DNA from: a virus
Length of the DNA stretch: 64,000 nt
Reading direction: 5' to 3' (one strand)
Virus record (IMG/VR): IMGVR_UViG_3300037993_001242
Span: 64,001 to 128,000 of that record
Shown: piece by piece, positions 1 through 64,000 of the stretch
Layout: every line of letters begins with the position of its first letter
Position numbering within the stretch: position 1 is the first letter of the stretch
Translations under genes and position numbers: made by a program
The notes under the pieces: generated by a model
Database searches by the model: none
Seen by the model: only the letters and a program-made list of their open reading frames with translations
Told to the model about the DNA's origin: nothing

Positions 1-43
1 TGGCCTTGGTCTGGTAATTGTAAAACGTGAAGCTGTACAGCAC
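1..43 (-). CDS. Partial CDS (N-terminus MLYSFTFYNYQTKA..., runs off window)
   Basis: GTG at 43 preceded by GTAGTTA-N4 motif; frame open to window edge. Confidence 0.45.
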   Translation of the reverse strand, partial: MLYSFTFYNYQTKA

Positions 44-58
44 GCCTTAACTACGAAA

Positions 59-137
59 TGGCGGCCTGACGCTGGTTTTACTCCAGCGTGTTAGCCCGTC
101 GCTCGTGCCCGTAAGCAGTTGCGTTGGGTTTCAGACC
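59..137 (-). ncRNA. Non-canonical tRNA-like RNA ending G-CCA
   Basis: Acceptor GGTCTGA/TCAGGCC-G-CCA, T-like arm CGCTGG-AGTAAAA-CCAGCG, one long irregular arm in place of D and anticodon arms. Confidence 0.6.
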
Positions 138-141
138 ATAA

Positions 142-218
142 TGGTAGCCCGGATGGGTTTCGATCCCATGATCTCTGCCTTGAAGGGGCAGCGTGTTAGC
201 CAGCTACACTACCGGGCC
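142..218 (-). tRNA. tRNA-Glu(UUC)
   Basis: Cloverleaf, CTGCC-CC-TTC-AA-GGCAG, CCA; T-loop ATCGAAA. Confidence 0.95.
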
Positions 219-224
219 GTAAAA

Positions 225-301
225 TGGTGCCAAGGGGTGGCTTCGATCCACCGACACAAAGATTTTCAGTCTTCTGCTCTACCGGGCTGAGCTACCTTGA
301 C
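225..301 (-). tRNA. tRNA-Phe(GAA)
   Basis: Cloverleaf, loop CT-GAA-AA, CCA; T-loop ATCGAAG. Confidence 0.95.
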
Positions 302-305
302 AAAG

Positions 306-382
306 TGGTCGTCACGGTTGGCTTCGATCCAACGGCCTGTCGGTTATCGACCGACTGCTCTACCGGGCTGAGCTACGTGACG
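306..382 (-). tRNA. tRNA-Ile(GAU)
   Basis: GTCGG-TC-GAT-AA-CCGAC (C33), CCA; T-loop ATCGAAG. Confidence 0.93.
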
Positions 383-386
383 AAAT

Positions 387-520
387 ATAACGGGCAAGGA
401 TCGGCGTGGATGTTTTTAGCGCTCTACCGTTGAGCTATCCCGGCATTGGAGCCGGGAACAGGACTCGAACCTGTATCTCCTCATTAGCATTGAGATAACC
501 CACAACACTTCGGCCCGTTA
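387..520 (-). ncRNA. Y RNA (YrlA-like) with circularly permuted tRNA module
   Basis: Terminal stem TAACGGGC(C)GA/TTGCCCGTTA with bulged C; inside, T arm, acceptor 3' strand-T-CCA, AT linker, acceptor 5' strand, D arm. Confidence 0.85.
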
Positions 521-523
521 AAA

Positions 524-611
524 TGGCGGCGGGTAAAGGAATCCAACCTCTGCTGCTGTTACGCAGGCCACAGTTTTCGGAACTGGCACCTTAGCGCTCG
601 GTCAACCCGCC
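524..611 (-). tRNA. tRNA-Ser(CGA)
   Basis: Long variable arm, loop TC-CGA-AA, G73-CCA; C19/G56. Confidence 0.9.
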
Positions 612-626
612 AAAAATCAATTACGG

Positions 627-716
627 TGGCGGAGGGGCAAGGATTTGAACCTTGGCACGTATTACCGTGGCCTCAACTTTCCAAGCTGGCACCTTACCGG
701 ACTCGGTCAACCCTCC
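627..716 (-). tRNA. tRNA-Ser(GGA)
   Basis: Long variable arm, loop TT-GGA-AA, G73-CCA; canonical T-loop. Confidence 0.95.
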
Positions 717-718
717 AC

Positions 719-1072
719 TCAGGCGATGATCGCGTACTGAAGCTCGTATCCGCGCTCTTTAACAAAATCATCAACTGCTTCCCGTTGCATGGGATTTAGT
801 GCTTCCGTGTTAGCGTACATAACGCGCCGCTCCACCGTGGCACGCACCCAACCAAGCTGTTTCATGTGCGAATACACATTCATGACTTTAGGATTTTTGA
901 TGACGTTCTCCTGTGCCCATTTTTGGTGGCCACCCACCTTGGTTATTTTGCCCTCTGGGCTGATCCAGTAATTGTCGGGCATAGGCTGCCACATGGTGCG
1001 CCCGTATACATCTTTACCGTAATCGATGCGCCCATATTCGAGCAGTGCGTCCACGACTTGTTTTGCGTCCAC
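719..1072 (-). CDS. Hypothetical protein with N-terminal AKQVVDALLE tag
   Basis: ORF-track start lies inside tRNA-Ser; GTG at 1072 follows GTAGTTA-N4. Confidence 0.75.
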   Translation of the reverse strand: MDAKQVVDALLEYGRIDYGKDVYGRTMWQPMPDNYWISPEGKITKVGGHQKWAQENVIKNPKVMNVYSHMKQLGWVRATVERRVMYANTEALNPMQREAVDDFVKERGYELQYAIIA

Positions 1073-1087
1073 GTCGTAACTACAAAA

Positions 1088-1175
1088 TGGCGGAGGGTAC
1101 AGGGATTCAACCTGTGCCGGTTTTACCCGGTCGACGGTTTTCAAGACCGTAGCATTCGCGCTCTGCCAACCCTCC
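1088..1175 (-). tRNA. tRNA-Ser(UGA)
   Basis: ACGGT-CT-TGA-AA-ACCGT, long variable arm, G73-CCA; C19/G56. Confidence 0.93.
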
Positions 1176-1176
1176 G

Positions 1177-1253
1177 TGGCGTCCCCGGCAGGAGTCCAAC
1201 CTGCGACACAGTCGTTTAGGAAACGACGGCTCTTGCAACTGAGCTACGGGGAC
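1177..1253 (-). tRNA. tRNA-Arg(CCU)
   Basis: GTCGT-TT-CCT-AA-ACGAC, CCA; C19/G56. Confidence 0.93.
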
Positions 1254-1257
1254 AAAA

Positions 1258-1875
1258 TCAAGTGACCAGATAACCACCACGCAGGAAACCGTGCCAGCCG
1301 CCACACACGATTGATCCGGCACCGGCGGCGCAGGTGTTCCCGTTCTTGTCTACGGTCAAATCTGGCGCAATGCCATGGCGCACCCAACATTCGTGCGGTT
1401 CCTTGGGCCGGGTGCAGTTGGAAGCCTGACTGTCAATCGACCACTCGCCGCCCGGCGTCCGGCAGACATAGTAATGCCCGTCCGAGCGTTTATAGCTGTC
1501 CGGCATCCACGCGGCGTCCCAGATAGCCCCCACGGGCGGCTGGCGCAGCGATGCAAGCTCCTGCGTGTCCGAACGCTGGTACAGCCGGTCGTAATTGACC
1601 TGCCATTCGTCACTTTCCAGAAACACATAGCCGCAGGCACATTGGCGGGGCCAGCGGAGATCATCGTGCGGAAACTGTTTCTCGTCATCGCCGCACGTCG
1701 GATGCTCGGCGTATTCAATCTTGGGATTGATTTCGGTGCTCACGTCGTGGTAGCCCTGTGGCAACGGGCATGGATTTTTGGGCGTATCCTCGCGCCAGTC
1801 CGACCGATACCGGCGCAGGGACAGGTTGTAAAAATTTGTGGGCGTCAGCAGAAAGCAACGGATCGGTTTACACAT
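1258..1875 (-). CDS. Hypothetical Cys/His/Trp-rich protein
   Basis: 205-aa ORF, GTATTTA-N4-ATG. Confidence 0.75.
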   Translation of the reverse strand: MCKPIRCFLLTPTNFYNLSLRRYRSDWREDTPKNPCPLPQGYHDVSTEINPKIEYAEHPTCGDDEKQFPHDDLRWPRQCACGYVFLESDEWQVNYDRLYQRSDTQELASLRQPPVGAIWDAAWMPDSYKRSDGHYYVCRTPGGEWSIDSQASNCTRPKEPHECWVRHGIAPDLTVDKNGNTCAAGAGSIVCGGWHGFLRGGYLVT

Positions 1876-1914
1876 GCCTTAAATACCGGCGATTATGACT
1901 GTATTTAGGTAGCT

Positions 1915-2373
1915 ATGATGCCTGAAAGTCGTTCGATTGCGCTTCAGCTTGCGCAGCGGTTCGTCGAATACAAGGACAGGATCGAGGAGGTTGCCGCGCA
2001 GGTGCGCCGCCACAAACGAATCCTCGATCTTTGCCCGGTGCCGATGTTTTTGACGGATGAACACGGGAAATGCGTCTACGTCAATCCCGCCAAACTCAAA
2101 CTCGTCGGGGGCACCCTTGGCGAAATGCAGTACGACGGTTGGCAGCACTTTGTTTACCCGGAAGACCTGCCCCACTTGCTGAACGCGTGGACTCAATTCG
2201 TTTTAGACCACAACCAGCACACTTTTTCGTATACGTACCGGTATCAGCGCGCTGATGGCTCGGTGCTGGAAGTTGTGACCGAAGCCAGAATGCTGGACGA
2301 CCACAGCATTGTCGGTTTTGTGCTGCCCGTGAAATGCAGCGGCTGTTTCGATTTTTTCACTGTACACGGATAA
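1915..2373 (+). CDS. Stand-alone PAS-domain protein
   Basis: PAS pattern PMFLTDEHGKCVYVNPA...WQHFVYPED...YRYQRADGS. Confidence 0.85.
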   Translation: MMPESRSIALQLAQRFVEYKDRIEEVAAQVRRHKRILDLCPVPMFLTDEHGKCVYVNPAKLKLVGGTLGEMQYDGWQHFVYPEDLPHLLNAWTQFVLDHNQHTFSYTYRYQRADGSVLEVVTEARMLDDHSIVGFVLPVKCSGCFDFFTVHG

Positions 2374-2447
2374 TGCCTTTTTCATTTGGTGTATTTACTC
2401 CACAAGGTGTTTTTCCTTGAAGTTAAAATACGCAAAATCCATATAAA

Positions 2448-2903
2448 ATGAACAACATAATCAAAGCAACAACTGTCGGTTTGATCTGCACTGCGTCGCT
2501 GCTGGTCTGTCCGCTGTCCACGAAGGCGCAGTTCGTAACCAATCTCGTCACCTTCAGCAATGTGGTCATTCGGTCATCATCAGATGTCACCGGCCCTTAC
2601 ACTAATTTGTTTACGTTGCCGGATGTTACCCTTGAGTACCGGTATCACGTGGGATCGCTTCAACCGTTTTTTTATCATTTTAAGCTGAGCACGCCGGTCA
2701 TTGATGCTGATCTGTTTGAAACCAGCTTGACGCTCCAATATGCCTTCAATGCGGGCGGCCCTTACGATGACATTTATACTTATCCAACCATTGCTGTTAC
2801 CAATCCGGCAGGAAACGCCTTTTTCCGTTCTGCTTTCGATTTGACCGACACTAATTTTGTGTTCGTTGACCCTTACACCGTTCAGTTTGTACCGCCGCCA
2901 TAA
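2448..2903 (+). CDS. Secreted protein
   Basis: Signal peptide ending TKA-Q; beta-rich mature part. Confidence 0.7.
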   Translation: MNNIIKATTVGLICTASLLVCPLSTKAQFVTNLVTFSNVVIRSSSDVTGPYTNLFTLPDVTLEYRYHVGSLQPFFYHFKLSTPVIDADLFETSLTLQYAFNAGGPYDDIYTYPTIAVTNPAGNAFFRSAFDLTDTNFVFVDPYTVQFVPPP

Positions 2904-2906
2904 AAT

Positions 2907-2983
2907 TGGCACTCCCGGCAGGATTCCAACCTGCGACCTTGAATTTAGAAAATTCCTGCTCTATGCAACTGAGCTACGGGAGC
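2907..2983 (-). tRNA. tRNA-Arg(UCU)
   Basis: Loop TT-TCT-AA, CCA; C19/G56. Confidence 0.93.
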
Positions 2984-3015
2984 AAAAACGCGCAGCCGAA
3001 TCAACGGCTGCGCGT
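2984..3015 (-). terminator. Intrinsic terminator-like hairpin
   Basis: 11-bp GC stem ACGCGCAGCCG/CGGCTGCGCGT followed by T run on minus strand. Confidence 0.6.
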
Positions 3016-3035
3016 AAAATAGGCACAGCAACGAG

Positions 3036-3923
3036 TCAAGGTGAAGCTAACCTGTAAAATTTATGTGGTACTGACGGGGAAGCAGGAATAATGACTCCTG
3101 ATGCCGAAGTCATCGTCGTCGCGTAACCATCACTATTAGTCACTGTATATCCACATGAGCCATTGGTCACGATTGGAATCCCTTGTGAATCATACACGAC
3201 GTAAACGATATTAGCCAATTTAGACGCACTATAGCCAAAATACGTACCCCAATCAGAAACTGGTTGGGATACCCAGTTGGGAATAGACGTATAGCTTACC
3301 CAACCGGTGGCCGAATAAATTTCCTGACTCCATTGTACCAAATCAGTGGTGGACTCAAGATGTGCCGTGGTCATGGGATTGCCCTGTGTATCAAGGATTC
3401 CGGCCCGTGGAACAAAATTGGTAAAAGTGGTGCTGAATGACCAAATGTAAATGTTCGTCTGCCAGTCAGTCCATCCATTGTCAATGGCGCTCCAATAGTA
3501 AACAGTAGAATTGTTGGTCGCTATCAGGGCTTGACTGCTGTTGGTCTGGCCACTATTCTCCGCTGCCGGTTGCATTATAGCCTGCTGTTTAAGCAGGGGA
3601 GGGAAAAACGGCGGCATTGGAGGGAAAAACGGCGGTGGTGGAGGCGCTGGAGTCGGGGGCGGCTGCGCCGGAGTCGGTGCCGGAGTCGCTGGCGCAGACG
3701 GAAGACAACTGTTCAACCACATTACAAGGACTACGCCGCCTGCCGTTACAATCACTATCATAATTGCACCACATATTTGCACCGTTTGGTTGGGCTGTAC
3801 GGGGTTAGCCGCAAGCTGTTTGTTGGTATTCTCAGCATACACAGGCAGTATAAGCAGGATGACCATGAGGCTGACTGCGATCAAACGACACATTATTGAT
3901 TGAGTGAATTTTGATGTTTTCAT
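3036..3923 (-). CDS. Exported/membrane protein with Pro-rich linker
   Basis: Signal peptide, TM segment, poly-Pro linker, Asn/Thr-rich domain with ESTTDLVQW. Confidence 0.75.
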   Translation of the reverse strand: MKTSKFTQSIMCRLIAVSLMVILLILPVYAENTNKQLAANPVQPNQTVQICGAIMIVIVTAGGVVLVMWLNSCLPSAPATPAPTPAQPPPTPAPPPPPFFPPMPPFFPPLLKQQAIMQPAAENSGQTNSSQALIATNNSTVYYWSAIDNGWTDWQTNIYIWSFSTTFTNFVPRAGILDTQGNPMTTAHLESTTDLVQWSQEIYSATGWVSYTSIPNWVSQPVSDWGTYFGYSASKLANIVYVVYDSQGIPIVTNGSCGYTVTNSDGYATTMTSASGVIIPASPSVPHKFYRLASP

Positions 3924-3927
3924 AGAC

Positions 3928-4173
3928 TTACTTTTTGAGCAATGCTGCGAGCGCCATCAAGAAACAGCCTGCATTCACACAGTGAAGACCAATCTGACCG
4001 ACTTTGGGTGAAACCCACGGGGAGACAAAAAACCCCACTATTAGAATGTAAGCAATCCAGCAGGCAGTAAATATGACAAGCCGATTTTGGTGCTCCTTAC
4101 ACCAATTTCCGTAAGCTTGCCATCCGCGTTGGAGCGGCGCACGCACCGACCTGATTAGTTTTTCAGGTTTCAT
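3928..4173 (-). CDS. Small two-TM membrane protein
   Basis: ATG 6 nt after a sigma70 -10 box; two hydrophobic segments. Confidence 0.7.
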   Translation of the reverse strand: MKPEKLIRSVRAPLQRGWQAYGNWCKEHQNRLVIFTACWIAYILIVGFFVSPWVSPKVGQIGLHCVNAGCFLMALAALLKK

Positions 4174-4179
4174 ACCCAA

Positions 4180-4208
4180 ACTGTATGCGTCCAACAGGCG
4201 ATTGTCAA
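4180..4208 (-). promoter_or_regulatory. Sigma70-type promoter (leaderless)
   Basis: TTGACA-N17-TACAGT-N6-ATG. Confidence 0.75.
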
Positions 4209-4266
4209 CAGGAAATTACAAGACTGTAAGCATACGGTGTAAACGATTTGTATACAATAAGTTAAA

Positions 4267-4342
4267 TGGCTCCAGAGGCTGGGCACGATCCAGCAACATC
4301 CCGGTTAACAGCCGGGTACTCTACCAATTGAGCTACTCTGGA
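4267..4342 (-). tRNA. tRNA-Asn(GUU)
   Basis: CCCGG-CT-GTT-AA-CCGGG, G73-CCA; T-loop ATCGTGC. Confidence 0.95.
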
Positions 4343-4350
4343 ATAAAAAG

Positions 4351-4444
4351 CTTTTCAGCGACGGCAGTGCCTATGCCTGCGGCCCTGTAGGGGCGGCTTT
4401 GCACACAGTAGGCTTGCCGTGTGCAATCTTTACGCCGCTGAAAA
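4351..4444 (-). ncRNA. Unassigned four-way-junction RNA
   Basis: Closing stem TTTTCAGCGGCG/CGTCGCTGAAAA plus three internal hairpins. Confidence 0.45.
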
Positions 4445-4445
4445 A

Positions 4446-4518
4446 TGGTCGCGCCGGACGGAGTTGAACACGTCATCTCGCACTTCCGGGTGCCGCTCTA
4501 ACATTAAGCTACGGCGCG
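4446..4518 (-). tRNA. Atypical tRNA, 6-nt anticodon loop CCGGAA (identity uncertain)
   Basis: Intact acceptor CGCGCCG/CGGCGCG-A-CCA and D arm; anticodon arm GCAC-CCGGAA-GTGC; bulged T stem. Confidence 0.6.
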
Positions 4519-4526
4519 TTTTAAAA

Positions 4527-4602
4527 TGGTCGGGACAACCGGGCACGATCCGGCAACCTCTCGGCCCCAAACCGAGCGCTCTACCAATTGAGCTATGCCC
4601 CG
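4527..4602 (-). tRNA. tRNA-Pro(UGG)
   Basis: CTCGG-TT-TGG-GG-CCGAG, C1-G72, A73; T-loop ATCGTGC. Confidence 0.95.
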
Positions 4603-4796
4603 TCAGCAATGTAAAAATTGTTTTCTTCTCGCGGACATTCCTCATTCAAAAGAACCAAGCATCGCCGTATGCTTACATCGGACGTTCCATAACTTTCCGT
4701 GCAATGATCGCAGCGAGAACACGTCACAATAACGCTTGGTACCGGCCCGTGATCACCGTCCAATTCTGTTTCTTCAACAGTACATTCAACACGCAT
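4593..4796 (-). CDS. Small Cys-rich hypothetical protein
   Basis: MRVECTVEE...CSRCDHC; stop codon inside tRNA-Pro. Confidence 0.6.
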   Translation of the reverse strand: MRVECTVEETELDGDHGPVPSVIVTCSRCDHCTESYGTSDVSIRRCLVLLNEECPREENNFYIADGA

Positions 4797-4814
4797 ACAG
4801 CGTAGAACTGAAAA

Positions 4815-4891
4815 TGGTCTGGGTGACAGGCTTCGATCCTGCAACCTCGTGTACCCGAAACACGCGCTCTACCAGATTGAGCTACACCCAG
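4815..4891 (-). tRNA. tRNA-Pro(CGG)
   Basis: CGTGT-TT-CGG-GT-ACACG, CCA; T-loop ATCGAAG. Confidence 0.95.
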
Positions 4892-4900
4892 TTGAAATGG

Positions 4901-5200
4901 TCAGTCAATGATGACCGGAGAATCTGAATTAAGCCATGCAAAAAGAGTTGATCCTTTGTGCTGCTGAATAAGCAAACGCGACTGATGCCCGCAGCACGAG
5001 CAGTCAAAATTGATTATTATTGCGTTTCTACGCCCCTGCATTTTTGTTTCTGGAACTGCCTCACTTTTTGGAGGATACGTACCTTGGATGGTCATCTTAA
5101 TTCCGTCGCCATCTTCAAAATGGGGTCTCTCATATATTTCGATCATGCTGTGGTGCATGTCGGCTGTTTCCCGACAGTTTGGACAAGCTAGTGCGTTCAT
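4901..5200 (-). CDS. Hypothetical Zn-binding protein
   Basis: CPNC near N-terminus and CSCC near C-terminus; fills gap between tRNAs. Confidence 0.7.
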   Translation of the reverse strand: MNALACPNCRETADMHHSMIEIYERPHFEDGDGIKMTIQGTYPPKSEAVPETKMQGRRNAIIINFDCSCCGHQSRLLIQQHKGSTLFAWLNSDSPVIID

Positions 5201-5220
5201 ACGCCCACAAGAACGTAAAA

Positions 5221-5297
5221 TGGTCGGGATGACGGGCTTCGATCCCGTGACCTCCAGTCCCCCAGACTGGCGCGCTACCTGACTGCGCTACATCCCG
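5221..5297 (-). tRNA. tRNA-Pro(GGG)
   Basis: CCAGT-CT-GGG-GG-ACTGG, CCA; T-loop ATCGAAG. Confidence 0.95.
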
Positions 5298-5298
5298 G

Positions 5299-5586
5299 TT
5301 AAGATTTGGTTGGTATGGCATCAGCCAGCCGCGCCAAAACATCACCATGACAGGGCATCGGCCAGCACCAGCAACCCAACGTTTTGTCCTTCAATTCGTG
5401 CAGGCTGGCCAACAACTCTGGCTGAGTTTTAATCCAGTCTTCATACATGGCGATGACTTCGTCGCGGGTGCCGTCGGCTCCGATCCGGTAGGGGTTGCCC
5501 CACTTTGAACCTTCTGGAAAATCACGCGTACCTCGTCCGATGTATACATCGAATTTACTGTGCTTGCAATGGACAACTTTAGTCAT
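5299..5586 (-). CDS. DUF4326-family protein
   Basis: VVHCK...FDVYIGRG...SKWGNPY...LGCWCWPMPCHGDVL. Confidence 0.85.
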   Translation of the reverse strand: MTKVVHCKHSKFDVYIGRGTRDFPEGSKWGNPYRIGADGTRDEVIAMYEDWIKTQPELLASLHELKDKTLGCWCWPMPCHGDVLARLADAIPTKS

Positions 5587-5607
5587 ACTCCACAAGAACC
5601 AAAAGTT

Positions 5608-5688
5608 CCCCAAGCGGCAGGAGCACCGCCCGCCCGCGTTACTTCGTCACTGCCTGACTAACAGACCGTTGCGATGCTCAGCTTGGGT
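5608..5688 (-). ncRNA. Unassigned structured RNA, possible pseudoknot
   Basis: CCCAAGC/GCTTGGG and GAGCATCGC/GCGGTGCTC stems; bulge CTGCC complementary to internal GGCAG. Confidence 0.45.
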
Positions 5689-5692
5689 AAAT

Positions 5693-5758
5693 TGGCGGCC
5701 CTCGATATTACGGCGGCTGCGCCGCCACAAGAAGTGGCCACTTCTTGTATCTCAGGCC
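5693..5758 (-). ncRNA. Non-canonical three-way-junction RNA ending G-CCA
   Basis: GGCCT-GA-GATA/TATC-GA-GGGCC-G-CCA with two perfect hairpins. Confidence 0.55.
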
Positions 5759-5761
5759 AAA

Positions 5762-5839
5762 TGGCGGGACGTACGGGCTTCGATCCCGTGACCTTCCGGT
5801 AGACAGCCGGTTGCTCTAGCCAGACTGAGCTAACGTCCC
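5762..5839 (-). tRNA. tRNA-Asp(GUC)
   Basis: Loop CT-GTC-TA, G73-CCA; T-loop ATCGAAG. Confidence 0.93.
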
Positions 5840-5844
5840 AAAAA

Positions 5845-6150
5845 TTATGATCCGACGAGTTCGTCAGTGCCTTCCCACGTAAACTCCGAAACCGGCAGGT
5901 GCATTCCACACTGACAACAGTAGGTCGCACCGTAAAATTTTGGGTCGCGAGCGTAAGTTTCAGCGATGGCCAAGGCCATGGTCGTTTTCGCCCGGCAGGT
6001 ATTGTGGATGTACGACTGACGTACCGGTCGAATGAATCCTTTGGCGCGCTCCTCTTCGGACAGCACGAGGTATTTTTTCATCTGCGGTGTCGGCACTTTG
6101 TCCGCACCGTATCCTAAATCGGGGTCTTTTGGATCAGTTGTCAAACTCAT
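5845..6150 (-). CDS. Hypothetical phage protein (MSLTTDP...TYCCQC)
   Basis: True start after GTAGTTA-N5; the longer ORF-track call runs through tRNA-Tyr. Confidence 0.75.
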   Translation of the reverse strand: MSLTTDPKDPDLGYGADKVPTPQMKKYLVLSEEERAKGFIRPVRQSYIHNTCRAKTTMALAIAETYARDPKFYGATYCCQCGMHLPVSEFTWEGTDELVGS

Positions 6151-6164
6151 ACCTTTAACTACGT

Positions 6165-6226
6165 TGGCGGGCTTGGCTGTTAATTCAGCCCGTAGCGCGC
6201 CACGCGGCGGATCAGGCCGCAAGCCC
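6165..6226 (-). ncRNA. 62-nt mini-cloverleaf RNA lacking an anticodon loop, ending G-CCA
   Basis: GGGCTT/AAGCCC-G-CCA plus three hairpins; middle loop is the tetraloop CGCG. Confidence 0.6.
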
Positions 6227-6231
6227 ATAAA

Positions 6232-6322
6232 TGGTGGCAACGGCTGGAGTCGAACCAGCGGTGTTTTCCTCTTGGGTAGCGCTTTTACAGAGCGTTGTCT
6301 TCGCCACTTGACGCACGTTGCC
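6232..6322 (-). tRNA. tRNA-Tyr(GUA)
   Basis: Loop CT-GTA-AA, long variable arm, A73-CCA; canonical T-loop. Confidence 0.95.
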
Positions 6323-6333
6323 GTATTTAAAAC

Positions 6334-6846
6334 ATGAAAATCATTTACGCTATGGTTGTGGCTCTTGTCCTGACTGGCTGTGCAACTCAGCGGGGATTCC
6401 CGCCGAATAACGGCATCGGCAACTTTGACCGCTTGGACGACAAAGTCTATCGCGGCGCACAACCCTCGCACGAAGCCATTGCCAAACTGGCAAAAGCTGG
6501 CGTGACCAGAGTAATCAATCTCCGCCTGCCCGGCGATACGGCACCGTACGAAAAATCGGCGTGTCGGGCCGAAGGCATCGAATACTTCAACGTACCCATT
6601 GGTGGTTTTTCCGCTCCCACTGATGCCCAAGTACACCGGGTATTTTCTTTGATTGAGACCGCCCATGGGCCGGTCTACATCCATTGCCAGTGGGGCTGTG
6701 ACCGCACCGGAACCATGTGCGCCTGCTGGCGAATCCATCACGATGGCTGGAGCAATGCACAGGCACTACAGGAAGCCGTCATTTACGGCCTGTCACCTTG
6801 GGAACAGAGCATGAGGTACTACATCCTGCATTACCACGAAAAATAA
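6334..6846 (+). CDS. Lipoprotein Cys-based (dual-specificity/tyrosine) phosphatase
   Basis: Lipobox LVLTGC; CX5R loop HCQWGCDRTG. Confidence 0.85.
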   Translation: MKIIYAMVVALVLTGCATQRGFPPNNGIGNFDRLDDKVYRGAQPSHEAIAKLAKAGVTRVINLRLPGDTAPYEKSACRAEGIEYFNVPIGGFSAPTDAQVHRVFSLIETAHGPVYIHCQWGCDRTGTMCACWRIHHDGWSNAQALQEAVIYGLSPWEQSMRYYILHYHEK

Positions 6847-6932
6847 CGGGCAAGGTTTTGGCATCGGGTATGCTGGGTTTCCCCGGCGGTTTGTATCAAT
6901 AACAAGATAACCGACAGTCCATTCGGCCCGTA
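6843..6932 (-). ncRNA. Y RNA (short form, no tRNA module)
   Basis: Same terminal stem as 387-520 (ACGGGC(C)GAA...GGTTATCT...CCTTGCCCGT). Confidence 0.8.
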
Positions 6933-6935
6933 AAA

Positions 6936-7011
<76 letters not shown>

Positions 7012-7016
7012 AAAAG

Positions 7017-7457
7017 TTATTCTTCATCTGCTGATTCCCAGTTGTTGCAGCAACCGCCCCAAAAAATCGGGCCGGTTACTTCTTTGCAGGAGCCTTCGTC
7101 CTTGCCGCCGGAATAATACTCGCAGTTGCCACAATGTGTCGGCCCATCCTCGATGTATCCGACGGCTTCTTTGGGCAGCAACTCCAGTGGCGTCGCACCT
7201 TCTTTCAGGAAAGTTTTGCCCCCGATGAAGGCTGCGCACACGCCATGTTCACCATCACAAGCTGGCGGCGTTGTGACGAAGCACTCACTCTTGGGCGTGT
7301 TAAAGAATATGCACTTGCCACAACGCGCACCGGGATCGGTTTGACCGGATTTGTTGAGCATGTCCGGGGTCATGTATACAACCTGTGCTTGGAGCATTTT
7401 GCCATCTTCGGCTTCATGCTCTTGCAGTCCCATCACCCGGCGCAAAATCGGATTCAT
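7017..7457 (-). CDS. Tandem HiPIP-like (4-Cys) protein
   Basis: Two CxxC...C...C units; second is CGNCEYY...C...GGCCNNW; GTATTTA-N4-ATG. Confidence 0.6.
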   Translation of the reverse strand: MNPILRRVMGLQEHEAEDGKMLQAQVVYMTPDMLNKSGQTDPGARCGKCIFFNTPKSECFVTTPPACDGEHGVCAAFIGGKTFLKEGATPLELLPKEAVGYIEDGPTHCGNCEYYSGGKDEGSCKEVTGPIFWGGCCNNWESADEE

Positions 7458-7474
7458 GCCCTAAATACCGGTCT

Positions 7475-7514
7475 GAAAATAGAAGGCCGGGGGGCTTCCA
7501 CGCTCCCCGGCCTA
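7475..7514 (-). terminator. Intrinsic terminator
   Basis: AGGCCGGGG/CCCCGGCCT stem followed by TCTATTTT. Confidence 0.65.
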
Positions 7515-7520
7515 AGTTTT

Positions 7521-7730
7521 ATACCAAGGCGTTTTTGAACTTTGATCGCCAACAGCCTGCTGTCCTTAGCTTAATCCCGGCGCTTTACCGCTGAGCTACA
7601 CCGCCATAGTTTTATGGGGGCGGTGACTGGATTTGAACCAGCGACTCCGGTTTGTTAGACAACACCTGTCAGGTCACGTCTTGCTATTGTGTAACGCACT
7701 AGGTGCGCTACGGTTGAGCCTTCGGGTGAT
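7521..7730 (-). ncRNA. Long Y RNA (YrlA-like) with permuted tRNA module
   Basis: ACC(C)GA/TTGGT bulged helix; T arm-CACCGCC-C-CCA, 9-nt linker, GGCGGTG, D arm; long extended stem. Confidence 0.72.
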
Positions 7731-7818
7731 AGCCTGACATTGAACTTTAATTTTAACCATCACCTTGAGCTTGGGCGAGCGGCCCGTAAAATCAATTTAC
7801 AGGCCGCCGCACCCGAAA

Positions 7819-8031
7819 TTATGGTTTGCCCTCCAGTTGTTTCAGCCGTTCTTTATAGATTTTTTCAATCTCGCTTTCCCTTATACCCCGAAGATTGCGG
7901 CCACCGGCATTCATACACGTCGCGTGCTCTTGCGTATTCGTGGTCAGCCTCTGCGCTTTTTCCATTTCAGCACGCCGCCACACGTCCAGTCTGCGTTTTG
8001 CGCTTTCGTCCATAAGACTATTTGTTGCCAC
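7819..8031 (-). CDS. Small charged hypothetical protein
   Basis: Overlaps the stop region of the upstream gene. Confidence 0.45.
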   Translation of the reverse strand: MATNSLMDESAKRRLDVWRRAEMEKAQRLTTNTQEHATCMNAGGRNLRGIRESEIEKIYKERLKQLEGKP

Positions 8032-8782
8032 TGAACACGAAGCTCAGCAACTGCTTGCCGATCTTCTTGGTCAGGTCGACTTCTTCGTCGTTGGCCCGTG
8101 AGCGCGCCCGGCGGACGGCTCGCGTCAGGATTTCGATCCGGTCGAGCAGTTCGGCTTTTTCCGCCGGGGTGATCAACGAAGACCACTCCTTTTCCTCAAC
8201 CTTGCCTACCGGCACATCGATGGCCAGCAACTGAGTCTGAGCCGGATGTTCCTTGGTGGCGTCGTACAGCACAATCGGCTTGGACTGTTTCTGCGTGCGA
8301 ATCTTGATCACTTCGCGTGCTTTGTAAACACCAGCGCCGCGCTGCGCATCCGCCACGAAACCCTTGGCCGGATCGAGCGTCGGGATGACCGCGATCAACT
8401 GCTGGATTTCCGTGCAGCGCTTTTCAAGCTCCAGCAGCGCCGTCGCCGGGACATCCTTAATTAGCACGGTACCCGCGTCGTCATCAAGCACGATGTCGGC
8501 CTTCGCCCGTGTATTGGCGTCAGCCACCTGATACGAGGCGTCGAGTGCCTTGGTCAGATGACCCTGAATCCATGTCAGTTCCTTGCCGACCGAGGTCTGC
8601 AAGAAGGACTGGGCTTCGGTCTGCGGCTCGGCTTTTTCCGCGTCGGGTTTGAAGACGACGTGCTTTTCCTCGAAAAGATGCCGCTTCTTTTCAAAGGTGT
8701 TGGCCTGATCGGTGCGGCACTTTTCGGCCTGCTGTTTCAGGCTGGTTTCAACTGCCAAAAGTTCATGTAGTTTGGTTGACAT
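8018..8782 (-). CDS. Conserved-looking large-phage hypothetical protein
   Basis: 254-aa helical ORF behind a sigma70 promoter. Confidence 0.8.
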   Translation of the reverse strand: MSTKLHELLAVETSLKQQAEKCRTDQANTFEKKRHLFEEKHVVFKPDAEKAEPQTEAQSFLQTSVGKELTWIQGHLTKALDASYQVADANTRAKADIVLDDDAGTVLIKDVPATALLELEKRCTEIQQLIAVIPTLDPAKGFVADAQRGAGVYKAREVIKIRTQKQSKPIVLYDATKEHPAQTQLLAIDVPVGKVEEKEWSSLITPAEKAELLDRIEILTRAVRRARSRANDEEVDLTKKIGKQLLSFVFSGNK

Positions 8783-8791
8783 AGTGGTTGG

Positions 8792-8819
8792 AGTGTATAC
8801 GCGTTAGATTTCTTGTCAA
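8792..8819 (-). promoter_or_regulatory. Sigma70-type promoter
   Basis: TTGACA-N16-TACACT. Confidence 0.7.
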
Positions 8820-8829
8820 CTTAAAATTT

Positions 8830-8905
8830 TGGTGGAGCCGAGGGGGTACGATCCCCTGACCTCCTGAATGCCATTCAGGCGCTCTGCCAACTGAGCTACG
8901 ACCCC
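8830..8905 (-). tRNA. tRNA-Ala(GGC)
   Basis: G3-U70, loop AT-GGC-AT, CCA; T-loop ATCGTAC. Confidence 0.95.
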
Positions 8906-8909
8906 AAAA

Positions 8910-9180
8910 GGGTGCTGCTGCCCGTTTTTCGCAGGCGTCGCCTTCCCGTTCACGGCTGGTTAGGTCTCAATTCTCCAGACGCTTATGGACTTGGCGCAAT
9001 AGTTGGCATCACGCACACGCCGCCCAAGACCGGGGCGTGCTCCGCGCTTAGTACACCAACCCGCAGCATAAATTAAAGAGCCGGGCCGAGTTTGCGACAG
9101 CGATTGCAACCGCCGCGCCTGATCGTGTGGCCTCTGCGTCCACCTTCCGGTGCGCAACCGGAATACTCCCCGGATACCGT
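8910..9180 (-). ncRNA. Unassigned structured RNA region (probably two units)
   Basis: Nested helices, e.g. TTCCGGT/ACCGGAA, GTTGGTGT/ATGCCAAC, GCACGCC/GGCGTGT; no credible ORF. Confidence 0.4.
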
Positions 9181-9184
9181 CGTC

Positions 9185-9259
9185 TGGTGGAGCCGATGGG
9201 GATTCAACCCACGACCTCCCGCGTGCGAGGCGGGCGCTCTGGCGCTGAGCTACGACCCC
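9185..9259 (-). tRNA. tRNA-Ala(CGC)
   Basis: G3-U70, CCCGC-CT-CGC-AC-GCGGG; C19/G56. Confidence 0.93.
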
Positions 9260-9266
9260 AAATGAA

Positions 9267-9553
9267 TTCCCCAGATGTCAGGAATCACCCAACATAGTCG
9301 CAAACGTGAGTCTTTATGAGTATTCGGCCATTTGGCTCCATCGGTAGCACTCCGACTTCGATACCAAAGCAGGGCTTTACCTGCAATACGGGTTGGTTTG
9401 ATTGGCACTTCCCGTAAACGACGTTAGCTGACCGAGCTACCTAATCAGCCTTAGCCACATTACGTTTGCCATGCTCTTCCCACGCTACGAGACGATTCCA
9501 AGCTTACGGAACCTGCCTTTGCCCCCACCAAAGAGGCTTCAGCCACTGGAGAA
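9267..9553 (-). ncRNA. Unassigned ~290-nt multi-helix RNA
   Basis: Terminal helix TTCTCCAG/CTGGGGAA, long-range GCAAACGT/ACGTTTGC, at least 5 local hairpins. Confidence 0.55.
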
Positions 9554-9555
9554 AT

Positions 9556-9631
9556 TGGTGGAATCGACCGGGAACGATCCGGCAACTTTCGGCTTGCAAA
9601 ACCGACGCTCTACCGATTGAGCTACGACCCC
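9556..9631 (-). tRNA. tRNA-Ala(UGC)
   Basis: G3-U70, loop TT-TGC-AA, CCA; T-loop ATCGTTC. Confidence 0.95.
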
Positions 9632-10071
9632 TTTGAAATTGATGCGCGATACGCTTTGAGTTTGACCCGCCGGTCATCGTCAAACGGAATTTCACCGCCC
9701 AAATGGACGCCTTCGTAAATGGCCTCCCGGAGCAGCAGTTCAACGTTCAGCGATTCCATGGCTTCGAGCAGCAGGTTGTCGCTTTGGTCTCTGGTCAACG
9801 TCGCCAACGTCCACGTACCGTCGCTGTTCAAAACTTGCAGGACGTTGCGGTAAGCGCCGTCGTGCAGGACGGTTCCCATCCAATAGGTGCCGAAAGGCGG
9901 AATGAGATTCCAGATCGCTTTGGGCGTGCTGGCCCCATCCGACGGGGAACCGGTCGGCATCATGTATTGGACGCCGTTTTTGGCCACGTACACGAGGTCT
10001 TCCAGCAGAACGATATGCCTGCCGTCACTGGTTTCGTTGGCAATCGTCGGCTTTTTGAATCCATATTCCAT
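9622..10071 (-). CDS. DUF1353-family protein
   Basis: SDGASTPKAIW...TVLHDGAY motif; GTAGTTA-N4-ATG. Confidence 0.85.
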   Translation of the reverse strand: MEYGFKKPTIANETSDGRHIVLLEDLVYVAKNGVQYMMPTGSPSDGASTPKAIWNLIPPFGTYWMGTVLHDGAYRNVLQVLNSDGTWTLATLTRDQSDNLLLEAMESLNVELLLREAIYEGVHLGGEIPFDDDRRVKLKAYRASISKGS

Positions 10072-10091
10072 GCCCTAACTACGCAACAAAA

Positions 10092-10165
10092 TGGAGCGAG
10101 TGAACGGTGTCGATCCGTCGTATCAGCCTTGGCAAGGCCGCGCTCTACCGTTGAGCTACACCCGC
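10092..10165 (-). tRNA. tRNA-Gly(GCC)
   Basis: CGGCC-TT-GCC-AA-GGCTG, U73-CCA; T-loop ATCGACA. Confidence 0.95.
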
Positions 10166-10231
10166 GTCACGCCGCGACATAACCGCGCTAAATCACGTTT
10201 CTAACACGTGCCAATCATGCAGCGGCAAAAA

Positions 10232-10307
10232 TGGCTGCCCGAAGTGGGGACGATCCACTACTCTTCTGATCCAGAGTCAGACGTGTTACCAGTTACACCA
10301 TCGGGCA
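10232..10307 (-). tRNA. tRNA-Gln(CUG)
   Basis: U1-A72, TCTGA-CT-CTG-GA-TCAGA, G73; T-loop ATCGTCC. Confidence 0.95.
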
Positions 10308-10308
10308 T

Positions 10309-10623
10309 TTAAACAAAATCGTTTTCGGTACGAAAGACTGCGTAATTCTCGATGACGCTGGATTCGAGTTTGGGCTGGTTCGTACCGTAAAAAGCCATGT
10401 TGCGTTTGGGATCGGCGAATTCGTCGTAAACTTGTCGATTGGCAACGGCAATCTTAAAAGCTTCCTCGCGGTCGACAAATCGGCCCGTGTCCGTCACGTA
10501 ACCGTCCTCGGTTTTGGCTTCCGCCATACCGGGTAAATCAATGAATTTCCTCGACGCTTCAAAATGGGTTGATCCGATGTAAATGGTGCGCCCTATGCGC
10601 ACCGCCGCTGCCGCGATCTTCAT
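10309..10623 (-). CDS. Hypothetical phage protein (DGYVTDTGRFVDREEA)
   Basis: 104-aa ORF with a motif recurrent in large phages. Confidence 0.75.
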   Translation of the reverse strand: MKIAAAAVRIGRTIYIGSTHFEASRKFIDLPGMAEAKTEDGYVTDTGRFVDREEAFKIAVANRQVYDEFADPKRNMAFYGTNQPKLESSVIENYAVFRTENDFV

Positions 10624-10830
10624 ATAGCACTAAGTACCCTGACCCCCCAGCCAAAGATCGCCGGACGGGGTCAGGGTCTTTTAGTGAATAAACACCCTAT
10701 CGCATCTTTCGATGCACCCACAGGTTTTCCGCCGGAATGAGCTTCCCTCGCTCGTCCCGACCTTCACGGTGGTCTTTACCGGATTATCGGCCCGGCTCTC
10801 GGCTCCTCGCGGAGCATAAACTGTAAAATG

Positions 10831-10868
10831 AAAAACCCCTGCTTACTTTTTGGTAAGCAGGGGTTTTT
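10831..10868 (-). terminator. Intrinsic terminator with upstream antiterminator
   Basis: CCCCTGCTTAC/GTAAGCAGGGG stem plus T5; 10889-10898 is complementary to the 5' arm. Confidence 0.75.
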
Positions 10869-11154
10869 CACCAAGTATACGTCCGTTACCTGCTTACCTC
10901 CAGACCGGGTTCCTGTGTACGGACGGACAACGATATGACACAGGCTTTCGCCCAATCATGGTTGAGGGCAAAATTATACCCTCTACCCGTAATTGGGGTT
11001 TGCACTGACGGCATGTTTGCTAACCTGTTCAAAATGTTTATTCGTTGCCTCCGACGCACCATGCGCCGAAGTGTGATTAGAGATAGCACACCCTGCGGCA
11101 TGTATGCAAGAACTTTCTTAAAAAATCTTTTGGCGGCTGAAACGCCCGCCGCCA

Positions 11155-11490
11155 TTACTGATTCAAGCGGGCCGACGCAAACGGCGCAAATTTCGGCGCG
11201 ATATTTTCCCTCACCACCACCGCCGCCATCCTTGTGATGACCGGCAATGCGCGCTGGGCAAAATCGCTGGTGCCATTCCGAAACTCCGCCCGTTTCACGC
11301 GGGCTTTGTGCAGCCGGTAAATGACCTGACTCTCCGTCAGTCCGGTCTGCTCCATGATGGCTCGCGTGCTTTGCCCGCACAGGGCAAGCCGGGCGGCAAT
11401 ATCCTCGTCGCTCCCGTTTTTGAAAACCACGATGTGGGTGTGCAGCTTACCGGCAGCCTGTTTAAACCTGCTGAGCTTGGTTGCTTTCAT
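11155..11490 (-). CDS. Putative HTH DNA-binding protein
   Basis: GQSTRAIMEQTGLTESQVIYRL. Confidence 0.6.
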   Translation of the reverse strand: MKATKLSRFKQAAGKLHTHIVVFKNGSDEDIAARLALCGQSTRAIMEQTGLTESQVIYRLHKARVKRAEFRNGTSDFAQRALPVITRMAAVVVRENIAPKFAPFASARLNQ

Positions 11491-11522
11491 AGTGTTTTAG
11501 AGTGGACTTTTGAACCGATGGA

Positions 11523-11921
11523 TTAAACGTACTTGGTCAAAAGCTTTTCAACCTTGGCGCGCAGTTTGGGATTGCTGCGCATCAATCCGGCGAGCACATG
11601 ACCTTCAGCCTGTGCTTCAATCGAAGCACCGCATTTGTTACAGAAGTTAATTCTTACTTCCACACCGTTGGTCGCAGCCACCGCCGCCGGTGTAGCCGTT
11701 GGATGCTGACGGCGCGTATACGGGCGTCTGGCCGACTTGACGGGCGCGGGAACCGGCGATTCAGCGACGGCAGGAACTGTGTGCCGGTGCTTGGGCGTGC
11801 GGATGGTGTGGCTGTGTACGCGCCCGGTGTGCATACGTACGGCTTGTTCGGCCAGTACTTTGGTTTGTTTGGGTGTGCCTATCCAATTACAGCCTGCGTG
11901 ATTACATCTTGGTGTGAACAT
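11523..11921 (-). CDS. Zn-finger protein (C2H2-like plus CxxC)
   Basis: CNHAGC...HTGRVH; FCNKCG. Confidence 0.6.
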   Translation of the reverse strand: MFTPRCNHAGCNWIGTPKQTKVLAEQAVRMHTGRVHSHTIRTPKHRHTVPAVAESPVPAPVKSARRPYTRRQHPTATPAAVAATNGVEVRINFCNKCGASIEAQAEGHVLAGLMRSNPKLRAKVEKLLTKYV

Positions 11922-11939
11922 ATAGTTGATTTTTGATGG

Positions 11940-14102
<2,163 letters not shown>

Positions 14103-14173
14103 TCATAAAGCCGTTCTTTTACTATGTCGGTCTAATTGTATGCAATCACTTTGAAATGTAAACAACAAAATTT

Positions 14174-14548
14174 ATGCAATACATTGAACCCATTTTGGCT
14201 GTTTTGGCGGCTTTGGCTCTCGTAGAACTAATCGCCTTTGTTGGCCTGCTGATTATTGTCATTGTCCTCTTCATAAAGCGGTACCTGCCGCCCGACGCGC
14301 CCATGGTTTACTGCACGCCCACCGTCACCACCGGAACAACTCCAGTCGAGTTCAAGATGACTCCTTTGCCGGACATCAAAGCGGCAGTCGCCGCCCGGAA
14401 AGAACCGCTGGGACGAAGCTGCGGCCACTGCGGTACGCGCATCAAAACCGATCCCGTAAGAGGCGTCGTGGTGGGAGAAAACTCTTACCATGTATACGCC
14501 TGTCCGGCCTGCAAGCGAGAGACGTTGCTGCCTGCCAAACTTGTTTAG
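14174..14548 (+). CDS. Membrane-anchored Zn-ribbon protein
   Basis: N-terminal TM helix; CGHC and CPAC. Confidence 0.65.
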   Translation: MQYIEPILAVLAALALVELIAFVGLLIIVIVLFIKRYLPPDAPMVYCTPTVTTGTTPVEFKMTPLPDIKAAVAARKEPLGRSCGHCGTRIKTDPVRGVVVGENSYHVYACPACKRETLLPAKLV

Positions 14549-15654
14549 CCCTGTTTGGAACGCAGCTTTTGAACAAGATCGCGGATGTAGCGTTGGCCTT
14601 CCGGGTCGCCGCGTATAACTTGGGTGACGATGCGCTTGAATTCCCGTGGGGGCTGATGGATTAAATAGTCGTAAACGTGGGGCAACATGGCCTGATCTTC
14701 CTCCGTGTCGCCGAAAGCGCGCATGAAGCGCCGCCAAGCGCCGGGGCCGAGCATCACATCCCATTGTTCGTCGGTCAGCGTGTCAGCCTTGCCCCGGACA
14801 TACTTTCGTGTTTCCGGGTCGGCATCGTCTTCGTAGGACAGGTACTCCATCAGACCTTTCACGATTTCCTGCACCAAGACCGGAAAGACCACCGCTTGCG
14901 CCCGGATCAAAGGCACGCCATCGTGGTCTTTGGTCAAGCTCACGCTGCCGCCCGCCGGAGCTTCGCTCATAAACGCTTTCCAGTGTTCTTCGGGAATGGC
15001 CCAATAGGCGAACTCGCCGACGGAAACCATCGTGCCGTACATGTTAAGTAAACGCGGATCAATCTGATTAAGCCGGTCGGCGGCGAGATGGAATGCGTAA
15101 TTTTTGTTTATCGCGTTGCCCTGAATCATCATGTTAACAAACCGCCGCTTGGCAACTTCGTCACCCAACTGCTGCGCGATTTCAGGTATCTGAAGATCGG
15201 TGCGTTCCGGGTCGTCCGGCTCCGGCTCCAGATGCTTGCGGCTCAAGGTGACGTTCTCCGTCAGTTCGGCTTGAATCTTCAAATCGCCGCTTTCAATGGC
15301 CTTTCTGGCTCCCCGGAATTCCGGCAGGTCGAGCACTAAATTGACGGCAAGCTGTTGCAGTTCATCCCGGTGTTCCTCTTCGATGCGCATGGCCGTCATC
15401 ACCGACTGCATCATCTGGCCCATCACCTGCTGAACATCAGCCCGGCTGCGGGGATGCACGCCGGTATAATGCTCGATCTTGCGGATCAGGGCCGGATAAG
15501 ACTCCGAAGCCGCCACGTCGCCGGGGAAGTCCGGGCCGTAAGGGTGCTCCCCGTGCTCGATCCGGCGCTTTTTCTCCGGGTCGATGTAATCGGGTTGGCC
15601 ACCAAAGTCAATGGGAGCCTCGGTGAGAATCCGTCTGGCCAGTGGCTTGGGCAT
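14545..15654 (-). CDS. Hypothetical, probable virion protein
   Basis: 369 aa from MPKPLARRILTE; coupled to upstream gene by TAA/ATG overlap. Confidence 0.75.
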   Translation of the reverse strand: MPKPLARRILTEAPIDFGGQPDYIDPEKKRRIEHGEHPYGPDFPGDVAASESYPALIRKIEHYTGVHPRSRADVQQVMGQMMQSVMTAMRIEEEHRDELQQLAVNLVLDLPEFRGARKAIESGDLKIQAELTENVTLSRKHLEPEPDDPERTDLQIPEIAQQLGDEVAKRRFVNMMIQGNAINKNYAFHLAADRLNQIDPRLLNMYGTMVSVGEFAYWAIPEEHWKAFMSEAPAGGSVSLTKDHDGVPLIRAQAVVFPVLVQEIVKGLMEYLSYEDDADPETRKYVRGKADTLTDEQWDVMLGPGAWRRFMRAFGDTEEDQAMLPHVYDYLIHQPPREFKRIVTQVIRGDPEGQRYIRDLVQKLRSKQG

Positions 15655-15920
15655 TAACAGCCTTTGTCGTCTTCCAACAGGTTGGCGATTACCTGCCGGG
15701 CATTGGAATCCGTGTAGGTTTGATCCATGCCGTAGGCCGCCTTGGGGGCTGGTTCTTGGCCCGGCTCCACGTCGCGCCGCCGCCATGGGGTTTCCGGCTC
15801 GTCAGGGCTTTTATCCGGTCGGGCTGGCTCAACACCGGGTTTAGTTGTGGGCGGAGCTTCCGTTGGAGCTTCAGTCCCACCAGCGGTCAACGGGCGTTTA
15901 AAAAATTGTCGTGCATTCAT
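15654..15920 (-). CDS. Small Pro/Glu-rich protein with C-terminal ARQVIANLLE
   Basis: GTAGTTA-N5-ATG. Confidence 0.65.
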   Translation of the reverse strand: MNARQFFKRPLTAGGTEAPTEAPPTTKPGVEPARPDKSPDEPETPWRRRDVEPGQEPAPKAAYGMDQTYTDSNARQVIANLLEDDKGC

Positions 15921-15924
15921 TGAC

Positions 15925-18900
15925 TTAACTACCTTTCTCTTCGGTGGCCAGCAATTTGTCCCAATCAACGTTCTCCGGCGGTATCTTTTTGGTGTTCAGA
16001 TAATCCAGCCCAACTTCCGCATCCCCGCTGAAGGGCACCAACATCCAACTGGTATCGTAATTTTCACCAAAAACCACCGGCAAAACAATGTCAAAATGGT
16101 TCAACACCGACATTACAATATCGTGAACTTTTGGCAACTCTGATTGTATACAGTCAATCAGCAGCGAATCATGGACGGTGGACACCAGCAAGGACTCCAA
16201 ATCTTCCTCCCGCATCATCTGCTCAATCACGTGGAGGGCCATGAGCATCATGTCGGAGGCCGTGGATTGAATCAGGTGGTTACATCCGGCGCGTAGCGCC
16301 TTGGCCTTGGCTTCTTCATCCCCGCCAAAAACTTCCTCGAAAATACGTACCCGCCCGAAAATGGAAACCGCCACGCCGGTATCCAAAATGAACCGTTTGT
16401 AGTACTGCAACAGGCGGCGCAACGCCGGATACGAATCGAAAAAGGAATCAATGATGGATTCGCATTCTTCCAGCGGCAGGTAAATGGATTGATTGGCCAG
16501 CACATTTTGCAACCCGAACGCGCCACCGCCATAGCCCGTCAGGAAGTTGGTCGTTTTTGCGAGCACGCGCTTGAGTTCGAGGTCTTTGGCTTCCTTGTCC
16601 CGTTTGTTGGACTGGAGCCATTTCATGTGCTCCTTCGTGAACTGCTCGTACGGGATTTTGTAAATGCGGCTGGCCGTCAGGGAATGCAGGTCGATACCGT
16701 CGAAATATGCTTTGACCATCGTCGGATCGCCACACGCCGCCGCCATCAACCGCAATTCGATCTGGCTCAGGTCGGCGGCGTACAGGCAGCCGCGCTCCCC
16801 AAACCGGGACGTGTACAGAGATTTGACCTCGCCGTCACGGGGAAGCTGCTGCAAATTCGGATCGCGACAGGAAAGGCGTCCACCCCGCGTACCCGTGAGC
16901 ATGAAACTAGCATGGATGCACTGGTCAAAACACAGGTGCGGGTCTTTGCCTCTGGCCTTTTTGTCGATGCCCGCCGCTTGAATGTTGCGCAGCGGGCGCA
17001 CGTAGGTCGAATACAATTTGTATGCCTTCCGGTACTCCTGTAACGGGCGGATGTTCGCGTGGTCGACCGCCAGCCGGTTGAGCGTCCACTTGTCCATCGC
17101 GGCATATTTAAGCTGGTCTTCCCGCGACATCCTTTTGAATGCTTCCTCCGTGTCGCCGAAAAGTTTTTTACCGCCCTTGGTCAGCCGCTGCACCGGAAGA
17201 TTCAGCATGGCCTCGTCGAACAGGATGCGCTTCAAGTCCGCTTTGTTTTCCAAATCCAGATGCCATTCCTCGCCTTTGGCGGTCGCTTCCCTCTCCTTGG
17301 CGATGCACCAATCGACGATGTTCGGATTCACGTCCCGCAGCTTGTCGCGCAATTTGCCGACCTCCAGCGGCAGGCGCACTTCCATCTCGTTCAACTCCTT
17401 TTCGTTTACGAACATGCCCCGGCCCATCATTTTCATCAGCACCTTGGCTGCTGGAGACATGATGTTTTGGTAAACCCACATGCGGGGCGGCGGGGCAAAT
17501 TCACGAAAACGGCCCGCCTCGCCGGGCTTGGCCAGCGGCATCTTGTAGAGAGGCGTTTTTTCCAGCTTGGACTTGATCTGCTCAAAAGCCCGGTAGCAAA
17601 CCTCCACGTCACCCATGACGTAGGGAACAAGGTGCGATGCCCATTTGTCCCTCGGACAGTTCAGGTAATGACCGCCTTTGTTGTTGCCGGGGTGCATCAA
17701 ATCAGCGTGCAGATCAATCAGCAGGGTCATCTCCTCTTCGTACCCGGCCAGATCAGGCACAAAATCGTAGGCGATGGCTTCCAAGCCGAGCGAGCCGCGC
17801 TGCTGCCGGTTGGTGTAGGCCATGTGCCATGTATCGTAATCAGCCGCATCCGCCAATTGGCACAGCAACCCGTCACGCTGCCGGTTGTGCGCCGAATCGC
17901 TCCAGTCGATGAATTTCCCGTCCTTGACGTACTGGTCTTTCCAGAGGCACGCGTAGGTGAACAAAACGTCGAAGGTCAGGTTGTGCCCGATCAAACCGGA
18001 CTGGGTTAAAACTTTCCAGATCAAGGGCCGGAGCCGGGCCATGTGCGGGCGCACGGCGCTGCCTTCAAAATCCCACGGAAAACCAACGGACTGCGGCCCC
18101 GTCGCCGGATCAAGCCAGCGAAACATCATGCTGACGATGGCCGCACCTTGGCCCCACGGGCGCAGCCCCGTCGTTTCCGTGTCGTAGCAGAGCTTTATTT
18201 TCGGATGCCGAAGAATATCTTTCAGCGCCGCTTCGATCTCCTCGATATTTTCCGTAAATCGGTACCAATCTCGTGTATACACGTTCGGTTTGACGCCGTG
18301 CTTGGCCATCCACAACCCGTCGAGCAGGTTTTGTTTCCAGCGCCCAAAGACGTAGGGGTTGTTAATGGCGTGAATGATCCGGGGTGCCTGAATGGGCAGC
18401 ATGGGAATGCGCACGTCCGGCTTGGCCCCCATGACTGGATGGCCCAGCACCGTCTTGGTCGGATCAGCCGGATGGGGCTGGGGCAGATTGAAATCCGGCT
18501 TGGTAATCCAGTCGTCCGGCCAACCGCGCCACGTCAGCAGGCGTCCACCCCAATCCTGCGCGTTTGATTTATGGCTCAGCAATCCCAGTACCTGCGTGCC
18601 CACCGGCATGATCAAGTTGGGTGGGTGCAGCAACAAATCCTGAATGACGTGATACCGGCACCAGTTGCCCTTGATCTTGTAATTGACGAGTTTGTCCGCC
18701 CAATTGGCGCACCGGGTGATCGGCACCCACCGAACATCCTTGGGGGTCACTCCCGTTACGTCCGAAGTTTCATGGATGATGCGCTTCAAAACCGAAGCCG
18801 ATCCACCTGACGCCAGCGTGCCGTAGGTATCCTCATGACGGCTCACGCTGTCGTAAATAATCGTCACCAGCGGGTTGGTCGGCCCGGCATAGTCAATGAA

Positions 18901-19215
18901 CGGATGTTGCGCCCCATTATCCTTCAATCCGCATTTGGCGCACACTGGAGACATTTCGCCGGGCTTGAGCAACTTGCCCTGCAATGGATTTTTTGGGTCG
19001 TATACAATCTTGTGGTAAAGCTTTTTTGCGGTCACCGCCCCCTTTTTATTTTTTTTCTCCTCCTCCACGACTTCATAACCCGTGGCATAAACCACCATGC
19101 TCCGAAAAAATGAATCGACGTTCTCGCTCTTGAAAACCGTGCCGTCAGGCAGGGTAAAAACCTTCTTGATCGTATGGCGTTTGGGCTTTGATTCGATTTG
19201 TGCGGCGGCGTCCAT
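15925..19215 (-). CDS. polA: Family A DNA polymerase with N-terminal UDG-like and 3'-5' exonuclease domains
   Basis: Exo YDTETTG; motif A DLSQIELR, motif B KTTNFLTGYG, motif C VHDS; N-terminal CAKC...TRC...WC UDG-like region. Confidence 0.96.
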   Translation of the reverse strand: MDAAAQIESKPKRHTIKKVFTLPDGTVFKSENVDSFFRSMVVYATGYEVVEEEKKNKKGAVTAKKLYHKIVYDPKNPLQGKLLKPGEMSPVCAKCGLKDNGAQHPFIDYAGPTNPLVTIIYDSVSRHEDTYGTLASGGSASVLKRIIHETSDVTGVTPKDVRWVPITRCANWADKLVNYKIKGNWCRYHVIQDLLLHPPNLIMPVGTQVLGLLSHKSNAQDWGGRLLTWRGWPDDWITKPDFNLPQPHPADPTKTVLGHPVMGAKPDVRIPMLPIQAPRIIHAINNPYVFGRWKQNLLDGLWMAKHGVKPNVYTRDWYRFTENIEEIEAALKDILRHPKIKLCYDTETTGLRPWGQGAAIVSMMFRWLDPATGPQSVGFPWDFEGSAVRPHMARLRPLIWKVLTQSGLIGHNLTFDVLFTYACLWKDQYVKDGKFIDWSDSAHNRQRDGLLCQLADAADYDTWHMAYTNRQQRGSLGLEAIAYDFVPDLAGYEEEMTLLIDLHADLMHPGNNKGGHYLNCPRDKWASHLVPYVMGDVEVCYRAFEQIKSKLEKTPLYKMPLAKPGEAGRFREFAPPPRMWVYQNIMSPAAKVLMKMMGRGMFVNEKELNEMEVRLPLEVGKLRDKLRDVNPNIVDWCIAKEREATAKGEEWHLDLENKADLKRILFDEAMLNLPVQRLTKGGKKLFGDTEEAFKRMSREDQLKYAAMDKWTLNRLAVDHANIRPLQEYRKAYKLYSTYVRPLRNIQAAGIDKKARGKDPHLCFDQCIHASFMLTGTRGGRLSCRDPNLQQLPRDGEVKSLYTSRFGERGCLYAADLSQIELRLMAAACGDPTMVKAYFDGIDLHSLTASRIYKIPYEQFTKEHMKWLQSNKRDKEAKDLELKRVLAKTTNFLTGYGGGAFGLQNVLANQSIYLPLEECESIIDSFFDSYPALRRLLQYYKRFILDTGVAVSIFGRVRIFEEVFGGDEEAKAKALRAGCNHLIQSTASDMMLMALHVIEQMMREEDLESLLVSTVHDSLLIDCIQSELPKVHDIVMSVLNHFDIVLPVVFGENYDTSWMLVPFSGDAEVGLDYLNTKKIPPENVDWDKLLATEEKGS

Positions 19216-19248
19216 CACCCGGAATAGAACGCAGTTCTTAAAAAGCGT

Positions 19249-20289
19249 ATGACCGAATTGGTGCCGGTGCAAAAACCGCTTCCCTGCTACAGCCTTGAAT
19301 ACAACAAGGCTGATCCGCGCTGCCAAGCGTGCCCGCATCAATCCGGGTGCATCCAGCATTCAGGCCGCCGGGCCACCCAAGTTCCGCTGTCCAAGGCCAA
19401 GTTCAAACTGATCCCGGACGGCTACGAGAAAGCTTACGATTTCGATCTTGAAGACCCGGAACTGCCGCACGTCCAGCGCACCTATTTCGATTGCTACGAG
19501 ACCATCTTCAACCGGGCGACCCCCGATGACGTGACCCGCTTCGCCAAAGAGCTTTTGGCCGCCGCCCGCCAGACGCAGTGTTCCTTGCGGCTTTACCTTC
19601 TGGCTAACATGGTCGGCCACCGGGAATCGCAAAAAACCCGGATCGTCAAAACCGAGCAGGCGTTGCCCCGGCCTTTCCGGGCCAAAATGCTGCTGGGAAC
19701 AACCGCCCTCAAACGCGCCCGCATGTACGCCGAAATGTGCAACCGGGAATTCGGGACTTTCGCCCTGTCATCCCTGTCCTGTCTGGTGGAGGAAAACTTT
19801 ACCGACAAATCGCTCGAAAAGCACATGCTCCACAGCGAGACGGTCGTGGGAAAATATGTCGTCGGCTATAAAATTCTCCACGGCGGCCCGGCGTGGGATT
19901 CGCTCTTTGACGCCCACGAACTGACGCTTGATCCGTACTGGCTGGCAATTGACGAAACCTACCTGTTCACAAAACTGCAACCTTATTTAGAGAAGAAATG
20001 CGGCACGGAGCAAATTCAGCAGCATCGTTTTTCCGTTACCCAAGTACTGGGATACCTGAAGAAGCACAGCACCGCCGCCATCAACACTTTTCATGTCCGC
20101 GAAGCCATTATGCCTCAAGCTGTAGCCGAAGTACTTCACCACTATGGACACCATCCTGATGATTTCAACATTGACCCGGAACCCATCGTCAAACCACTGG
20201 AATTTTGGGTCTATCTGGGCCGGGCACTCCAGCAGTTTCAGTGTCTACTTTACCTCGAAGGAAAGCCCTCGCTCCTCACGCGCCGGTAA
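19249..20289 (+). CDS. Hypothetical replication-associated protein (N-terminal Cys cluster)
   Basis: CYS...CQACPHQSGC; directly upstream of the helicase. Confidence 0.7.
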   Translation: MTELVPVQKPLPCYSLEYNKADPRCQACPHQSGCIQHSGRRATQVPLSKAKFKLIPDGYEKAYDFDLEDPELPHVQRTYFDCYETIFNRATPDDVTRFAKELLAAARQTQCSLRLYLLANMVGHRESQKTRIVKTEQALPRPFRAKMLLGTTALKRARMYAEMCNREFGTFALSSLSCLVEENFTDKSLEKHMLHSETVVGKYVVGYKILHGGPAWDSLFDAHELTLDPYWLAIDETYLFTKLQPYLEKKCGTEQIQQHRFSVTQVLGYLKKHSTAAINTFHVREAIMPQAVAEVLHHYGHHPDDFNIDPEPIVKPLEFWVYLGRALQQFQCLLYLEGKPSLLTRR

Positions 20290-20317
20290 ACTTTTTAACT
20301 CACGTTCTTAATGCTGC

Positions 20318-21742
20318 ATGACGTGGGAAACGTACAATTTCTCGGATGATTTTCAGGACGCGATTCTCGCCTGCCTGATCCGATTTCCAGAGAAGTTCTG
20401 GCGCTTCGGGGAGATCGTAAAACCGGAGTACTTCAACGGCCCCAGCGCGGTTGAAGTCGTCTTCCGGCTCAAAGATCACGTGGCCAAATACGGCGCGTAT
20501 CCCAACTTCACCACACTGGGCAATTACGTCTTTGTCAGGACGGAGCGCAAAAACCCGGAACGGGCCAAGGAACTGATCGAGTACGTGGTCAAGCTGTCAC
20601 AGGTTGACTGCGCCGACGTGGATACCATCCTTGATCTATCGCTCAAATTTGCCAAGGAGCGCGCCATCTTCGACGCCCTGCGCAAAATCCATCTGGCCCA
20701 GCAGGAAGGCAAGGAAGAGACCGTCGATGCCGTCAAAGTCATGGAAGAGGCGATGAACGTCGGCTTCGATTACGAGGATTTGGGCATCGAATTGCGCCGT
20801 GACCTTGAAAAGATCATCGATAAGATGACCAACGTTAATCATGGCATCCACACGGGCTATCGTGAGTTTGACAAGCTTTGGAAGACCGGCTGGGCCGCCG
20901 GGCACCTGATCGTGCTCCTTGCCCCGCCCAAGGGCTATAAAACGACCTTTGCCGTCAATCTGGCGCTGAACATGGCCTCCAGCCACGCTATTGACGCCGA
21001 CGTGCTGTACTACGCCTGTGAAATCAAACAGGAAGAGGCGGCAATGCGCGCCATCTACAACCTGACGGGTACGACCGAAGCTATCCTGTGGGAAGGCGTT
21101 GAGAAGTTCAAACTTAACGCCCGAAAAGTTGTAGACGAGAAAATGTGGGGACACTTCTTTTTCAAAAGCTTCCCGGCCAAAACTACCACTATCGGCCAGA
21201 TCAAGGCCCACGCCAAACAGGCCATCCGCACGTTTGGCTTGAAACCCAAAGCTATTTTCATTGATTACGCCGACACAGTAAAGCCGGGCAACACCGGCAA
21301 GAACGTCCCGGATTACCGCCAGCAAGCGGACATCTACACCGAGGCCCGCGCCATGGGCGATGATCTGGGCTGCTGCATCGTTATGCCCGACCGCTGCAAC
21401 AAGGAAACTGTCGGTCGCACAGTTCCCAGCGTCGCTTCTTTTCAAGGTTCATTTGAAAAGGGCGGCGTCGTGGACGCGGCCATCGGCCTGTGTGCTACGG
21501 ATGCCGAGTACAAGCAGAATAAAATGCGGTTTTTTGTTTTCTTAAACCGCTCCGGCCCGCAAAACAAACATTACATCGGCACGGTCGACCGCGAAAAATA
21601 TCAAATCACCGTGGACGGCGAAATTGACTACAACCCGGAAGAAGACGAAGAACAAACCCGGTTTGTTAAAGGGCACGGCAAAAACCGAACCAAGGTGCAA
21701 AAAGAATTGACGCCCAACGCAGGCGCGACCCAGTGGGATTAA
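20318..21742 (+). CDS. dnaB: DnaB/gp41-like replicative helicase
   Basis: Walker A APPKGYKTT, YYACE, FIDYAD. Confidence 0.9.
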   Translation: MTWETYNFSDDFQDAILACLIRFPEKFWRFGEIVKPEYFNGPSAVEVVFRLKDHVAKYGAYPNFTTLGNYVFVRTERKNPERAKELIEYVVKLSQVDCADVDTILDLSLKFAKERAIFDALRKIHLAQQEGKEETVDAVKVMEEAMNVGFDYEDLGIELRRDLEKIIDKMTNVNHGIHTGYREFDKLWKTGWAAGHLIVLLAPPKGYKTTFAVNLALNMASSHAIDADVLYYACEIKQEEAAMRAIYNLTGTTEAILWEGVEKFKLNARKVVDEKMWGHFFFKSFPAKTTTIGQIKAHAKQAIRTFGLKPKAIFIDYADTVKPGNTGKNVPDYRQQADIYTEARAMGDDLGCCIVMPDRCNKETVGRTVPSVASFQGSFEKGGVVDAAIGLCATDAEYKQNKMRFFVFLNRSGPQNKHYIGTVDREKYQITVDGEIDYNPEEDEEQTRFVKGHGKNRTKVQKELTPNAGATQWD

Positions 21743-22557
21743 GGTACTGGAAAAGTCAAACCGGTGACGGCCACCAGCGGCTTGGATTCATCCAGCTTTT
21801 TGTCATGGACGTAATCGTAACGTACCGCTCCCAAAGCCGCAATCAACTCCGTGGCCATTTCCAGTGAATTGGCCGTGTCGCTGACTTTGACACATTCGTT
21901 ATGGCTATGCCAGTTGTAGTAACCGCTCGGCAGGTTCATACAGGAAAAGCTGAACCGCTGGCGCAACGCCATCACGTCCGTAAACGGATGATGCTGCCAC
22001 TTGTTCACGCCCCATTTGTTGAGAACGGGCAGACCGGCCCGGATGAAATCGCCCGCATTATCAAACAGACGCATCCCGCTCGACGTGTAGGAAAACATGT
22101 CGCGGGCCGGGCAATCAAATTCCAACACGTAACCGATGCCATCGAACATCTTGGCCTCCGCGCTGAACGCGCCCCGGCAGCCGATTTCCTCGGCGGCAAA
22201 GAAAGCTGCCGCGATATTGGGAAAGCGGTCAAGCAGTTCAAGGCAGATGTAAACACCAGCCTTATCGTCGCCGCCAAAGCCCACCTGCTTGCATTTGCGG
22301 TCGTAACCGATCAAGGTGCCGTTCTTCTGGACGATCCGAAAATACCGTTCCACCGGTTGCACCGAATCAATGTGCGCCGCCACGCACGGGAAAAATTGAG
22401 CGGTACCTTTCCTCAAAAAGACATTGTTGTAGCTGTCGACCGTGCAGGTAACGCCGGGGCGGCTGGCCACTTGCGCCTTCAGGAATTCGACCATCTGGTC
22501 TTCCCGCATAGATTGAGTGGGGACAGCCAGCACCTGTTTGAGTCGATCAACGTTCAT
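21739..22557 (-). CDS. M20/M28/M42-type zinc peptidase
   Basis: AHID, GGDDKAG, EEIG, EFD and terminal H metal ligands. Confidence 0.88.
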   Translation of the reverse strand: MNVDRLKQVLAVPTQSMREDQMVEFLKAQVASRPGVTCTVDSYNNVFLRKGTAQFFPCVAAHIDSVQPVERYFRIVQKNGTLIGYDRKCKQVGFGGDDKAGVYICLELLDRFPNIAAAFFAAEEIGCRGAFSAEAKMFDGIGYVLEFDCPARDMFSYTSSGMRLFDNAGDFIRAGLPVLNKWGVNKWQHHPFTDVMALRQRFSFSCMNLPSGYYNWHSHNECVKVSDTANSLEMATELIAALGAVRYDYVHDKKLDESKPLVAVTGLTFPVP

Positions 22558-22563
22558 GCTTCC

Positions 22564-22591
22564 AATGTACTGGCTTCTGCCGCGCTGTCAA
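22564..22591 (-). promoter_or_regulatory. Sigma70-type promoter (leaderless)
   Basis: TTGACA-N16-TACATT-N6-ATG. Confidence 0.7.
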
Positions 22592-22657
22592 CAGAAAAAT
22601 TTAATACGGCCAATGACGCCGAAACGCCATTGGCCGTACACCAAAAGCAGCAACTGT

Positions 22658-23209
22658 TTACCACGTCAGACCGATACCAAGCTTCCAGAGGAATCCGCTA
22701 TCGCCTCGGCTGGGCAGATCGAAGTTACCCCCGGCAAAGAGGAAGGAACTGTCACCGATGTAGTATTCAAAACTGGCTTCCGGGCCGGTGTGCCAGATAA
22801 CCGACGAGGTTGTGTCATAGGAAACTCCAGCGCTCCACCCGGTGTTCAACCACAGTTGCTTGTAAAGATGCCACGAATAATCGGAAAAAATGTCCGTTTC
22901 ACCAGCGAAGGCAGGTTCCCACGACAAGCTTTGTGCCGCGCCCACCCAGACGTTGGGAGCCTTCTTGAACGGGTCAACCGAGAGGGAAACATCAATGCCA
23001 AACTGCGTGTCGCCAGTTTTGGGCGAGGTAACTCCGGTACCACCGAGCGTCAGTTCGTAAGAACCGTACTCCTTTCCCGCATCGCTGCTCGCAGTGTTGG
23101 TGCTGAGGGTTGGAGCCGCTGGGGTATTGGTGGTTATGTCATTTGTCTGGGCATTCAGGCCGACCTGTGCCCCGGCCAACAGGGCGAATGCAATAAAAAT
23201 TCGTTTCAT
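22658..23209 (-). CDS. Outer-membrane beta-barrel-like protein
   Basis: Signal peptide, amphipathic beta strands, C-terminal IGLTW. Confidence 0.7.
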   Translation of the reverse strand: MKRIFIAFALLAGAQVGLNAQTNDITTNTPAAPTLSTNTASSDAGKEYGSYELTLGGTGVTSPKTGDTQFGIDVSLSVDPFKKAPNVWVGAAQSLSWEPAFAGETDIFSDYSWHLYKQLWLNTGWSAGVSYDTTSSVIWHTGPEASFEYYIGDSSFLFAGGNFDLPSRGDSGFLWKLGIGLTW

Positions 23210-23243
23210 AATTTTACGGTGTTAATAATTGGTTGCTGCTGAT

Positions 23244-24359
23244 TTAGTCGGAATTCACGGGAACCACGGAGACGAATATAAGCATCTTGCCAAGAATCAT
23301 CGTCTCCTGTTTTGTGATGCCGTTGCCGCTGAGATCAATGGTAACCGCAGAAGTTAAAGTTGTAGCGTTCTTGCCGGTTGGATCGTTGACGGCGTCGACC
23401 GTACCTTGCTTAAAGCTGTCCTTATAGCTCATACTGCCAGTCAGCGCTGGAACCGAAGTGTCAACTTCAGTAAATGCTGCTTCATCCGACACCGCAGCGG
23501 AACTAGCCGACATTTCATTTGGGATTGGCTCATTAACGCGGACATCAAACACGTATTGTCCAAGGCCGCTGGTTGCACGATGGGCATCGGGCATCCAACG
23601 AATGGTGCCAGTCAAGCGATCAACCTTCGGCACATAACCACTACCGTCGGGTGCCGGAATTGAATAATTAACATTTACCTCTTTGATGAACCACTCTTCT
23701 TTTTTGTAGTCGTAGTACAGTTCACCGTTGGCAGTAGCGGTTTGATACATCGGAATTGGCCCGGCAGCCAACGTAAGCTGCTGGAATTCCATCTTATCAT
23801 ACTTTGTAACAACAACCTGCTGCTTTTTACCGTTGATCTGGCGAGTAATGTAAACAGGTGCAAGCTTGACCTTGGTGAACCAGTCTTCCGGCCTGTTCAA
23901 CGGTTTGCCTGCGGCAAGCCCGCTAAATTTGCTGTCGGAACCGGCACGCTTGTCCAGCACGCTGAACTGCAAATCGCCGGAATTGTAGTTGTAAACGCCA
24001 TCCAACCCGATGGGCACTCTTCCGCATAAGTGGCTGATATTTTTACCGATGACCTGACCGGTCTTGGGATTCATAACATCACAGGAAAGGTCATAATAGA
24101 GGCTGCGGGGGCGAGTGACCGCTTTGGTGATGTAGCCGCCCATGATCAGCGGAGTATCAGTGATGGTGCCGTGAAAGCCGCCGCTATTGCAGACATTGAT
24201 GTTCAAGGTGTAAACATCCTTTGCCGTCGGGCCGGGGTTGACCTTCGAGTTAAAATTAATCTGCATGTCCCCCCGGATGAAAGTGGGCGGATTGGTATTT
24301 TGGGCTGGCACGGCACAGGCGACGACCAGCATGATTGCGATGGTGAGTAGTGATTTCAT
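23244..24359 (-). CDS. Secreted beta-rich protein
   Basis: Signal peptide ending VPA-Q; 371 aa. Confidence 0.75.
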   Translation of the reverse strand: MKSLLTIAIMLVVACAVPAQNTNPPTFIRGDMQINFNSKVNPGPTAKDVYTLNINVCNSGGFHGTITDTPLIMGGYITKAVTRPRSLYYDLSCDVMNPKTGQVIGKNISHLCGRVPIGLDGVYNYNSGDLQFSVLDKRAGSDSKFSGLAAGKPLNRPEDWFTKVKLAPVYITRQINGKKQQVVVTKYDKMEFQQLTLAAGPIPMYQTATANGELYYDYKKEEWFIKEVNVNYSIPAPDGSGYVPKVDRLTGTIRWMPDAHRATSGLGQYVFDVRVNEPIPNEMSASSAAVSDEAAFTEVDTSVPALTGSMSYKDSFKQGTVDAVNDPTGKNATTLTSAVTIDLSGNGITKQETMILGKMLIFVSVVPVNSD

Positions 24360-24389
24360 GTGTTTTAACTGTTTATGGTTTGATGATTG

Positions 24390-24563
24390 TTAAGTGTTCT
24401 TCGCGGCAGGTTTGCGTTTCGCGATGTTTATCCTGATGCTGATGCGCCCATTCCACAGTTCACCAAGATTTTTGTTGATGCGATTCCGCAGCCGGTTTAA
24501 GCTTTCCTTGGTAGCTTCAAACTTTTTGCTCGGCTCGATTACAATTCTTATGTCGCGTTTCAT
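24390..24563 (-). CDS. Small basic protein (57 aa, below track cut-off)
   Basis: MKRDIRIVIEPSKK...PAAKNT, translated by hand. Confidence 0.45.
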   Translation of the reverse strand: MKRDIRIVIEPSKKFEATKESLNRLRNRINKNLGELWNGRISIRINIAKRKPAAKNT

Positions 24564-24612
24564 ATTTTGACTTCGGTTTACTGAAGTTGAGAAGTCGTTT
24601 GGTTATTTGAGA

Positions 24613-24744
24613 TTATTGCTGTTGTTGACCGTCCGGTTGTGCGTCGTCGGTGTCGATTGCCCCGCCTCCAAATACGAAGGTTAGGATAATAAAGAATACG
24701 ACCAGAACGATGCCCGCGATGATTGCGAATTTTCTTTTGTTCAT
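24613..24744 (-). CDS. Small single-TM protein (43 aa)
   Basis: MNKRKFAIIAGIVLVVFFIILTFVFGG..., translated by hand. Confidence 0.55.
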   Translation of the reverse strand: MNKRKFAIIAGIVLVVFFIILTFVFGGGAIDTDDAQPDGQQQQ

Positions 24745-24774
24745 GTACCTGTGGTGTTGATTTGGTGTTGTCGG

Positions 24775-25614
24775 TTATTTCCTGCCACGACGTTCCGGGA
24801 TCACTTCGGCGTCAACTGTGTTGTCGCTGCCCAAATCCAGATTAAGGTCGGGCGGAGCGTTCAGTTCCTTGGTGGACTGTGCTTTGGCAATGGGTGTCGC
24901 AGTGGGTGTGGTGGAAATGGTGGGCTGATTGCCCTGCGCTTCCATCAGACTGGAGTCAATTTGAGCAAAGGCCGTGTTGATGCCAGTTCTTACGGCGTCC
25001 AGTGCCGCATCGTGCATCAGCTTGGTCTGGAAAGTCTCCGTGGCTTTGGCCTGCTTCATTGCCTTGGCTACGCTTTGGGCAATCTTCCATTCCGACCGCT
25101 GTTCATCGAGCCAATCGGCATAGTCGGCGAGGTTTTTCTTCGCCACGACATACTGGTCGTTTTGGAAAACCAGAAGCTGGCGCAACTTCTGGTAATTTTC
25201 CATTTGCTGACTTGGTGTATTTGGATGAAGCCGGTCGTGTTCCTGAATTTGCCGCCAAATATCCCTCAAAGAAACGTTGATTTGCATGATGCTGTCCGCC
25301 TTGCCTCGTAACGCAACCATGCTGGCCTCATATTCCTTCTCGAACTGCTCAATCGGGTTCTGCGCTGCCACGGCTTTCAATGCCTTCAACCGCCAAGTGG
25401 CGACTAACTCGGCAAAGGCCGGAATGAATTTGCTGGTAACGAAAAGCGCCGCGACGGTGAATCCCAAAGCCGCCAATGCACCGATCCCGTGTAAAATTGT
25501 AATAAACAACGGGCCAAGGATGACCAAGGCCACCAATAGCGCGCCGGAGCCGACGATGATTTCCCAGCGTTTCTGTTTTTGTTCCAAGTCAGTCATAAGT
25601 TTAATTCGGGACAA
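24775..25614 (-). CDS. Membrane-anchored PspA/IM30-like coiled-coil protein
   Basis: Two TM helices then long coiled coil (NPIEQFEKEY..., AKAMKQA). Confidence 0.55.
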   Translation of the reverse strand: MSRIKLMTDLEQKQKRWEIIVGSGALLVALVILGPLFITILHGIGALAALGFTVAALFVTSKFIPAFAELVATWRLKALKAVAAQNPIEQFEKEYEASMVALRGKADSIMQINVSLRDIWRQIQEHDRLHPNTPSQQMENYQKLRQLLVFQNDQYVVAKKNLADYADWLDEQRSEWKIAQSVAKAMKQAKATETFQTKLMHDAALDAVRTGINTAFAQIDSSLMEAQGNQPTISTTPTATPIAKAQSTKELNAPPDLNLDLGSDNTVDAEVIPERRGRK

Positions 25615-25758
25615 TTCCCGGTTTGTTTTTCAGTTCTTCAGGTGTAGCGCATTTGCGCCCGTATGTCAGTTACAGTCCAGAACAACATTTGTAATCATAG
25701 ATTTGTATACAATGACCGGCCAAGTGTCAACAACAAATTTTAGCAACGTAAGGCACGC

Positions 25759-26454
25759 ATGAGCAACGAACAAAAGATGCTTGAGGATTTGCCGGAAATT
25801 CTGCCCACTTTTGGCGATCCGGTGCGCATCGTTGAACTGGGCGTCAATGACGGATACCACACCCGCGCCATCATCGACTGGCTCGACGGCCTGCACCGTC
25901 GTTTCATTTACGTTGGCCTTGAACCCGATCCTCGCATCCACCCGATCCTGCCCACCACCGTCAATTTCGTACGCGCCGCCATCGCGAGCGAAGACAAAAT
26001 GATGGCGCTCCACCTGTCTGAAGGCGTCAGCGATGACGGCGCGATTTACAGTGGCTCGTCCTCGTTGCATCCGCCGGGAGAACTGATCCATCAGTACTGG
26101 CCCAAGATGAAGTTCCTGAAGACCACGCAGGTCATGGGCGTCACCTACGACACACTTTGCGCGCATCACGGGCTGGATGAAGTTGACTTCGTGTGGTGTG
26201 ACACCCAAGGCTGCGAAGTGGACGCCATCAAGGGCGGTTCGCAGTTTTTTCCCAAAACAAAATGGTTCTTCACCGAGTATGCCGACGCCCGTATTTACAG
26301 CGGGCAAGCAACTTTTAAGGAACTGTGCGCGATGCTCCCGGACTGGGAGGTCTACACGGATTACGGCGGTGACGCCTTGCTCAGAAATAAACACTATGAT
26401 CATCCTCTGCGAGTACTGGAAAGACAAAAATGCGGAGCGCCAAAAGGAACTTGA
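25759..26454 (+). CDS. FkbM-family methyltransferase
   Basis: VELGVNDG, LEPDP, DFVWCDTQGCE. Confidence 0.9.
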   Translation: MSNEQKMLEDLPEILPTFGDPVRIVELGVNDGYHTRAIIDWLDGLHRRFIYVGLEPDPRIHPILPTTVNFVRAAIASEDKMMALHLSEGVSDDGAIYSGSSSLHPPGELIHQYWPKMKFLKTTQVMGVTYDTLCAHHGLDEVDFVWCDTQGCEVDAIKGGSQFFPKTKWFFTEYADARIYSGQATFKELCAMLPDWEVYTDYGGDALLRNKHYDHPLRVLERQKCGAPKGT

Positions 26455-26998
26455 TTTCGCGCTGTCCATCAATCAAAGCCTGCCGTTCGTCAGCAAAATT
26501 ATTTTGTTCACGGAAAACGGCGCAACTTTTGACGGCCCAAAAATCGAGCACATCCCCTGCCCGAAGCGACCGACCTATTTTGAAATTTTTCAAGTAGCCA
26601 ACCGGTATTCAGACACTTGCGCGGTCATCAACACCGACATCCACTTTTTGCCTGAAACGGAGGAATGTCTGAAACGTTTCGACCTGAATATCCACGTCCT
26701 TTGCCTTTCGCGGTGGGATGCGCAGCGCGACGGCTCGCTCGTGCCGTTTACCACCGGCGGCTCGTACGACACCTACATTTTCAAAAGCCCGCTGCCCATC
26801 AGAGAGCAGTTCAGCAACCACACCGCCGGTATTCCGGGATGCGACGCCAAGCTCTGCTTCGCCATGAATCAAATTCGTTCCGCGCTCAATCCTGCCATGA
26901 CGGTGGTCACTGTCCATGTTCACATGAGCGGCATCCGCAATCTCGACTGCAACACCCGTCTCTTTGGAAACTATCACGTTGTCCCGGTTTCCAAATGA
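26396..26998 (+). CDS. Glycosyltransferase-like (GT-A) protein
   Basis: Start MIILCEYW; VINTDIHF DxD-like motif; LSRWD. Confidence 0.6.
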   Translation: MIILCEYWKDKNAERQKELDFALSINQSLPFVSKIILFTENGATFDGPKIEHIPCPKRPTYFEIFQVANRYSDTCAVINTDIHFLPETEECLKRFDLNIHVLCLSRWDAQRDGSLVPFTTGGSYDTYIFKSPLPIREQFSNHTAGIPGCDAKLCFAMNQIRSALNPAMTVVTVHVHMSGIRNLDCNTRLFGNYHVVPVSK

Positions 26999-27774
26999 AC
27001 TACGACTATTTTAACAACTGGCATCTTGGCGACTGCCTGTGGCAATGCGTGTTCCTGCGCAAAGCCGCGACGGCGCATCCCGATCACAGTTTTACTTTTT
27101 ACTGCCGGGCCGATTACCTCAATCAGCTACAGGAAGTCATCGCCGATCTACCCAACGTCACACTTAAACCACTGGAGCAAAAGACACCGGGCGCTATTGA
27201 CTGCTGGATGGGCACTGGAGCCTACAACGGCAAGCAGTACTGGCACAATCATCCGCAGCGGAACGATGTCGTTTTCTTTTTCATCGACTGGTTCAACCGC
27301 CTGTGCGAGCAATCCAAAATAGAGCCGCTCTTTCGTGACCGAACGGACTGTCTTTTCGAGTATCCGGCGCTCCACAGCATCAATGCCCCGACCCCGGACT
27401 TTGATTATCTGGTCATCAATTCCGCACCCCTGAGCGGCCAATTTAACTGGAACCCGACCGCCATGAACCATCTGATCCAGCGGCTGTCGCAAAAACAACG
27501 CGTCATCACAACCAACGCCTCCGCTGTAACCCATTTATTCTGCACGGAAAAACAAGGCATGACGGTGACACAGATTGGCAACATTTCTTTGCGCGCCAAA
27601 GGCATTGTGATGGTGGCCAACGGCCCTTGCTGGCCCACTTACAATGTCCAGAATTTATCCAAACCACGCGTCGTTTTGCTAAATCAGGTAAAAATTGATT
27701 ATGGCGCTCCCAATCCACACTTCAACAGTACGGAAGCGGCTGAAGCATATCTTCAACAACAAGGACTGCTATGA
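26995..27774 (+). CDS. GT9/GT-B-like glycosyltransferase
   Basis: Start MNYDYF; HLGDCL near N-terminus; VMVANGP. Confidence 0.55.
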   Translation: MNYDYFNNWHLGDCLWQCVFLRKAATAHPDHSFTFYCRADYLNQLQEVIADLPNVTLKPLEQKTPGAIDCWMGTGAYNGKQYWHNHPQRNDVVFFFIDWFNRLCEQSKIEPLFRDRTDCLFEYPALHSINAPTPDFDYLVINSAPLSGQFNWNPTAMNHLIQRLSQKQRVITTNASAVTHLFCTEKQGMTVTQIGNISLRAKGIVMVANGPCWPTYNVQNLSKPRVVLLNQVKIDYGAPNPHFNSTEAAEAYLQQQGLL

Positions 27775-28307
27775 CCTATAAAGACGAACTTTGCCGAGCG
27801 ATGAAACACCTTTCAGCCCAACCTAAGATGCGTTTCATCGGCTACAATGTACGTTACAGCCACCGGGCGGAAGGAACCTTGGTTGATATTCCAGAGCAGC
27901 AATTGATCGAAACGCCGGTGGCCGAGAATTTGATCATTGGACTGGCAACCGGCTACGCCCTGCAAAATTTTACCGTCATGGCTTACATCGAGCGCTTCGA
28001 TTTTGTCCTTAACGCGCTTGATGCCCTGATCAATCACCTGTCCAAAATCAAAAGCATGTCGGGCGGCCAATTCAATCCGAACATCCTCATTCGCACCCTC
28101 GTTGGAAATAGAAAATATCCGCTTTTTAGCGGCATGACGCACACACAGGATTTTTCAGAACCTCTTAGCCAGATGTTAAGATTTCCTGTTGTTCAGCTTC
28201 ATACGCCCGATGCGGTATTTAGGGAATATGCCCGCGCTATCGATGAATTGCAGGAGCATTCAACGCTATTGGTCGAATATCGCGACAATTATACACTCGA
28301 ATGTTAA
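27771..28307 (+). CDS. TPP-dependent E1 beta/transketolase pyrimidine-binding subunit
   Basis: ETPVAENLIIGLATGYAL...RFDFVLNALDALIN. Confidence 0.88.
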   Translation: MTYKDELCRAMKHLSAQPKMRFIGYNVRYSHRAEGTLVDIPEQQLIETPVAENLIIGLATGYALQNFTVMAYIERFDFVLNALDALINHLSKIKSMSGGQFNPNILIRTLVGNRKYPLFSGMTHTQDFSEPLSQMLRFPVVQLHTPDAVFREYARAIDELQEHSTLLVEYRDNYTLEC

Positions 28308-30424
28308 CCAACAAGTACAGCGACCTGAAGATCGTCGGGTTTCCCGACAAACTTCAATCTTTTCGTGATGGGACGATCACGGCTCCCATCTACGTGCGCT
28401 TAAAGCCGATAAATCGTTGCAATCACGATTGTTTTTTCTGCCTCGTTGCGGGCACTCGTGTAGTTACAGAAAATGGTGAAAGTGCAATCGAAAACATTAA
28501 AACTGGCGACCGCGTATTCGCGCCTGATGGAAGCCTGAACACAGTAACCGCCGTAAGCAAACGCCTTGTACATGAAACAGTTATCCTCAAATGCGGCAGT
28601 TATTCCATCGAAGCTTCTCCTGAACACCCGCTACTCACGCTGGAAAGCTGGAAGGCTGCTGGTGAATTTCACAAAGGGGATACCGCCTTTGTGCGCGTGC
28701 GGATGCGGACAAATAGTGAAAGCACACCGCCAAACGTGGAATCTTTACGTGGTAAAACACCAACCAAGAATGGCAGCTTCCGAGGAACATTACCGGCGCA
28801 TATCAAAATTGATGACAGCCAACAACCCAATGAAACGCCCAGAAGTAGCCCAAAAAATGGCGTTATCACGCAGAGGCGTAAAAACAAAATTCAGCCCAGC
28901 ACACCGCGAATTTTTATCAAAAACAGCCCGCCAACGAATGTTGTCCGACAAAAATCCAATGAAAAATCCAAAAATAGCTCAAAAAGCTTTTCGGAATCGA
29001 GTGCAGCGACCAACATCGTTGCACGAATCCGCCTTCAAAGACTGGCTGGAAGCAAACAACTTTCCAATTCAGCACACGGGCAACAATTTCATGTGGATCA
29101 ATCGAAGGAACCCGGATTTCAGAGTAACTGGACAGAAAAAAGCAATCGAATTAACACAAGGCCAGTGCTTCAACAATCATCGTATATTGCGAACAATGGA
29201 GAATTATGCCAGACCAACAATTCAACATTACCAAGCCAGCAAATGGCAATGTCTTGTGATATTCTTAAAAAAGAACACCGAACCTTGTCTACAACTGAAA
29301 AACGCGCTGATAAATTTTATGCTGCCGGAATGCAACTGGAGCGGGGTCTGGAACTACGACAAATTGATTCTGTTCGGAAAATTGCAAAAACTAAATTAGT
29401 CTATAACTTTTCTTGCAGCCCTATTGAAGCTTACGAAGCCAACGGATTTGTGGTTCATAACTGTGTATACGCACAAAGCAACCGCAAAGAAATTCCCGCC
29501 ACCGAAGACGGTCTGGATCACATTATATCCAAAATGCACGAGGACATGAATGAAGCCGACGTGATCCCAACCGACAAAATGCTGGAAGTGCTCGATGACT
29601 TCAAAGAAATCGGCGTGCGCGCCGTGACCTACTCCGGCGGCGGCGAACCGCTGATGCACCGTGACATCGTTCTTTTTATGGAGCGCACCCTGCAATACGG
29701 CATCGATCTTTCGATCATCACCAACGGTCAGTTGTTGCGCGGACGGCGGGCCGAGGTTCTGGCAGCGGCAAAATGGGTTCGCGTCAGCGTCGATTACACC
29801 ACCGCCGGACAGATGGCCTTGTCCCGCCGCGTACCCGAACGCCTTTTTGACGAAGTGCTTGATAATATCCGGCAGTTTGCAAAAATCAAACAACCGGCCT
29901 GCGACCTTGGCGTCAATTACATCATCCACCGCCAAAATTATCACGGGTTGGTGCCTTTCACCAAAGCGCTCAAAGACTGCGGCGTCACCAACGTCCGTTT
30001 CAGCCCCATGTGGATGCCTGATTTCATCAACTACCATGCACCCATTAAAGACGAGGTTGGTGCCCAGTTGCGTGAAGCCCAAAAGCTTGTGGATCATGCG
30101 TTCACGGTCAATTCAACCTTCGATCTCGGCAGCAGCGCGCATCTGCCAAATCGAAGCTATACCCGCTGTTTTTTCATGCAGATGGTGCCCGTGATCGGTG
30201 CAGACCAGAAAGTATACGCCTGCCACAACAAAGCCTACGACCATACTGGATGCCTCGGCTCCATCGCAGACAAACGTTTCAAAGACCTTTGGTTCAGCAA
30301 TGAAACCAAGCGCTTTTTTGAAACACTGAATCCGATGGAGACTTGTCGCCATCAGTGCGCCAACGACTCCAAAAACCGCAACATCCTTAACCTGATAGAC
30401 GCGCACATTGATAATTTCGTATGA
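28301..30424 (+). CDS. Radical SAM/SPASM protein, intein-containing
   Basis: CNHDCFF-[intein]-C, YSGGGEP, ITNG, C-terminal YACH...CRHQC. Confidence 0.92.
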   Translation: MLTNKYSDLKIVGFPDKLQSFRDGTITAPIYVRLKPINRCNHDCFFCLVAGTRVVTENGESAIENIKTGDRVFAPDGSLNTVTAVSKRLVHETVILKCGSYSIEASPEHPLLTLESWKAAGEFHKGDTAFVRVRMRTNSESTPPNVESLRGKTPTKNGSFRGTLPAHIKIDDSQQPNETPRSSPKNGVITQRRKNKIQPSTPRIFIKNSPPTNVVRQKSNEKSKNSSKSFSESSAATNIVARIRLQRLAGSKQLSNSAHGQQFHVDQSKEPGFQSNWTEKSNRINTRPVLQQSSYIANNGELCQTNNSTLPSQQMAMSCDILKKEHRTLSTTEKRADKFYAAGMQLERGLELRQIDSVRKIAKTKLVYNFSCSPIEAYEANGFVVHNCVYAQSNRKEIPATEDGLDHIISKMHEDMNEADVIPTDKMLEVLDDFKEIGVRAVTYSGGGEPLMHRDIVLFMERTLQYGIDLSIITNGQLLRGRRAEVLAAAKWVRVSVDYTTAGQMALSRRVPERLFDEVLDNIRQFAKIKQPACDLGVNYIIHRQNYHGLVPFTKALKDCGVTNVRFSPMWMPDFINYHAPIKDEVGAQLREAQKLVDHAFTVNSTFDLGSSAHLPNRSYTRCFFMQMVPVIGADQKVYACHNKAYDHTGCLGSIADKRFKDLWFSNETKRFFETLNPMETCRHQCANDSKNRNILNLIDAHIDNFV
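28439..29461 (+). mobile_element. Intein (341 aa) splitting the CX3CX2C motif
   Basis: Starts CLVAGTRV, has block B ASPEHPLLT, ends VYNFS...FVVHN followed by Cys. Confidence 0.93.
28662..29399 (+). CDS. Putative homing endonuclease nested in the +1 frame of the intein
   Basis: LCACGCG, NPMK repeats (NUMOD3-like), PTSLHE, NPDFRV..KKAIEL (PD-(D/E)xK/Vsr-like). Confidence 0.8.
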   Translation: MNFTKGIPPLCACGCGQIVKAHRQTWNLYVVKHQPRMAASEEHYRRISKLMTANNPMKRPEVAQKMALSRRGVKTKFSPAHREFLSKTARQRMLSDKNPMKNPKIAQKAFRNRVQRPTSLHESAFKDWLEANNFPIQHTGNNFMWINRRNPDFRVTGQKKAIELTQGQCFNNHRILRTMENYARPTIQHYQASKWQCLVIFLKKNTEPCLQLKNALINFMLPECNWSGVWNYDKLILFGKLQKLN

Positions 30425-31161
30425 GCAACGCACATCCCAGCACCCATATTCCCAATATCCGTCGTCTTGAAATCCACATCACGTATCGGTGCAACCTGCG
30501 CTGTACCCACTGTTCAAACAACATCTCGCAAGCTCCCAGTCAGGAGATCATGCCCGCCGAACGAATCGAAAACCTGCTCAATGAGTCGGCGCGGCTAAAC
30601 TGGCTGTGGGACTGGCTGGTCTTGCACGGCGGCGAACCCACACTGCATCCAGAGTTTGAGCGCATCTGTGCCCTGCTGGCCGATTACAAAAAGCGCTCAA
30701 ATCCCGCCGTGAATCTGTTTGTATGCACCAACGGTCACGGCGAGTTCGTGCGCAAGCAGCTTGCCGTAACGCAACAATACGGCATTACAAACTGCAACAG
30801 CGACAAAAACGGCAGTCCACTCATAGTGTACCACGTTCCGCTTAGCGTCAGTCCTGAAGACTGCGGCGAGGACTACTACCTCGGATGCTTTCAAACCAGC
30901 CGCTGCGGCATATCCTATACCAACAGCGGATTTTACGAATGCTCCCCCGCCGGAGCTTCGGAACGTCTTTTCGGTTATCCACCGCTGGTCGCGGAACTCA
31001 AAGACTTAACCGCAGAAAAATTAGCCGAAGGTTTTAAAGTTCATTGCAAGCACTGCGGATATTCCAGACTGCAATTGATACCCCATCCCGACGCACCCAT
31101 GAGCAAAACTTGGCTCGAAGCCATCGAACGATACAAAAACCGACATGAAACAGCGCACTAA
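30421..31161 (+). CDS. Radical SAM protein
   Basis: CNLRCTHC, LHGGEPTLH, CTNG. Confidence 0.9.
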   Translation: MSNAHPSTHIPNIRRLEIHITYRCNLRCTHCSNNISQAPSQEIMPAERIENLLNESARLNWLWDWLVLHGGEPTLHPEFERICALLADYKKRSNPAVNLFVCTNGHGEFVRKQLAVTQQYGITNCNSDKNGSPLIVYHVPLSVSPEDCGEDYYLGCFQTSRCGISYTNSGFYECSPAGASERLFGYPPLVAELKDLTAEKLAEGFKVHCKHCGYSRLQLIPHPDAPMSKTWLEAIERYKNRHETAH

Positions 31162-31795
31162 AGAGCAACTCATTGCGTTTGAAAAGCATATCCAAGACCT
31201 CTTTGAGAACGGCCAGCTACCTTTTAAAATTCATCTGGCTGGGGGCAACGAGGAACAGTTGATCGAGCTTTTCGGGCACATTCAAAGCGATGACTGGATT
31301 TTTTCCAATCACCGATCCCATTACCACTACTTGCTGGCGGGTGGAACCGAAGAAAAACTCGAAAAGATGATTCGAGCAGGCGACAGCATGTTTGTCTTCG
31401 ACCGAAGCGTAAACTTCCTGACCTCCTCGGTTCTGGCAGGCTCTTCTTGCATCGCGGCGGGCGTGGCTGCCGCGATCAAGGAACAAAACGGCAAGAACCA
31501 CGTCTGGTGCTTTATCGGCGACGGCGGAGAAGATGAAGGCCATTTTTACGAAGCCGTGCGCTACGTTGATGGCCATGATCTTCCGTGTACTTTCGTAATC
31601 GAGGACAACGACCGCAGTTGCGACGCCACCAAATTACAACGGCGAGGGCACTCGGAAATCACATGGCCACGATGCGTCTGGCGTTACCACTACGTAGCCA
31701 CCTTTCCACACGGCGGCACCGGCTGCAAACAATGGATAAAATTTGATCCCGAAATTTTAAAAGCGCAAGAAACCGCGAACAAGCATCAACTATGA
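31145..31795 (+). CDS. TPP-dependent E1 alpha-like subunit
   Basis: HLAGGNE, SNHRSH, TPP motif GDGGEDEG...EDN. Confidence 0.9.
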   Translation: MKQRTKEQLIAFEKHIQDLFENGQLPFKIHLAGGNEEQLIELFGHIQSDDWIFSNHRSHYHYLLAGGTEEKLEKMIRAGDSMFVFDRSVNFLTSSVLAGSSCIAAGVAAAIKEQNGKNHVWCFIGDGGEDEGHFYEAVRYVDGHDLPCTFVIEDNDRSCDATKLQRRGHSEITWPRCVWRYHYVATFPHGGTGCKQWIKFDPEILKAQETANKHQL

Positions 31796-32574
31796 ATACC
31801 GCAGAAATTCAGATAGAAATCGGCAAATATAAATGGTACCACTGTATCGAGGTTGGCGGTTGTATGACGCCGGGCATCGAAGGATTCATGCCTGTGTGTC
31901 ACTGGGCGCTCAATCTGCTCAAGAAGTATGACCTGAATGGCAAAAACGTGCTCGACGTTGGAGCGCGGGACTGCTTTTTCAGCCTGAATATCGAGCGCAT
32001 GGGAGCCGCCGAAATTGACGCTATCGATAATGATTTATCCGCCGGGGCCAAAAACTTCCTGCTGCCCTTTTTCAATTCCAAGACCAATCTCCAGCACCTA
32101 AGCTTATACGACTTGCCGGGCAGCAAACTTTACGACGCCATCGTCTTCTTTGGCGTGCTCTACCACCTGCGCTATCCGTTCCGTGGCCTGCGCACCTTGG
32201 TTGACAATCTAAAGATTGGCGGCACGCTTTTTATCGAAGGTGGATTTCTTTCCGAACCTTCGCTTCAACACCTTGAACTGCTGCATTGCCCGGTCGACAC
32301 CAGCCCGTATGATCCTTCATCCTGCACCTTTTTCAATCCGTTGGCGCTCGACACCACCCTGCGGCACATGGGCTGTGAAAAAATCGAAGGAATGCAGTGG
32401 TATGGAGCCGGACATCCGGTTGACCGAGGATTCGCCGTTTACCGCAAAGTCCGGGATCAATACTACGATTACTGGGAACCCGGCGGGAAACACACTTATC
32501 ACACTCGCGCTGCCCACAGCCGGGAAGATTTTCAGCCGACGACGGCAGCACCTTATAAATCCGCCGCCAGTTAA
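31792..32574 (+). CDS. Class I SAM methyltransferase (CmoB/DUF1698-like)
   Basis: WYHCIEV, VLDVGARD, FFGVLYHLRYP. Confidence 0.88.
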   Translation: MNTAEIQIEIGKYKWYHCIEVGGCMTPGIEGFMPVCHWALNLLKKYDLNGKNVLDVGARDCFFSLNIERMGAAEIDAIDNDLSAGAKNFLLPFFNSKTNLQHLSLYDLPGSKLYDAIVFFGVLYHLRYPFRGLRTLVDNLKIGGTLFIEGGFLSEPSLQHLELLHCPVDTSPYDPSSCTFFNPLALDTTLRHMGCEKIEGMQWYGAGHPVDRGFAVYRKVRDQYYDYWEPGGKHTYHTRAAHSREDFQPTTAAPYKSAAS

Positions 32575-32577
32575 AAA

Positions 32578-34920
32578 TCAATCTGTGTTGTTGTTGAGCA
32601 CAATGTTGCCCAACTGAAGCAACTCGAAATCCGCTGCCGTGATCATGTTGGCGGCGTTGGCGGGAGTGTCCAAAGCCACCCGTGTTACGTAATCCACGCT
32701 GGTCACCGCTTCCACCACGTCCGTAATACTGACGTTGGATGCCAGCACACCCGGCGCTCTGGCCGCGTAGACCGTGCCACCAATAGCCAAGCCATTACTC
32801 CACGCCCGCAAGGCCGCCCGAATCTGTTGGCGTTCCGTAGCCGTGTTGTCACCCGTATAGCCAATGTATACATTGACCACGCGCAGGGCCGAATAGCCCT
32901 GAGCCGTTATCAACTGCATCGTCAAATCGCCCGGCGCGCCGATCAACCACAGCGTGACCTGCCCCGTCAACAAGTTGACCACCGACGGGAAATTGTCGTC
33001 TGTCGTAATGTTCGTACCGAAAACGCGGGCCTGACCGGAAGCCACATACGGCACCACGGTCAATTGATTGGTGCCCAAAAACAACTCGAAGGCCCATGCT
33101 TGCAGCGGGAAAATCGGCAACTGCGCCGTGTACGGGCTGACCTGATTGCCGGACACGTCAGTATCCGGGTTGCCTGCTCCGTTGCGCATGATGTCGTAGA
33201 CGAAAGTATCCTGCGGCGGAGTAAACAGCGTCGTACTATTGGGCGCGATCAAATCCGACAGCGGCGTGGCCACGTTGAACGTCGACAGGCCAAAAACACC
33301 TTCCAGTGTCAGCATCAAATCGGAAAAAAGTAGCGTCTGACCGGGCACCAGACTGTTGATGAAAGCGGTAATGGCGCTGATCACGTTTTGCTGAACGTCC
33401 GCAACGGTGGAACCGGTCGTAACCTCAAAGCGCAGGGCCACCGGCACCGGCTGGTTCACGCCGTCAAAAATTTCGACCAAGTCCGTTCCCACCGCCTTAG
33501 TTTGCAAATAATCCTGAAGGGACAACTTCAACTGCGGCGTCAAGTTGACCAGACCACCGCCGGTGCCTGTCGTCCACGCGTAAATCACAACGATGTTGCC
33601 TTCCAGAAACGAGTTTTCAGAGCGAACGGCAGCGCGGGCAAAAGCCACGGAACCGGCCAACGGGTTGTTGAACTGCGACGCAAGGGCTTGATAATCGGCC
33701 AGCGTGACCGCCCGGTCATTAGTGCGCGTGTAAAACGGAATGTTGAGGCGCGCCTGCTCCAGCGTCTCCGCGTCTTGACCGCCAATACCGGTGGACGAGG
33801 CGTTGGTGATGGCCACCGGCACCGGATTGGACAGGCTGGTGACCAACCCGGTGATCGTCGTATTGATCGTATTCAGCCCGATGTTGCCCGTCACGCCACC
33901 GCCTACCCGGTACACAACAGCAATAGCCGCTTCGACCGGGATAACCGCACCAAAAGTGCCGTCGCCAAAAACAATGGCCGAGTTGCCGGAAACGTACGTT
34001 GTCACCTGATAAACCGTATCGGTAGCACTCCTGAAGTCCGTGGGCTTGACCTGCGTCCAAAGTTCGCCGTTGACGGTAACTTGAACCGAGTTATCAATAA
34101 CCGGTGTGCGACTCAACTTGATGGCATAGCTGGGCGTTACCGTGGCAGGGGCCACGAACATGTCGGTGATGGTCTGTCCCTGAACCAACTGAATGCGCTG
34201 CTCGTAAACCTGCGCAGCGAGGGTGCCTGTGGTTCCAGCAAAAGCACGATCCAGCACCATCCGCGTAAAATTGCTCGCCGCGCCCGGCGCATTTTCCAAA
34301 CCCTGAATCGTGTAAATGTTGATCGTGTCGCCCACCAGATTGAACGACTGGCCGGAGCTAACAAACTGTGAAAGGTCAATGCTCGAATCAACCAAATCAA
34401 CGTTGACTGAACCATTTACGACGGAAACAAAGCTGTTAATAACTTTGGCTCCGTTGATCAGCGGCGAGAAGGTCACCACTAGACTGCGCGGCGTCAAATT
34501 CCCGGCCAGAATCGTGTAGTCTCGCGCCGCTTCAAATGGAAGTCCTGAACCATCGGACGTGCGGATCAGCGTTCCTTTGGCGATTACCGTATCGGCAGAC
34601 TGCGCCGAGGTCAAGATCGCCTCACAGGAAACCGTCGCGGGAAGCGGACTGTGCAAATTGTAGCCAACCAGACTGCCCAAACGCACGGCGGACTCCCGCA
34701 AGGTCATCGTGGAGACGAAGTTCTCGGCTCCAATCCGGTTCAGCAGGAATGCCAGCGTGGCCAACCCCCACGCCACGATGTCCACAAGGACAATGCCGAA
34801 GCTGTTGGCCAGAAAATCATTCCAGTTGCGCGGCCAGCGGTCGCGAATGCGCTGCAACAAGGCGTCCTTGTGCGCCTGATAATCAACCTTCAAATACCGC
34901 AGTGTGCTTTCGGTGGCCAT
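32578..34920 (-). CDS. Baseplate wedge protein (gp6/baseplate J-like)
   Basis: DYQAHKDAL..WNDF, YRVGGGVTGN, GGQDAETLE, RAVTLADY. Confidence 0.88.
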   Translation of the reverse strand: MATESTLRYLKVDYQAHKDALLQRIRDRWPRNWNDFLANSFGIVLVDIVAWGLATLAFLLNRIGAENFVSTMTLRESAVRLGSLVGYNLHSPLPATVSCEAILTSAQSADTVIAKGTLIRTSDGSGLPFEAARDYTILAGNLTPRSLVVTFSPLINGAKVINSFVSVVNGSVNVDLVDSSIDLSQFVSSGQSFNLVGDTINIYTIQGLENAPGAASNFTRMVLDRAFAGTTGTLAAQVYEQRIQLVQGQTITDMFVAPATVTPSYAIKLSRTPVIDNSVQVTVNGELWTQVKPTDFRSATDTVYQVTTYVSGNSAIVFGDGTFGAVIPVEAAIAVVYRVGGGVTGNIGLNTINTTITGLVTSLSNPVPVAITNASSTGIGGQDAETLEQARLNIPFYTRTNDRAVTLADYQALASQFNNPLAGSVAFARAAVRSENSFLEGNIVVIYAWTTGTGGGLVNLTPQLKLSLQDYLQTKAVGTDLVEIFDGVNQPVPVALRFEVTTGSTVADVQQNVISAITAFINSLVPGQTLLFSDLMLTLEGVFGLSTFNVATPLSDLIAPNSTTLFTPPQDTFVYDIMRNGAGNPDTDVSGNQVSPYTAQLPIFPLQAWAFELFLGTNQLTVVPYVASGQARVFGTNITTDDNFPSVVNLLTGQVTLWLIGAPGDLTMQLITAQGYSALRVVNVYIGYTGDNTATERQQIRAALRAWSNGLAIGGTVYAARAPGVLASNVSITDVVEAVTSVDYVTRVALDTPANAANMITAADFELLQLGNIVLNNNTD

Positions 34921-34921
34921 A

Positions 34922-35242
34922 TCAGAAATTGTAGTAATTCAACCGTTTCATTGCCCGGTATGCGTTTTTGGCACCAAGGGAACCGCGCCGCTCAATCGCC
35001 CGCTGAAGAATGGCCTGCGCGATGGACGCGTTGTCAAACGGAGACTGGCGGCGTTCACCCTGCAAGGTGCTAATGGTGCCATCCTTGACCAGTCGCTGAT
35101 AAAGCTCGCGGGCGTCACGGGTGATGTCATCGACTCCCTCGTCAAAATCGACGGTTTCCATGTACTGCGCAGCCACTGTGCGCGGATTAAATTCATCCGG
35201 GCCAGTTTCCAGCAAAGTGTCAACGACTACGCGGGCCGTCAT
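34922..35242 (-). CDS. Tagged hypothetical protein (ARVVVDTLLE-TGPDEFNP)
   Basis: GTAGTTA-N4-ATG. Confidence 0.75.
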   Translation of the reverse strand: MTARVVVDTLLETGPDEFNPRTVAAQYMETVDFDEGVDDITRDARELYQRLVKDGTISTLQGERRQSPFDNASIAQAILQRAIERRGSLGAKNAYRAMKRLNYYNF

Positions 35243-35249
35243 GCTCTAA

Positions 35250-35486
35250 CTACGCCCGTTGTAGCTGGAGCAGATCGATCAACAGATTGGACATTTCATC
35301 GGATGCCCGCTCGGCGTCTTCCTTGTAAATCGTACCCAAACGCTCGCTCAAATCCTGCAAACCAAACAACGTCCGCTCAGCGGCCTCCAGTTGAGCCAGT
35401 TGATGCGGGGAAAATAAGTTGTGCTTCCAGCGCAGCAAACTGCGGATGGCCATCGCCTGTTCATTCAGCGTGATTTGATTTTCCAT
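35250..35486 (-). CDS. Hypothetical protein
   Basis: MENQITLNEQ..., helical. Confidence 0.55.
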   Translation of the reverse strand: MENQITLNEQAMAIRSLLRWKHNLFSPHQLAQLEAAERTLFGLQDLSERLGTIYKEDAERASDEMSNLLIDLLQLQRA

Positions 35487-35502
35487 GCCCATCAGAACAG
35501 AT

Positions 35503-35910
35503 TTACAACACAAATATACGACTGGAGCCGTTGTCCCACGCGATGGTGATCGGGTTGCCATTGGGCTGGAGCGGCAATCCGGCGACCGCCTTATCCAAAT
35601 AGGCAACCAGCGGTGAGTTGATGTCCGTACCCGTGTCGGAACACAAGACCACGGCGTTTACGACGCTGCCATACACGGTGCCAAAAGTCACGTCGTTGGC
35701 ATCCGCAACACCCAAGGAAGCCGTCCGGTTGGCCAGTGTGCCAGACACGGCAATGCGGGCGGCCAAGGGCACATCCGCCAACGTGGCATGGGCGGCAGAG
35801 TACGTGTAATCCGCCGTTCCCACCAGAACACAGACGATGGGATCGGTCAGCCAATTCAGCGTATTGCTGAGAAATCCTTCTTTTGCTGCTGGATAAATTG
35901 CGTCTGACAC
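35503..35910 (-). CDS. Probable virion structural protein
   Basis: AIYPAAKEGFL...LGVADANDVTF...PNGNPITIAW pattern; GTAGTTA-N4-GTG. Confidence 0.75.
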   Translation of the reverse strand: MSDAIYPAAKEGFLSNTLNWLTDPIVCVLVGTADYTYSAAHATLADVPLAARIAVSGTLANRTASLGVADANDVTFGTVYGSVVNAVVLCSDTGTDINSPLVAYLDKAVAGLPLQPNGNPITIAWDNGSSRIFVL

Positions 35911-35934
35911 AACTTAACTACGAATACGTTCTTT

Positions 35935-37563
35935 GTGGCGTATATGGCCAACGCGCCCTTGAATTATTTTCCGCTGCCGGTGCCCCGCAGCAAGCAAATC
36001 AGGAGTCTGGAGTTCATCCAGCGCGCACTGGATTTGAACTACACCGACATTGTTGTCGCCGCGCCCACGGGCATCGGCAAAACCGGGATCGGTGTGGCGG
36101 TCTGCCTCTGGGCGGCGCAGGGCACCGTGCCGAATTACAAAGCGGGCGGCTACTATCTGGTCACCCAAAAGCTTTTGCAGGATCAACTGGAGAACGATTT
36201 CCCGCGCTATTTGGTTCCCCACCGGGACAAGGGCTGCTCACTCAAATCCGCCATCGAATATGAGTGCCCCAAATACACGACTTGCATGGCCGGAAGCCGG
36301 ATGCCCGAAGGACTGCGCTGTCACGAGCGCGCCGCCGGTTTTTGCCTGTATACAATCCAAAAAGAAAGATTTTGCCGTGCGCCGGTGGCCATCACCAACT
36401 ACCCGTACTTTTTTACCGAACGCACATACGTCAAACAACTGGTGCCACGGGCCGTGCTGGTGGCCGACGAGTGCCACACGCTGGAAAAACAAATCCTCAA
36501 CTTCGTGGATGTTCATATCACCCGCGAATCACTGGAGGAATGGACGCCTTTTTTGCGCCCGGTGCCAGCCATGCCCACCATCGAGGAGTTTGCCGTCTGG
36601 CTCAAAACCAAGTACGTCGGCGCGGTTGAAGACCGCCTGTCCATTTTGCAGGAAAACCTGATCACCGACCACGCCAACCAAAAACTCCAGATCGAGTTCA
36701 ACAAGGCTGAAAATCATTTGAACCGGGTCAAGGCCGCCATTGTGGACATCCTGCGGGCACCTGACAACTGGGTGTACTGGCAGGAGGAAAAAGACGGTCA
36801 GTTGGAGAGCATCGCCAAGCCGCTGTTCGCCCAGTCTTTCGTCAAGCCGCTGCTTTTGGAACCGGCGCGCATCCGCATTTACATGTCGGCCTATCCGGGG
36901 CCAAAAAAGGTCTTTTGCCGCAATCTCGGCCTTGATCCGGCCAAAGTCGCCCGCCTCGACCTCAACAGCACATTCCACGTGGAACATCGTCCGATCCATC
37001 TGCTGCTTTGCGGCTCCATGGGCCGCAAAAGCATTGATGAAACGACGCCGCGCCTGCTGCGGGTAGCGGACAAAATTCTGGCGGCGCATCCCAACGAAAA
37101 AGGGCTGATCCACTGTCACAGCTACAAACTGGGCGACACCATCTTCAAGTATTTGAAAACGACCGAGCACGCCAAGCGCATCCTGTACCCGCGCAAAGCC
37201 GACGAGCGCGAGGAAGCTTTCAAAAAGCACACTGGGAACGGCGCGCCGACCGTCCTGCTCAGTCCCTCCATGACCGAAGGTTTCAGCCTCGATGACGATC
37301 TGGCCCGGTTCCAGATCATTGCCAAAATACCTTATCCCAATCTGGGAGACAAACAGGTCGAAGCCAAAAAGGACATCGATCAGGAATGGTATACCCTGCA
37401 AACCATCACTGCCATCGTACAGGCGTGTGGGCGCATCGTGCGCTCCGACACCGACCACGGCGTGACCTACGTGCTCGACGGCGATTTTATGCCCCTGTTT
37501 GAGAAAAATCCTGAGTTCTTTCCGAAGTGGTTCCAAGACGCTTTTGTCTGGCACAACCGATAA
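35935..37563 (+). CDS. DinG/XPD-like SF2 helicase
   Basis: APTGIGKT, Cys cluster, DECH, EGFS, QACGRIVRS. Confidence 0.92.
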   Translation: MAYMANAPLNYFPLPVPRSKQIRSLEFIQRALDLNYTDIVVAAPTGIGKTGIGVAVCLWAAQGTVPNYKAGGYYLVTQKLLQDQLENDFPRYLVPHRDKGCSLKSAIEYECPKYTTCMAGSRMPEGLRCHERAAGFCLYTIQKERFCRAPVAITNYPYFFTERTYVKQLVPRAVLVADECHTLEKQILNFVDVHITRESLEEWTPFLRPVPAMPTIEEFAVWLKTKYVGAVEDRLSILQENLITDHANQKLQIEFNKAENHLNRVKAAIVDILRAPDNWVYWQEEKDGQLESIAKPLFAQSFVKPLLLEPARIRIYMSAYPGPKKVFCRNLGLDPAKVARLDLNSTFHVEHRPIHLLLCGSMGRKSIDETTPRLLRVADKILAAHPNEKGLIHCHSYKLGDTIFKYLKTTEHAKRILYPRKADEREEAFKKHTGNGAPTVLLSPSMTEGFSLDDDLARFQIIAKIPYPNLGDKQVEAKKDIDQEWYTLQTITAIVQACGRIVRSDTDHGVTYVLDGDFMPLFEKNPEFFPKWFQDAFVWHNR

Positions 37564-37568
37564 AACCT

Positions 37569-38090
37569 ATGCAAACCGAACAGGATCAAGTCAAATACCT
37601 AATGTCGCACTCTCAGCAGGAAACACCTGATCGACCGACAGTACCGTCAAAAGCTGTCCGCGTGGGCAGGCTCAAATGGCTGGCCGAAGAATTGTGCGAA
37701 CTGGCCAACGCATGGGGCATTGAATTCGACCTCAACAACACCGGCGGTACAACTGATAATTTCACGGCATGGCCCGCTCCGAAGCCCTTGTTCAAGGAAG
37801 ACTCCGTCGAAGCCATCGTCGAAGCTTACGACGCCAGTCTTGATCTGATTGTTTTTGCCGTCGGCAACGGCGTCGCCATGGGTGCGGACTTGCAGCCCGG
37901 TTGGGATGAAGTCCACCGTTCCAATGTCAGCAAATTTACCGACGGTTGGATGCGCGTGCGCGAAGATGGAAAGTGGATAAAAGGCCCCAACTACAGTGCC
38001 CCTCAGTTGGGCGTCTTAATCAACCGCCAAATCGAAACCGCCAAAGCCAAGGACAAACAGTTACTGCTGGAAAGTCAGCCGCCGACCTGA
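37569..38090 (+). CDS. MazG-like/PRA-PH nucleoside triphosphate pyrophosphohydrolase
   Basis: EELCEL, WDEVHRSNVSK, REDGKWIKGPNY. Confidence 0.85.
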   Translation: MQTEQDQVKYLMSHSQQETPDRPTVPSKAVRVGRLKWLAEELCELANAWGIEFDLNNTGGTTDNFTAWPAPKPLFKEDSVEAIVEAYDASLDLIVFAVGNGVAMGADLQPGWDEVHRSNVSKFTDGWMRVREDGKWIKGPNYSAPQLGVLINRQIETAKAKDKQLLLESQPPT

Positions 38091-38144
38091 CGTATACACG
38101 TGTAGGCTACCGGCAACTCGGACGGCCCGCGTAATTAAGCTGAG

Positions 38145-39014
38145 ATGCTTATGCGAAAAAACCTGCTTGAATTTCTGTTCGGCGAAGTAGCCGTTCGCCA
38201 GACAAGCGCTGATCTTGGCGAAAATATCGTCAAAATCTTCGAGGAAGCGGACGAACTGGAGGCCGTGCAAATGGTCGCCAACAAAAAGCCGCTGGCGGAC
38301 GCGCTCAAGTCCATCGGCATTGGCCAAGCCGTCGAAGCTGGATACCAGATGGCGGAAGTCAAATTTACCGATGCCGAAGCCTATCGGGCCGCCGTCCAGT
38401 TGCTTTCCGAGCCGGAAAACATCCACAAACTGGCCGAACTGGGCTGGGTCGCCACGCGGGGTGACGGCGATATTGCCCAGACCAATGAACCGCCGGAATA
38501 CAAAATGAATTTTGTCGAAATCAGCGTGGCCTCCGAGCTTGACAACAAGCAGGAAGCTCCTGATCTCGAAAAAGTGCTCAAAAAGGGACAGGAGTTTGCC
38601 GCAACCCCCGTGGACAGAGACGATGATCTCAACCCGGTGGACAACACCCGGTCGGACAAGAAGGGCGAAAAACAGGCGGGCGTGGGCAAAGCCAAAGAGG
38701 GCGAAGACCCGGAAGGCAAACCCAAAGGATCAACCAAAAAGACGGAGTCCCGGAAGGCGGCTGAATTGGCCAACGAACTTCTGGAATCACCCGACGTGAG
38801 CGAATGCGTCCTCGGCAGCAAACGCAAGCAAGCTCCCTTTTTTCGCACCGACCATAACCTCGGCAAAAAGAAGAAAAAGGTGAGCGAAACCACCATGGCT
38901 TCCGCCATCGCTCCGGTTGAGACCGGCATGGGCGTCCAAAAAACTTGGAACTCCCGGCTCGCTCGGCTACGCAGACGCCGCGATCCCAAAGGCATTGAAA
39001 AACGCGAAGAATAA
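38145..39014 (+). CDS. Acidic hypothetical protein, probable head/core
   Basis: Internal AAELANELLE motif. Confidence 0.7.
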   Translation: MLMRKNLLEFLFGEVAVRQTSADLGENIVKIFEEADELEAVQMVANKKPLADALKSIGIGQAVEAGYQMAEVKFTDAEAYRAAVQLLSEPENIHKLAELGWVATRGDGDIAQTNEPPEYKMNFVEISVASELDNKQEAPDLEKVLKKGQEFAATPVDRDDDLNPVDNTRSDKKGEKQAGVGKAKEGEDPEGKPKGSTKKTESRKAAELANELLESPDVSECVLGSKRKQAPFFRTDHNLGKKKKKVSETTMASAIAPVETGMGVQKTWNSRLARLRRRRDPKGIEKREE

Positions 39015-39022
39015 CGCCGTCC

Positions 39023-39640
39023 ATGAACACATTTCACGACTACGAAAGCATGGGCTGCGTGGACTTTGACCGCCACAATGCCGTCGTGCTTGAAACGTAT
39101 TCCGGTGTGGACATCATCAAGTGGCACGGGCGTATCACCGATCAGTTGGTCGGGATGGTAGAAGAAGCTGAAAAAGGCCGCAATTTCCCGTATGCCGACA
39201 AAGTCCGGGAATTCCTGAAGGCGTGGCGCGCCAACGAAATCACCGGCTCCATCAACCGCGAAACTCTCGAAATCCTCAAAGCGGCGGCGGACATGCTGGC
39301 CGTGGACAACTGGAATTTCCGTTCCTATTTTTCCAGTCTGGCCACTCAGTTGAAGGTCTTGATTGGCTCCGAAGAGCAGCTTCCTCGCGACGTGGATATG
39401 GCGCAAAACGAGCCGCTGGCCGGTACTGGCGGCGCTGGACGCGGCGCTCCGCCCATGTCACCCACCTTTGGGCCGGAGGGCAAGCCGGAAGACGAAATTC
39501 CACCCGGCGGTGCTGCTCCCGATGAAGGCGGCGCACCCGGCGCAGCGCCTCCCGGTGAAGGCCCCGTCCCACCCGGTGAGGAAGATGAAGAAGAAAAAAA
39601 GAAAAAACTGCCCGGTGAGGAGGCCATTGCCAGTGCATGA
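39023..39640 (+). CDS. Hypothetical protein with Gly/Pro/Glu-rich tail
   Basis: 205 aa, in operon. Confidence 0.7.
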   Translation: MNTFHDYESMGCVDFDRHNAVVLETYSGVDIIKWHGRITDQLVGMVEEAEKGRNFPYADKVREFLKAWRANEITGSINRETLEILKAAADMLAVDNWNFRSYFSSLATQLKVLIGSEEQLPRDVDMAQNEPLAGTGGAGRGAPPMSPTFGPEGKPEDEIPPGGAAPDEGGAPGAAPPGEGPVPPGEEDEEEKKKKLPGEEAIASA

Positions 39641-39933
39641 ACCGCGCTCAACAGTTAGTCCGAAAGCTGGTTGAAGCTGGCCCTGACGAACTTCGCCCCA
39701 AAGGTGAAGTACTGCGCCTTCCTGATCCTGTTCCAGAAATCTATTACGTTGATCCCGAAAACGAAGAGGCTGGTTTAAGCTGGCACAATGATTTGGCCAG
39801 ACAGTTAAATCGTTTATCCGGCTTGACCGAAAGGCTCAAACGCGCCAACCAGAATCAAGACGCAGCCGACCTCGCTGAAATCATCGAGCGCGTTGCTGAG
39901 TTTGAAAATGTGGGCAAGGTTCAGCAACAATGA
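39637..39933 (+). CDS. Tagged hypothetical protein (AQQLVRKLVE-AGPDELRP)
   Basis: ATGA overlap with upstream gene. Confidence 0.7.
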   Translation: MNRAQQLVRKLVEAGPDELRPKGEVLRLPDPVPEIYYVDPENEEAGLSWHNDLARQLNRLSGLTERLKRANQNQDAADLAEIIERVAEFENVGKVQQQ

Positions 39934-40262
39934 CGCGTGCCCAACACATTGTATACGATCTGCTGGAAGCTGACCCGGATGAAGTTGATCCACAGCATTA
40001 CGTAGATGCGGTTTACGGCGAAGTCACCCGTGGCGAAGTTAACGCGATTTCGGCCATGACGGCGAATATGTTTTATCATCGCACCGCCACAACTAGAGAC
40101 GGCAAATCGCCGCTGCGTGCCCGCCGGAATGGCCGAACCAAGACGTGGAAGCGCCAACCGGGCGTTTTTCGCATCCCGGTCAAATATGGCCTGTACGATT
40201 ACTTTTACATCGACAACAACAATGCTGACGAATGGTCAACCATCCCCAATCCGCCCAAATGA
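39930..40262 (+). CDS. Tagged hypothetical protein (AQHIVYDLLE-ADPDEVDP)
   Basis: Cargo RRNGRTKTWKRQP..FRIPVKYGLY. Confidence 0.75.
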   Translation: MTRAQHIVYDLLEADPDEVDPQHYVDAVYGEVTRGEVNAISAMTANMFYHRTATTRDGKSPLRARRNGRTKTWKRQPGVFRIPVKYGLYDYFYIDNNNADEWSTIPNPPK

Positions 40263-40573
40263 AAGCCAAACAGCTAGTCGCCACCCTGCTGGAGCAGCAA
40301 CCCGATCCTGATGCGCTCCCGGCCAAGGCCGAGGCCCATCGGCTGATCGGTCAAACGCTTTACATGCTCGTGCTGTACAGCCAGCGCGACGATATGATCG
40401 CGGTGGATGCGCACAACCTCTCCCTTGAGCAAGTTGGCGTTGAAGTCACCAAATGGCGCGCTAAGGGTATGCCTGCCTTCAGGCAGGAGCAGCAAGAAGC
40501 GCACGATGACTCATTTGAACCGGAGGATTGTCCGCAGTGCGACGAAGAAATAAAACGGATAACACAACAGTAG
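40259..40573 (+). CDS. Tagged hypothetical protein (AKQLVATLLE)
   Basis: ATGA overlap; start MKAKQ. Confidence 0.7.
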   Translation: MKAKQLVATLLEQQPDPDALPAKAEAHRLIGQTLYMLVLYSQRDDMIAVDAHNLSLEQVGVEVTKWRAKGMPAFRQEQQEAHDDSFEPEDCPQCDEEIKRITQQ

Positions 40574-40586
40574 TTAAGGTCAGACT

Positions 40587-41192
40587 ATGAAAACGACACA
40601 GGAAATTGCCCAGACAATTTTGGATCGGCGCAACCGGATGAACCCGGTCATCATGAACGGCGAAATGATCGCCTCACTGGGCGCGGAAGGGATGCAGGAA
40701 GCCCTCCAGCGCCGCTGGCTCGTCCCGGACACCGACACCGGCCACCTGCAAGTTTCCAATGATCTGGCCGCCGTGGAAGAACTGCGCACTGCCGCCGGGA
40801 CACCGGCTCTCAAGCAGGTGGAAAGCGTTGTCGTAGACGCGACCCACAACATTGCCTTGTCCCATGCCCACCGCAATATCGACGAATTGCTGGCTCCCGG
40901 AACCGGCCACGACAACAGCGCCCCTTTCAGGCCGCGAACTCCTAATTCACCGGTTGCCAGTCCGGCTGCTCCAGCAGCCCCTGCTGCCGCCGCTGCACCC
41001 GGCGCTGCACCTGCTGCTGCTGGAATCGGTGACGAAGTGCTGGTCGCCGAAGGTGGTAAAACCTACATGGGCACCATCGGCGCAGTTGGCAACGACGGCA
41101 AATTCAAGCTGACTTTCGGCATGGAGAAACCGCCGATGACTCGCGACTACAGCCCGAACGAATTCAAAGTTACAAAAAAGGCGACGCCTTGA
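40587..41192 (+). CDS. Hypothetical protein with Ala/Pro linker
   Basis: N-terminus MKTTQEIAQTILD. Confidence 0.75.
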   Translation: MKTTQEIAQTILDRRNRMNPVIMNGEMIASLGAEGMQEALQRRWLVPDTDTGHLQVSNDLAAVEELRTAAGTPALKQVESVVVDATHNIALSHAHRNIDELLAPGTGHDNSAPFRPRTPNSPVASPAAPAAPAAAAAPGAAPAAAGIGDEVLVAEGGKTYMGTIGAVGNDGKFKLTFGMEKPPMTRDYSPNEFKVTKKATP

Positions 41193-42263
41193 GTGAACGC
41201 AAAGGACATTGTCATCCTCGTTTGCGAGAAGAAAGCTCCAGCCCCCTACTGGTCGCACACTCGCGGCATCTACGCTGACCTCTCCGAGTGGCCGCGCCAC
41301 ATCGATTACTACGTAAAATGCCCAGAATGCGGTAACGTTCATGGTTTTTACAAAAGCCTCGCTGACGCCCGGAGCAAGCGGCTGTGCCAGAACTGCGATC
41401 ACGACCGCGTTGAAAAGCTCAAAAAGGAAATCGCCAAGGTAACGGAAAACGAACAGCCGCCGGTGCCGTTTGACCCTGATCTCCCAGTCAATCCCAAAGC
41501 CGAAATTAAACGCTATATTGGCGCGGACTGGATCGATCTGGCCAAATGGGAACTTTCAAAAGATTTGGGCGAAGAGCTTGTGTTCGACCCTGACCACTAC
41601 ACAAACAAGGATATAGACCCTGAGCTTCCAGACGATTACGTCAAAGTTACTTTTAAAGCGATTGACAGCGATATAAATTACATCGTATACAAGACCGAAG
41701 GTGACGCCGAGAAAGAAGCGCTGGAAGACCTTAAAAACAGTTTTGAGGATGAACCTGATACCTATTCGGAATGGCTGATTAACTTTATCGACACGGATAA
41801 ACTTCGTGACACACTTATGTCAGACGAAGAAAACATGATCCGGGAGCAATTCGAGGAAGAGCATTCCGATTACGAAGACAAAGCCAAAGCCATGGTTGAA
41901 GCTGGCAAGTTGGATGAAGATTCGTTCTTCAAACTTAATGGTGAATTTCGTAAATTAACACCGCAACGCGAGCGTCTGATTGATCTGGCTGTGGATGAAT
42001 GGGTTGAAGAAAGCGCTAAAGACCGTTTGAGCGATCCGGTTGAGTACATGAAAGAATTGGGTTGGGGTGACAGGACTGAAACCGACCGGTATACAGGTAG
42101 AAAAATTCCTTCCATGTTTGAGCAAATAAAAGACTGGGGTGCGCTGGACTATGAAAAAGCTGCCGAACAGGCCGTTGCGGCTGATGGCTGGCAGCACAGT
42201 CTTTCAAGATATGATGGCAAATCAATTAACCTGCCCGGTGGATCAGTGGCAATAAGAGAATAA
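41193..42263 (+). CDS. Tagged acidic protein with Zn ribbon
   Basis: NAKDIVILVCE; CPECG...CQNC. Confidence 0.75.
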   Translation: MNAKDIVILVCEKKAPAPYWSHTRGIYADLSEWPRHIDYYVKCPECGNVHGFYKSLADARSKRLCQNCDHDRVEKLKKEIAKVTENEQPPVPFDPDLPVNPKAEIKRYIGADWIDLAKWELSKDLGEELVFDPDHYTNKDIDPELPDDYVKVTFKAIDSDINYIVYKTEGDAEKEALEDLKNSFEDEPDTYSEWLINFIDTDKLRDTLMSDEENMIREQFEEEHSDYEDKAKAMVEAGKLDEDSFFKLNGEFRKLTPQRERLIDLAVDEWVEESAKDRLSDPVEYMKELGWGDRTETDRYTGRKIPSMFEQIKDWGALDYEKAAEQAVAADGWQHSLSRYDGKSINLPGGSVAIRE

Positions 42264-42267
42264 ATTT

Positions 42268-42969
42268 ATGGCTACCTTAAAGGATGTCGTCGTGGAAACC
42301 GGTCAAATCCTGATCGACCACCCCCTGTGGTCGGAACTGCGGGAACTGTGGCACACCATCCAATGGCAGCAGGCCCCCAACGATTCTGGCGATGGCGTCG
42401 CCCTGAGTCCGGCGGCTGAGCCTATCGTCCGGCTCCATCCAAACCTCCTCCAAAATCCAAATGCGGGCAAAGCGGTGCTGCGTGAATTTGGGAAGTTCAT
42501 CCTGCGCCGGGGCGGCGACCGCGCTGAGACCATCTGGGACAAAAAGCTCGGCGTTCCTGACGAAGAACACATTGATGAATTTGCCAAAAAGCTCAGTGAC
42601 CCGGAATTGCGCAAGACCTGCAAAACGTACGAAGAACTCCTCCAGAGCTACCCCCAGCGGGGCCACTCCGTCGAACGGCTGATCGCCATCCACATGGCCA
42701 ACGCTTTGATCGCCAATAACATTCCCTATCCTGACAGCGTGGGTGTAAACATTAAGACATGGGGGCCAACCGCTGAGTTCGCCAACCACAAAAAATATCA
42801 TTCGTTGGTGCCCCTGACCTCGGCCTATTGCCCACCGATAATCCATGCAGATTTCGGGACGGCCTTTGCCGAACTGATCATCGACGACCTTCACAGCGTG
42901 CAGGATACGTCCGTGGCTTACGCCCTGAAGGGAGTCATCCGCAACGTGCTCAAACGCGCCGAAGACTAA
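42268..42969 (+). CDS. Hypothetical protein
   Basis: 233-aa ORF in operon. Confidence 0.7.
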   Translation: MATLKDVVVETGQILIDHPLWSELRELWHTIQWQQAPNDSGDGVALSPAAEPIVRLHPNLLQNPNAGKAVLREFGKFILRRGGDRAETIWDKKLGVPDEEHIDEFAKKLSDPELRKTCKTYEELLQSYPQRGHSVERLIAIHMANALIANNIPYPDSVGVNIKTWGPTAEFANHKKYHSLVPLTSAYCPPIIHADFGTAFAELIIDDLHSVQDTSVAYALKGVIRNVLKRAED

Positions 42970-43451
42970 TCCTGATAAATGAGCTTGTCGTCACCGACGT
43001 AAAGGTAAACTTCTCCGTAGTGTCTGGCAGCCTCTTGCAGCCGGTCGCGAGCATCTTCCGGTAAATTATCACGGTCAAAAAATCCGGCTCCATGGCCGTT
43101 TCGGCTTAACCAAAAATCGTGACCTCCTTGCGCAGCCGCGCTCCACTCAACGTTGGTCATGTCGTACAGCGCCAAATCCGCCGCATTTTCCTGCTGAAAG
43201 CGCGCACAATCCTGCATCATCTGATCCACTGTTTCACGGGCAATATCCTTGGTGCTGTAGTTTTTATCGAGAGGTTCGCCGCCGGAAGGAGTGCTTTCGT
43301 CGTTGGTCGACCACAGCGCCGCCTCCATGTAAGCTTTCGTGAAATCGTCCAAATCTTCCCACCACGGCGTAGTTGTCCTGACATACTGCCGTGGATCAAC
43401 TTCGTCCGGGCCAACTTCGAGCAGCCGATTTACCAATTGTTTAGCACGCAC
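42966..43451 (-). CDS. Tagged phage protein (AKQLVNRLLE-VGPDEVDP)
   Basis: Cargo DFTKAYMEAALWS...GHDFWLSRNGHGAGF; TAGTTA-N4-GTG. Confidence 0.8.
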   Translation of the reverse strand: MRAKQLVNRLLEVGPDEVDPRQYVRTTTPWWEDLDDFTKAYMEAALWSTNDESTPSGGEPLDKNYSTKDIARETVDQMMQDCARFQQENAADLALYDMTNVEWSAAAQGGHDFWLSRNGHGAGFFDRDNLPEDARDRLQEAARHYGEVYLYVGDDKLIYQD

Positions 43452-43458
43452 ACCGTAA

Positions 43459-44715
43459 CTATTCTTCGCCGGTGCCCAAAGTCAAAGCATTTGACTTAAC
43501 CCGCTTCGGATTGAACGTGCGCGCCCACTTGATGATGGCTTCCACCGCCTTGTTGAGATGCCAAACCACCTGTTGGGCTTCTTCGGCGGTCTTGTAGACA
43601 TTCGGCCCACGCTTAATGGGAATTTCATCATCTTGGGGATCAGGCGCTTTGGTCGGTTCATCCAAAATCATCTGCTTGATGTCGCCCAGACGCCGGGTGT
43701 TCATGTTTTCCTCGTCCCACAAAACGATGTCGTCAGGATTAACCCGCTTGAGTGTGTCTCGATTTATTTCCAGCGCCAGATTGGTCAGACGCCGACGTTC
43801 AAACTGGCTTGATTTGCGGCTGATCCAGCAGGGTACCGGCACCTTGAACATCAAGTATACATAGACCTTGCCCTGTGTAGTGTTGGACTGCCACTGGTCG
43901 TTGTAGCCGTGGCCTTCGCCGCTGAGGACTTCATCAAATTTTGCGCGATTGGCCCACGCCCATTCATCGTGGCCGTATTTGACGGCGGCGGCATAAGTCA
44001 GCGGAGCCAGCGCGGTGACAAAATCGTCGTCGTAGATCACGTCCACCCGAATGTCGTCTCGCGCCACTTTAGAGGCAAAATATCGGTCAACCTTCTTGGT
44101 GATCTGCTCCATCTGCTCGACACTGCCGATTTGGGACGGTTCGGCGGGCAGTTCCTCCCGACTTTCCCGGCGCAGTTCCTTGTTCATCTGGAGCAGCTTC
44201 GGGTACAGCTTCAAAAAGCTCGTGATGGCTTTCTCGACTTTGGCGTAAATCTGGGCCTGACCGGGCCACTGCCGGAAAAAGCCAAAGACGCGCAGTTTTT
44301 TAACCGAATCCTGATCGGCGATGTCCACGATCTCCTTGAACTTGTACTTGGCTTTTTCCCAGCGCGCTTCCGCTTCCGCCCGTGGCACACCGGAGTAGTA
44401 TTCCTTGCTGAGCGGATGCTGAAAACCATTGACGCGCTCTTCGATGAAGCGCTTTTTGATCTGCTCCAAAGCACGCTTGGACGCTTCCTTGCCTTTGTCC
44501 CCGCCTGCCGCTTGATAAAAAATCCACGAGAGCCATTTTTTGTTGGGGGTGGTATCCGCTGCCAACAGCTTGTTTACGGCTCCCGGTTCGAGCAACGGGC
44601 CATGGCCGAGGGGACGTTCTTCCGGTTGCTCCAAATCAACCTGCGACAGCTTGCCTTGATCGTCGATGATACCGTATTCGCGCAGGACTTTAAATTCAGG
44701 TTCTGAATATGGCAT
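43459..44715 (-). CDS. Large-phage hypothetical protein (ADTTPNKKWLSWI)
   Basis: 418 aa; TAGTTA-N4-ATG. Confidence 0.75.
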   Translation of the reverse strand: MPYSEPEFKVLREYGIIDDQGKLSQVDLEQPEERPLGHGPLLEPGAVNKLLAADTTPNKKWLSWIFYQAAGGDKGKEASKRALEQIKKRFIEERVNGFQHPLSKEYYSGVPRAEAEARWEKAKYKFKEIVDIADQDSVKKLRVFGFFRQWPGQAQIYAKVEKAITSFLKLYPKLLQMNKELRRESREELPAEPSQIGSVEQMEQITKKVDRYFASKVARDDIRVDVIYDDDFVTALAPLTYAAAVKYGHDEWAWANRAKFDEVLSGEGHGYNDQWQSNTTQGKVYVYLMFKVPVPCWISRKSSQFERRRLTNLALEINRDTLKRVNPDDIVLWDEENMNTRRLGDIKQMILDEPTKAPDPQDDEIPIKRGPNVYKTAEEAQQVVWHLNKAVEAIIKWARTFNPKRVKSNALTLGTGEE

Positions 44716-44747
44716 AAATTAACTATTGTTGCCCGCTTATTTAAAGC

Positions 44748-45317
44748 ATGTCAAACCGCAATCGATGGACACTTGAGATTCTCATGAATCATCCCAAGCG
44801 AGATTCGCTGCTGGGAGTAAACACAAAAATACAACAACCGTCAATCGCAAAAGAACCGGAAAAACAAATTTCTGCGCCTGCCCCACAATCTCTCATAGCG
44901 TCAACTGTAAATCATTGTAGCAGATATAGTTTCGTTGTTGCTGCAAATCCAATGGGAAAACCCCGACAAACGCACTCTGACATTTGGAAAAAACGTCCAG
45001 TGGTCATACGCTATCGGAAATACTGCGACCAAATCCGGGCCGCATCTGGAAAACTGCCAGATAATGTATACAGTATCATCGTCTTCGCTTACATCCCAAT
45101 GCCTGAATCATGGCCAAAGAAAAAACGCGCCGAAATGAATGGACAGTTTCACCGGCAAAAACCAGATGTAGACAACATTTGCAAAGGAATTTTAGACGCT
45201 TTATTTAAAGATGATTCCGCCATCGCTGGCTGTTGTGGCTGGAAATTTTGGTGCGAACAGAAGCAGGAACACGCTGAAATTCACGTTCTTTACTTGCAAG
45301 ATGTTCGTTCAATATAA
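44748..45317 (+). CDS. rusA: RusA-like Holliday junction resolvase
   Basis: PMGKPRQT, KPDVDNICKGILDAL..DD. Confidence 0.85.
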   Translation: MSNRNRWTLEILMNHPKRDSLLGVNTKIQQPSIAKEPEKQISAPAPQSLIASTVNHCSRYSFVVAANPMGKPRQTHSDIWKKRPVVIRYRKYCDQIRAASGKLPDNVYSIIVFAYIPMPESWPKKKRAEMNGQFHRQKPDVDNICKGILDALFKDDSAIAGCCGWKFWCEQKQEHAEIHVLYLQDVRSI

Positions 45318-45636
45318 ATTCATCGACCCAAACCATCACGTCGCCCTGCAATCGTGCGTCCGCAACCATCCGGTCGTGACCGCGTCGCTTCTGGCCCGGC
45401 TTTACAGCGCAGCGCTGGCCTGCGTGGAAAAGCCCGGCGGCGAAACGGGCCTGCTGGTTTCTCACATCAACGCGGGCACTTACCAGATTGGTACCGCCAC
45501 AGACGAAAAAACCGGCATATACGTCCAACTGGCCAAAATGAAAGACCGGCCCAGCCACCTGCTGACTGCCGGTCAAAAATGGGCGGTGGAACGCGACAAT
45601 GCGGTTCAAGGCAACACATCCACCCTGCTGTGGTGA
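45301..45636 (+). CDS. Hypothetical protein
   Basis: Start MFVQYKF. Confidence 0.55.
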   Translation: MFVQYKFIDPNHHVALQSCVRNHPVVTASLLARLYSAALACVEKPGGETGLLVSHINAGTYQIGTATDEKTGIYVQLAKMKDRPSHLLTAGQKWAVERDNAVQGNTSTLLW

Positions 45637-47184
45637 TCAATCCTCAAAATGGAAATAAGGGCAGACTTTGTGCTTTTTGGCTTTGATTAACATCCACATG
45701 AACGACACGAAAATAACCAGTTGCCTGAACACCCATAAGAAAGCGTATCCCATGCCTTTGGCTCCTGTAGCAATGCCCCGGCCCACCATTTTGGCTGCGT
45801 CCAAAATGCCAGTGGTAATTTCCACGCAGGCTTTGTGCATGGGTGACTCCGCTGCCCGCTGCATCTTTTCTTCGCATTTGCGCCGCATTGCCGCGTAGCG
45901 CGCCGTCGCCGCCTCGATCTGCTGTTGGAATTGCGCATCCCGTTGCGCTGTGTAAATGCTGGCCTTCATGCGCTCTTCGTCAAACACCCAGTCGGACAAC
46001 TTATTCTTGACGGAATCATAGGGCACATTGTCCCATGCGGCCCTGATCCTCTTTTGCGCACCGTCGATGGCTTTTATTTGCTTGAAAACTGATGTCGGAT
46101 AGTAGGGTGCGTATTCCTGAAGTACGTCTAACTGGTCTTTCCAGTAAATCTCACAGGCCCGGCGCACAACGTATGGAGCCACCGTCTTCAACGCTTTGCT
46201 CCTGTCTATGTTGCCGTCACTGGTGGCCTGATTGACCCAGTATTCCTTCCACATCAATTCGGACAACACGTCCACCCAGCGCTGGCGATTACGGGCGCGA
46301 AGTTCTCTGGCGTCCATGCGCTGTTCGATCCATTGAAGCCAGCGGTCGGCAATCCAACCGTAACTGGCAGTCAACACCACGATAGCGACAAAGTAGACCC
46401 ACCACGGAATTGACCACGAACCGGGGGAATACTTAAAAATTGCCCACAGGTAATGACCCAAAAACCAGAGCGAAACCCACAGTGCATAGCCGAGCCATTT
46501 GATCCCCGCGCTGATCCCATAGCCGATGACTTTTATAATCACCCATAAATCCGCGCAGAAGTCTATTGCCAAATTCTTACATTGGCCGGGCGCAAAAATG
46601 AGCAAGGCCACAATGACGAGAATCGCCCACACGTAGAGGTACGCTTCCGTACGACAACGGGGCAGGTTTTTACGCGAACGTATGGCGGCATGAATCAAGG
46701 AGGCGATGACGATGATAATGCCACCGGCAATTGCCCAGAACTCAACCATGAACAGCGGCTCCTGCGTCACGTCGTGGATATACCACCGGCACAATGCAAA
46801 AAATCCGAAATTGAGCAATACGAGCAATGTGAACGCACAGATCATAACCACGACGCCGAAGCCGGGCGTATCGTTGTATTCCTCGTCCTCCGCCCGCCGA
46901 CCGATAATCAACCGGCGCAACTGGAGCAGAAGCCATTTATCAACGGACACAAAGGGCCGTCCCACGGTGGCCAGAAACAGTGGCCCGATCACCCGCGACA
47001 ACGCCACCGCAAAGGGCCGGAAAACCAGCAGACTGAAGAGACTGAGCCAGAAGTAAGGGCAAATCGAAAATCCGGCGGGCGGCTCTTTTGTCCAGAGCGG
47101 ATTTTTGAAAAGATATTCAAAATTTCGATGAACCCAACTGTTTCGTTTGTACCAACGGCGCGCTCTTTCTTCGGAGACTAACAT
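45637..47184 (-). CDS. Multi-pass membrane protein
   Basis: About 7 hydrophobic segments plus a soluble helical domain. Confidence 0.8.
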   Translation of the reverse strand: MLVSEERARRWYKRNSWVHRNFEYLFKNPLWTKEPPAGFSICPYFWLSLFSLLVFRPFAVALSRVIGPLFLATVGRPFVSVDKWLLLQLRRLIIGRRAEDEEYNDTPGFGVVVMICAFTLLVLLNFGFFALCRWYIHDVTQEPLFMVEFWAIAGGIIIVIASLIHAAIRSRKNLPRCRTEAYLYVWAILVIVALLIFAPGQCKNLAIDFCADLWVIIKVIGYGISAGIKWLGYALWVSLWFLGHYLWAIFKYSPGSWSIPWWVYFVAIVVLTASYGWIADRWLQWIEQRMDARELRARNRQRWVDVLSELMWKEYWVNQATSDGNIDRSKALKTVAPYVVRRACEIYWKDQLDVLQEYAPYYPTSVFKQIKAIDGAQKRIRAAWDNVPYDSVKNKLSDWVFDEERMKASIYTAQRDAQFQQQIEAATARYAAMRRKCEEKMQRAAESPMHKACVEITTGILDAAKMVGRGIATGAKGMGYAFLWVFRQLVIFVSFMWMLIKAKKHKVCPYFHFED

Positions 47185-47231
47185 AATCGTGATGGTGTAT
47201 ACGTTGTTGTCTGATTTGTCAACTCAAAATT

Positions 47232-47540
47232 TTATATCTGCTTTTTGAAGGCATCGGAGAAGCGCTTTTTGCCGAAGGCCCGCTGGAATGCCGGGCTGGC
47301 TTGCTCGATCAGCGCATCAACCTTTTTACACAGCCGTCGCAGTTTGCGATCCCGATTGCGCTGGCATCGCAGCGCGATCTGCATCTTTGGATGACGATAA
47401 CCCTTTTGTGTGCGCTTGCGCGACAACTTTTCAAGCTCCATCTTTTCAGCCACCGTGGCAGTGGAAAGCGCCTCTTTCACCACCAGTTCGCGAAAGCGCG
47501 CCTCGTCTTTCCGGTTGAGCTTGTATTTTGGTTCGTACAT
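47232..47540 (-). CDS. Basic hypothetical protein
   Basis: MYEPKYKL..., downstream of the tRNA. Confidence 0.55.
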   Translation of the reverse strand: MYEPKYKLNRKDEARFRELVVKEALSTATVAEKMELEKLSRKRTQKGYRHPKMQIALRCQRNRDRKLRRLCKKVDALIEQASPAFQRAFGKKRFSDAFKKQI

Positions 47541-47559
47541 CTGACTCGAAGAACGCAAT

Positions 47560-47633
47560 TGGCGCTTCCGACGGGGATCGAACCCGCGTGCTCCGTTTTA
47601 GAGACGAATGCCTTGCCACTAGGCTACGGAAGC
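47560..47633 (-). tRNA. Amber suppressor tRNA (anticodon CUA)
   Basis: 74-nt cloverleaf, TTCGT-CT-CTA-AA-ACGGA, G73-CCA, canonical T-loop. Confidence 0.9.
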
Positions 47634-47660
47634 GTTTTATCTATTATTCACGATTTTGCG

Positions 47661-47688
47661 TTGACTGTCAAATATCGTCGTATACATT
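47661..47688 (+). promoter_or_regulatory. Sigma70-type promoter
   Basis: TTGACT-N16-TACATT-N8-ATG. Confidence 0.6.
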
Positions 47689-47696
47689 TAGCTGGC

Positions 47697-48326
47697 ATGA
47701 GCATCATTACCGCTGCCGCCCAATTAGCTGCGCGCTACCACAAAGAACAGACGCGCAAAAACAATGGCCGTCCTTACATCACGCATCTCATTCGCGTGGC
47801 GGGACGGGTGGCCACCCTTCCCGGAACGGAAGACGCTGACGTGGCTGGAAGTTTTCTCCACGACATACTGGAAGATATTCCCAAAACCCTCGATGTCTTC
47901 CACCAGATGCAGTTTGAAATTTTGGAAACGTGCGGGCAGGAAACCCTCGATATTGTGGTCGCCCTGACCAATCCCAGCAAGGGCATGAAACTGCCCCGTC
48001 CCGAACGCAAGCAGATTGACCGCGATCATCTGGCCAAATGCCCCCGGCGGGTCAAGCGGATCAAGCTGGTCGACCGGATCGACAACGTTGAAGAGTCCAT
48101 TGTTGACTTGTCGCTGGGTCTCGACAAAAGCACCAAATTCAACGAAATATACGCGAACGAATCCGAACAACTTTTGACTGAAGCCCTGTGCGGTGCAGAC
48201 GTGGAATTGGAAACGGAATTGGCGCGCAGCATCCAAAATTTGCGCTTCGTCTGTTCCCGCATCAAGCTGGGCCAATCAATTGCCGAATTCCGCGACGCGC
48301 TTCGAGGAAAAATCCTTAGTAGTTAA
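47697..48326 (+). CDS. HD-domain (p)ppGpp hydrolase-like protein (Mesh1/SpoT-HD)
   Basis: HKEQTRK..GRPYITHLIRVA, LHDILED, IKLVDRIDN. Confidence 0.88.
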   Translation: MSIITAAAQLAARYHKEQTRKNNGRPYITHLIRVAGRVATLPGTEDADVAGSFLHDILEDIPKTLDVFHQMQFEILETCGQETLDIVVALTNPSKGMKLPRPERKQIDRDHLAKCPRRVKRIKLVDRIDNVEESIVDLSLGLDKSTKFNEIYANESEQLLTEALCGADVELETELARSIQNLRFVCSRIKLGQSIAEFRDALRGKILSS

Positions 48327-48331
48327 TACAC

Positions 48332-48772
48332 ATGAAAGCAAAAGACTTGATCACCGGAAGACATTTACACGAAGGCGCAGAAGACGAGGCCCGCCGAGGC
48401 CCTCAACCGCCGCCGGGAAGTACCAGCGGCCAAATGCCGCCAGCAGGCACTACGAGTAATCCGCTTGATCCGCGCCGGATGCGCCGGGGAGGCCCGCCCG
48501 GACGACTGCCGGGGCCGCCGCGTCTCTTTGCCGGGCCGGAAGAAAGTGCCCTGAAAGACATCATGCTGCTTTTCCTGACCGAAGTCGCGGGCAACAGCTA
48601 CGACGGCGCAATCGTGCGCAAACTGGTGGAAGGAAAAGACCTCGACCGGGGCGAACTCCAGCACATTTTGGACGAAGGAGCGCGCATCGAAAGACTGCCG
48701 GAATCACACGCCAAAGTTCTGGAAAAAATCCATCAGTTGATCCAAAGAATGCCCGCCGCGCCGCCGCGTTAA
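48332..48772 (+). CDS. Tagged Pro/Gly-rich hypothetical protein
   Basis: MKAKDLITGRHLHE; GTAGTTA-N6-ATG. Confidence 0.65.
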   Translation: MKAKDLITGRHLHEGAEDEARRGPQPPPGSTSGQMPPAGTTSNPLDPRRMRRGGPPGRLPGPPRLFAGPEESALKDIMLLFLTEVAGNSYDGAIVRKLVEGKDLDRGELQHILDEGARIERLPESHAKVLEKIHQLIQRMPAAPPR

Positions 48773-49201
48773 TCACGCAGGCTGCGGTTCCAAAGCAACA
48801 GCGTACTCACGGCGGGGAATTGCCCGGATACCGTAGGTGCGGAATATGTTGGCAAAATTGACCGAAGAAAGCGGCTTGGACAGGAAACCCACCACTCCCA
48901 GATTCGCGCCATCCATACAGCCGGTGGCCTCAGCGCGCTCGGCAACCACGATGACCGGCAATGTGGGCTTTTCTTCCTTGATGTAGCGCAAAACTTCGAT
49001 GCCGCTTTTTATTGGCAGTGACAGATCGAGAAAAACAACGTCGTAGGGCTTTTCCCCAACAAAATCAATGGCGCGCTCGCCGTCGATGACCCAGTCAATG
49101 TCGCATTCGTACTGATCACGAATGTTGACTAAAAAAAGATTGCCGACCGTGTAGTCATCCTCCGCCAAAAGAATACGCGGTGGCCGCAACAATTTTGACA
49201 T
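48773..49201 (-). CDS. Stand-alone CheY-like response-regulator receiver
   Basis: ILLAEDD, VVFLDL, SGIEVL, FLSKP. Confidence 0.9.
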   Translation of the reverse strand: MSKLLRPPRILLAEDDYTVGNLFLVNIRDQYECDIDWVIDGERAIDFVGEKPYDVVFLDLSLPIKSGIEVLRYIKEEKPTLPVIVVAERAEATGCMDGANLGVVGFLSKPLSSVNFANIFRTYGIRAIPRREYAVALEPQPA

Positions 49202-49563
49202 TAAGGCTTCAACAAGTGCCATAAAGCATCAAATACCATTTTGAGTAACGCGGATAAAACAACCAGACCAAGGGCGGCAACCACTGCCCATTTGCCCGAA
49301 ATCAACTGCTTCCAGTCCGATAACGTAGCTATGGTCTTGCTGGTCTCAGTTATGCGCCGGTCGCAATCCAGCACGTCTTTGTTGACCTTGAGCAGCGCGC
49401 TGACCAACCAGTTGTTCTGGTTTTCCAACCTGCTCATTGTCTCCACTAAATACCGCTCGCTCTCCGAAAGCTTACACAGCAAATGGGGCGGTATCGTGCT
49501 TTTGAATTCTTTAAGCTCAAGTAGCTCATAGGCCCGTGGCGCGCTCGGTTGCTCATTGCTCAT
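49201..49563 (-). CDS. Coiled-coil protein with C-terminal TM helix
   Basis: 120 aa; WAVVAALGLVVLSAL. Confidence 0.65.
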   Translation of the reverse strand: MSNEQPSAPRAYELLELKEFKSTIPPHLLCKLSESERYLVETMSRLENQNNWLVSALLKVNKDVLDCDRRITETSKTIATLSDWKQLISGKWAVVAALGLVVLSALLKMVFDALWHLLKP

Positions 49564-49648
49564 AATGCGTCCACTTAAATACCAGCCTGTTGGACGGGTT
49601 CTTCCGAATTTTGTGGACGGCCCGATTCCGGCCCAATAGATTCAATCC

Positions 49649-50080
49649 ATGGATGACATCACAAAATTTGTAACCGAAAGCAACCGTATTGAAGGCATAC
49701 GGCGGCGGCCAACACGGGCCGAACTGGAGGAATTCCAAAGATTTTTGGCTCTGGAGGAGGTCACCGTCGAGGAGTTGGAGCACTTCGTAAGGGTTTATCA
49801 GCCCGGCGCAAGACTTCGCGACCAATTCGGTCTTGATGTCCGTGTGGGCCGCCATCTGCCACCGCGAGGCGGCCCGGAGATACGCAATCATCTGCTTGAT
49901 CTGCTGCTTAATGACGACCTGAGTGCTTACGAGCAGCACGTTGCTTACGAAGTCCTGCATCCCTTCACCGACGGCAACGGACGTTCAGGCCGAGCACTCT
50001 GGGCGTGGCGCGTGAGAGATTTTCCTTTGGGCTTTCTTCACACGTTTTATTACCAGACACTGGACTCGTCGCGTCATTGA
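49649..50080 (+). CDS. Fic-domain protein
   Basis: Canonical HPFTDGNGRSGR; ESNRIEG. Confidence 0.93.
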   Translation: MDDITKFVTESNRIEGIRRRPTRAELEEFQRFLALEEVTVEELEHFVRVYQPGARLRDQFGLDVRVGRHLPPRGGPEIRNHLLDLLLNDDLSAYEQHVAYEVLHPFTDGNGRSGRALWAWRVRDFPLGFLHTFYYQTLDSSRH

Positions 50081-50089
50081 ATTTTCCCG

Positions 50090-50118
50090 TTGACAGACTG
50101 TCTTTCGGCGTATACAGT
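50090..50118 (+). promoter_or_regulatory. Sigma70-type promoter (leaderless)
   Basis: TTGACA-N17-TACAGT-N7-ATG. Confidence 0.75.
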
Positions 50119-50125
50119 TTCAGGA

Positions 50126-50722
50126 ATGCTCCTGACCGGAATCAAAGAAATTGAACGCCGAATAAAGTGGCCTGTCGCCCGCTGGAATGGCAATTGCTAC
50201 GCCGTCGCCGTGGCTATTTTCAAGGCCAAGCTGGTTCCTGCCAAATCCCATGTCCGTTACGGCGTCTGGCACGGGCCGATTGCTTCCACCAGTTCCTTCG
50301 CCGGAAGACCTTTTACCCATCATGGATGGATTGAACTGCCCGATAACCAAATTTACGATCCGACGCGCTTTGTTTTTGAAGCTCAACGACCCTACATCTG
50401 GATTGGCACCGATGAAAAGGGCTACTATGATGTTGCCGGTCAGCGGTTGAACAAAATCTTTTATCGTGAATGCCCGGCTGCCGAAGAAAAACCTGTCAAG
50501 CTGACCGACCGACAACGCCAAGTCCTCGGACAGTTCCTCCCCTCCATCTGCAAACGTGATCCTGATTTTGGTCAGTTGATGTGGTTGGGAAACATGCCGC
50601 CGGATGAAATGAACGGCCAAGCCAAAGCTGTATACATTGTCCTTGAGGAATTAAATTTACAGGCATTGATCCCACTGGATTTCCGAAGATATGTTCTGGA
50701 AGACGACAAAGTTTACGCATGA
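50126..50722 (+). CDS. Hypothetical protein
   Basis: GNCY...HHGWI..IYDPT motif. Confidence 0.7.
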   Translation: MLLTGIKEIERRIKWPVARWNGNCYAVAVAIFKAKLVPAKSHVRYGVWHGPIASTSSFAGRPFTHHGWIELPDNQIYDPTRFVFEAQRPYIWIGTDEKGYYDVAGQRLNKIFYRECPAAEEKPVKLTDRQRQVLGQFLPSICKRDPDFGQLMWLGNMPPDEMNGQAKAVYIVLEELNLQALIPLDFRRYVLEDDKVYA

Positions 50723-51837
50723 CCGGTAGAACTTTAACCCAAGCCTTTCGCGTCCTGAACAAGGCGATATGCCCGGAAGATGTCTTCGGCCCACTCGACG
50801 ATGATCCCCCGGCGTCACTTAAAACGGAGTACCGGGAATGGGCCAAATTGACGCATAGCGACAGATATACTGGCACAGCCGACAAGAAAAAAGCGCAGGA
50901 TGCTTTCGTGTTGCTCCAGAAGTGGCACAAGCTCGCCGAACAAAAAGTCAAGGACGGCAAGTACGGCGACCGCAGCGCCATAACCGAGATAACGGTCAAA
51001 ACCAAAACCGGTGTCTACACGGTTACTGAGCGGGTCGCGTCCGGTGATCTATGCGAAATCTACGGTGGCACGAATCAAGCTAAAGAACGCGTCGTGCTCA
51101 AAGTCACCCGTACACCGGCCAATAACGACCTGATCGCCAATGAAAGTGCCCAGCTTCGCTATCTGTGGGACAACCCCAAACGGGCGAAATTGAAGTTGAT
51201 GCAGCACATTCCCCAACTGCTGGACGCTTTCGAGTTGAAGCAGGACAAGATCACCAAGCGGGTCAACGTTTTTCGCAGACTCGACGGGTACTTCACAATG
51301 CAGGACGTGCTGGACGAATACCCGGAAGGTCTTGATCCGCATGACGCCGCGTGGATGTGGAACCGGCAGTTAAGTTCGCTGGTCATCACCCATGAGGCCG
51401 GTATCGTACACGGTGCCGTGTTGCCCCGGAATTTCATGCTCTGCCCAACCGACCCCGTGCCCCACGACGGCATCTTGATCGACTGGGCATATTCGGTCAA
51501 AACCGGCGGCCAATTCAGAGCCATCTGCCCGGACGAAAAGGTCAACTATCCGCCGGAAATCTTTGTCAAAAAACCCGCCAGCCCCGCCACCGACATCTAC
51601 ATGTCAGCGGTCTGCATGATCCGGCTGCTCGGTGGGCAAATGACCAAGAGCGGAGCGGAGTTGCCGCCCACGGTACCACGTCCGATCAAAGGTTTGCTGC
51701 GCTCGTGCTTGCTGTCTGTGGCGCATCGGCCCAAGGACGTGTTCGAGGTCTTCCGCGACTTTGAACAGATTTTGAAACAACTTTATGGCCCGCGAAAATT
51801 TCGTCCGTTCTCAATGCCACGAGCAACAATTAAATAA
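50719..51837 (+). CDS. J-domain-like plus Ser/Thr kinase-fold protein (atypical catalytic loop)
   Basis: YREWAKLTHSD; VVLK; IVHGAVLPRN; IDWAYS. Confidence 0.75.
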   Translation: MTGRTLTQAFRVLNKAICPEDVFGPLDDDPPASLKTEYREWAKLTHSDRYTGTADKKKAQDAFVLLQKWHKLAEQKVKDGKYGDRSAITEITVKTKTGVYTVTERVASGDLCEIYGGTNQAKERVVLKVTRTPANNDLIANESAQLRYLWDNPKRAKLKLMQHIPQLLDAFELKQDKITKRVNVFRRLDGYFTMQDVLDEYPEGLDPHDAAWMWNRQLSSLVITHEAGIVHGAVLPRNFMLCPTDPVPHDGILIDWAYSVKTGGQFRAICPDEKVNYPPEIFVKKPASPATDIYMSAVCMIRLLGGQMTKSGAELPPTVPRPIKGLLRSCLLSVAHRPKDVFEVFRDFEQILKQLYGPRKFRPFSMPRATIK

Positions 51838-51840
51838 TCT

Positions 51841-52080
51841 ATGGAAAAAACAATCCAAGAGCGTGTTCAAACGATTTTAATCGACCAACTGGGCGTTAAG
51901 CCAGAACAAGTGACACCAGAAGCCGATCTCGTCAAAGACTTGGGCGCAGATGAACTGGACATCATTGAAGTGGCCATGGCCGTCGAAGAGGCGTTCAGCC
52001 TCGAACTGCCCGACCAAGACCTTGAGAAAATCAAGACCGTCGGCGACATGGTTCAGTACATCCAAAAGCGACTTGCATAA
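51841..52080 (+). CDS. Acyl carrier protein-like, attachment Ser replaced by Glu
   Basis: [32 protein letters not shown]. Confidence 0.9.
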
Positions 52081-52084
52081 ATTT

Positions 52085-52261
52085 ATGGGAAAACCTGACG
52101 ATACTGAAATTGAAACTGTCGAGGAGCACCGCCATGACTGCGGTTGTGACTGCGGCTTTGATGACGAACCAACAACCGCCAGAAGCTGGGTCATATATGC
52201 TGTTGCCACCATCGGCGTGCTGATCTGTCTCGGCATCCTCTGGTACCTCCACAACCACTGA
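52085..52261 (+). CDS. Small membrane protein
   Basis: HDCGCDCG then TM helix. Confidence 0.55.
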   Translation: MGKPDDTEIETVEEHRHDCGCDCGFDDEPTTARSWVIYAVATIGVLICLGILWYLHNH

Positions 52262-52266
52262 CCATT

Positions 52267-52743
52267 ATGGGAAAACAAGACGAAACTGACGAGGCCGATG
52301 TGCCCAACACCACCACACCACCTGAACCGGCGGAACTTGCTTACAGTGCATACTGCACCATCCGCAACTGGAAAGCCGTCAACGGCGATCCGCTTCCGCT
52401 TTGGGCCGATGTCACGGAAGACATCAAAGAAGGCTGGCGCGCCGCTGTTAAAGCTGTCCTGCCTGCGAAAGAAACCGTCGTAGATAAAGGCGAGACCCTG
52501 CGACTGGCAACCAATCCAGCAGATGTGGAATTGCCCTTGCTCACCGAGGATCAGATCAACACCATGGATTTGGAGGAAGCTTGCTCCCAACTTGGCAACC
52601 GTGTATACAAGGTCTGCCTGCTGTACGAGCAACTTGAACACCGGGGCGTCGTTCGGGGCAACGGACATCACGCGGCACAGCATATTGCGAAGCTGGCTGA
52701 AACAGAGTTACGCGAACGCTGGATTACCAAACCGGCGGCATAA
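52267..52743 (+). CDS. Hypothetical protein
   Basis: 158 aa in operon. Confidence 0.65.
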   Translation: MGKQDETDEADVPNTTTPPEPAELAYSAYCTIRNWKAVNGDPLPLWADVTEDIKEGWRAAVKAVLPAKETVVDKGETLRLATNPADVELPLLTEDQINTMDLEEACSQLGNRVYKVCLLYEQLEHRGVVRGNGHHAAQHIAKLAETELRERWITKPAA

Positions 52744-52786
52744 GCAGCACCAACAACCACTAAAACAAAACGAAAGGTATAAGCCT

Positions 52787-53251
52787 ATGGGCTATAGAGA
52801 CTACAGTCACGAAACATACACCGCCCGTATGCGGGAGCATACGGAAAAAGGAACCGATCCGTTTACGCACAGTGCGGAAATCCGCTCTGGCCACACGGAG
52901 ATGAAGGTTCACGAAAAACTCGATCCGTCCAAGAAAAACAAGGCGGGCCGGAACATCCGGGAAAGCTTTGACAGCGACACCCATCCCGAAAGTCACCCTG
53001 TTGCCGTCATCTTCGACGTAACCGGTTCCATGGCGAGCGTTCCCCGCATCTTCGTGGAAAAACTCGGCACCCTCATGGCGACGCTGGTCAAGAAGGACTT
53101 CCTCCAGCATCCGCACATCCTGTTCGGTGCGGTCGGCGACGCCACCGTCTGGATCGACGCCGAAACCCACCTGCGCTCGCACGGCGATCAGATTTTTGAT
53201 CTCACAAAAGTTCGAGCCTTTTTGACTGCCGCCCGGCCCTTCATAAAATAG
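52787..53251 (+). pseudogene. Truncated vWA-domain gene
   Basis: MIDAS-type DVTGSM and GAVGDA, then abrupt unrelated tail. Confidence 0.55.
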
Positions 53252-53486
53252 TCCCGCCAACTCTTTTTGTAATGCTGATTTTCAACAGCTTACAAATTTC
53301 TCGCCGCCATCTCGCCGTTGTAAACATTGGTAATTTTGCCCGAATCCGCTGTCAACAAATTATTTTAGTTCAATGTTGACGCGGGTTTTATGACTTAAAA
53401 CCAGCCCGTTCTTAACTTCCATCAATTATCGTTTGGTAAAATAGTGTGACGGTTGAACGAATCAACCGTACGACAGAAAGACAAAT

Positions 53487-53714
53487 ATGAACGAAACAGA
53501 AAACATAAATCCGACTCCCCACCTGAACCGGAGCAAGGTAAAACAAACGGCACTGGAGTTCGCCGCCACCCAACACTTCACCTTCACCGGCGGCAAAAAG
53601 CCAAGGTTCAATCGCGTCAGCCTGAACTTTTTGCAGCGCATCGAAGGCCGGGTCAAAGCGATGATCGCCGATGAAGTTAAGCAGCAGCCCAGAATAGGAA
53701 AGACCCTGCAATGA
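53487..53714 (+). CDS. Small hypothetical protein
   Basis: ATGA overlap with next gene. Confidence 0.6.
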   Translation: MNETENINPTPHLNRSKVKQTALEFAATQHFTFTGGKKPRFNRVSLNFLQRIEGRVKAMIADEVKQQPRIGKTLQ

Positions 53715-54514
53715 AACTGGAACTCAAAATCACCAACCGCAGCCGGTACGACGACATCGAAGTCGACATCCTCGTCCGGTTTGCGCTCAGTACCGTGCAT
53801 CAAGTGTGGCCCATCGAACGCTCGCCTTTGAGACTCAAAGTAACGAACACCCGCAAAAGCTGGGGCGGCTACGGTTACATCCGGGGCTATGGAACGGACG
53901 CCGAGGGCTTTCATGCCTGTATACGCATCGGAGCACCTGCCCGTTTCGTTAATCCCCGCCGCATTTCCTACGACTATAAATGGAAGGACATGCCCGTGAT
54001 GTTCCTGAACAATTATCGCGAAGCACTGGTATACGTAACCGCGCACGAACTCGCCCACAACGCGGGCAAGTCGGGGCGCAAAGATGGCGAGATGCGCTGT
54101 GACTTTGCCGGGCAAGATGCCGTCGACCAGTACCGGAAACAACAAGCGGTAATCGACGGCCAGATCGCTGACCGCATCCGCCGCCGCGACGAACGCCAGA
54201 GCAGCACTGAACAGCGCCATGCAACACGGGCGGCTTTTGTAAAATCCGCCGCCGGTCGATTGCAAAAATCCGAACGGATGCTGGTTTACTGGAAACGCCG
54301 GGCCAAGATCGCCAAAACCAAAATCAGCCGGTACCAGCGCAGTGTTACGGCTTTGCGAAAGAGCGCGGCCCGCGCAGTCAATCCTCCAGCAGGTAGCCCA
54401 CCACCTGCTGCGCCACAGGACTCTCCGCCGTCATGCCCGCTGGAAGCGGCGGCAGGTTATCCACCGGTGTCTCCGCCGGACTCGGTTCCTCACTGTGCGC
54501 CGCAATGCGGTTAA
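53711..54514 (+). CDS. HExxH (SprT-like) metalloprotein
   Basis: VTAHELAHN; C-terminus overlaps the opposite-strand gene. Confidence 0.6.
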   Translation: MKLELKITNRSRYDDIEVDILVRFALSTVHQVWPIERSPLRLKVTNTRKSWGGYGYIRGYGTDAEGFHACIRIGAPARFVNPRRISYDYKWKDMPVMFLNNYREALVYVTAHELAHNAGKSGRKDGEMRCDFAGQDAVDQYRKQQAVIDGQIADRIRRRDERQSSTEQRHATRAAFVKSAAGRLQKSERMLVYWKRRAKIAKTKISRYQRSVTALRKSAARAVNPPAGSPPPAAPQDSPPSCPLEAAAGYPPVSPPDSVPHCAPQCG

Positions 54515-54686
54515 AGTAATCGTGGGCGCGCCGCTGAGCGTAGTCTTCGCTGACGTTTTCACCTTCCGCTTCGTAGGACGTGAACTTGTCCTTTATCTGG
54601 CCGCCCTGAAGCACCAAAAATTGTGTCCCGCCGAAATTGACAACTTCCATTCCGGGGAACCGCTCGTCGGTGTAAATGCGCTTCAT
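54378..54686 (-). CDS. Hypothetical protein with C-terminal AQQVVGYLLE
   Basis: GTAGTTA-N6-ATG. Confidence 0.65.
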   Translation of the reverse strand: MKRIYTDERFPGMEVVNFGGTQFLVLQGGQIKDKFTSYEAEGENVSEDYAQRRAHDYFNRIAAHSEEPSPAETPVDNLPPLPAGMTAESPVAQQVVGYLLED

Positions 54687-54716
54687 TTTCAATAACTACT
54701 GCGTCGTATTTAATGC

Positions 54717-55022
54717 GTGAAGCTGATCTTCATCGCGTGCGCGCTGTTCCTGACTGGATGCGTGAGCTTCAATCGTGGGGGTACAACCCACCACGTCATC
54801 TTGGGCTTTGGCATCGTTAGCGTCAACAGCACCAATACGGCTGCCGCCGATGTCATCAAAACTCAGGTCATTGGCCTCGGTTTCAATGACAGCGGTGCTG
54901 GCGCGCACTTCGACCTCGGCTACGGCGTGACCACCGTCGTCCGGGTCGCCACCAATCAGAACATCGTAATTGAGGTTTCAGATGTTCCCGGAAAACCATT
55001 AACTGTAAATATACCCAAATGA
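54717..55022 (+). CDS. Lipoprotein
   Basis: Lipobox LFLTGC; GTATTTA-N4-GTG. Confidence 0.75.
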   Translation: MKLIFIACALFLTGCVSFNRGGTTHHVILGFGIVSVNSTNTAAADVIKTQVIGLGFNDSGAGAHFDLGYGVTTVVRVATNQNIVIEVSDVPGKPLTVNIPK

Positions 55023-55453
55023 AACGTATCTTTTTTGCCAGCCTGCTTTGTGCAATTGCCACCGGATGCACCAGTCTTCATGACACGGTGATCTCGTCCA
55101 CGGCCACGACCCTTGGCGTTGAAGTCTCCCAAAACCCCGCCACGCAGCTTTATCAAGCCAAGCTGGGCTATTGCCGGGCGGAACTGGCCTTCGTGCCCAC
55201 GGATCGTGGGCAAGCCACCAACCAAATCGGCGGGGCCGCCAGCACTGGCAACGTGATCATGGAATTGAGCTTGAAGAATATCTTTGCGGGTGGCGGAGTA
55301 TACCAACGGCTGGCCATCGGCAGCACAGCGGTAAGCCAACCCGGCGCAGTGTTCATGTTTGCCAAAGATCAAAACGGACAGATTTCAACCAACACCGCCG
55401 CCATCATTCAGCAAAATCTGCCGCTGATGCTGAACCGGCCAATGAAACCATAA
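55019..55453 (+). CDS. Lipoprotein
   Basis: Lipobox IATGC. Confidence 0.75.
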   Translation: MKRIFFASLLCAIATGCTSLHDTVISSTATTLGVEVSQNPATQLYQAKLGYCRAELAFVPTDRGQATNQIGGAASTGNVIMELSLKNIFAGGGVYQRLAIGSTAVSQPGAVFMFAKDQNGQISTNTAAIIQQNLPLMLNRPMKP

Positions 55454-55454
55454 C

Positions 55455-57137
55455 ATGCTTGCTGTATACACTTATTTTGATGCAAACGGCATTCAGCGTA
55501 ACGCTGAATCTAACGCATTTAATTTTGTCGGCACGTGGACACGGTCAGGAACTTATTCGTCCACTACACTGGACACGGTCAATTACAGCAACGGCCAGTT
55601 TACTTGCATCATAAACAACTATGGCAGCATTCCCGCAAATTCCTCAGCGTGGTCACCCCTCGTTTTGCGTATACCTGCATCCGGCACCGGCGTTGATGAA
55701 GCTTTAATCGTAGCTGAAGCAGCCTACTCTATTGCCGTTATAGGCACCAATGCTGCCGCACAGGCTCAACTCACTGCCAACACTGCCTTTTCGATTGCAG
55801 TTATTGGAACAAACACAGGGTCTAGTGCCTATGCACTGGCGGCAACCGCCGATGCTGTTGCACAGGAAGCGCTCAGCATCGCCATCATCGGGACTAACAT
55901 TGGAACCACAGCGTATAGCATAGCTACAACGGGAAGTAATGCAGTGTATCAAGGCTACACACTGTCCGGCATTGTAATTGCCACGGGAAGTAACTTTGCT
56001 AGTTTGGGTTTTACTCCACCGCCAAACACGCGGTTGATCAACACTGCTGCGCCTTTGGATGGCGGCGGTGATCTGAGTGCCGACCGGACAATCTCCATCA
56101 CTCAGTCCGGCACCAATACCGATGGTTATCTGTCCAGCACCGACTGGATTACATTCGAGACCGCTTCAACCAACGCTTCCGCTGCCCTTTTGGCTGCTGG
56201 AGCCGCCAGCGCCATTGCATCAACCGGCACTAACACAGCAAACGAAGCACTCAGTATTGCCATCATCGGTACCGATGTTGGAACCAATGCGTATACGTTA
56301 GCTACAACGGGAAGTAATACAGCTTGGGAAGCTCTTAGTATTGCTATCATAGGAACAAATGCTGCTGCTGCTGCTGTCCAGCCAGCACGCAACATCAACA
56401 CTAATACACCCTTGTCGGGTGGTGGCGATTTGAGCGCTGATCGCACACTTTCCATAACTCAATCCGGTTCCAACACCAGCGGTTATCTCTCGAACACCGA
56501 CTGGGGCACTTTCAATGCCAAAGTTACAACGACCCGCGCCATCAACACTAATGCACCTTTAACCGGCGGCGGAGATTTGTCCGCTGACCGGACGTTGTCA
56601 ATCACTCAATCGGGCAGCAATACCGACGGCTATCTATCCAGCACCGACTGGGGCACTTTCAATGCCAAACAAAACTCATTGGGCAATCTCAACGGAATCA
56701 TCAAAGGCAACGGCAGCAACACTTATACCGTGGCCACTTCGGGCACCGATTACGCTCCGGGATATTCTGGAGTTCCCGTTGGTGGCATCATCGCATGGGC
56801 AAAATCGCTAACCAACACGCCCGCACTGCCCATAGGCTACGTGGAATGCAATGGACAAACTTTAAGCGACGCAAACAGCGTCTATAACGGAATTGTCATT
56901 CCCAATCTGAACGGCTCCACGGACGCCACCAAGCGTTTCCTGCGCGGAGCCACAACTTCCGGCGGCACGGGTGGATCAGCCACACACACGCATAGTGTAG
57001 GCTCTGCTACCGATAACCATTTTATAACCAGTGCCTCTCCCATAGCCACTGCCGTAACCAGTATCTCTGTGTCCACCGGTTCAGCTTCCACGATACCAAC
57101 ATACTACGAAGTAGTCTATGTCATGCGCGTAAAATGA
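55455..57137 (+). CDS. Tail fibre-like protein with internal repeats and collar-like C-domain
   Basis: Three INT.(A/T)PL.GGGDLSADRT..ITQSG.NT.GYLS.TDW.TF repeats; VPVGGIIAW...VECNGQ...PNL. Confidence 0.75.
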   Translation: MLAVYTYFDANGIQRNAESNAFNFVGTWTRSGTYSSTTLDTVNYSNGQFTCIINNYGSIPANSSAWSPLVLRIPASGTGVDEALIVAEAAYSIAVIGTNAAAQAQLTANTAFSIAVIGTNTGSSAYALAATADAVAQEALSIAIIGTNIGTTAYSIATTGSNAVYQGYTLSGIVIATGSNFASLGFTPPPNTRLINTAAPLDGGGDLSADRTISITQSGTNTDGYLSSTDWITFETASTNASAALLAAGAASAIASTGTNTANEALSIAIIGTDVGTNAYTLATTGSNTAWEALSIAIIGTNAAAAAVQPARNINTNTPLSGGGDLSADRTLSITQSGSNTSGYLSNTDWGTFNAKVTTTRAINTNAPLTGGGDLSADRTLSITQSGSNTDGYLSSTDWGTFNAKQNSLGNLNGIIKGNGSNTYTVATSGTDYAPGYSGVPVGGIIAWAKSLTNTPALPIGYVECNGQTLSDANSVYNGIVIPNLNGSTDATKRFLRGATTSGGTGGSATHTHSVGSATDNHFITSASPIATAVTSISVSTGSASTIPTYYEVVYVMRVK

Positions 57138-57757
57138 ATACGACCATCATCATTTCGACAGACAAAACCGTCCATCCACGGTGTCTGGAAGCAGTCTGGT
57201 CGCAGTCGGTCAGCGATTTTAACGTGCTGATCACCCGGCGTGCTGCCGTCCTTGAGAATAATGATCCGATTGTCGCCAAGGAACTTAACATCGCCGCCAA
57301 CCGGGAGGATGCCCGAAAACTGGCGCTGGCTTTTGGAAGCGAGCATTACCTGTGGCTGGACTCGGACGTGGTCATGCCTCCCAACGCCTTGGCGGAACTT
57401 TTGATTCAAGCGGAAAACTCCGGCAAGGAAGCCGTGTCGGGTTATTACCCCATGAGACATTCTCCCCACTTGTTCGCCAGCGGACGACTCACGCCTGATG
57501 GCGTTGTTGTTCACTTCAGCGCCATAGCTCCCAGTCTGGTGCAGGCTGATTTTGCCGGTTTTGGCTGCATGTTGGTGTCGCGGCGTTTGATGGAATTGTG
57601 CCGGATCAATTCAGGCACGGACAAGATGCTCCGACTCACGGACGGACAAACTGTTTATTTCGACGATTCGGTGGATTTCTGCGAGCAGCTATACCAGCAC
57701 GGGGCAACACTTTACATGGATGGAAACGTGATTTGTGAGCATTTGGTAGCTAGTTAA
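57134..57757 (+). CDS. Glycosyltransferase family 2-like protein
   Basis: LWLDSDVV, DFAGFGCMLV, DDSVDFC. Confidence 0.75.
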   Translation: MNTTIIISTDKTVHPRCLEAVWSQSVSDFNVLITRRAAVLENNDPIVAKELNIAANREDARKLALAFGSEHYLWLDSDVVMPPNALAELLIQAENSGKEAVSGYYPMRHSPHLFASGRLTPDGVVVHFSAIAPSLVQADFAGFGCMLVSRRLMELCRINSGTDKMLRLTDGQTVYFDDSVDFCEQLYQHGATLYMDGNVICEHLVAS

Positions 57758-57774
57758 ATAAGCGCTCATAATCT

Positions 57775-58224
57775 TTAACCATTAAGCATCAAATCAACAA
57801 GTTCTTGTGCCGACTCAATGGCGAATTTGGACTTGATCCGGCTCAATCGGTTTTGAGCAACGCCAAGTTCACGCTCGCTACGAAGAACGTGCTTACCAGC
57901 GATGTGTGCCAATGCGCGCTTGAGCGTGGTGACCACCAACGGTGGCAAGGTTCTGCCCCTTTCAGGATCGTGGACAAGGCCCCCACCGATGGCTTTTAAC
58001 AATTCCGAAAATGCCTGATCTGGCTCCAAGTCCAGAAACTTGTCAACCTGCTCCGGCGTAACCTTGCGCTGTGCCAGCCAGTCGTAAAGCGCTTGGGTGA
58101 CGTTTTCAGACGAATCCCCGCCGTCGAGAGCCTGCTTCAGCATCAAAAAAGCCGGGCTGAGAATCCCCGTGGGATTCGTCGGCCCGGATAGATCACTGAA
58201 TTTTGCAATGCCAAATTTTGGCAT
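57775..58224 (-). CDS. Hypothetical protein with C-terminal AQELVDLML
   Basis: 149 aa. Confidence 0.65.
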   Translation of the reverse strand: MPKFGIAKFSDLSGPTNPTGILSPAFLMLKQALDGGDSSENVTQALYDWLAQRKVTPEQVDKFLDLEPDQAFSELLKAIGGGLVHDPERGRTLPPLVVTTLKRALAHIAGKHVLRSERELGVAQNRLSRIKSKFAIESAQELVDLMLNG

Positions 58225-58225
58225 A

Positions 58226-58648
58226 TTACGCAGGTTTTGACGGCGTTGCCGGTGGTGACGGCGGAATTACGCCAGACTGCTTGCCCAACTGGTGCAACCA
58301 CGTGGCCAAACCACCCAAGGCGGCTCCAGCCAGCGCCGAATTGACCAGACCTTGGCTGCCCCACAGCCCGACCAAGTTCGACAGCAAATCGACCAATGCG
58401 CCTACGAGAGCCGCTGCCACCGGCAGCAAACCAGAAGGCACAACGGGCAGGTACTTTTTGATCAGCGCCACCAACACCAACGTAAGCGGCATGATCAGCA
58501 CCTGCAACCACTGGGGGATCGCCGACAGCGACGGCAGGCCGCCGTTAACGACCGGGGGAACGTTGGTTCCGGGCACGTTTGTCTGTGCCCAGACAAAACC
58601 AATACCCAGCACTGTGAATAGAATTGCGAGAAACGTTGTTCTTTTCAT
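58226..58648 (-). CDS. Membrane protein (holin-like)
   Basis: Signal sequence plus 3 TM helices; GTAGTTA-N4-ATG. Confidence 0.6.
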   Translation of the reverse strand: MKRTTFLAILFTVLGIGFVWAQTNVPGTNVPPVVNGGLPSLSAIPQWLQVLIMPLTLVLVALIKKYLPVVPSGLLPVAAALVGALVDLLSNLVGLWGSQGLVNSALAGAALGGLATWLHQLGKQSGVIPPSPPATPSKPA

Positions 58649-58684
58649 GCAATAACTACGACGGTCAATCATTGTATTTAGAGC

Positions 58685-60124
58685 GTGAAAGCTGACGTGC
58701 TTGTTAATCTGCTACTCGAACTGAACGTGCTAAACGTTCAGGATATAGACAGAGAACTCAAAAAGCTCGCCGCCTACGTCGAAGACCCCCGCGCCCAGAA
58801 GTGGCTGATGCGGGTCGCCCGGAATTTCATCATCAACATCGATCAGTTGCTGAAACAGCCCTACCGCGCCAAAGCCGAACCTCGCGGCCATTTTGGCAGC
58901 AAGTATCGTTACGAACCCACCGGCGGATTTGATCCCAAGCAGGCTCCCGCCGAACCGTCATCGGAAACCAGAATCAAATGGTGGGGCGAACAGCCGATGG
59001 CCGGTGATCCCAATGCCTGCCACACCTGCGGCGGCAGCGGTTACGTCCAGACGATCAAACACACGGAAACGGGCGAAGAAGTCCAAGCTCCGTGGACAAC
59101 CCGTGATCCTGAAGAAGAGCGCAAACGCTGCCCAGACTGTAAAGGCACCGGAAAACGAAAATATCAAAAGCCAAGCGGGGGCGAAGGTTTCTTTCCTGAA
59201 TCCAAAACCCTTATCGAAGCCGGGCGCAAAAGAGCAGCAGCAATGTCACCCGAAGAGCCAATAGAACCTGATCCGGCGGGTGTCTACACCAGCACACTGC
59301 ATGAGCCTGCGATCCAACGGCACATCGACCAAAACTTCCGGCCTTATCGAACCAAGACCGCGCCCAAAAAAGAACTTTTTGGCGGGCCGCCACCGGCTTC
59401 AAAAGTGGAGCCGTGGGTCAAAGAGCGAGAAACGGAACAGGAACTGCATCATTTCGACCCGATCCAAGTGCGCCGCCGGGAACTCTGGATTAACCTCGAA
59501 AATCTGGTCAATTATTTCAACTGGAAGTCCAGCGTGCTGGCCAAAAGAGACAGTGAAAAACCGGAGGAACAAAACCGGGCCAGAAGCGCTGAACTGTTCT
59601 TCCGCCAACTGGAGACGATGCCGACTGCCGATCTCGAAGGTTTCCGGGACATCATGCGCCAAGGGCAGGATTACGCTTACGACGTGGAAAACCGGCCATG
59701 GCTGTACATGACCGACCCGAAGTTGGTCTCCGAATACCGGGGTTTGAAGCTGATCCGAGCCACACTCTGGCAGACAGTTTATCATTTGAGCCGACGCAAG
59801 ACAGCGAAGGACGATGAACCCACGTGGTGTACCAATACGGAGCACCACGCCAAGAGCTATTCAAGTCAGGGGCCGCTTTATTTCGTCGACAAAAACGGCT
59901 ACCCGTACGTCCTGCTGCATTTTGAAACCACGCAAGCTAAAGGTCTGAACGATGCTGAAATCGAAGCACCGGTAGCCAAAGAAATCGCTCCTCTCTTCGC
60001 CGATCCCCAACGCTTCCCTCTTGAAAAATTTGGCGAAACCGAAAGACGATTTGGCGGCGGCGGGCTGGCCCTTTTGAAGGCGGCGGTCAAAGCCTATCGG
60101 CAAAAAGCCGGTATACAGGGTTAA
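58685..60124 (+). CDS. Tagged PcfJ-like protein with DnaJ-type Zn finger
   Basis: ADVLVNLLLE tag; CHTCGGSG/CPDCKGTG; TWCT...GPLYFV...QAKGLND. Confidence 0.7.
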   Translation: MKADVLVNLLLELNVLNVQDIDRELKKLAAYVEDPRAQKWLMRVARNFIINIDQLLKQPYRAKAEPRGHFGSKYRYEPTGGFDPKQAPAEPSSETRIKWWGEQPMAGDPNACHTCGGSGYVQTIKHTETGEEVQAPWTTRDPEEERKRCPDCKGTGKRKYQKPSGGEGFFPESKTLIEAGRKRAAAMSPEEPIEPDPAGVYTSTLHEPAIQRHIDQNFRPYRTKTAPKKELFGGPPPASKVEPWVKERETEQELHHFDPIQVRRRELWINLENLVNYFNWKSSVLAKRDSEKPEEQNRARSAELFFRQLETMPTADLEGFRDIMRQGQDYAYDVENRPWLYMTDPKLVSEYRGLKLIRATLWQTVYHLSRRKTAKDDEPTWCTNTEHHAKSYSSQGPLYFVDKNGYPYVLLHFETTQAKGLNDAEIEAPVAKEIAPLFADPQRFPLEKFGETERRFGGGGLALLKAAVKAYRQKAGIQG

Positions 60125-60182
60125 AATTTCGTAAATACGAAATTTTATTGACGTTTGGCCCGGAATTTAGTTCTCTGTGGGC

Positions 60183-60983
60183 ATGAACGTAATCAACGTC
60201 AATGACGTGGAACGTGAATTGCGCAAAATCGCGGCACATGCCATCTATCCACAGGCGCAGCAATGGGTGCTCTCCGTTGGCCGAAACCATATTCTTGGCA
60301 AAATCGGCGAAAAAGACGCGGATATGAATTTCCGGGTTTACGATCCGGCCAAGATCAGACCTGATGTATACGGTGAACCACCACCCGTCGCCAAATTGCC
60401 GGAGTGGGCCAAGGAAGCGATCAAACAAGGCGAGGAACTCCATTGGTTTGACCCGGTTCAAGTGCAGCGCCGACCTTTGTGGCAGGCCATCAACGTCATC
60501 GTGACGTGGTTTAACATCTGGCCGCCCACCGACACCCGCTTGCGCCGCCTTGACCGTGTCAATTTCCACACGGCCTTGGCTGGAGCCGCCATGTGGTTTC
60601 AGGATGTTCAGCAAAACATCTGGGAGTACGTCAAAGACAAGCCGCCGGTGATGAAAACCTACGAGCACGGCTTCTTTTGGGTGCGACTGGTGACTGCCCT
60701 TCACTTCGAGCGCGAAGGACGCCTGATGAACCATTGCGTCGGCAACGGTTCCTATTACGAGCGCTGGCGCAACGCCAAGTCAGAGTACTACTCGCTGCGC
60801 GACAAGCACAACAAACCCCATGCCACGGTCGAAGTCACGGTGGATATGCGCCGCCGGGGAGCCGTACTCCAGTGCAAAGGAAACAGCAATCACAAGCCCG
60901 CACCAATTTACCAGCCGTACATCCGCCGGTTTTTCAACGACATGGGCTGGACGATCTCCGGTGATCAGCATAACATCGATTAA
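60183..60983 (+). CDS. PcfJ-like protein
   Basis: REGRLMNHCVG...YSLRD..NKPHATVE...QCKGNSN. Confidence 0.8.
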   Translation: MNVINVNDVERELRKIAAHAIYPQAQQWVLSVGRNHILGKIGEKDADMNFRVYDPAKIRPDVYGEPPPVAKLPEWAKEAIKQGEELHWFDPVQVQRRPLWQAINVIVTWFNIWPPTDTRLRRLDRVNFHTALAGAAMWFQDVQQNIWEYVKDKPPVMKTYEHGFFWVRLVTALHFEREGRLMNHCVGNGSYYERWRNAKSEYYSLRDKHNKPHATVEVTVDMRRRGAVLQCKGNSNHKPAPIYQPYIRRFFNDMGWTISGDQHNID

Positions 60984-60988
60984 AGCGT

Positions 60989-61264
60989 ATGCCCGACGCC
61001 GTCAAAGCGGCAGTCGTCTCCGCCGTCACTCAACACGCCATCGACCGCTACTTGGAGCGGACGGGTGGCAAGAAAGCACATCGGGCTACGAACACACTGT
61101 TCTGCCTTGCCGAATCAGCTATACCCATTGGCAACAACCGCTATTATGCGCGGGGCTGGATCGTGGTGCTCAAAGATGGTGTGGTCAAAACCGCCTACCG
61201 GCCAAAAACGCGTGAACAAATGGACGCCGTATACCGCGCCTGTTCAGCCAAAAAACCGACATGA
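60989..61264 (+). CDS. Small hypothetical protein (TQHAIDRYLER)
   Basis: Motif reminiscent of RNase-toxin-like folds. Confidence 0.6.
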   Translation: MPDAVKAAVVSAVTQHAIDRYLERTGGKKAHRATNTLFCLAESAIPIGNNRYYARGWIVVLKDGVVKTAYRPKTREQMDAVYRACSAKKPT

Positions 61265-61521
61265 AAGTACCGCCTTCAATTTGTCCCACCTGCCAATACC
61301 TCAACGACGCTGCCACGTATTTGCAGGATGAAACGGTTCAACCCAAACCCGATGATTTTTCCATCTGTCTTAATTGCGGCGAGATTTTGATCTTCAACGC
61401 TGACCTGACCACACGGAGCGTGACCTTGAATGACTTGGTCGATCTGCCACCGGAAATTCACGCTGAATTAACCCGGATGCAGCGGGCTGTCCGCCGACTG
61501 CCAGAACAACCACAAAAATAA
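61261..61521 (+). CDS. Small Zn-ribbon protein
   Basis: CPTC, CLNCG. Confidence 0.65.
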   Translation: MKVPPSICPTCQYLNDAATYLQDETVQPKPDDFSICLNCGEILIFNADLTTRSVTLNDLVDLPPEIHAELTRMQRAVRRLPEQPQK

Positions 61522-61577
61522 AACTGGCCAGCGCACTCACGCTGGCCAGTTGACGACTGCCGAAGCAGACTGATTGA

Positions 61578-62111
61578 TTATTTGTTGTCCGAGCGTACTG
61601 CCGGACGTTTCAGCGTCGCCAAAGGCATTACCGGCGCATTGCCCGATTCACCCAGTTTGATCCCGGCCACAATCGCCCCCAAGTACGACTTGGCGGCGTA
61701 GCTGCCGTTCACAGCATCTTTGACATCGGATGCCCAGTAAATCTGATAAATGCTTTCGATGGTGGTCGTCAGGATGCCTGCGATTGGCGTCTGGAGCACG
61801 GCTACAGGCAGCTTTTGCAGCGCGGCTTCCAAGGCACCCGGCGAGTAGTCTGTCCCGCCCAGAACGTCGCCAATGGCAGCCGCCGCAAGATTGGCGTAAT
61901 TGGTGGTCTCCGCCGCATTTTGCGTCATGCCGTAAGCCACCCCTTCAGCCACCGCTGTTGACATGTAATTGGAAACCGTGTTGATGGTATTGGTGCTGGT
62001 GATCAAACTACCGCCACCGAGGATTGCACAACCCGGCGTTACCAACGCCGTGACCAGTAAGCCGCCGAGAAGCAGCGCGGCACCTGCTGTTTTGATGTAT
62101 ACGCTTTTCAT
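61578..62111 (-). CDS. Lipoprotein
   Basis: Lipobox VTPGC. Confidence 0.7.
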   Translation of the reverse strand: MKSVYIKTAGAALLLGGLLVTALVTPGCAILGGGSLITSTNTINTVSNYMSTAVAEGVAYGMTQNAAETTNYANLAAAAIGDVLGGTDYSPGALEAALQKLPVAVLQTPIAGILTTTIESIYQIYWASDVKDAVNGSYAAKSYLGAIVAGIKLGESGNAPVMPLATLKRPAVRSDNK

Positions 62112-62151
62112 ATTTTTGCTTGTTAACTACACGACAAAGAACGGATTAAAA

Positions 62152-62487
62152 ATGGGTTCTTTTTACGATATGAGCGCGAAAGTTATTCACGGCCAATACC
62201 ATCACGGTGCCAACCACCGTCACTGGCGATCATTTTTTCAGGAAACCACCGGCTACAAAGTGGGTTCACCTGCGGATACGCGGGCATTTGCACCGGAAGG
62301 CCCGACAATCGCCATCAATCCTGATATTGGGCCGGTTCCCGGCGAAATCGCGATTCCCACCGCAATTCGCGTTTATTTGGATGGGCCGACGCCATTCATT
62401 CGGACTTTCCGGCGCGGGCTAAATTGGCTCGACTGCAAAGTAACGCACATCCATGGCGTCATCTCCAGTTTCCTGCGCGGTCAGTAA
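62152..62487 (+). CDS. Hypothetical protein
   Basis: Start MGSFYDM. Confidence 0.55.
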   Translation: MGSFYDMSAKVIHGQYHHGANHRHWRSFFQETTGYKVGSPADTRAFAPEGPTIAINPDIGPVPGEIAIPTAIRVYLDGPTPFIRTFRRGLNWLDCKVTHIHGVISSFLRGQ

Positions 62488-62704
62488 CCAAACGATCAAG
62501 ATACTCGATGATTTCATCGGGATTGCCGTCGGCGTTCAAGGCTTCCAACCATTGCTGGATGCGCAGGCGTACGTCACCCTTTTCTTTGACCTTGGCCCAG
62601 TTGTTCCTGAAATCGAAACGTCCGACTTCGTCCTCCATGAACTGACAGGCCAAGTCCTCGGTATCCACCGGGCTGCGCGTTCTACGTATAAGATCAGGCG
62701 TCAT
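62459..62704 (-). CDS. Hypothetical protein
   Basis: GTATTTA-N5-ATG (MTPDLIRR). Confidence 0.55.
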   Translation of the reverse strand: MTPDLIRRTRSPVDTEDLACQFMEDEVGRFDFRNNWAKVKEKGDVRLRIQQWLEALNADGNPDEIIEYLDRLVTDRAGNWR

Positions 62705-62739
62705 CGCCTTTAAATACAACTTGTAGCTATTAGAGATAT

Positions 62740-63429
62740 ATGGCCGCAACACCTTGCAACGTACTGAACACGGTATCCCAGTTCCAACTGGACGCCATGA
62801 CGCAGTTGAACAAAAAGCTCATGAGCCTGCAAAATACGGCGCAGCTTTTGGAGCGCAACGGCGACAGCGCGGCATCCTTCGTAACTCAGCTTAACAATTC
62901 GACGGACAGCTTGACCCGGATCACGGATGTTGACAAAGACCTGTACGACAAGCTGGTTGCAGCCTGTCCTTTCCTGACCAATCCGATCACCGGGCCAAAG
63001 GGTACCAGCGCCAGTGCCGCTTCCAGCGTGGAATCATTGCAAGCCACGGTGATGAAATCATACGACAATCTGATCAATAAACTGCTCAATCATCCCTACA
63101 GCCGGATGCAAAAGCTTCAGGGTGAAATGGACAACATCATCAACCAGTTTGCCGCTAAAAATATACTGGCAACCAACTTCACCCGCTGTATGCAGCAGGC
63201 GTGCAGCACAATTCTTTTCAGTGACCTTGCGCCGGATAATCTCAAGCAACAAGCCCAGATGTACCAGCGTAATTTTACAAACGGGACAGCCAGAGTGTTG
63301 TCACAGGCACAACAGGATAAAGCGGACTTGGTCACGTCGTTAATCGGCCATATTCAAGGTCTTGGCTCAACGGCAGGTAAAACGTATGCCACCGCCAAAG
63401 CCGCATTAACGGCATCTCAAACCGTATGA
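62740..63429 (+). CDS. Helical hypothetical protein (probable structural)
   Basis: 229 aa. Confidence 0.7.
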   Translation: MAATPCNVLNTVSQFQLDAMTQLNKKLMSLQNTAQLLERNGDSAASFVTQLNNSTDSLTRITDVDKDLYDKLVAACPFLTNPITGPKGTSASAASSVESLQATVMKSYDNLINKLLNHPYSRMQKLQGEMDNIINQFAAKNILATNFTRCMQQACSTILFSDLAPDNLKQQAQMYQRNFTNGTARVLSQAQQDKADLVTSLIGHIQGLGSTAGKTYATAKAALTASQTV

Positions 63430-63866
63430 ACGCTGTCGCTCTAGTGACTAAACTGCTGGAAGACGATCCCGACGTGATTCGTCCAAAGGATTACCTGCGC
63501 CAACTTCCAGCGCGAAAACAGGAACGCTGGTGCTTTTCCTCTGCTGACCTACAGCAGCCTGAAAACTGCCACAGCTACGACGAACTCGTCGCCAACGTAA
63601 TAACTGGAGAAGGCGGAGCATCCCGTAGCGTGGAATTCGACAATGAAGAACAAACAGACGTTATTGTCTACAGGAATGGCATCGTCACAAATAAATTTGA
63701 TGATGGAACGATAGGCGTGCCGAAAGAAATTCAAAAACTAGCCGATGACGTTGAGGAGTTGGTAAATCCACGCGGTAATACCGATGAAACCGCTTTTTGC
63801 AACGTTTGGCGCAACGTGTGGACGGACGAAACCGGTGTCTTTCTTGGCTGGGCACCGGAAGAATAG
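63426..63866 (+). CDS. Tagged hypothetical protein (AVALVTKLLE-DDPDVIRP)
   Basis: ATGA overlap with upstream gene; ends in TAG. Confidence 0.75.
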   Translation: MNAVALVTKLLEDDPDVIRPKDYLRQLPARKQERWCFSSADLQQPENCHSYDELVANVITGEGGASRSVEFDNEEQTDVIVYRNGIVTNKFDDGTIGVPKEIQKLADDVEELVNPRGNTDETAFCNVWRNVWTDETGVFLGWAPEE

Positions 63867-63878
63867 GATAAATAGCTG

Positions 63879-64000
63879 ATGCAACACATTTTTGAATTAG
63901 CCAGAGGAGCCAGCGAAGAACAACTGGATCAAATTGAAGCGATCATCCGGGACTCCTTGGAACGCGCCACCAGCGCCGCCGATTTTGAACGACTGACCAA
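63879..64000 (+). CDS. Partial CDS (MQHIFELARG..., runs off window)
   Basis: Open to window end. Confidence 0.5.
   Translation, partial: MQHIFELARGASEEQLDQIEAIIRDSLERATSAADFERLT

What the first reader, a model, noticed from the sequence alone, without database searches (positions are those of the whole stretch)
7521..7730. Third, extended Y RNA with permuted tRNA module and C73-CCA
Seen: T arm GCTGG-TTCAAAT-CCAGT, CACCGCC-C-CCA, 9-nt linker TAAAACTAT, GGCGGTG and D arm with GG. The anticodon position continues as a long stem (CCGG/CCGG, TGTTGTC/GACAGCA, CC(T)GACAG/CTGTTGG) to a terminal ACC(C)GA/TTGGT bulged helix. That helix keeps the Ro-site geometry of the other two elements with different base pairs, i.e. 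covariation. An intrinsic terminator follows. An alternative pairing with upstream TGTCAGG (7733-7739) suggests a conformational switch.
Basis: partly seen in the sequence, partly recalled or inferred. Interest (0 to 1): 0.8.

Follow-up and report, generated by a model that had tools for sequence, protein, structure and literature searches.

The report
Phage tRNA-mimic RNA with built-in CCA

Summary
The window lies in a 199-kb phage record that carries about 40 tRNAs, a tmRNA, a Ro60 gene and several canonical Y RNAs.

Eleven orthologous loci were aligned, all just downstream of a DUF7873 gene. A twelfth, diverged copy lies unannotated in the cultured Rhizobium phage RHph_Y65.
- **Supported by covariation:** T arm, 7-bp acceptor stem, D arm, a 4-bp anticodon-stem equivalent and two rod helices. 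93% of cells pair, 25 of 33 pairs show compensatory changes, and 0 of 500 shuffles match this.
- **Acceptor loop:** N73-CCA is invariant, U-1 is present in 10 of 11, and the linker varies from 3 to 76 nt. This fits RNase P cleavage into a two-piece RNA, as shown for M. smegmatis YrlA.
- **True extent:** about 7476-7818 on the minus strand, including a conserved 5' domain and a terminator with a conserved loop.

Each strand has another, covarying partner. The proposed switch pairing exists only in the window's own clade.

Ro60 binding remains open. Rfam YrlA scores 27 bits against a cut-off of 69, the window lacks the Ro motif, and one complete phage carrying the RNA has no Ro60. I class it as a new variant of the YrlA kind.

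The parts
7476..7818 (-). Whole conserved non-coding RNA, about 340 nt, from the leader just after the stop codon of the upstream ORF to the terminator U-tract
   Evidence: 97% identical to L054, against 79-87% for flanking genes. Alignable in 11 loci.
7810..7818 (-). Leader UUUCGGGUG, the 5' strand of helix P1 that closes the 5' domain
   Evidence: Invariant in 10 orthologs. RNAalifold pairs it with CACCCGAAG. The G004 ortholog shows 3 compensatory pairs.
7775..7809 (-). Hairpin H1 of the 5' domain
   Evidence: A hairpin sits at this position in every ortholog with a different sequence.
7729..7772 (-). A/U-rich stretch with repeated YUCARG motifs, including CAAGGUGA and UCAGGCUAU
   Evidence: Motifs recur in all orthologs. 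Function unknown. No conserved reading frame, read directly from the sequence.
7720..7728 (-). CACCCGAAG, the 3' strand of P1.
   Evidence: Part of the invariant block GGCUAUCACCCGAAGGCUCAA.
7691..7711 (-). Clade-specific hairpin GUAGCGCAC-CUA-GUGCGUUAC
   Evidence: One compensatory pair in L176. Absent in L177, L178, L179, L182, L184, L186 and L187.
7676..7687 (-). P_out 5' strand AUAGCAAGACGU, the outermost helix of the rod
   Evidence: Pairs with 7532-7521. An equivalent 7-9 bp helix with a different sequence is found in all 10 orthologs tested.
7666..7673 (-). Rod helix 1, 5' strand CC(U)GACAG
   Evidence: Helix 1: 5 of 6 pairs show compensatory change.
7658..7664 (-). Rod helix 2, 5' strand UGUUGUC
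   Evidence: Helix 2: 6 of 7 pairs show compensatory change. L177, for example, has GAUACCG/CGGUAUC.
7647..7650 (-). Anticodon-stem equivalent, 5'-side strand CCGG
   Evidence: 100% paired. Variants are CCGG/CCGG, CCGA/UCGG and CCAA/UUGG.
7626..7642 (-). T arm GCUGG-UUCAAAU-CCAGU
   Evidence: 100% paired, with compensatory changes in 2 pairs.
7619..7625 (-). Acceptor stem, 3' strand CACCGCC
   Evidence: 7 of 7 pairs in 11 of 11 orthologs; 6 of 7 pairs show compensatory change.
7615..7618 (-). C73 plus CCA
   Evidence: CCA is invariant in 11 of 11. N73 is C in 8 and U in 3.
7606..7614 (-). Linker UAAAACUAU ending in U-1; the predicted RNase P site is between 7606 and 7605
   Evidence: Linker length is 3-76 nt across orthologs, and U-1 is present in 10 of 11. 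Cleavage itself is inferred, not shown.
7599..7605 (-). Acceptor stem, 5' strand GGCGGUG
7582..7596 (-). D arm GCUC-AGCGGUA-AAGC
   Evidence: The stem covaries (GCCU/AGGC, GUCC/GGAC, GCGA/UCGC). G18 and G19 are present in most orthologs.
7577..7580 (-). Anticodon-stem equivalent, 3'-side strand CCGG, followed by the conserved GAUYAA
7549..7564 (-). 3' strands of rod helices 2 (GACAGCA) and 1 (CUGUUGG)
7521..7532 (-). P_out 3' strand ACGCCUUGGUAU.
7476..7513 (-). Intrinsic terminator hairpin with the conserved loop GCGUGGAAGC, plus a U-rich tail
   Evidence: The stem covaries, and the loop is nearly invariant across orthologs.

Best explanation
Window 7476-7818 (minus strand) encodes a member of a previously undescribed family of phage non-coding RNAs. 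The family always sits just downstream of a DUF7873 gene.

**Architecture.** The core is a YrlA-type tRNA mimic: a complete tRNA elbow (T arm, 7-bp acceptor stem, D arm, 4-bp anticodon-stem stub) in circularly permuted order. It sits on an interrupted rod of three helices. A conserved 5' domain closed by helix P1 is added on one side, and a terminator hairpin with a conserved loop on the other.

**Likely processing (inferred, not shown).** The acceptor stem is closed by a loop that begins with invariant N73-CCA, ends with U-1, and has a freely variable middle. The most likely mechanism is therefore:
1. RNase P cuts 5' of G+1, between 7606 and 7605.
2. Exonucleases trim the linker back to CCA.
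3. The result is a two-piece, base-paired RNA with a free tRNA-like CCA end. This has been shown experimentally for M. smegmatis YrlA, which also has a 7-bp acceptor stem.

**Likely role (inferred).** It probably serves as a tRNA-shaped scaffold or decoy within the phage's translation and RNA-surveillance gene set. Its partner may be Ro60, DUF7873 or a tRNA-binding host factor.
For: **Conservation and structure**
- Conserved in 11 syntenic loci, and better than the flanking genes. A twelfth, diverged copy lies downstream of the DUF7873 homologue in the cultured Rhizobium phage RHph_Y65.
- Covariation: 93% paired, 25 of 33 pairs compensatory, 0 of 500 shuffles, slid controls 33-49%.
- P_out is present with a different sequence in all 10 orthologs tested. 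P1 has 3 compensatory pairs.

**Features expected of an RNase P substrate**
- 7 of 7 acceptor pairs and 5 of 5 T-stem pairs in 11 of 11.
- CCA invariant, while 6 of 7 acceptor pairs vary.
- U-1 in 10 of 11.
- Linker 3-76 nt, with a tandem-repeat insertion in L184.

**Comparison with known families**
- YrlA is the only Rfam family hit, consistently in the window and five orthologs at 27-37 bits.
- Precedent: M. smegmatis YrlA, with a 7-bp acceptor stem, is cut by RNase P and gains a CCA end in vivo; both halves were recovered with Rsr (PMC4201824).

**Genomic context**
- About 40 CCA-encoding tRNAs, a tmRNA, Ro60 and canonical Y RNAs lie on the same strand.
Against: - Transcription, cleavage and the CCA end are all inferred.
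- The Rfam YrlA score is far below the gathering cut-off: 27.4 against 69. A junction of two ordinary tRNAs scores 23.8.
- The single-sequence folding energy is not better than shuffles.
- In the window, the minimum-energy fold of the long transcript prefers the competing upstream hairpin.
- P1 rests on one diverged ortholog. An alternative partner, GGUGA/UCACC, cannot be excluded.
- No function can be assigned to the 5' domain or to DUF7873.
Confidence: 0.6

Rival explanations
1. It is a true Y RNA: it binds the phage (or host) Ro60 ring and tethers it to another factor. The binding site is on the rod, near P_out, rather than at the helix the first reader proposed.
For: - It has the same overall topology as YrlA.
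- Four of five sufficiently complete phage records with the RNA also encode a TROVE protein: G000, G004, G007 and RHph_Y65.
- On the 5' strand of the rod, next to P_out, six of 11 orthologs carry NNCGAA. It reads GACGAA in three lineages. This resembles the GNCGAAN0-1G Ro motif of bacterial YrlA (PMC4201824).
Against: - The window itself reads GACGUG at that place.
- It lacks GGGC(C)GA/UUGCCC and GGUUAUC, which the phage's other Y RNAs share.
- The Rfam model aligns its Ro stem to an inner helix with no motif match.
- The element is 17 kb from the Ro60 gene and is linked instead to DUF7873.
- G006 (58.7 kb, rated 100% complete) has the RNA but no TROVE gene.
Confidence: 0.3
2. It is mainly a 3'-end processing and stability device for the upstream DUF7873 message. 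RNase P cutting at the tRNA-like module would leave the mRNA plus 5' domain ending in a protected, tRNA-like CCA end. This would resemble MALAT1/mascRNA or plant-virus tRNA-like structures.
For: - The conserved leader begins 0-9 nt after a stop codon in the main-clade loci, which leaves little room for a separate promoter.
- Linkage to DUF7873 holds down to 48% protein identity among the 11 aligned loci, and to 37% in RHph_Y65.
- The invariant CCA and U-1 fit this reading.
Against: - In the window, L176, L184 and G004, another small ORF lies between DUF7873 and the RNA.
- A -10-like hexamer overlaps the stop codon.
- The long covarying rod, the 5' domain and the conserved terminator loop are more than a cleavage signal needs.
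- This reading is compatible with the best explanation rather than exclusive of it.
Confidence: 0.2
3. It is a decoy or sponge. A tRNA look-alike with a CCA end would soak up host factors that act on tRNA acceptor ends, such as tRNA-targeting defence toxins or tRNA-modifying and processing enzymes. The YUCARG repeats would bind a further protein.
For: - It is a full tRNA elbow and acceptor with CCA but no anticodon loop.
- The phage invests heavily in its own tRNAs, which suggests conflict over the host tRNA pool.
- A repeated short motif lies in an apparently unstructured stretch.
Against: This is purely inferential. No defence or counter-defence gene was identified next to the element, and no partner is known.
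Confidence: 0.12
4. It is a decaying relic of two adjacent tRNA genes or a rearranged tRNA, with no function of its own.
For: - Every tRNA gene of this phage encodes CCA, so a tRNA-dimer origin is plausible (also discussed in bioRxiv 10.1101/312249).
- Ordinary tRNA junctions give weak YrlA hits.
Against: - The two acceptor strands are perfectly complementary in 11 of 11 orthologs despite changes at 6 of 7 pairs.
- There is no anticodon loop.
- The element is more conserved than the neighbouring genes.
Confidence: 0.01
5. It is a permuted (two-piece) tmRNA gene, or a permuted tRNA gene that matures into a working tRNA.
For: - The gene order, T arm, acceptor 3' strand, NCCA, spacer, acceptor 5' strand, is that of permuted tmRNA and permuted tRNA genes.
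- Orthologs give weak Rfam hits to tmRNA models.
Against: - There is no G3-U70 and no A73: the acceptor is G1-C72, G2-C71, C3-G70 with C73.
- There is no tag reading frame, read directly from the sequence.
- ARAGORN finds a separate standard tmRNA and does not call this element.
- The tmRNA_permuted model scores 16.9 bits against a cut-off of 47.
- The anticodon position is an open covarying rod, not a loop.
Confidence: 0.02

Closest known systems
YrlA of Mycobacterium smegmatis (Chen et al. 2014, PMC4201824)
   Same: - Circularly permuted tRNA-like module with a 7-bp acceptor stem closed by a loop.
- That RNA is cut by RNase P and ends in CCA in vivo, giving two halves that stay together. The same outcome is predicted here.
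   Different: - There, CA is added after cleavage. Here the whole N73-CCA is genome-encoded and invariant.
- That RNA lies next to rsr and binds Rsr through a GNCGAA motif. This one lies next to DUF7873, 17 kb from the Ro60 gene, and the window lacks the motif.
- This RNA is about three times longer, with an extra 5' domain and a longer rod.
YrlA of Salmonella Typhimurium (Rfam RF02553; structure PDB 6cu1, bioRxiv 10.1101/312249)
   Same: The elbow is formed by T and D arms, the acceptor is closed by a loop, and the anticodon stem continues into the stem formed by the RNA's ends.
   Different: - Salmonella YrlA has a 6-bp acceptor stem and is not cut by RNase P.
- Its D- and T-stem nucleotides are conserved. 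In this family the D stem covaries freely.
- The Rfam score here is 27 bits against a cut-off of 69.
The phage's own canonical Y RNAs (genome 54382-54516; window 388-517 and 6847-6930)
   Same: - Same strand and same tRNA array.
- Window 388-517 also has a permuted tRNA module with U73-CCA and U-1.
   Different: - Those share GGGC(C)GA...GGUUAUC...UUGCCC and follow directly after tRNA 3' ends. The finding has none of these motifs.
- The finding has its own terminator and 5' domain.
Two-piece (permuted) tmRNA
   Same: The gene order is permuted, with NCCA followed by an excised spacer of variable length. The mature RNA is held together by the acceptor stem.
   Different: This RNA has no G3-U70/A73 alanine identity, no tag frame and no pseudoknots. 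Unlike tmRNA, it has a real D stem.
mascRNA/MALAT1 and viral tRNA-like structures
   Same: A tRNA-like fold is embedded in a longer transcript and recognised by tRNA-processing enzymes. A CCA-type end is produced.
   Different: Those are eukaryotic or RNA-virus systems and are not permuted. Here both halves probably remain paired.

Membership tests
YrlA (Rfam RF02553) | Score at or above the curated gathering threshold (69 bits) | tested here: not met
   27.4 bits in the window and 26.7-36.6 bits in five orthologs. An ordinary tRNA-tRNA junction scores 23.8.
YrlA (Chen et al. 2014) | tRNA-like module in the order T arm, closed acceptor stem, D arm, with the anticodon stem continuing into the RNA's terminal stem | tested here: met
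   All four helices are supported by covariation on 10 orthologs.
YrlA (Chen et al. 2014) | Ro60-binding motif GNCGAAN0-1G on the 5' strand of the terminal stem | tested here: not met
   The window reads GACGUG. Three other lineages read GACGAA and six of 11 orthologs have NNCGAA, so the ancestor may have had the motif. The Rfam alignment places its Ro stem on an inner helix without the motif.
YrlA (Chen et al. 2014) | Gene adjacent to the Ro60 (rsr) gene | tested here: not met
   The Ro60 ORF is at genome 52.6-54.3 kb and the element at 71.5-71.8 kb. The element is always downstream of DUF7873. G006 has no TROVE gene.
Y RNA (any) | Physical binding to Ro60 | not testable with these tools
   This needs a gel-shift or co-immunoprecipitation assay.
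Canonical Y RNAs of this phage | Terminal helix GGGC(C)GA/UUGCCC and the GGUUAUC box | tested here: not met
   The motif search finds it at genome 54516-54382, window 517-391 and window 6930-6847, but not in 7476-7818.
Bacterial RNase P substrate (tRNA-like) | 7-bp acceptor stacked on a 5-bp T stem, a T loop/D loop elbow, 3' NCCA, and U at -1 | tested here: met
   All of these sequence features are present and conserved. Cleavage itself was not tested.
Permuted (two-piece) tmRNA | G3-U70 with A73, a tag reading frame, and a model hit | tested here: not met
   The acceptor has C3-G70 with C73. There is no open frame. tmRNA_permuted scores 16.9 bits against 47 in an ortholog. ARAGORN does not call the element.
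Permuted tRNA genes (Cyanidioschyzon type) | An anticodon loop restored after excision at a bulge-helix-bulge in the extended anticodon stem | tested here: not met
   No anticodon loop sequence is conserved. The position is a covarying rod of three helices.

The most novel reading that the evidence does not exclude
The family is a phage-encoded, two-piece tRNA surrogate. After RNase P cleavage, its genome-encoded CCA end would be charged or otherwise used by tRNA-handling machinery. The neighbouring DUF7873 protein would be its dedicated partner. Together they would form a new phage RNA-protein module acting on host translation or on tRNA-directed defence, independent of Ro60.
Probability: 0.15. 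Interest if true: 0.85.

Novelty: new variant of a known kind. Interest (0 to 1): 0.6.

Why it matters
YrlA-type Y RNAs are the only described bacterial RNAs that mimic a whole tRNA in permuted order, and what their tRNA-like half does is still unknown.

This family keeps that half under strong selection. It adds an invariant encoded CCA and a variable, probably excised spacer, and it has moved away from the Ro60 gene to a different conserved neighbour, DUF7873. That separates the tRNA-mimic function from Ro60 linkage. It also suggests that a free CCA end matters.

A diverged copy lies unannotated in a cultured Rhizobium phage (RHph_Y65). End mapping, RNase P cleavage, charging and partner identification could therefore be tested at the bench.

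Tried and rejected
**Searches for relatives that found nothing**
- A BLAST search of cultured phages with the element returned only tRNA-tRNA junctions and the known YrlA next to the Ro60 gene of mycobacteriophage Whirlwind.
- Exact-pattern scans of IMG/VR with acceptor-specific or D-arm-specific patterns found nothing.
- A protein-based locus search with DUF7873 in IMG/VR found nothing.
- The five closest Ro60-bearing phages gave no DNA match. G004 later proved to hold a diverged copy.

**Searches that returned noise**
- The metagenome pattern scan returned mostly unrelated YrlA-like modules and tandem tRNAs, with no further ortholog.
- The 18-mer scan of 185,579 prokaryote genomes gave 15 hits. 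All lack the leader and none has the tRNA module, and the number is within chance expectation.

**Analyses with no result**
- DUF7873 has no PHROG, no PDB sequence match and no convincing fold match. Foldseek against PDB and BFVD gave E > 0.001, and VIA-align gave a best Z of 7.7 on helical hairpins only. No paper mentions it.
- RtcB and CCA-adding enzyme families were not found in the 82%-complete record.
- Comparison of the two halves with the phage's own tRNAs gave no clear parent; the script's 3'-half scores were unreliable.

**Readings considered and rejected**
- A small ORF in the 5' domain: the frames differ between orthologs.
- A CsrA-type sponge: the repeats are not GGA motifs.

Full report
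**Context.** The window is bases 64001-128000 of a 199,098-bp IMG/VR virus record rated 82% complete. Its minus strand carries about 40 tRNA genes and a tmRNA. Every tRNA gene encodes its CCA, usually followed by UUUU or AUUU. A 580-aa TROVE/Ro60 ORF lies at genome 52.6-54.3 kb.

The Rfam YrlA model gives sub-threshold hits:
- 39.9 bits next to that ORF.
- 35.9 bits at window 388-517.
- 27.4 bits at the finding (7546-7672).
- 23.8 bits at a plain tRNA-Ile/tRNA-Phe junction.

Three elements share the helix CGGGC(C)GA/UUGCCCG: genome 54516-54382, window 517-391 and window 6930-6847.

**The observation.** This covers the T arm, CACCGCC-C-CCA, the 9-nt linker, GGCGGUG, the D arm, and the stems CCGG/CCGG, UGUUGUC/GACAGCA and CC(U)GACAG/CUGUUGG. 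A 12-bp terminator follows. UGUCAGG at 7739-7733 can pair with CCUGACA, and does so in the minimum-energy fold of the long transcript. Folding energies of the single sequence are not better than shuffles. The case therefore rests on comparison with relatives.

**Relatives.** Close homologues of the flanking proteins led to syntenic contigs.
- In L054, the 350 nt between the DUF7873 gene and the next gene are 97% identical to window 7470-7821. The surrounding genes are 79-87% identical. The few differences include two double, pair-preserving changes in the acceptor stem.
- Further copies lie downstream of DUF7873 in L176, L177, L178, L179 (L180 and L181 are identical), L182 (L183 is identical) and L184.
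- An 18-mer from the invariant block found two more in IMG/VR: L186 in G006 and L187 in G007.
- A diverged copy follows DUF7873 in G004. tblastn confirms DUF7873 upstream in all three records, at 48-64% identity.
- In the cultured Rhizobium phage RHph_Y65, the 37%-identical DUF7873 homologue sits in a tRNA array. It is followed by an unannotated 454-nt gap holding the same module: CUCGCCA-C-CCA, a 21-nt linker and UGGCGAG. It scores 36.2 bits to YrlA.

**Structure.** RNAalifold on ten orthologs predicts the acceptor, T, D and anticodon-stub helices and two rod helices.
- On that structure, 93% of cells pair and 25 of 33 pairs show compensatory change.
- No shuffle out of 500 reaches any measure, and sliding the partners by 1-3 columns drops pairing to 33-49%.
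- Single-sequence folds and duplex tests show a further outer helix in all ten. It has unrelated sequences, for example AUAUCGGG/CCCGGUAU, GUGACAGG/CCUGUUAC and UAAGCGAA/UUCGCUUA.
- In the window this outer helix is 7687-7676 with 7532-7521.
- Upstream, the leader UUUCGGGUG (7818-7810) pairs with CACCCGAAG (7728-7720). The G004 copy keeps the helix through three double changes.

The RNA therefore has a 5' domain, a rod, a tRNA head and a terminator. The terminator stem covaries while its loop GCGUGGAAGC is nearly invariant.

The proposed terminal helix ACC(C)GA/UUGGU uses two segments that each have a better-supported partner. The 5' motif never changes, while the 3' segment changes freely and tracks the outer-helix 5' strand. 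The motif-to-3'-segment duplex is weak in L177, L178, L184, L186 and L187. This is a coincidence in the window's clade, not covariation.

The 'switch' hairpin is strong in that clade (-14.5 kcal/mol, shuffle p about 0.03-0.05). It is at chance level in L178, L182, L184, L186 and L187.

**The acceptor loop.** Across 11 orthologs the acceptor stem always has 7 pairs, although 6 of the 7 vary. N73 is C or U, CCA never changes, and the base before G+1 is U in 10. The linker ranges from 3 nt (L186) to 76 nt with tandem repeats (L184).

A 7-bp acceptor on a 5-bp T stem, NCCA and U-1 are the recognised determinants of bacterial RNase P (established knowledge). M. smegmatis YrlA, the one YrlA with a 7-bp acceptor, is cut by RNase P and carries CCA in vivo; both halves were recovered with Rsr (PMC4201824). 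I therefore infer cleavage between 7606 and 7605 and a two-piece mature RNA. This step is not shown.

**Is it a Y RNA?** The evidence is mixed.
- *For.* YrlA is the only Rfam family hit in the window and five orthologs. Four of five sufficiently complete records with the RNA encode a TROVE protein. Several lineages carry GACGAA on the rod near the outer helix, resembling the GNCGAA Ro motif.
- *Against.* All scores are far below the cut-off. The model's Ro stem aligns to an inner helix. The window reads GACGUG. The phage's own Ro helix and GGUUAUC box are absent. The D stem is not conserved in sequence. The conserved neighbour is DUF7873, not the Ro60 gene. G006, rated complete at 58.7 kb, has no TROVE gene.

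I therefore call it YrlA-like in architecture and leave Ro60 binding open, at about 0.3.

**Other readings.**
- A relic of tandem tRNAs is excluded as a present-day description by the conservation and covariation. A tRNA-dimer origin, as proposed for YrlA, remains plausible.
- A permuted tmRNA or tRNA gene is excluded by C3-G70/C73, the lack of a tag frame, and the rod in place of an anticodon loop.
- A role as the 3' end of the DUF7873 message, or as a decoy for tRNA-acting factors, cannot be separated from the main reading without experiments.

**Limits.** No expression data could be obtained. DUF7873 has no recognisable fold or annotation. The family was not found in prokaryote genomes by exact pattern, and its hosts apart from Rhizobium are unknown.

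Noticed in passing
window 47560-47633 (-): ARAGORN and Rfam both call a tRNA with anticodon CUA (61.5 bits in Rfam). It is a possible amber suppressor, which raises the question of TAG reassignment or suppression in this phage.
   Followed up: no
window 388-517 (-) and 6847-6930 (-); genome 54382-54516 (-): Canonical Y RNA-like elements share CGGGC(C)GA/UUGCCCG and follow directly after tRNA 3' ends (CCA-UUUUA). The one at 388-517 has a permuted tRNA head with U73-CCA-AU. The one next to the Ro60 gene has G-CAA-AU. ARAGORN miscalls 447-514 as tRNA-Ser.
   Followed up: partly
window 8018-8782 (-) and homologues: DUF7873 (254 aa) has more than 1,400 close homologues. It is followed by this RNA in all 11 aligned loci (down to 48% identity) and in RHph_Y65 (37%). 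The confident AlphaFold model (pLDDT 91.6) has no informative fold match.
   Followed up: partly
window 7819-8031 (-): A 70-aa ORF sits between DUF7873 and the RNA in the window. L176 has a 60-aa ORF at this place and L054 has none. The RNA leader starts right after its stop codon.
   Followed up: no
L184:1500-1590: The spacer between CCA and the acceptor 5' strand is expanded to 76 nt by short tandem repeats (CUAAAGU and CAGCCUU units). The spacer evidently tolerates any content.
   Followed up: partly
window 7484-7513 (-) and orthologs: The terminator stem covaries, but its loop GCGUGGAAGC (GCGUGAUAGC in some) is nearly invariant. This is unusual for a plain intrinsic terminator.
   Followed up: no
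window 7729-7772 (-) and orthologs: There are five to seven YUCARG repeats (for example GCUCAAGG, GUUCAAUG, GUCAGGCU) in the 5' domain, and UCAAAG/UUCAAAA on the 3' side of the rod. They may form a protein-binding platform.
   Followed up: no
window 7017-7457 (-): The 146-aa ORF downstream of the RNA has homologues with weak HiPIP (PF01355) hits. In some relatives it is preceded by two other ORFs instead of the RNA (L049-L053).
   Followed up: partly
window 6334-6846 (+): A dual-specificity protein phosphatase (PTP-NADK/DSPc families) is encoded on the opposite strand, in the middle of the minus-strand tRNA array.
   Followed up: no
genome 55346-55771 (-), outside the window: ARAGORN calls a phage tmRNA with an unusually long predicted tag of 33 residues ending in LAVA.
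   Followed up: no
L205:2257-2710 (MN988525.1 about 134,206-134,659): Rhizobium phage RHph_Y65 has an unannotated gap holding a diverged copy of this RNA. A TROVE-like 529-aa ORF lies about 5 kb downstream, at 139.8-140.5 kb.
   Followed up: partly
loci L056-L175 (metagenome scan): Among several dozen YrlA-like permuted modules from metagenomes, a minority also begin the acceptor loop with NCCA (for example L079, L081, L090, L129, L133). Retained CCA therefore recurs outside this family.
   Followed up: partly

Follow-up and report, generated by a model that had tools for sequence, protein, structure and literature searches.

So far, homing endonucleases encoded outside the reading frame of their intein are on record for one bacterial gene (dnaX, LAGLIDADG) and one actinophage group (endonuclease VII-like), and the arrangement has been called a rarity. 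The cyanobacterial dnaX intein carries an out-of-frame LAGLIDADG endonuclease (Phillips, DeSimone & Gogarten, bioRxiv 10.64898/2026.09.14.751524), a case for which the preprint, as cited there, credits Gorbalenya 1998. Non-canonical actinophage inteins also have the endonuclease outside the intein frame, and are proposed to have arisen when a free-standing endonuclease gene invaded an intein (bioRxiv 10.1101/2025.01.02.630785). The same-strand case in that study is an endonuclease VII-like gene in 'frame 3', whereas the actinophage VSR-like endonucleases are antisense. In fractured genes, a free-standing Vsr-like endonuclease gene lies between the halves of a split intein (Dassa et al. 2009, PMC2677866). 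I-Bth0305I, the prototype of the EDxHD family, is encoded by a group I intron (Taylor et al. 2011, PMC3239194; PDB 3r3p), and a ShiLan-type HNH endonuclease is hidden in a phage methylase (PMC11855218). An earlier note on the present locus held that no out-of-frame endonuclease was known in a canonical intein; the dnaX and actinophage reports make that statement out of date, and the novelty is narrower than it held, similar layouts with other nuclease types having been described in 2025-2026. In the literature searched, no radical SAM intein with a same-strand, out-of-frame Vsr-like nuclease was found.

The DNA analysed here (the window) is a 64,000-nucleotide stretch of a 199-kb virus record from a peat jumbo phage. 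It contains a radical SAM gene interrupted by an intein, with the following parts.

28301-30424, plus strand: radical SAM/SPASM iron-sulfur enzyme gene, 707 aa, with Radical_SAM, SPASM and Hint/Intein_splicing Pfam matches
28301-28438, plus strand: N-extein of the radical SAM/SPASM enzyme, 46 aa; the C-terminal CNHDCFF holds Cys 1 and 2 of CX3CX2C
28439-29461, plus strand: intein, 341 aa in the host frame, with Cys1 (CLVAGT), block B SPEH and C-terminal VVHN, followed by the +1 Cys
28439-28702, plus strand: N-terminal splicing domain, about 88 aa, with Pfam Hint matches; 31-54% identical between loci
28703-29326, plus strand: host-frame linker, about 208 aa, hydrophilic, stop-free, no family match
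29327-29461, plus strand: C-terminal splicing domain, about 45 aa, with blocks F and G (VYNFSC...ANGFVVHN); 33-70% identical between loci
29462-30424, plus strand: C-extein, 320 aa plus stop; its first residue is the third cluster Cys and the predicted splice nucleophile

The intein was inserted exactly before the third Cys of CX3CX2C (CNHDCFF/C, the slash marking the junction), as the earlier note had read when it described the radical SAM motif as split. Its boundaries are exact because the intein-less alleles P0153 and L035 align across the junction. P0153 is 80% identical, has 366 aa (707 minus 341) and reads CNHDCYF/CVYSQ straight over the insertion point. Together with L035 (also 366 aa), it aligned gap-free over 28438/29462, and removal of the insert restored an uninterrupted host protein. 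The empty-site DNA in L035 reads ...TGCTTTTTC up to the junction and TGCGTCTAC... after it. Such alleles were 76-80% identical to the host gene and were located in syntenic phage contigs; the distribution of the intein is sporadic. The intein matched Hint_2 at 33.7 bits (cut-off 28.4), and its Intein_splicing and PT-HINT scores were slightly below their cut-offs. The splice residues Cys1, (T/S)xEH, HN and Cys+1 were kept in all loci; in block B of the window intein, Ser stands in place of Thr. By insertion, splice residues and profile match, the element appears to be a class 1 (HINT) intein. It is predicted to splice, because the insert parts the third cluster Cys from the other two and 12 lineages keep the host gene intact. 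A group I intron was ruled out by the Hint motifs and the open host frame. A fractured gene, in which a stop follows the N-intein and a new start precedes the C-intein, was also rejected, since the host frame was open from 28247 to 30421 and unbroken in 12/12 loci. The centre of the intein, called low-complexity filler in the earlier note, fits that description: 73% of the linker residues were disorder-promoting and its GRAVY was -1.08, a composition suggesting an unstructured spacer. A search of the 199-kb record itself revealed neither a second intein nor a second nuclease copy.

The +1 frame across the linker was open from 28557 to 29396 (280 codons) and ended at a TAG stop (29397-29399). 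It contains the following features.

28662-29399, plus strand: homing endonuclease ORF in the +1 frame, 245 aa from GTG 28662; the alternative start TTG 28689 gives 236 aa
28650-28655, plus strand: GGAAGG, Shine-Dalgarno (SD)-like, 6 nt before GTG 28662, inside the intein host codons W-K; duplex -5.5 kcal/mol
28674-28679, plus strand: AAGGGG, SD-like, 9 nt before TTG 28689; -6.6 to -7.8 kcal/mol
28692-28775, plus strand: Cys-rich module CxCGCG...H in the +1 frame, putative zinc finger
28800-29009, plus strand: helical region with two NPM(K/R)xP repeats, NUMOD-like; NPM at 28824-28832 and 28953-28961, in invariant columns
29010-29333, plus strand: Vsr-like / PD-(D/E)xK-type nuclease domain in the +1 frame; conserved Glu 29025, Asp 29115 (NPDF), Lys 29139, Glu 29148 (IEL)

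The coordinates first given for this ORF (GTG 28662 with GGAAGG upstream, stop at 29399) hold, with GTG as one candidate start and TTG 28689 as another, and the motifs then named were all located: CACGCG (from 28692), NPM at 28824 and 28953, NPDF (Asp 29115-29117) and IEL (Glu 29148-29150). An equivalent of the AAGGGG-TTG pair, GGAGA-N9-TTG, was present in L001, L005 and L024. At least one SD-like sequence with a start codon was found upstream of the Cys-rich module in 11/12 loci, which are all the loci whose sequence was read across the 5' junction. The candidate start codons showed no positional conservation between loci, and L025 had neither the GTG nor the TTG. Translation of the nuclease on its own from GTG 28662 or TTG 28689 is what we infer from these signals; it stays an inference because the start positions are not conserved. 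A promoter and terminator scan of 28200-29600 found no signal that exceeded shuffled expectation, and none upstream of the ORF; no RNA runs were listed among the sequencing runs holding the sequence.

The +1 protein had 526 relatives. The ORF alone returned no match to Pfam, NCBIfam or PDB sequences; its one PHROGs match was weak and fell in a family of unknown function. A 23-sequence profile matched nothing in PDB; an 89-sequence profile matched Vsr and 3r3p (E 2.3e-4 and 9e-4) and was the only one of the PDB sequence and profile searches to reach them. With a 10-sequence alignment, AlphaFold gave a poor model (pLDDT 69.8; below 50 in the nuclease core) whose Foldseek matches fell short of significance. 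The model of the +1 protein with pLDDT 95.3 gave Foldseek matches at E 9.5e-4 and 1.9e-3 with probability 1.00, and structure comparison returned 1cw0_A (Z 10.4) and 3r3p_B (Z 9.2, rmsd 3.6, 97/98 residues aligned). Fold and profile searches therefore agree with the PD-(D/E)xK/Vsr-like domain first noticed in this frame, and the C-terminus of the modelled protein was confirmed as a Vsr / I-Bth0305I-like nuclease fold. In the AlphaFold model, the two invariant NPM repeats lay within helical hairpins; Pfam NUMOD3 matched 11/89 relatives, the window copy not among them.

The protein resembles I-Bth0305I in having N-terminal NUMOD-type repeats (NUMOD-like in the window), a C-terminal Vsr-fold domain, and a conserved metal-binding Asp with an extra acidic residue (IE). 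The NPDF Asp aligned with the RPDF of Vsr (Vsr D51, I-Bth0305I D196), and the IE Glu with the IEV of I-Bth0305I, an acidic residue at the position of Vsr F62. Across 89 sequences the Asp was invariant and the Glu nearly so (at least 90%). Among the closest relatives (10-sequence alignment A2), the residues E, D, K, E, R, Y and HY did not vary. Unlike I-Bth0305I, the window protein has an added CxCGCG module and lacks the canonical His and second Asp. The general-base His of EDxHD (Vsr H69, I-Bth0305I H213) was replaced by an invariant Phe, seven residues after the IE Glu, in the 10-sequence clade alignment; the free-standing relative L027 retained the His. By our own counting in the alignments, this clade has no conserved acidic residue at the second-Asp position (D97, I-Bth0305I D222). 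Nuclease chemistry is not assured, because of the Phe and the missing D222 equivalent.

The two frames differed sharply in what was conserved. Over the overlap, nucleotide identity by +1-frame codon position 1/2/3 was 0.56/0.64/0.39, and the encoded amino acids were 48% identical in the +1 frame, against 24% in the host frame and 25% in the closed third frame; conservation of the host-frame linker was thus no greater than in the third frame. This signature of codon position and identity, which takes the place of a formal dN/dS, points to purifying selection in the nuclease frame, with none on the host-frame sequence that overlaps it. The dN/dS itself was unusable, as distinct loci were too divergent and L001-3, L004/5/23 and L006/16 were identical over the ORF. 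When codons of the +1 protein were permuted synonymously, a mean of 7.0-7.8 host-frame stops appeared, and only 1/20000 and 0/5000 trials were stop-free. Of 53 blocks of equal size taken from the window's other long ORFs, none was stop-free in the equivalent frame (mean 8.2 stops), and the third frame of the overlap in the window had 17-18 stops, matching expectation. Across the eight loci tested, the host frame stayed free of stops over 160-270 codons per locus where 3-8 were expected in each (P ≤ 0.003 in 7/8), and the third frame again had the expected count. These results support selection that keeps the host frame free of stops and only translatable, its amino-acid sequence being unconstrained beyond the +1 frame. 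The view that dual coding is selected therefore stood in part: the host frame is kept open (0 stops, 8/8 loci), but as a merely translatable frame and not as a second functional sequence. The companion view, that both frames are open beyond what sequencing indels explain, agrees with the permutations.

The layout was common to 12 distinct loci with GC contents of 44-62%. Their exteins were 24-43% identical to those of the window, and the intein parts of the same loci were 43-70% identical; because of this difference, the data point to horizontal spread of the intein. Nuclease identity between loci was about 60% at most. Near-identical intein copies in different exteins were not seen, and no recent homing event was apparent because all copies are old. 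In-frame relatives of the nuclease (P0048, P0063, P0067, P0070 and P0116) occupied the same site in radical SAM inteins; they share the CX3CX2/C insertion point and the nuclease family (30-37% identity), but their nuclease is fused in frame and lacks the Cys-rich module, and most lie across the tree from the window copy. The free-standing L027 does carry this module. About 45 clusters at 50% identity grouped in the tree with the 12 confirmed out-of-frame members, and P0116 was the basal in-frame relative. A profile scan of genome contigs found no relatives, which is no evidence of absence from cellular genomes. In P0002, L029 and L031, gene callers had picked the nuclease ORF and truncated the host gene.

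Set against the described systems, the window intein shares a layout with the dnaX and actinophage cases: its splicing domains flank a complete same-strand endonuclease ORF in another frame, and its host frame is unbroken. Like the dnaX intein, it is contiguous, has SD-like motifs upstream and a disordered host-frame segment (for the window, judged by composition), and shows purifying selection on the nuclease frame only. However, dnaX is a bacterial gene with a LAGLIDADG nuclease in a +2 ORF, whereas the window intein sits at the Fe-S motif of a phage radical SAM gene and has a Vsr-like nuclease in the +1 frame; its layout extends over far deeper divergence, with exteins as little as 24-43% identical to the window's. 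The actinophage inteins likewise have the endonuclease out of the intein frame, but in terminase, DNA polymerase, capsid and ThyX genes rather than in a radical SAM gene. Fractured genes are also found in phages, with a nuclease of the same superfamily on the same strand between the intein halves and a nuclease ORF whose 3' end overlaps the C-intein coding region. However, a stop, a spacer and a new start interrupt their host frame, and the halves splice in trans; the window intein is contiguous, and its host frame continues across the nuclease gene. The ShiLan-type case resembles the window intein in that an out-of-frame endonuclease lies within an unbroken host ORF kept stop-free, but there is no intein, the insert is not spliced out and the nuclease is HNH.

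The in-frame relatives at the same radical SAM site raise the question of whether sequencing or assembly indels moved an ordinary in-frame endonuclease domain out of frame. Contigs of four independent peat-metagenome runs spanned both frame junctions with 0 mismatches and 0 indels; sequencing error is excluded because the four assemblies agree base for base. Moreover, the frame offset was identical in 12 divergent loci, the stop-free host frame of each tested locus is not an indel product, and the out-of-frame copies, with their extra Cys-rich module, stood apart in the tree from most in-frame ones. We regard this explanation as extremely improbable. It is unlikely, too, that the +1 ORF is a relic whose nuclease is not produced or is inactive, with the intein persisting vertically as a passive, splice-competent insert. 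The missing EDxHD His and second Asp, the lack of near-identical copies in different exteins, and the loss of the nuclease core in L016/L006 with both frames still open would all fit a relic. However, a relic should have gathered stops and lost the codon-position signature; instead, the ORF was open in 12/12 loci, positions 1/2/3 kept their unequal identities, the residues listed above were invariant in A2, the predicted fold reached a pLDDT of 95, and the intein parts were more alike than the exteins.

Programmed +1 ribosomal frameshifting, yielding a fusion of N-extein, N-terminal splicing domain and nuclease, would account for the lack of positional conservation among start codons and for the 35 open +1-frame codons that precede GTG 28662 (from 28557), a stretch that is longer still in several loci. 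However, no slippery or stall motif was conserved at the 5' junction across loci, and wherever a locus was read across that junction, SD-like sequences preceded candidate starts. In L016, two stops interrupt the +1 frame 10 codons ahead of the ATG-Cys start and Cys-rich motif, and this copy is therefore unreachable by an earlier frameshift; the free-standing L027 begins three codons before the same motif. Frameshifting is thus very unlikely. A second frameshift back into the host frame, which would make a canonical fused intein, is also unlikely because the host frame would then have no reason to stay open.

The locus is most probably a mobile intein that carries its homing endonuclease as a separate gene, placed in the +1 frame of its own linker. 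The central proposal of the earlier note, a nuclease gene of its own inside an intein whose host frame selection holds open, is now backed by 12 loci, by 0 stops in 8/8 tested and by conservation confined to the +1 frame. Ribosomes would translate the whole radical SAM gene in the host frame. The Hint halves at either end of the intein, linked by the roughly 208-residue spacer, would then splice out and join CNHDCFF to CVYAQ, restoring the CX3CX2C iron-sulfur motif. On the same mRNA, internal starts at GTG 28662 or TTG 28689, each behind an SD-like sequence made of intein codons, would yield a 27-28 kDa protein with the CxCGCG motif, two NUMOD-like repeats and the Vsr-like domain. This protein presumably cuts intein-less alleles at ...TTTTTC/TGTGTA..., and repair would copy the intein into the empty allele. 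Selection would act on amino-acid sequence in the +1 frame and on stop exclusion alone in the host frame.

We lean slightly towards a fuller reading, in which the contiguous inteins of these loci are a single deep lineage, probably of one origin. A free-standing-type Vsr-like gene, bringing its own Cys-rich module and start, would have been permanently overprinted on the linker, leaving the host frame as a translatable spacer, with both proteins made from one mRNA and spread occurring between radical SAM genes 24-43% identical. Such a lineage would be the contiguous intermediate missing from Dassa's 2009 model, between endonuclease invasion, fractured genes and in-frame endonuclease inteins.

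The locus brings a third nuclease family to the out-of-frame intein endonucleases, encoded on the same strand and hosted by a different enzyme. At least 12 members of the lineage are confirmed, and the overlap has persisted in it despite very deep divergence and widely differing GC contents. It also exposes a systematic annotation error, in which the nuclease ORF is called and the host gene truncated. In practice, the locus may be of use in two ways: as a candidate intein whose long linker would be dispensable, and as the source of a compact Vsr-type nuclease directed at the radical SAM cluster motif. It provides a natural example of a reading frame selected only for being open, and it supports the model in which inteins gain nucleases via invasion by free-standing genes.

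The 707-aa product of the ORF at 28301-30424 (+) had a Radical_SAM and a SPASM domain and was interrupted by a Hint/intein module. The insert was absent from the closest homologues, database proteins P0153 (366 aa, 80% identical) and P0155 (76%), whose sequence was unbroken across the insertion point (CNHDC(Y/F)F-CVY(S/A)QSNRK); the empty-site DNA from the related phage locus L035 read ...TGCTTTTTC|TGCGTCTAC.... These uninterrupted proteins and the empty site placed the intein at exactly 28439-29461 (341 aa). It began with Cys, carried SPEH as block B and ended in VVHN, and the Cys immediately after it is predicted to act as the +1 splice nucleophile and also to complete the CX3CX2C cluster motif as its third ligand. 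The radical SAM genes were flanked by stand-alone TPP-enzyme halves:

27771-28307, + strand: Transket_pyr, stand-alone TPP-enzyme half
30421-31161, + strand: second radical SAM gene, intein-free, CNLRCTHC intact, its start sharing ATGA (30421-30424) with the stop of the preceding radical SAM gene
31145-31795, + strand: E1_dh, stand-alone TPP-enzyme half

The Transket_pyr/radical SAM/E1_dh cassette, probably a sugar-modification pathway, was also found beside baseplate J or portal genes in related phage contigs (those of L001, L035 and P0153), accompanied there by glycosyl- and methyltransferases. The window covers bases 64001-128000 of a 199-kb IMG/VR virus record, and many peat and wetland metagenomes contained DNA near-identical to it.

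The host-frame stretch that links the two splicing domains encoded about 208 hydrophilic residues with no family match; by composition, 73% were disorder-promoting and 20% hydrophobic (GRAVY -1.08), and the flanking Hint halves were 32-38% hydrophobic. The +1 frame was free of stops from 28557 to 29396. A search of 1.8 billion representative proteins with its product returned 526 relatives with E<=1e-3, of which 18 passed E<=1e-30. The AlphaFold2 model, built on an 89-sequence alignment, had a mean pLDDT of 95.3 and a pTM of 0.72. Model residues 110-217 (29010-29333) matched two known structures: Vsr (1cw0_A), with Z 10.4 and a Foldseek E of 9.5e-4, and the catalytic domain of I-Bth0305I (3r3p_B), with Z 9.2, a Foldseek E of 1.9e-3 and 97/98 residues aligned at rmsd 3.6 A. 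The sequence profile found the same two PDB entries, Vsr 1cw0_A and 3r3p, at E 2.3e-4 and 9e-4. N-terminal to this domain came a CxCGCG...H module and a pair of NPM repeats, invariant and set in helical hairpins; the EDxHD family has this domain order (PMC3239194). Pfam assigned NUMOD3 to 11, DUF559 to four and Vsr to one of the 89 relatives. Some out-of-frame endonucleases had a tandem pair of CxCGCG modules (L022 3-917, L029 2477-3463, P0014, P0019, P0022-P0024, P0026, P0029), and P0051, P0055, P0099 and other database proteins consisted of 4-8 tandem copies of the motif and nothing else.

In the alignment, NPDF placed its Asp on Vsr D51, and IEL placed its Glu on the additional acidic position that characterises relatives of I-Bth0305I. 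Throughout this clade, Phe occupied the position of the general-base His (Vsr H69, H213), and nothing acidic was conserved at the D222 equivalent; the free-standing relative L027 retained the His. The residues E, D, K, E, R, Y and HY were strongly conserved, which argues for a functional +1 protein, and we infer that it acts as a nuclease.

Contigs of four independent metagenome runs spanned 28301-29700, including both frame junctions, with 0 mismatches and 0 indels, ruling out a sequencing or assembly artefact. Chance openness of the host frame was likewise ruled out, by codon permutation and by control blocks. When synonymous codons were permuted under a fixed +1 protein sequence and fixed codon usage, the permuted sequences carried a mean of 7.0-7.8 host-frame stops and were stop-free in only 1/20000 and 0/5000 trials. 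None of 53 equal-length blocks from other long window ORFs was stop-free in the equivalent frame (mean 8.2 stops), and the third frame of the overlap had the expected 17-18 stops. A +1-frame codon ending in T never preceded a codon starting AA, AG or GA (0/56 in the window, 0/433 over eight loci; elsewhere 19% of codons ended in T); these counts express the absence of host-frame stops in other terms, showing how stops are avoided.

The same layout (a radical SAM gene with an intein preceding its third cluster Cys, a +1-frame nuclease and an open host frame) was found in 12 distinct sequences, namely the window, L001, L005, L014, L016, L022, L024, L025, L029, L030, L031 and L032, with an overlap GC of 0.44-0.62. 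The host frame of eight tested loci had 0 stops versus 3-8 expected (P<=0.003 in seven, 0.024 in the shortest). Across 199 codons aligned among six loci, the nucleotides at positions 1/2/3 of the +1-frame codons were 0.56/0.64/0.39 identical; for amino acids, identity was 48% (+1 frame), 24% (host frame) and 25% (closed third frame). This pattern points to protein-level selection on the nuclease sequence only, the host frame being merely kept translatable. The L016/L006 copy (L016 3989-4585) had lost the nuclease core (NPDF...IE) through a deletion, with both frames still open; its endonuclease appears to be decaying inside an intein that is still contiguous. Public gene calls were wrong at these loci: P0002 (393 aa, window 29243-30421) began within the intein of the window gene, and at L029 (2501-3918) and L031 (2501-4284) the nuclease ORF was called and the host gene truncated.

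No promoter-like site was found upstream of the nuclease ORF, which therefore probably shares the host mRNA. Two candidate starts were present:

28662, + strand: GTG, 6 nt 3' of GGAAGG
28689, + strand: TTG, 9 nt 3' of AAGGGG

Codons of the intein itself, for W-K-x-A-G and G-D, make up these start signals. L001, L005 and L024 had GTG at the first position and shared GGAGA-N9-TTG immediately 5' of the first Cys; the start position differed between loci, and L025 lacked both this GTG and this TTG. At least one SD-like sequence with a start codon occurred in all 11 loci readable through the 5' junction (11/12; L022 ends at a contig edge). Production by +1 frameshifting is possible at low odds, but no slippery motif was conserved at the 5' junction across loci, and in L016 +1-frame stops lay just 5' of an ATG-Cys start. 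On these grounds we infer internal initiation as the best reading, in which ribosomes on the host mRNA would start behind an SD-like sequence and translate the +1-frame nuclease.

Intein-less alleles 76-80% identical to the window extein occurred in syntenic phage contigs (Transket_pyr, radical SAM, E1_dh, baseplate J). Intein-bearing exteins were only 24-43% identical to it, with the N-splice part up to 54%, the C-splice part up to 70% and the nuclease up to 45% identical. Because the element shows higher conservation than the genes that host it and is missing from the closest hosts, these comparisons indicate horizontal spread; no recent homing or transfer event was visible among the compared loci.

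Distant nuclease relatives (30-37% identity) were fused in frame within inteins of NrdD and of further radical SAM enzymes, QueE-like ones among them, in the latter at the same CX3CX2|C site. The copies noted in P0149 (941 aa) and P0141 (925 aa) lay one in frame in an NrdD intein and the other in a two-intein protein whose second intein carried a LAGLIDADG domain. The CxCGCG module was absent from in-frame copies and present in out-of-frame copies and L027. In a quick, unrooted maximum-likelihood tree of 118 domains, one side held 23/23 out-of-frame rows and 22 unlabelled rows, mostly with the same tail signature, and the other 16 in-frame rows and L027; in-frame P0116 fell at the base of the out-of-frame side, and support for the split was moderate (SH-aLRT 82-85). 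This is consistent with, but not proof of, a single ancient event in which a free-standing nuclease gene invaded an intein, a route proposed previously (PMC2677866; bioRxiv 10.1101/2025.01.02.630785). Speculatively, an origin in GC-rich DNA would raise the chance that the host frame was open at the outset (P about 0.02 in L016).

That the intein and its +1-frame nuclease are real and conserved is strongly supported. The earlier note knew of no such arrangement in a canonical intein, a view that does not hold given the dnaX (bioRxiv 10.64898/2026.09.14.751524) and actinophage (bioRxiv 10.1101/2025.01.02.630785) inteins. The cyanobacterial dnaX intein has a LAGLIDADG endonuclease in a +2 ORF and resembles the intein described here in the disorder of its host-frame segment and in selection that differs between frames; in actinophage inteins, an EndoVII-like endonuclease occupies another frame and the VSR-like ones are antisense. 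ShiLan-type hidden HNH genes are known without inteins (PMC11855218), and the earlier link between Vsr-like endonucleases and inteins came from fractured genes, in which the endonuclease gene is free-standing (PMC2677866). In the full-text literature searched, no contiguous intein with a Vsr-like endonuclease out of frame on the same strand came up, in a radical SAM gene or elsewhere. Out-of-frame intein endonucleases are a recently recognised kind, to which the window case adds a Vsr-like nuclease on the same strand in a radical SAM gene.

Follow-up and report, generated by a model that had tools for sequence, protein, structure and literature searches.

A phage homologue of acyl carrier protein with glutamate in place of the phosphopantetheine-bearing serine

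It was found that a phage encodes a homologue of the bacterial acyl carrier protein (ACP) in which glutamate takes the place of the serine residue that receives 4'-phosphopantetheine. The gene lies in a stretch of 64,000 nucleotides (hereafter, the window), which corresponds to bases 64001-128000 of the 199,098-bp IMG/VR virus record IMGVR_UViG_3300037993_001242. The record is linear and 82% complete according to CheckV. The retained fold, charge, and helix II acids of the protein, together with the inhibition reported for apo-ACP, make an unreactive look-alike the most economical model. The preferred reading is that the window ACP is a carrier-dead mimic of ACP which exerts its effect through protein binding, for which I estimate a probability of about 45%. 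I infer that the gene is expressed, that its product binds host ACP partners, and which partners these may be.

The window ACP gene extends from ATG to TAA (51841..52080, + strand) and encodes 79 amino acid residues (P0001). The codons GAC TTG GGC GCA GAT GAA CTG GAC are translated into DLGADELD. The protein matches PF00550 (54.2 bits, E = 1.8e-14; cut-off 20.8), the AcpP equivalog TIGR00517 (89.8 bits; cut-off 70.45), and NF002148 (99.5 bits; cut-off 71). Its identity to solved ACPs is about 50-55%, with an E-value of 3.5e-24 for 2ehs. In the alignments to these ACPs, Glu38 (codon GAA at 51952..51954, + strand) faces the serine of the D-S-L motif, which is Ser36 in Escherichia coli ACP. The same column is serine in 20 of the 20 close Ser-type relatives used as outgroups. 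The translation, the alignments, and the family scores agree with the original prediction, which had described a near-canonical AcpP sequence with Glu at the phosphopantetheine site. The window protein is an AcpP homologue without the defining functional feature of the family.

Phosphopantetheinyl transferases require the hydroxyl group of serine. The S36T variant of E. coli ACP is unmodifiable and non-functional (PMC3340395). Since Glu38 occupies the serine column, the window ACP is not a functional carrier; on chemical grounds, it cannot carry phosphopantetheine or an acyl chain, and the earlier description of the protein as non-loadable is borne out. Neither a phosphopantetheinyl transferase nor a second carrier protein was found in the 199-kb record, and no fatty-acid-synthesis genes were found near the ACP gene. 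Because the cut-off of the AcpP equivalog is passed, annotation pipelines will label the gene 'acyl carrier protein' and treat it as an auxiliary lipid-metabolism gene, while its product cannot carry anything.

An AF2 model of the window ACP, built on 35 sequences, has a pLDDT of 93.6 and four helices (residues 5-17, 38-52, 58-61, and 67-78). Helix II, which is the partner-docking helix, was assigned by DSSP on this model (51952..51996, + strand), and Glu38 is its first residue. The best Foldseek match of the model is 2ehs (TM 0.91, rmsd 0.7 Å), and the matches to solved ACPs range from 0.86 to 0.96 in TM and from 0.6 to 1.1 Å in rmsd, indicating the same four-helix bundle. The acids of helix II are docking residues for AcpS and fatty-acid-synthesis enzymes. 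In the window ACP, D37, D40, E43, E49, and E50 are retained, corresponding to D35, D38, E41, E47, and E48 of E. coli ACP. Of these, D35, E41, and E47/E48 are AcpS contact residues needed for the action of AcpS (bioRxiv 10.1101/2025.01.28.635281). The net charge of the window ACP is -10, compared with -12 for the ACP of a sister phage described below, and its pI is about 4.2.

Is the glutamate codon real? The exact window ACP protein is encoded on 16 contigs in ENA, JGI, and Logan assemblies. The gene is nucleotide-identical in the ten contigs read, which come from different samples, and the whole-length alignments of the ten Glu-bearing contigs to the window show 99.8-100% identity. The Glu-bearing copies are one near-clonal phage population. 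A sequencing or assembly error, which had been named as a possible refutation, was rejected because the ten contigs agree and because the codon differs by two bases from that of the sister phage. IMG/VR protein queries with the ACP and with the neighbouring kinase gave no close relatives.

The closest other protein is the ACP of the sister phage (P0002), which is 71% identical to the window ACP and has DLGADSLD. The contigs of the sister phage (86-100 kb) are syntenic with the window, with the common order of a 515-aa membrane protein, an HD_4 hydrolase, a receiver domain, Fic, a 198-aa protein, a kinase, the ACP, a 58-aa protein, and a 158/164-aa protein. Serine is likewise present in the ACPs that come next in similarity (61% and 55% identity), one of which is encoded on a phage-like contig. 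The sister codon at the Glu38 position is TCA (Ser), which differs from GAA by two substitutions; the genetic code requires that the change from TCA to GAA proceeded via GCA (Ala) or TAA (stop). Since the nearest orthologue has DSL, the glutamate of the window lineage is a recent change without evolutionary depth. The sister is also the sole diverged relative within the lineage. The original prediction looked to homologues for conservation of the Ser-to-Glu change. This did not stand for the nearest orthologue, while Glu or Asp recurs at the site in many other phages, as described below, and this recurrence argues against a meaningless lone mutation. The two phages differ at the attachment site in a syntenic background of about 90% identity and thus form a natural matched pair.

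The ACP has changed faster than its surroundings. Most neighbours are 83-96% identical to their sister orthologues, compared with 71% for the ACP. The dN of the ACP gene (0.203, Nei-Gojobori) is the highest of 20 syntenic gene pairs, whose median is about 0.05, and its dS (0.72) is inside the range of the neighbours (0.09-1.47). Recombination of a foreign allele was considered as the cause of the low identity and rejected, since dS is ordinary and the synonymous changes are spread over the gene. A dS of this size speaks for an increased rate of protein evolution at the locus itself, against a swapped-in distant allele. The pairwise dN/dS of 0.28 is also the highest of the 20 and well below 1, as an average over both branches and the time before the change that says nothing on constraint after the loss of serine. 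When the 23 differences between the window and sister ACPs were polarised with the 20 Ser-type outgroups, 12 were assigned to the Glu lineage and four to the Ser lineage, with seven being ambiguous. The Glu-lineage changes at normally conserved sites are K8Q, E13D, S36E, V40I, L42V, E49A, E57Q, and A59L in E. coli numbering. The asymmetry of 12 versus four is not significant (Tajima chi-square 1.7-3.8), and the end branches estimated by likelihood are modestly asymmetric (0.14 versus about 0.10). The TIGR00517 score of the window ACP is 17 bits below that of the sister ACP.

It may be, although I consider it rather unlikely, that a working or dispensable carrier has recently lost its serine and is drifting to decay, with no stop codon or frameshift as yet. 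A gene in this state would fit the serine of the sister and the occurrence of the Glu form in one near-clonal population only. The top-ranking dN and dN/dS and the decreased TIGR00517 score point the same way, as do the accessory nature of the gene, which is absent from two related phage contigs (L017 and L019), and the loss or truncation of other accessory genes nearby (a purA-like gene has been lost, and a 336-aa gene has been shortened). However, the ORF is intact and its branch-averaged dN/dS is 0.28 rather than about 1. The derived changes in the protein core are conservative (V to I, L to V, and I to L), the fold is predicted with high pLDDT, and the docking acids are kept. A drifting gene also does not readily explain a glutamate that needs two substitutions, nor why Glu and Asp dominate the look-alikes of other phages while the one-step replacements Ala and Thr are rare.

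The ACP gene sits in a small accessory cassette. Its left border is a J-domain/protein-kinase-like gene (372 aa, 50719..51837, + strand; phrog_3043 'kinase', E = 4.5e-37), the stop codon of which lies 3 nt before the ACP start codon. Homologues of this gene carry PF00226 and PF00069, and the window copy is 92.7% identical to the sister copy. The ACP gene is followed, after 4 nt, by the gene of p58 (58 aa, 52085..52261, + strand), a Cys/His-rich membrane protein whose N-terminus is acidic, which contains the motif HRHDCGCDCG, and which has a hydrophobic segment at its C-terminal end. The right border is the gene of p158 (158 aa, 52267..52743, + strand), which has no assigned function. p58 was found only in the window phage and its sister, and no other homologue was found among 5.8 billion clusters. 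In L017 and L019, a p158 homologue (59% and 51% identity, respectively) directly follows the kinase gene, and both the ACP and p58 genes are absent. The kinases of the more distant relatives are 84% and 65% identical to that of the window. From the position of the p158 homologue directly after the kinase in these relatives, it follows that the ACP and p58 genes are a cassette that was acquired jointly before the window phage and its sister diverged.

This gene arrangement raises another explanation, in which the window ACP would be an adaptor or subunit that stabilises or regulates the phage's own proteins, namely p58 or the J-domain kinase, and not a decoy for the host. The joint acquisition and the 4-nt spacing make p58 the first candidate partner. 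Mitochondrial ACP is a structural subunit for LYR proteins. ACPs also serve as structural subunits in the solved structures of complex I, Nfs1-Isd11, and MukBEF, which are among the structure matches of the window ACP, and a Plasmodium ACP does so without the serine. I nevertheless regard this explanation as quite unlikely: p58 is an orphan, no homologue of p58 or the kinase was found near other Glu/Asp-type ACP loci, and the kinase is present without the ACP in related phages.

Other features of the region were noted. Just upstream of the ACP gene, there is a signalling-type gene cluster, which is conserved in related phages without the ACP. It includes an HD_4 hydrolase (47697-48326, + strand) from the family of RelA/SpoT-type hydrolase domains, a stand-alone response-regulator receiver (48773-49222, - strand), a Fic/DOC-family protein (49649-50080, + strand), and the J-domain/protein-kinase-like protein (50719-51837, + strand) that borders the cassette. 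A lone tRNA gene with the anticodon CUA (47560-47633, - strand; an amber suppressor, 'Pyl' in ARAGORN) lies between two genes near the HD_4 gene. Reassignment of the amber codon was rejected: TAG ends 25 of the 166 long ORFs, and reading TAG as a sense codon leaves the largest ORFs no longer. The window has many phage-type ORFs, and its left end is occupied by an array of 20 tRNA genes (142-10307, - strand).

Downstream of the cassette, the window keeps at 52787-53251 (+ strand) the equivalent of about the first 120 residues of a 336-aa gene of the sister. The next genes of the sister, an adenylosuccinate-synthetase-like gene (purA-like, 431 aa) and a 69-aa gene, are missing from the window. 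Compared with this region of the sister (L001 10940-13499), the window has a deletion in an accessory region right after the ACP cassette. Further downstream, a 560-aa protein rich in Ala/Thr/Gly/Ser repeats (55455-57137, + strand) is probably a tail fibre. About 150 residues of this protein match a 156-aa gene of the sister with 50% identity, and the locus is strongly different between the two phages.

Ser-less ACP look-alikes are found in other phages. The motif D[LF]GADx[LF]D was back-translated and used to scan IMG/VR, and the matches were then checked for ACP-likeness. With Glu at position x, 25 of the 60 matches were ACP-like, and with Asp, 19 of the 52. By contrast, only three of the 50 Ala matches and two of the 17 Thr matches were ACP-like, and thus the emphasis that had been put on negative charge gained support. 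For Ser, scanned with TCN codons only, there were at least 120 matches, with 114 ACP-like proteins among the matches listed. The 44 acidic-site sequences form 10 clusters at 65% identity, three of which mix Glu and Asp. Furthermore, the protein annotated 'acyl carrier protein' in the cultured Serratia phage phiMAM1 of the Ackermannviridae (MAM_092) has DDLWFDELD, with Glu at the site. Since a Ser codon becomes an Ala or Thr codon by a single substitution and a change to Glu takes two or more, the predominance of acidic residues suggests that an acidic side chain is selected for after the serine has been lost.

To ask how often this conversion has taken place, a tree was built from 92 cluster representatives. 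It requires 13 changes of the acidic label but is poorly resolved, so that 13 is not usable as a count of independent origins; the well-supported branches force only three. The window ACP groups with the Ser-bearing sister with 97% support, and thus its conversion is separate from the others. When the window locus was compared with other Glu/Asp-type loci, no shared neighbour was found except the antisense ORF of the ACP gene. In a search for convergence beyond the acidic site, the residues corresponding to E. coli E49, A59, and Y71 showed weak trends, none of them decisive. Another Glu-type ACP, which lies on a 199,078-bp contig (L077), was considered as belonging to a relative of the window phage and rejected.

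The acidic excess may be read in more than one way. Glu and Asp could be favoured merely because they stabilise the N-terminus of the helix, and not because they imitate phosphate. The preference for Glu/Asp over Ala/Thr thus sets charge mimicry against helix capping as a testable hypothesis. It is highly improbable that Glu38 is itself a chemistry site, through esterification, ADP-ribosylation, or metal binding, and that the protein is another kind of carrier or sensor. Nothing but the conservation of an acidic side chain here in other phage families speaks for such a site; the genes adjoining the ACP gene include no evident modifying enzyme, and a role of charge explains the free interchange of Glu and Asp within families better than a specific covalent reaction does.

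A full-database search was also performed with the Glu-bearing query, and its list of Glu-site proteins, which is biased by the query's own Glu, includes a small ACP-like protein of 80 aa (P0011). In a bacterial MAG, a Glu-site ACP-like domain is part of a coiled-coil fusion (P0115). Two-domain proteins with one Glu site and one Ser site were seen in either order, the Glu domain being first in P0033 (L324 5001-5486) and second in P0130. P0028, P0034, P0040, and P0104 are proteins of 335-425 aa with a lipoprotein-type signal and two or three ACP-like domains, many of which carry Glu at the attachment site (DELD, DESE, and DEVD). If exported, these putative lipoproteins could hardly be phosphopantetheinylated.

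A different kind of serine loss was seen in P0006-P0025, which are stand-alone proteins of 78-106 aa from MAGs of Verrucomicrobiota, Proteobacteria, and other groups. They resemble circularly permuted ACPs, starting with MGLDTVEL... (helices II-IV) and ending with ...FVKDLGAD (helix I and the loop). The termini fall exactly at the attachment site, and the serine is absent. One of these ORFs (L325 3001-3264, + strand) stands alone, with a GTG start codon and a TAG stop codon.

In a literature search of limited scope, no paper on Ser-less phage ACPs was found. ACP modules of phages appear as annotations only in a survey of jumbo phages (PMC13573597). The Ser-less, acidic-site ACPs of phages are a recurrent but unstudied set, to which the window ACP belongs by virtue of Glu38 and its viral record.

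The carrier-dead mimic may have arisen and may act as follows. The ancestor shared by the window phage and its sister would have gained a loadable AcpP-type gene along with the gene of the 58-aa membrane protein. The attachment serine would then have been replaced by glutamate in the lineage of the window. During infection, the product may serve as an unreactive stand-in for host ACP and occupy the ACP-docking sites of host proteins. Candidates are those of AcpS and of lipid-synthesis enzymes such as glycerol-3-phosphate acyltransferase. The carboxylate at the N-terminus of helix II might partly replace the charge of the phosphodiester. According to a review citing Keating et al. 1995, both the glycerol-3-phosphate acyltransferase and the growth of E. 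coli are inhibited more strongly by apo-ACP than by holo-ACP (PMC3896788).

SpoT, which the original prediction had placed among the targets, turned out to be a poor candidate. According to the same review, apo-ACP is not bound by SpoT (PMC3896788), and mutations of L42 and V43 in E. coli ACP break SpoT binding (PMC3340395). The equivalents of both residues have been altered in the Glu lineage. For these two reasons, SpoT is a weak candidate for the target of the window ACP.

The mimic reading is favoured by the intact ORF, the dN/dS of 0.28 averaged over both branches, the kept docking acids, the recurrence of Glu and Asp, and the lack of carrier machinery in the record. The glutamate without evolutionary depth, the regional gene loss relative to the sister, and the lack of a conserved neighbour at the Glu/Asp-type loci count against it. 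A wider version of the idea is doubtful, namely that Glu/Asp-site look-alikes are widespread and have repeatedly arisen as imitations of host holo-ACP that block or hijack an ACP-dependent host process. Their targets would be, for example, lipid synthesis, AcpS, or an ACP-dependent defence or toxin, and the window phage and its sister would capture a Ser-to-Glu conversion in progress. Should Ser-less ACPs prove to be mimics, they would represent a novel type of protein for host takeover or counter-defence by phages, directed at ACP, a protein whose connections in the bacterial cell are among the most numerous.

The closest known system is bacterial AcpP (PF00550 and TIGR00517; Aquifex 2ehs and E. 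coli 1l0h), especially its apo form. The window ACP has the same length, the same four-helix fold (TM 0.9), the DLGAD-x-LD motif, and the acidic helix II. Unlike AcpP, it has Glu in place of Ser and can never become holo- or acyl-ACP, and it is encoded by a phage without a transferase or nearby fatty-acid-synthesis genes. With the look-alikes of phiMAM1 and IMG/VR, it shares a small, acidic, and standalone protein from a large phage, the Glu/Asp site, and the D-x-LD and helix II E...E features. In contrast, it is only about 35-45% identical to them and has no common gene neighbourhood with them. Other look-alike families keep the acidic residue across diverged members, whereas the nearest orthologue of the window ACP has Ser. 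Another parallel is the mitochondrial ACP (mACP) of Plasmodium falciparum, in which the attachment serine has been changed to Phe and the docking glutamates of helix II are kept, as in the window ACP. This mACP binds Isd11-Nfs1 without the prosthetic group (bioRxiv 10.1101/2021.04.13.439690 / PMC8547962). The mACP is eukaryotic and organellar and has a LYR-motif partner, while the window ACP is from a phage. The serine of mACP is replaced by Phe, a hydrophobic residue packed into the partner, whereas the replacing residue of the window ACP is a charged Glu.
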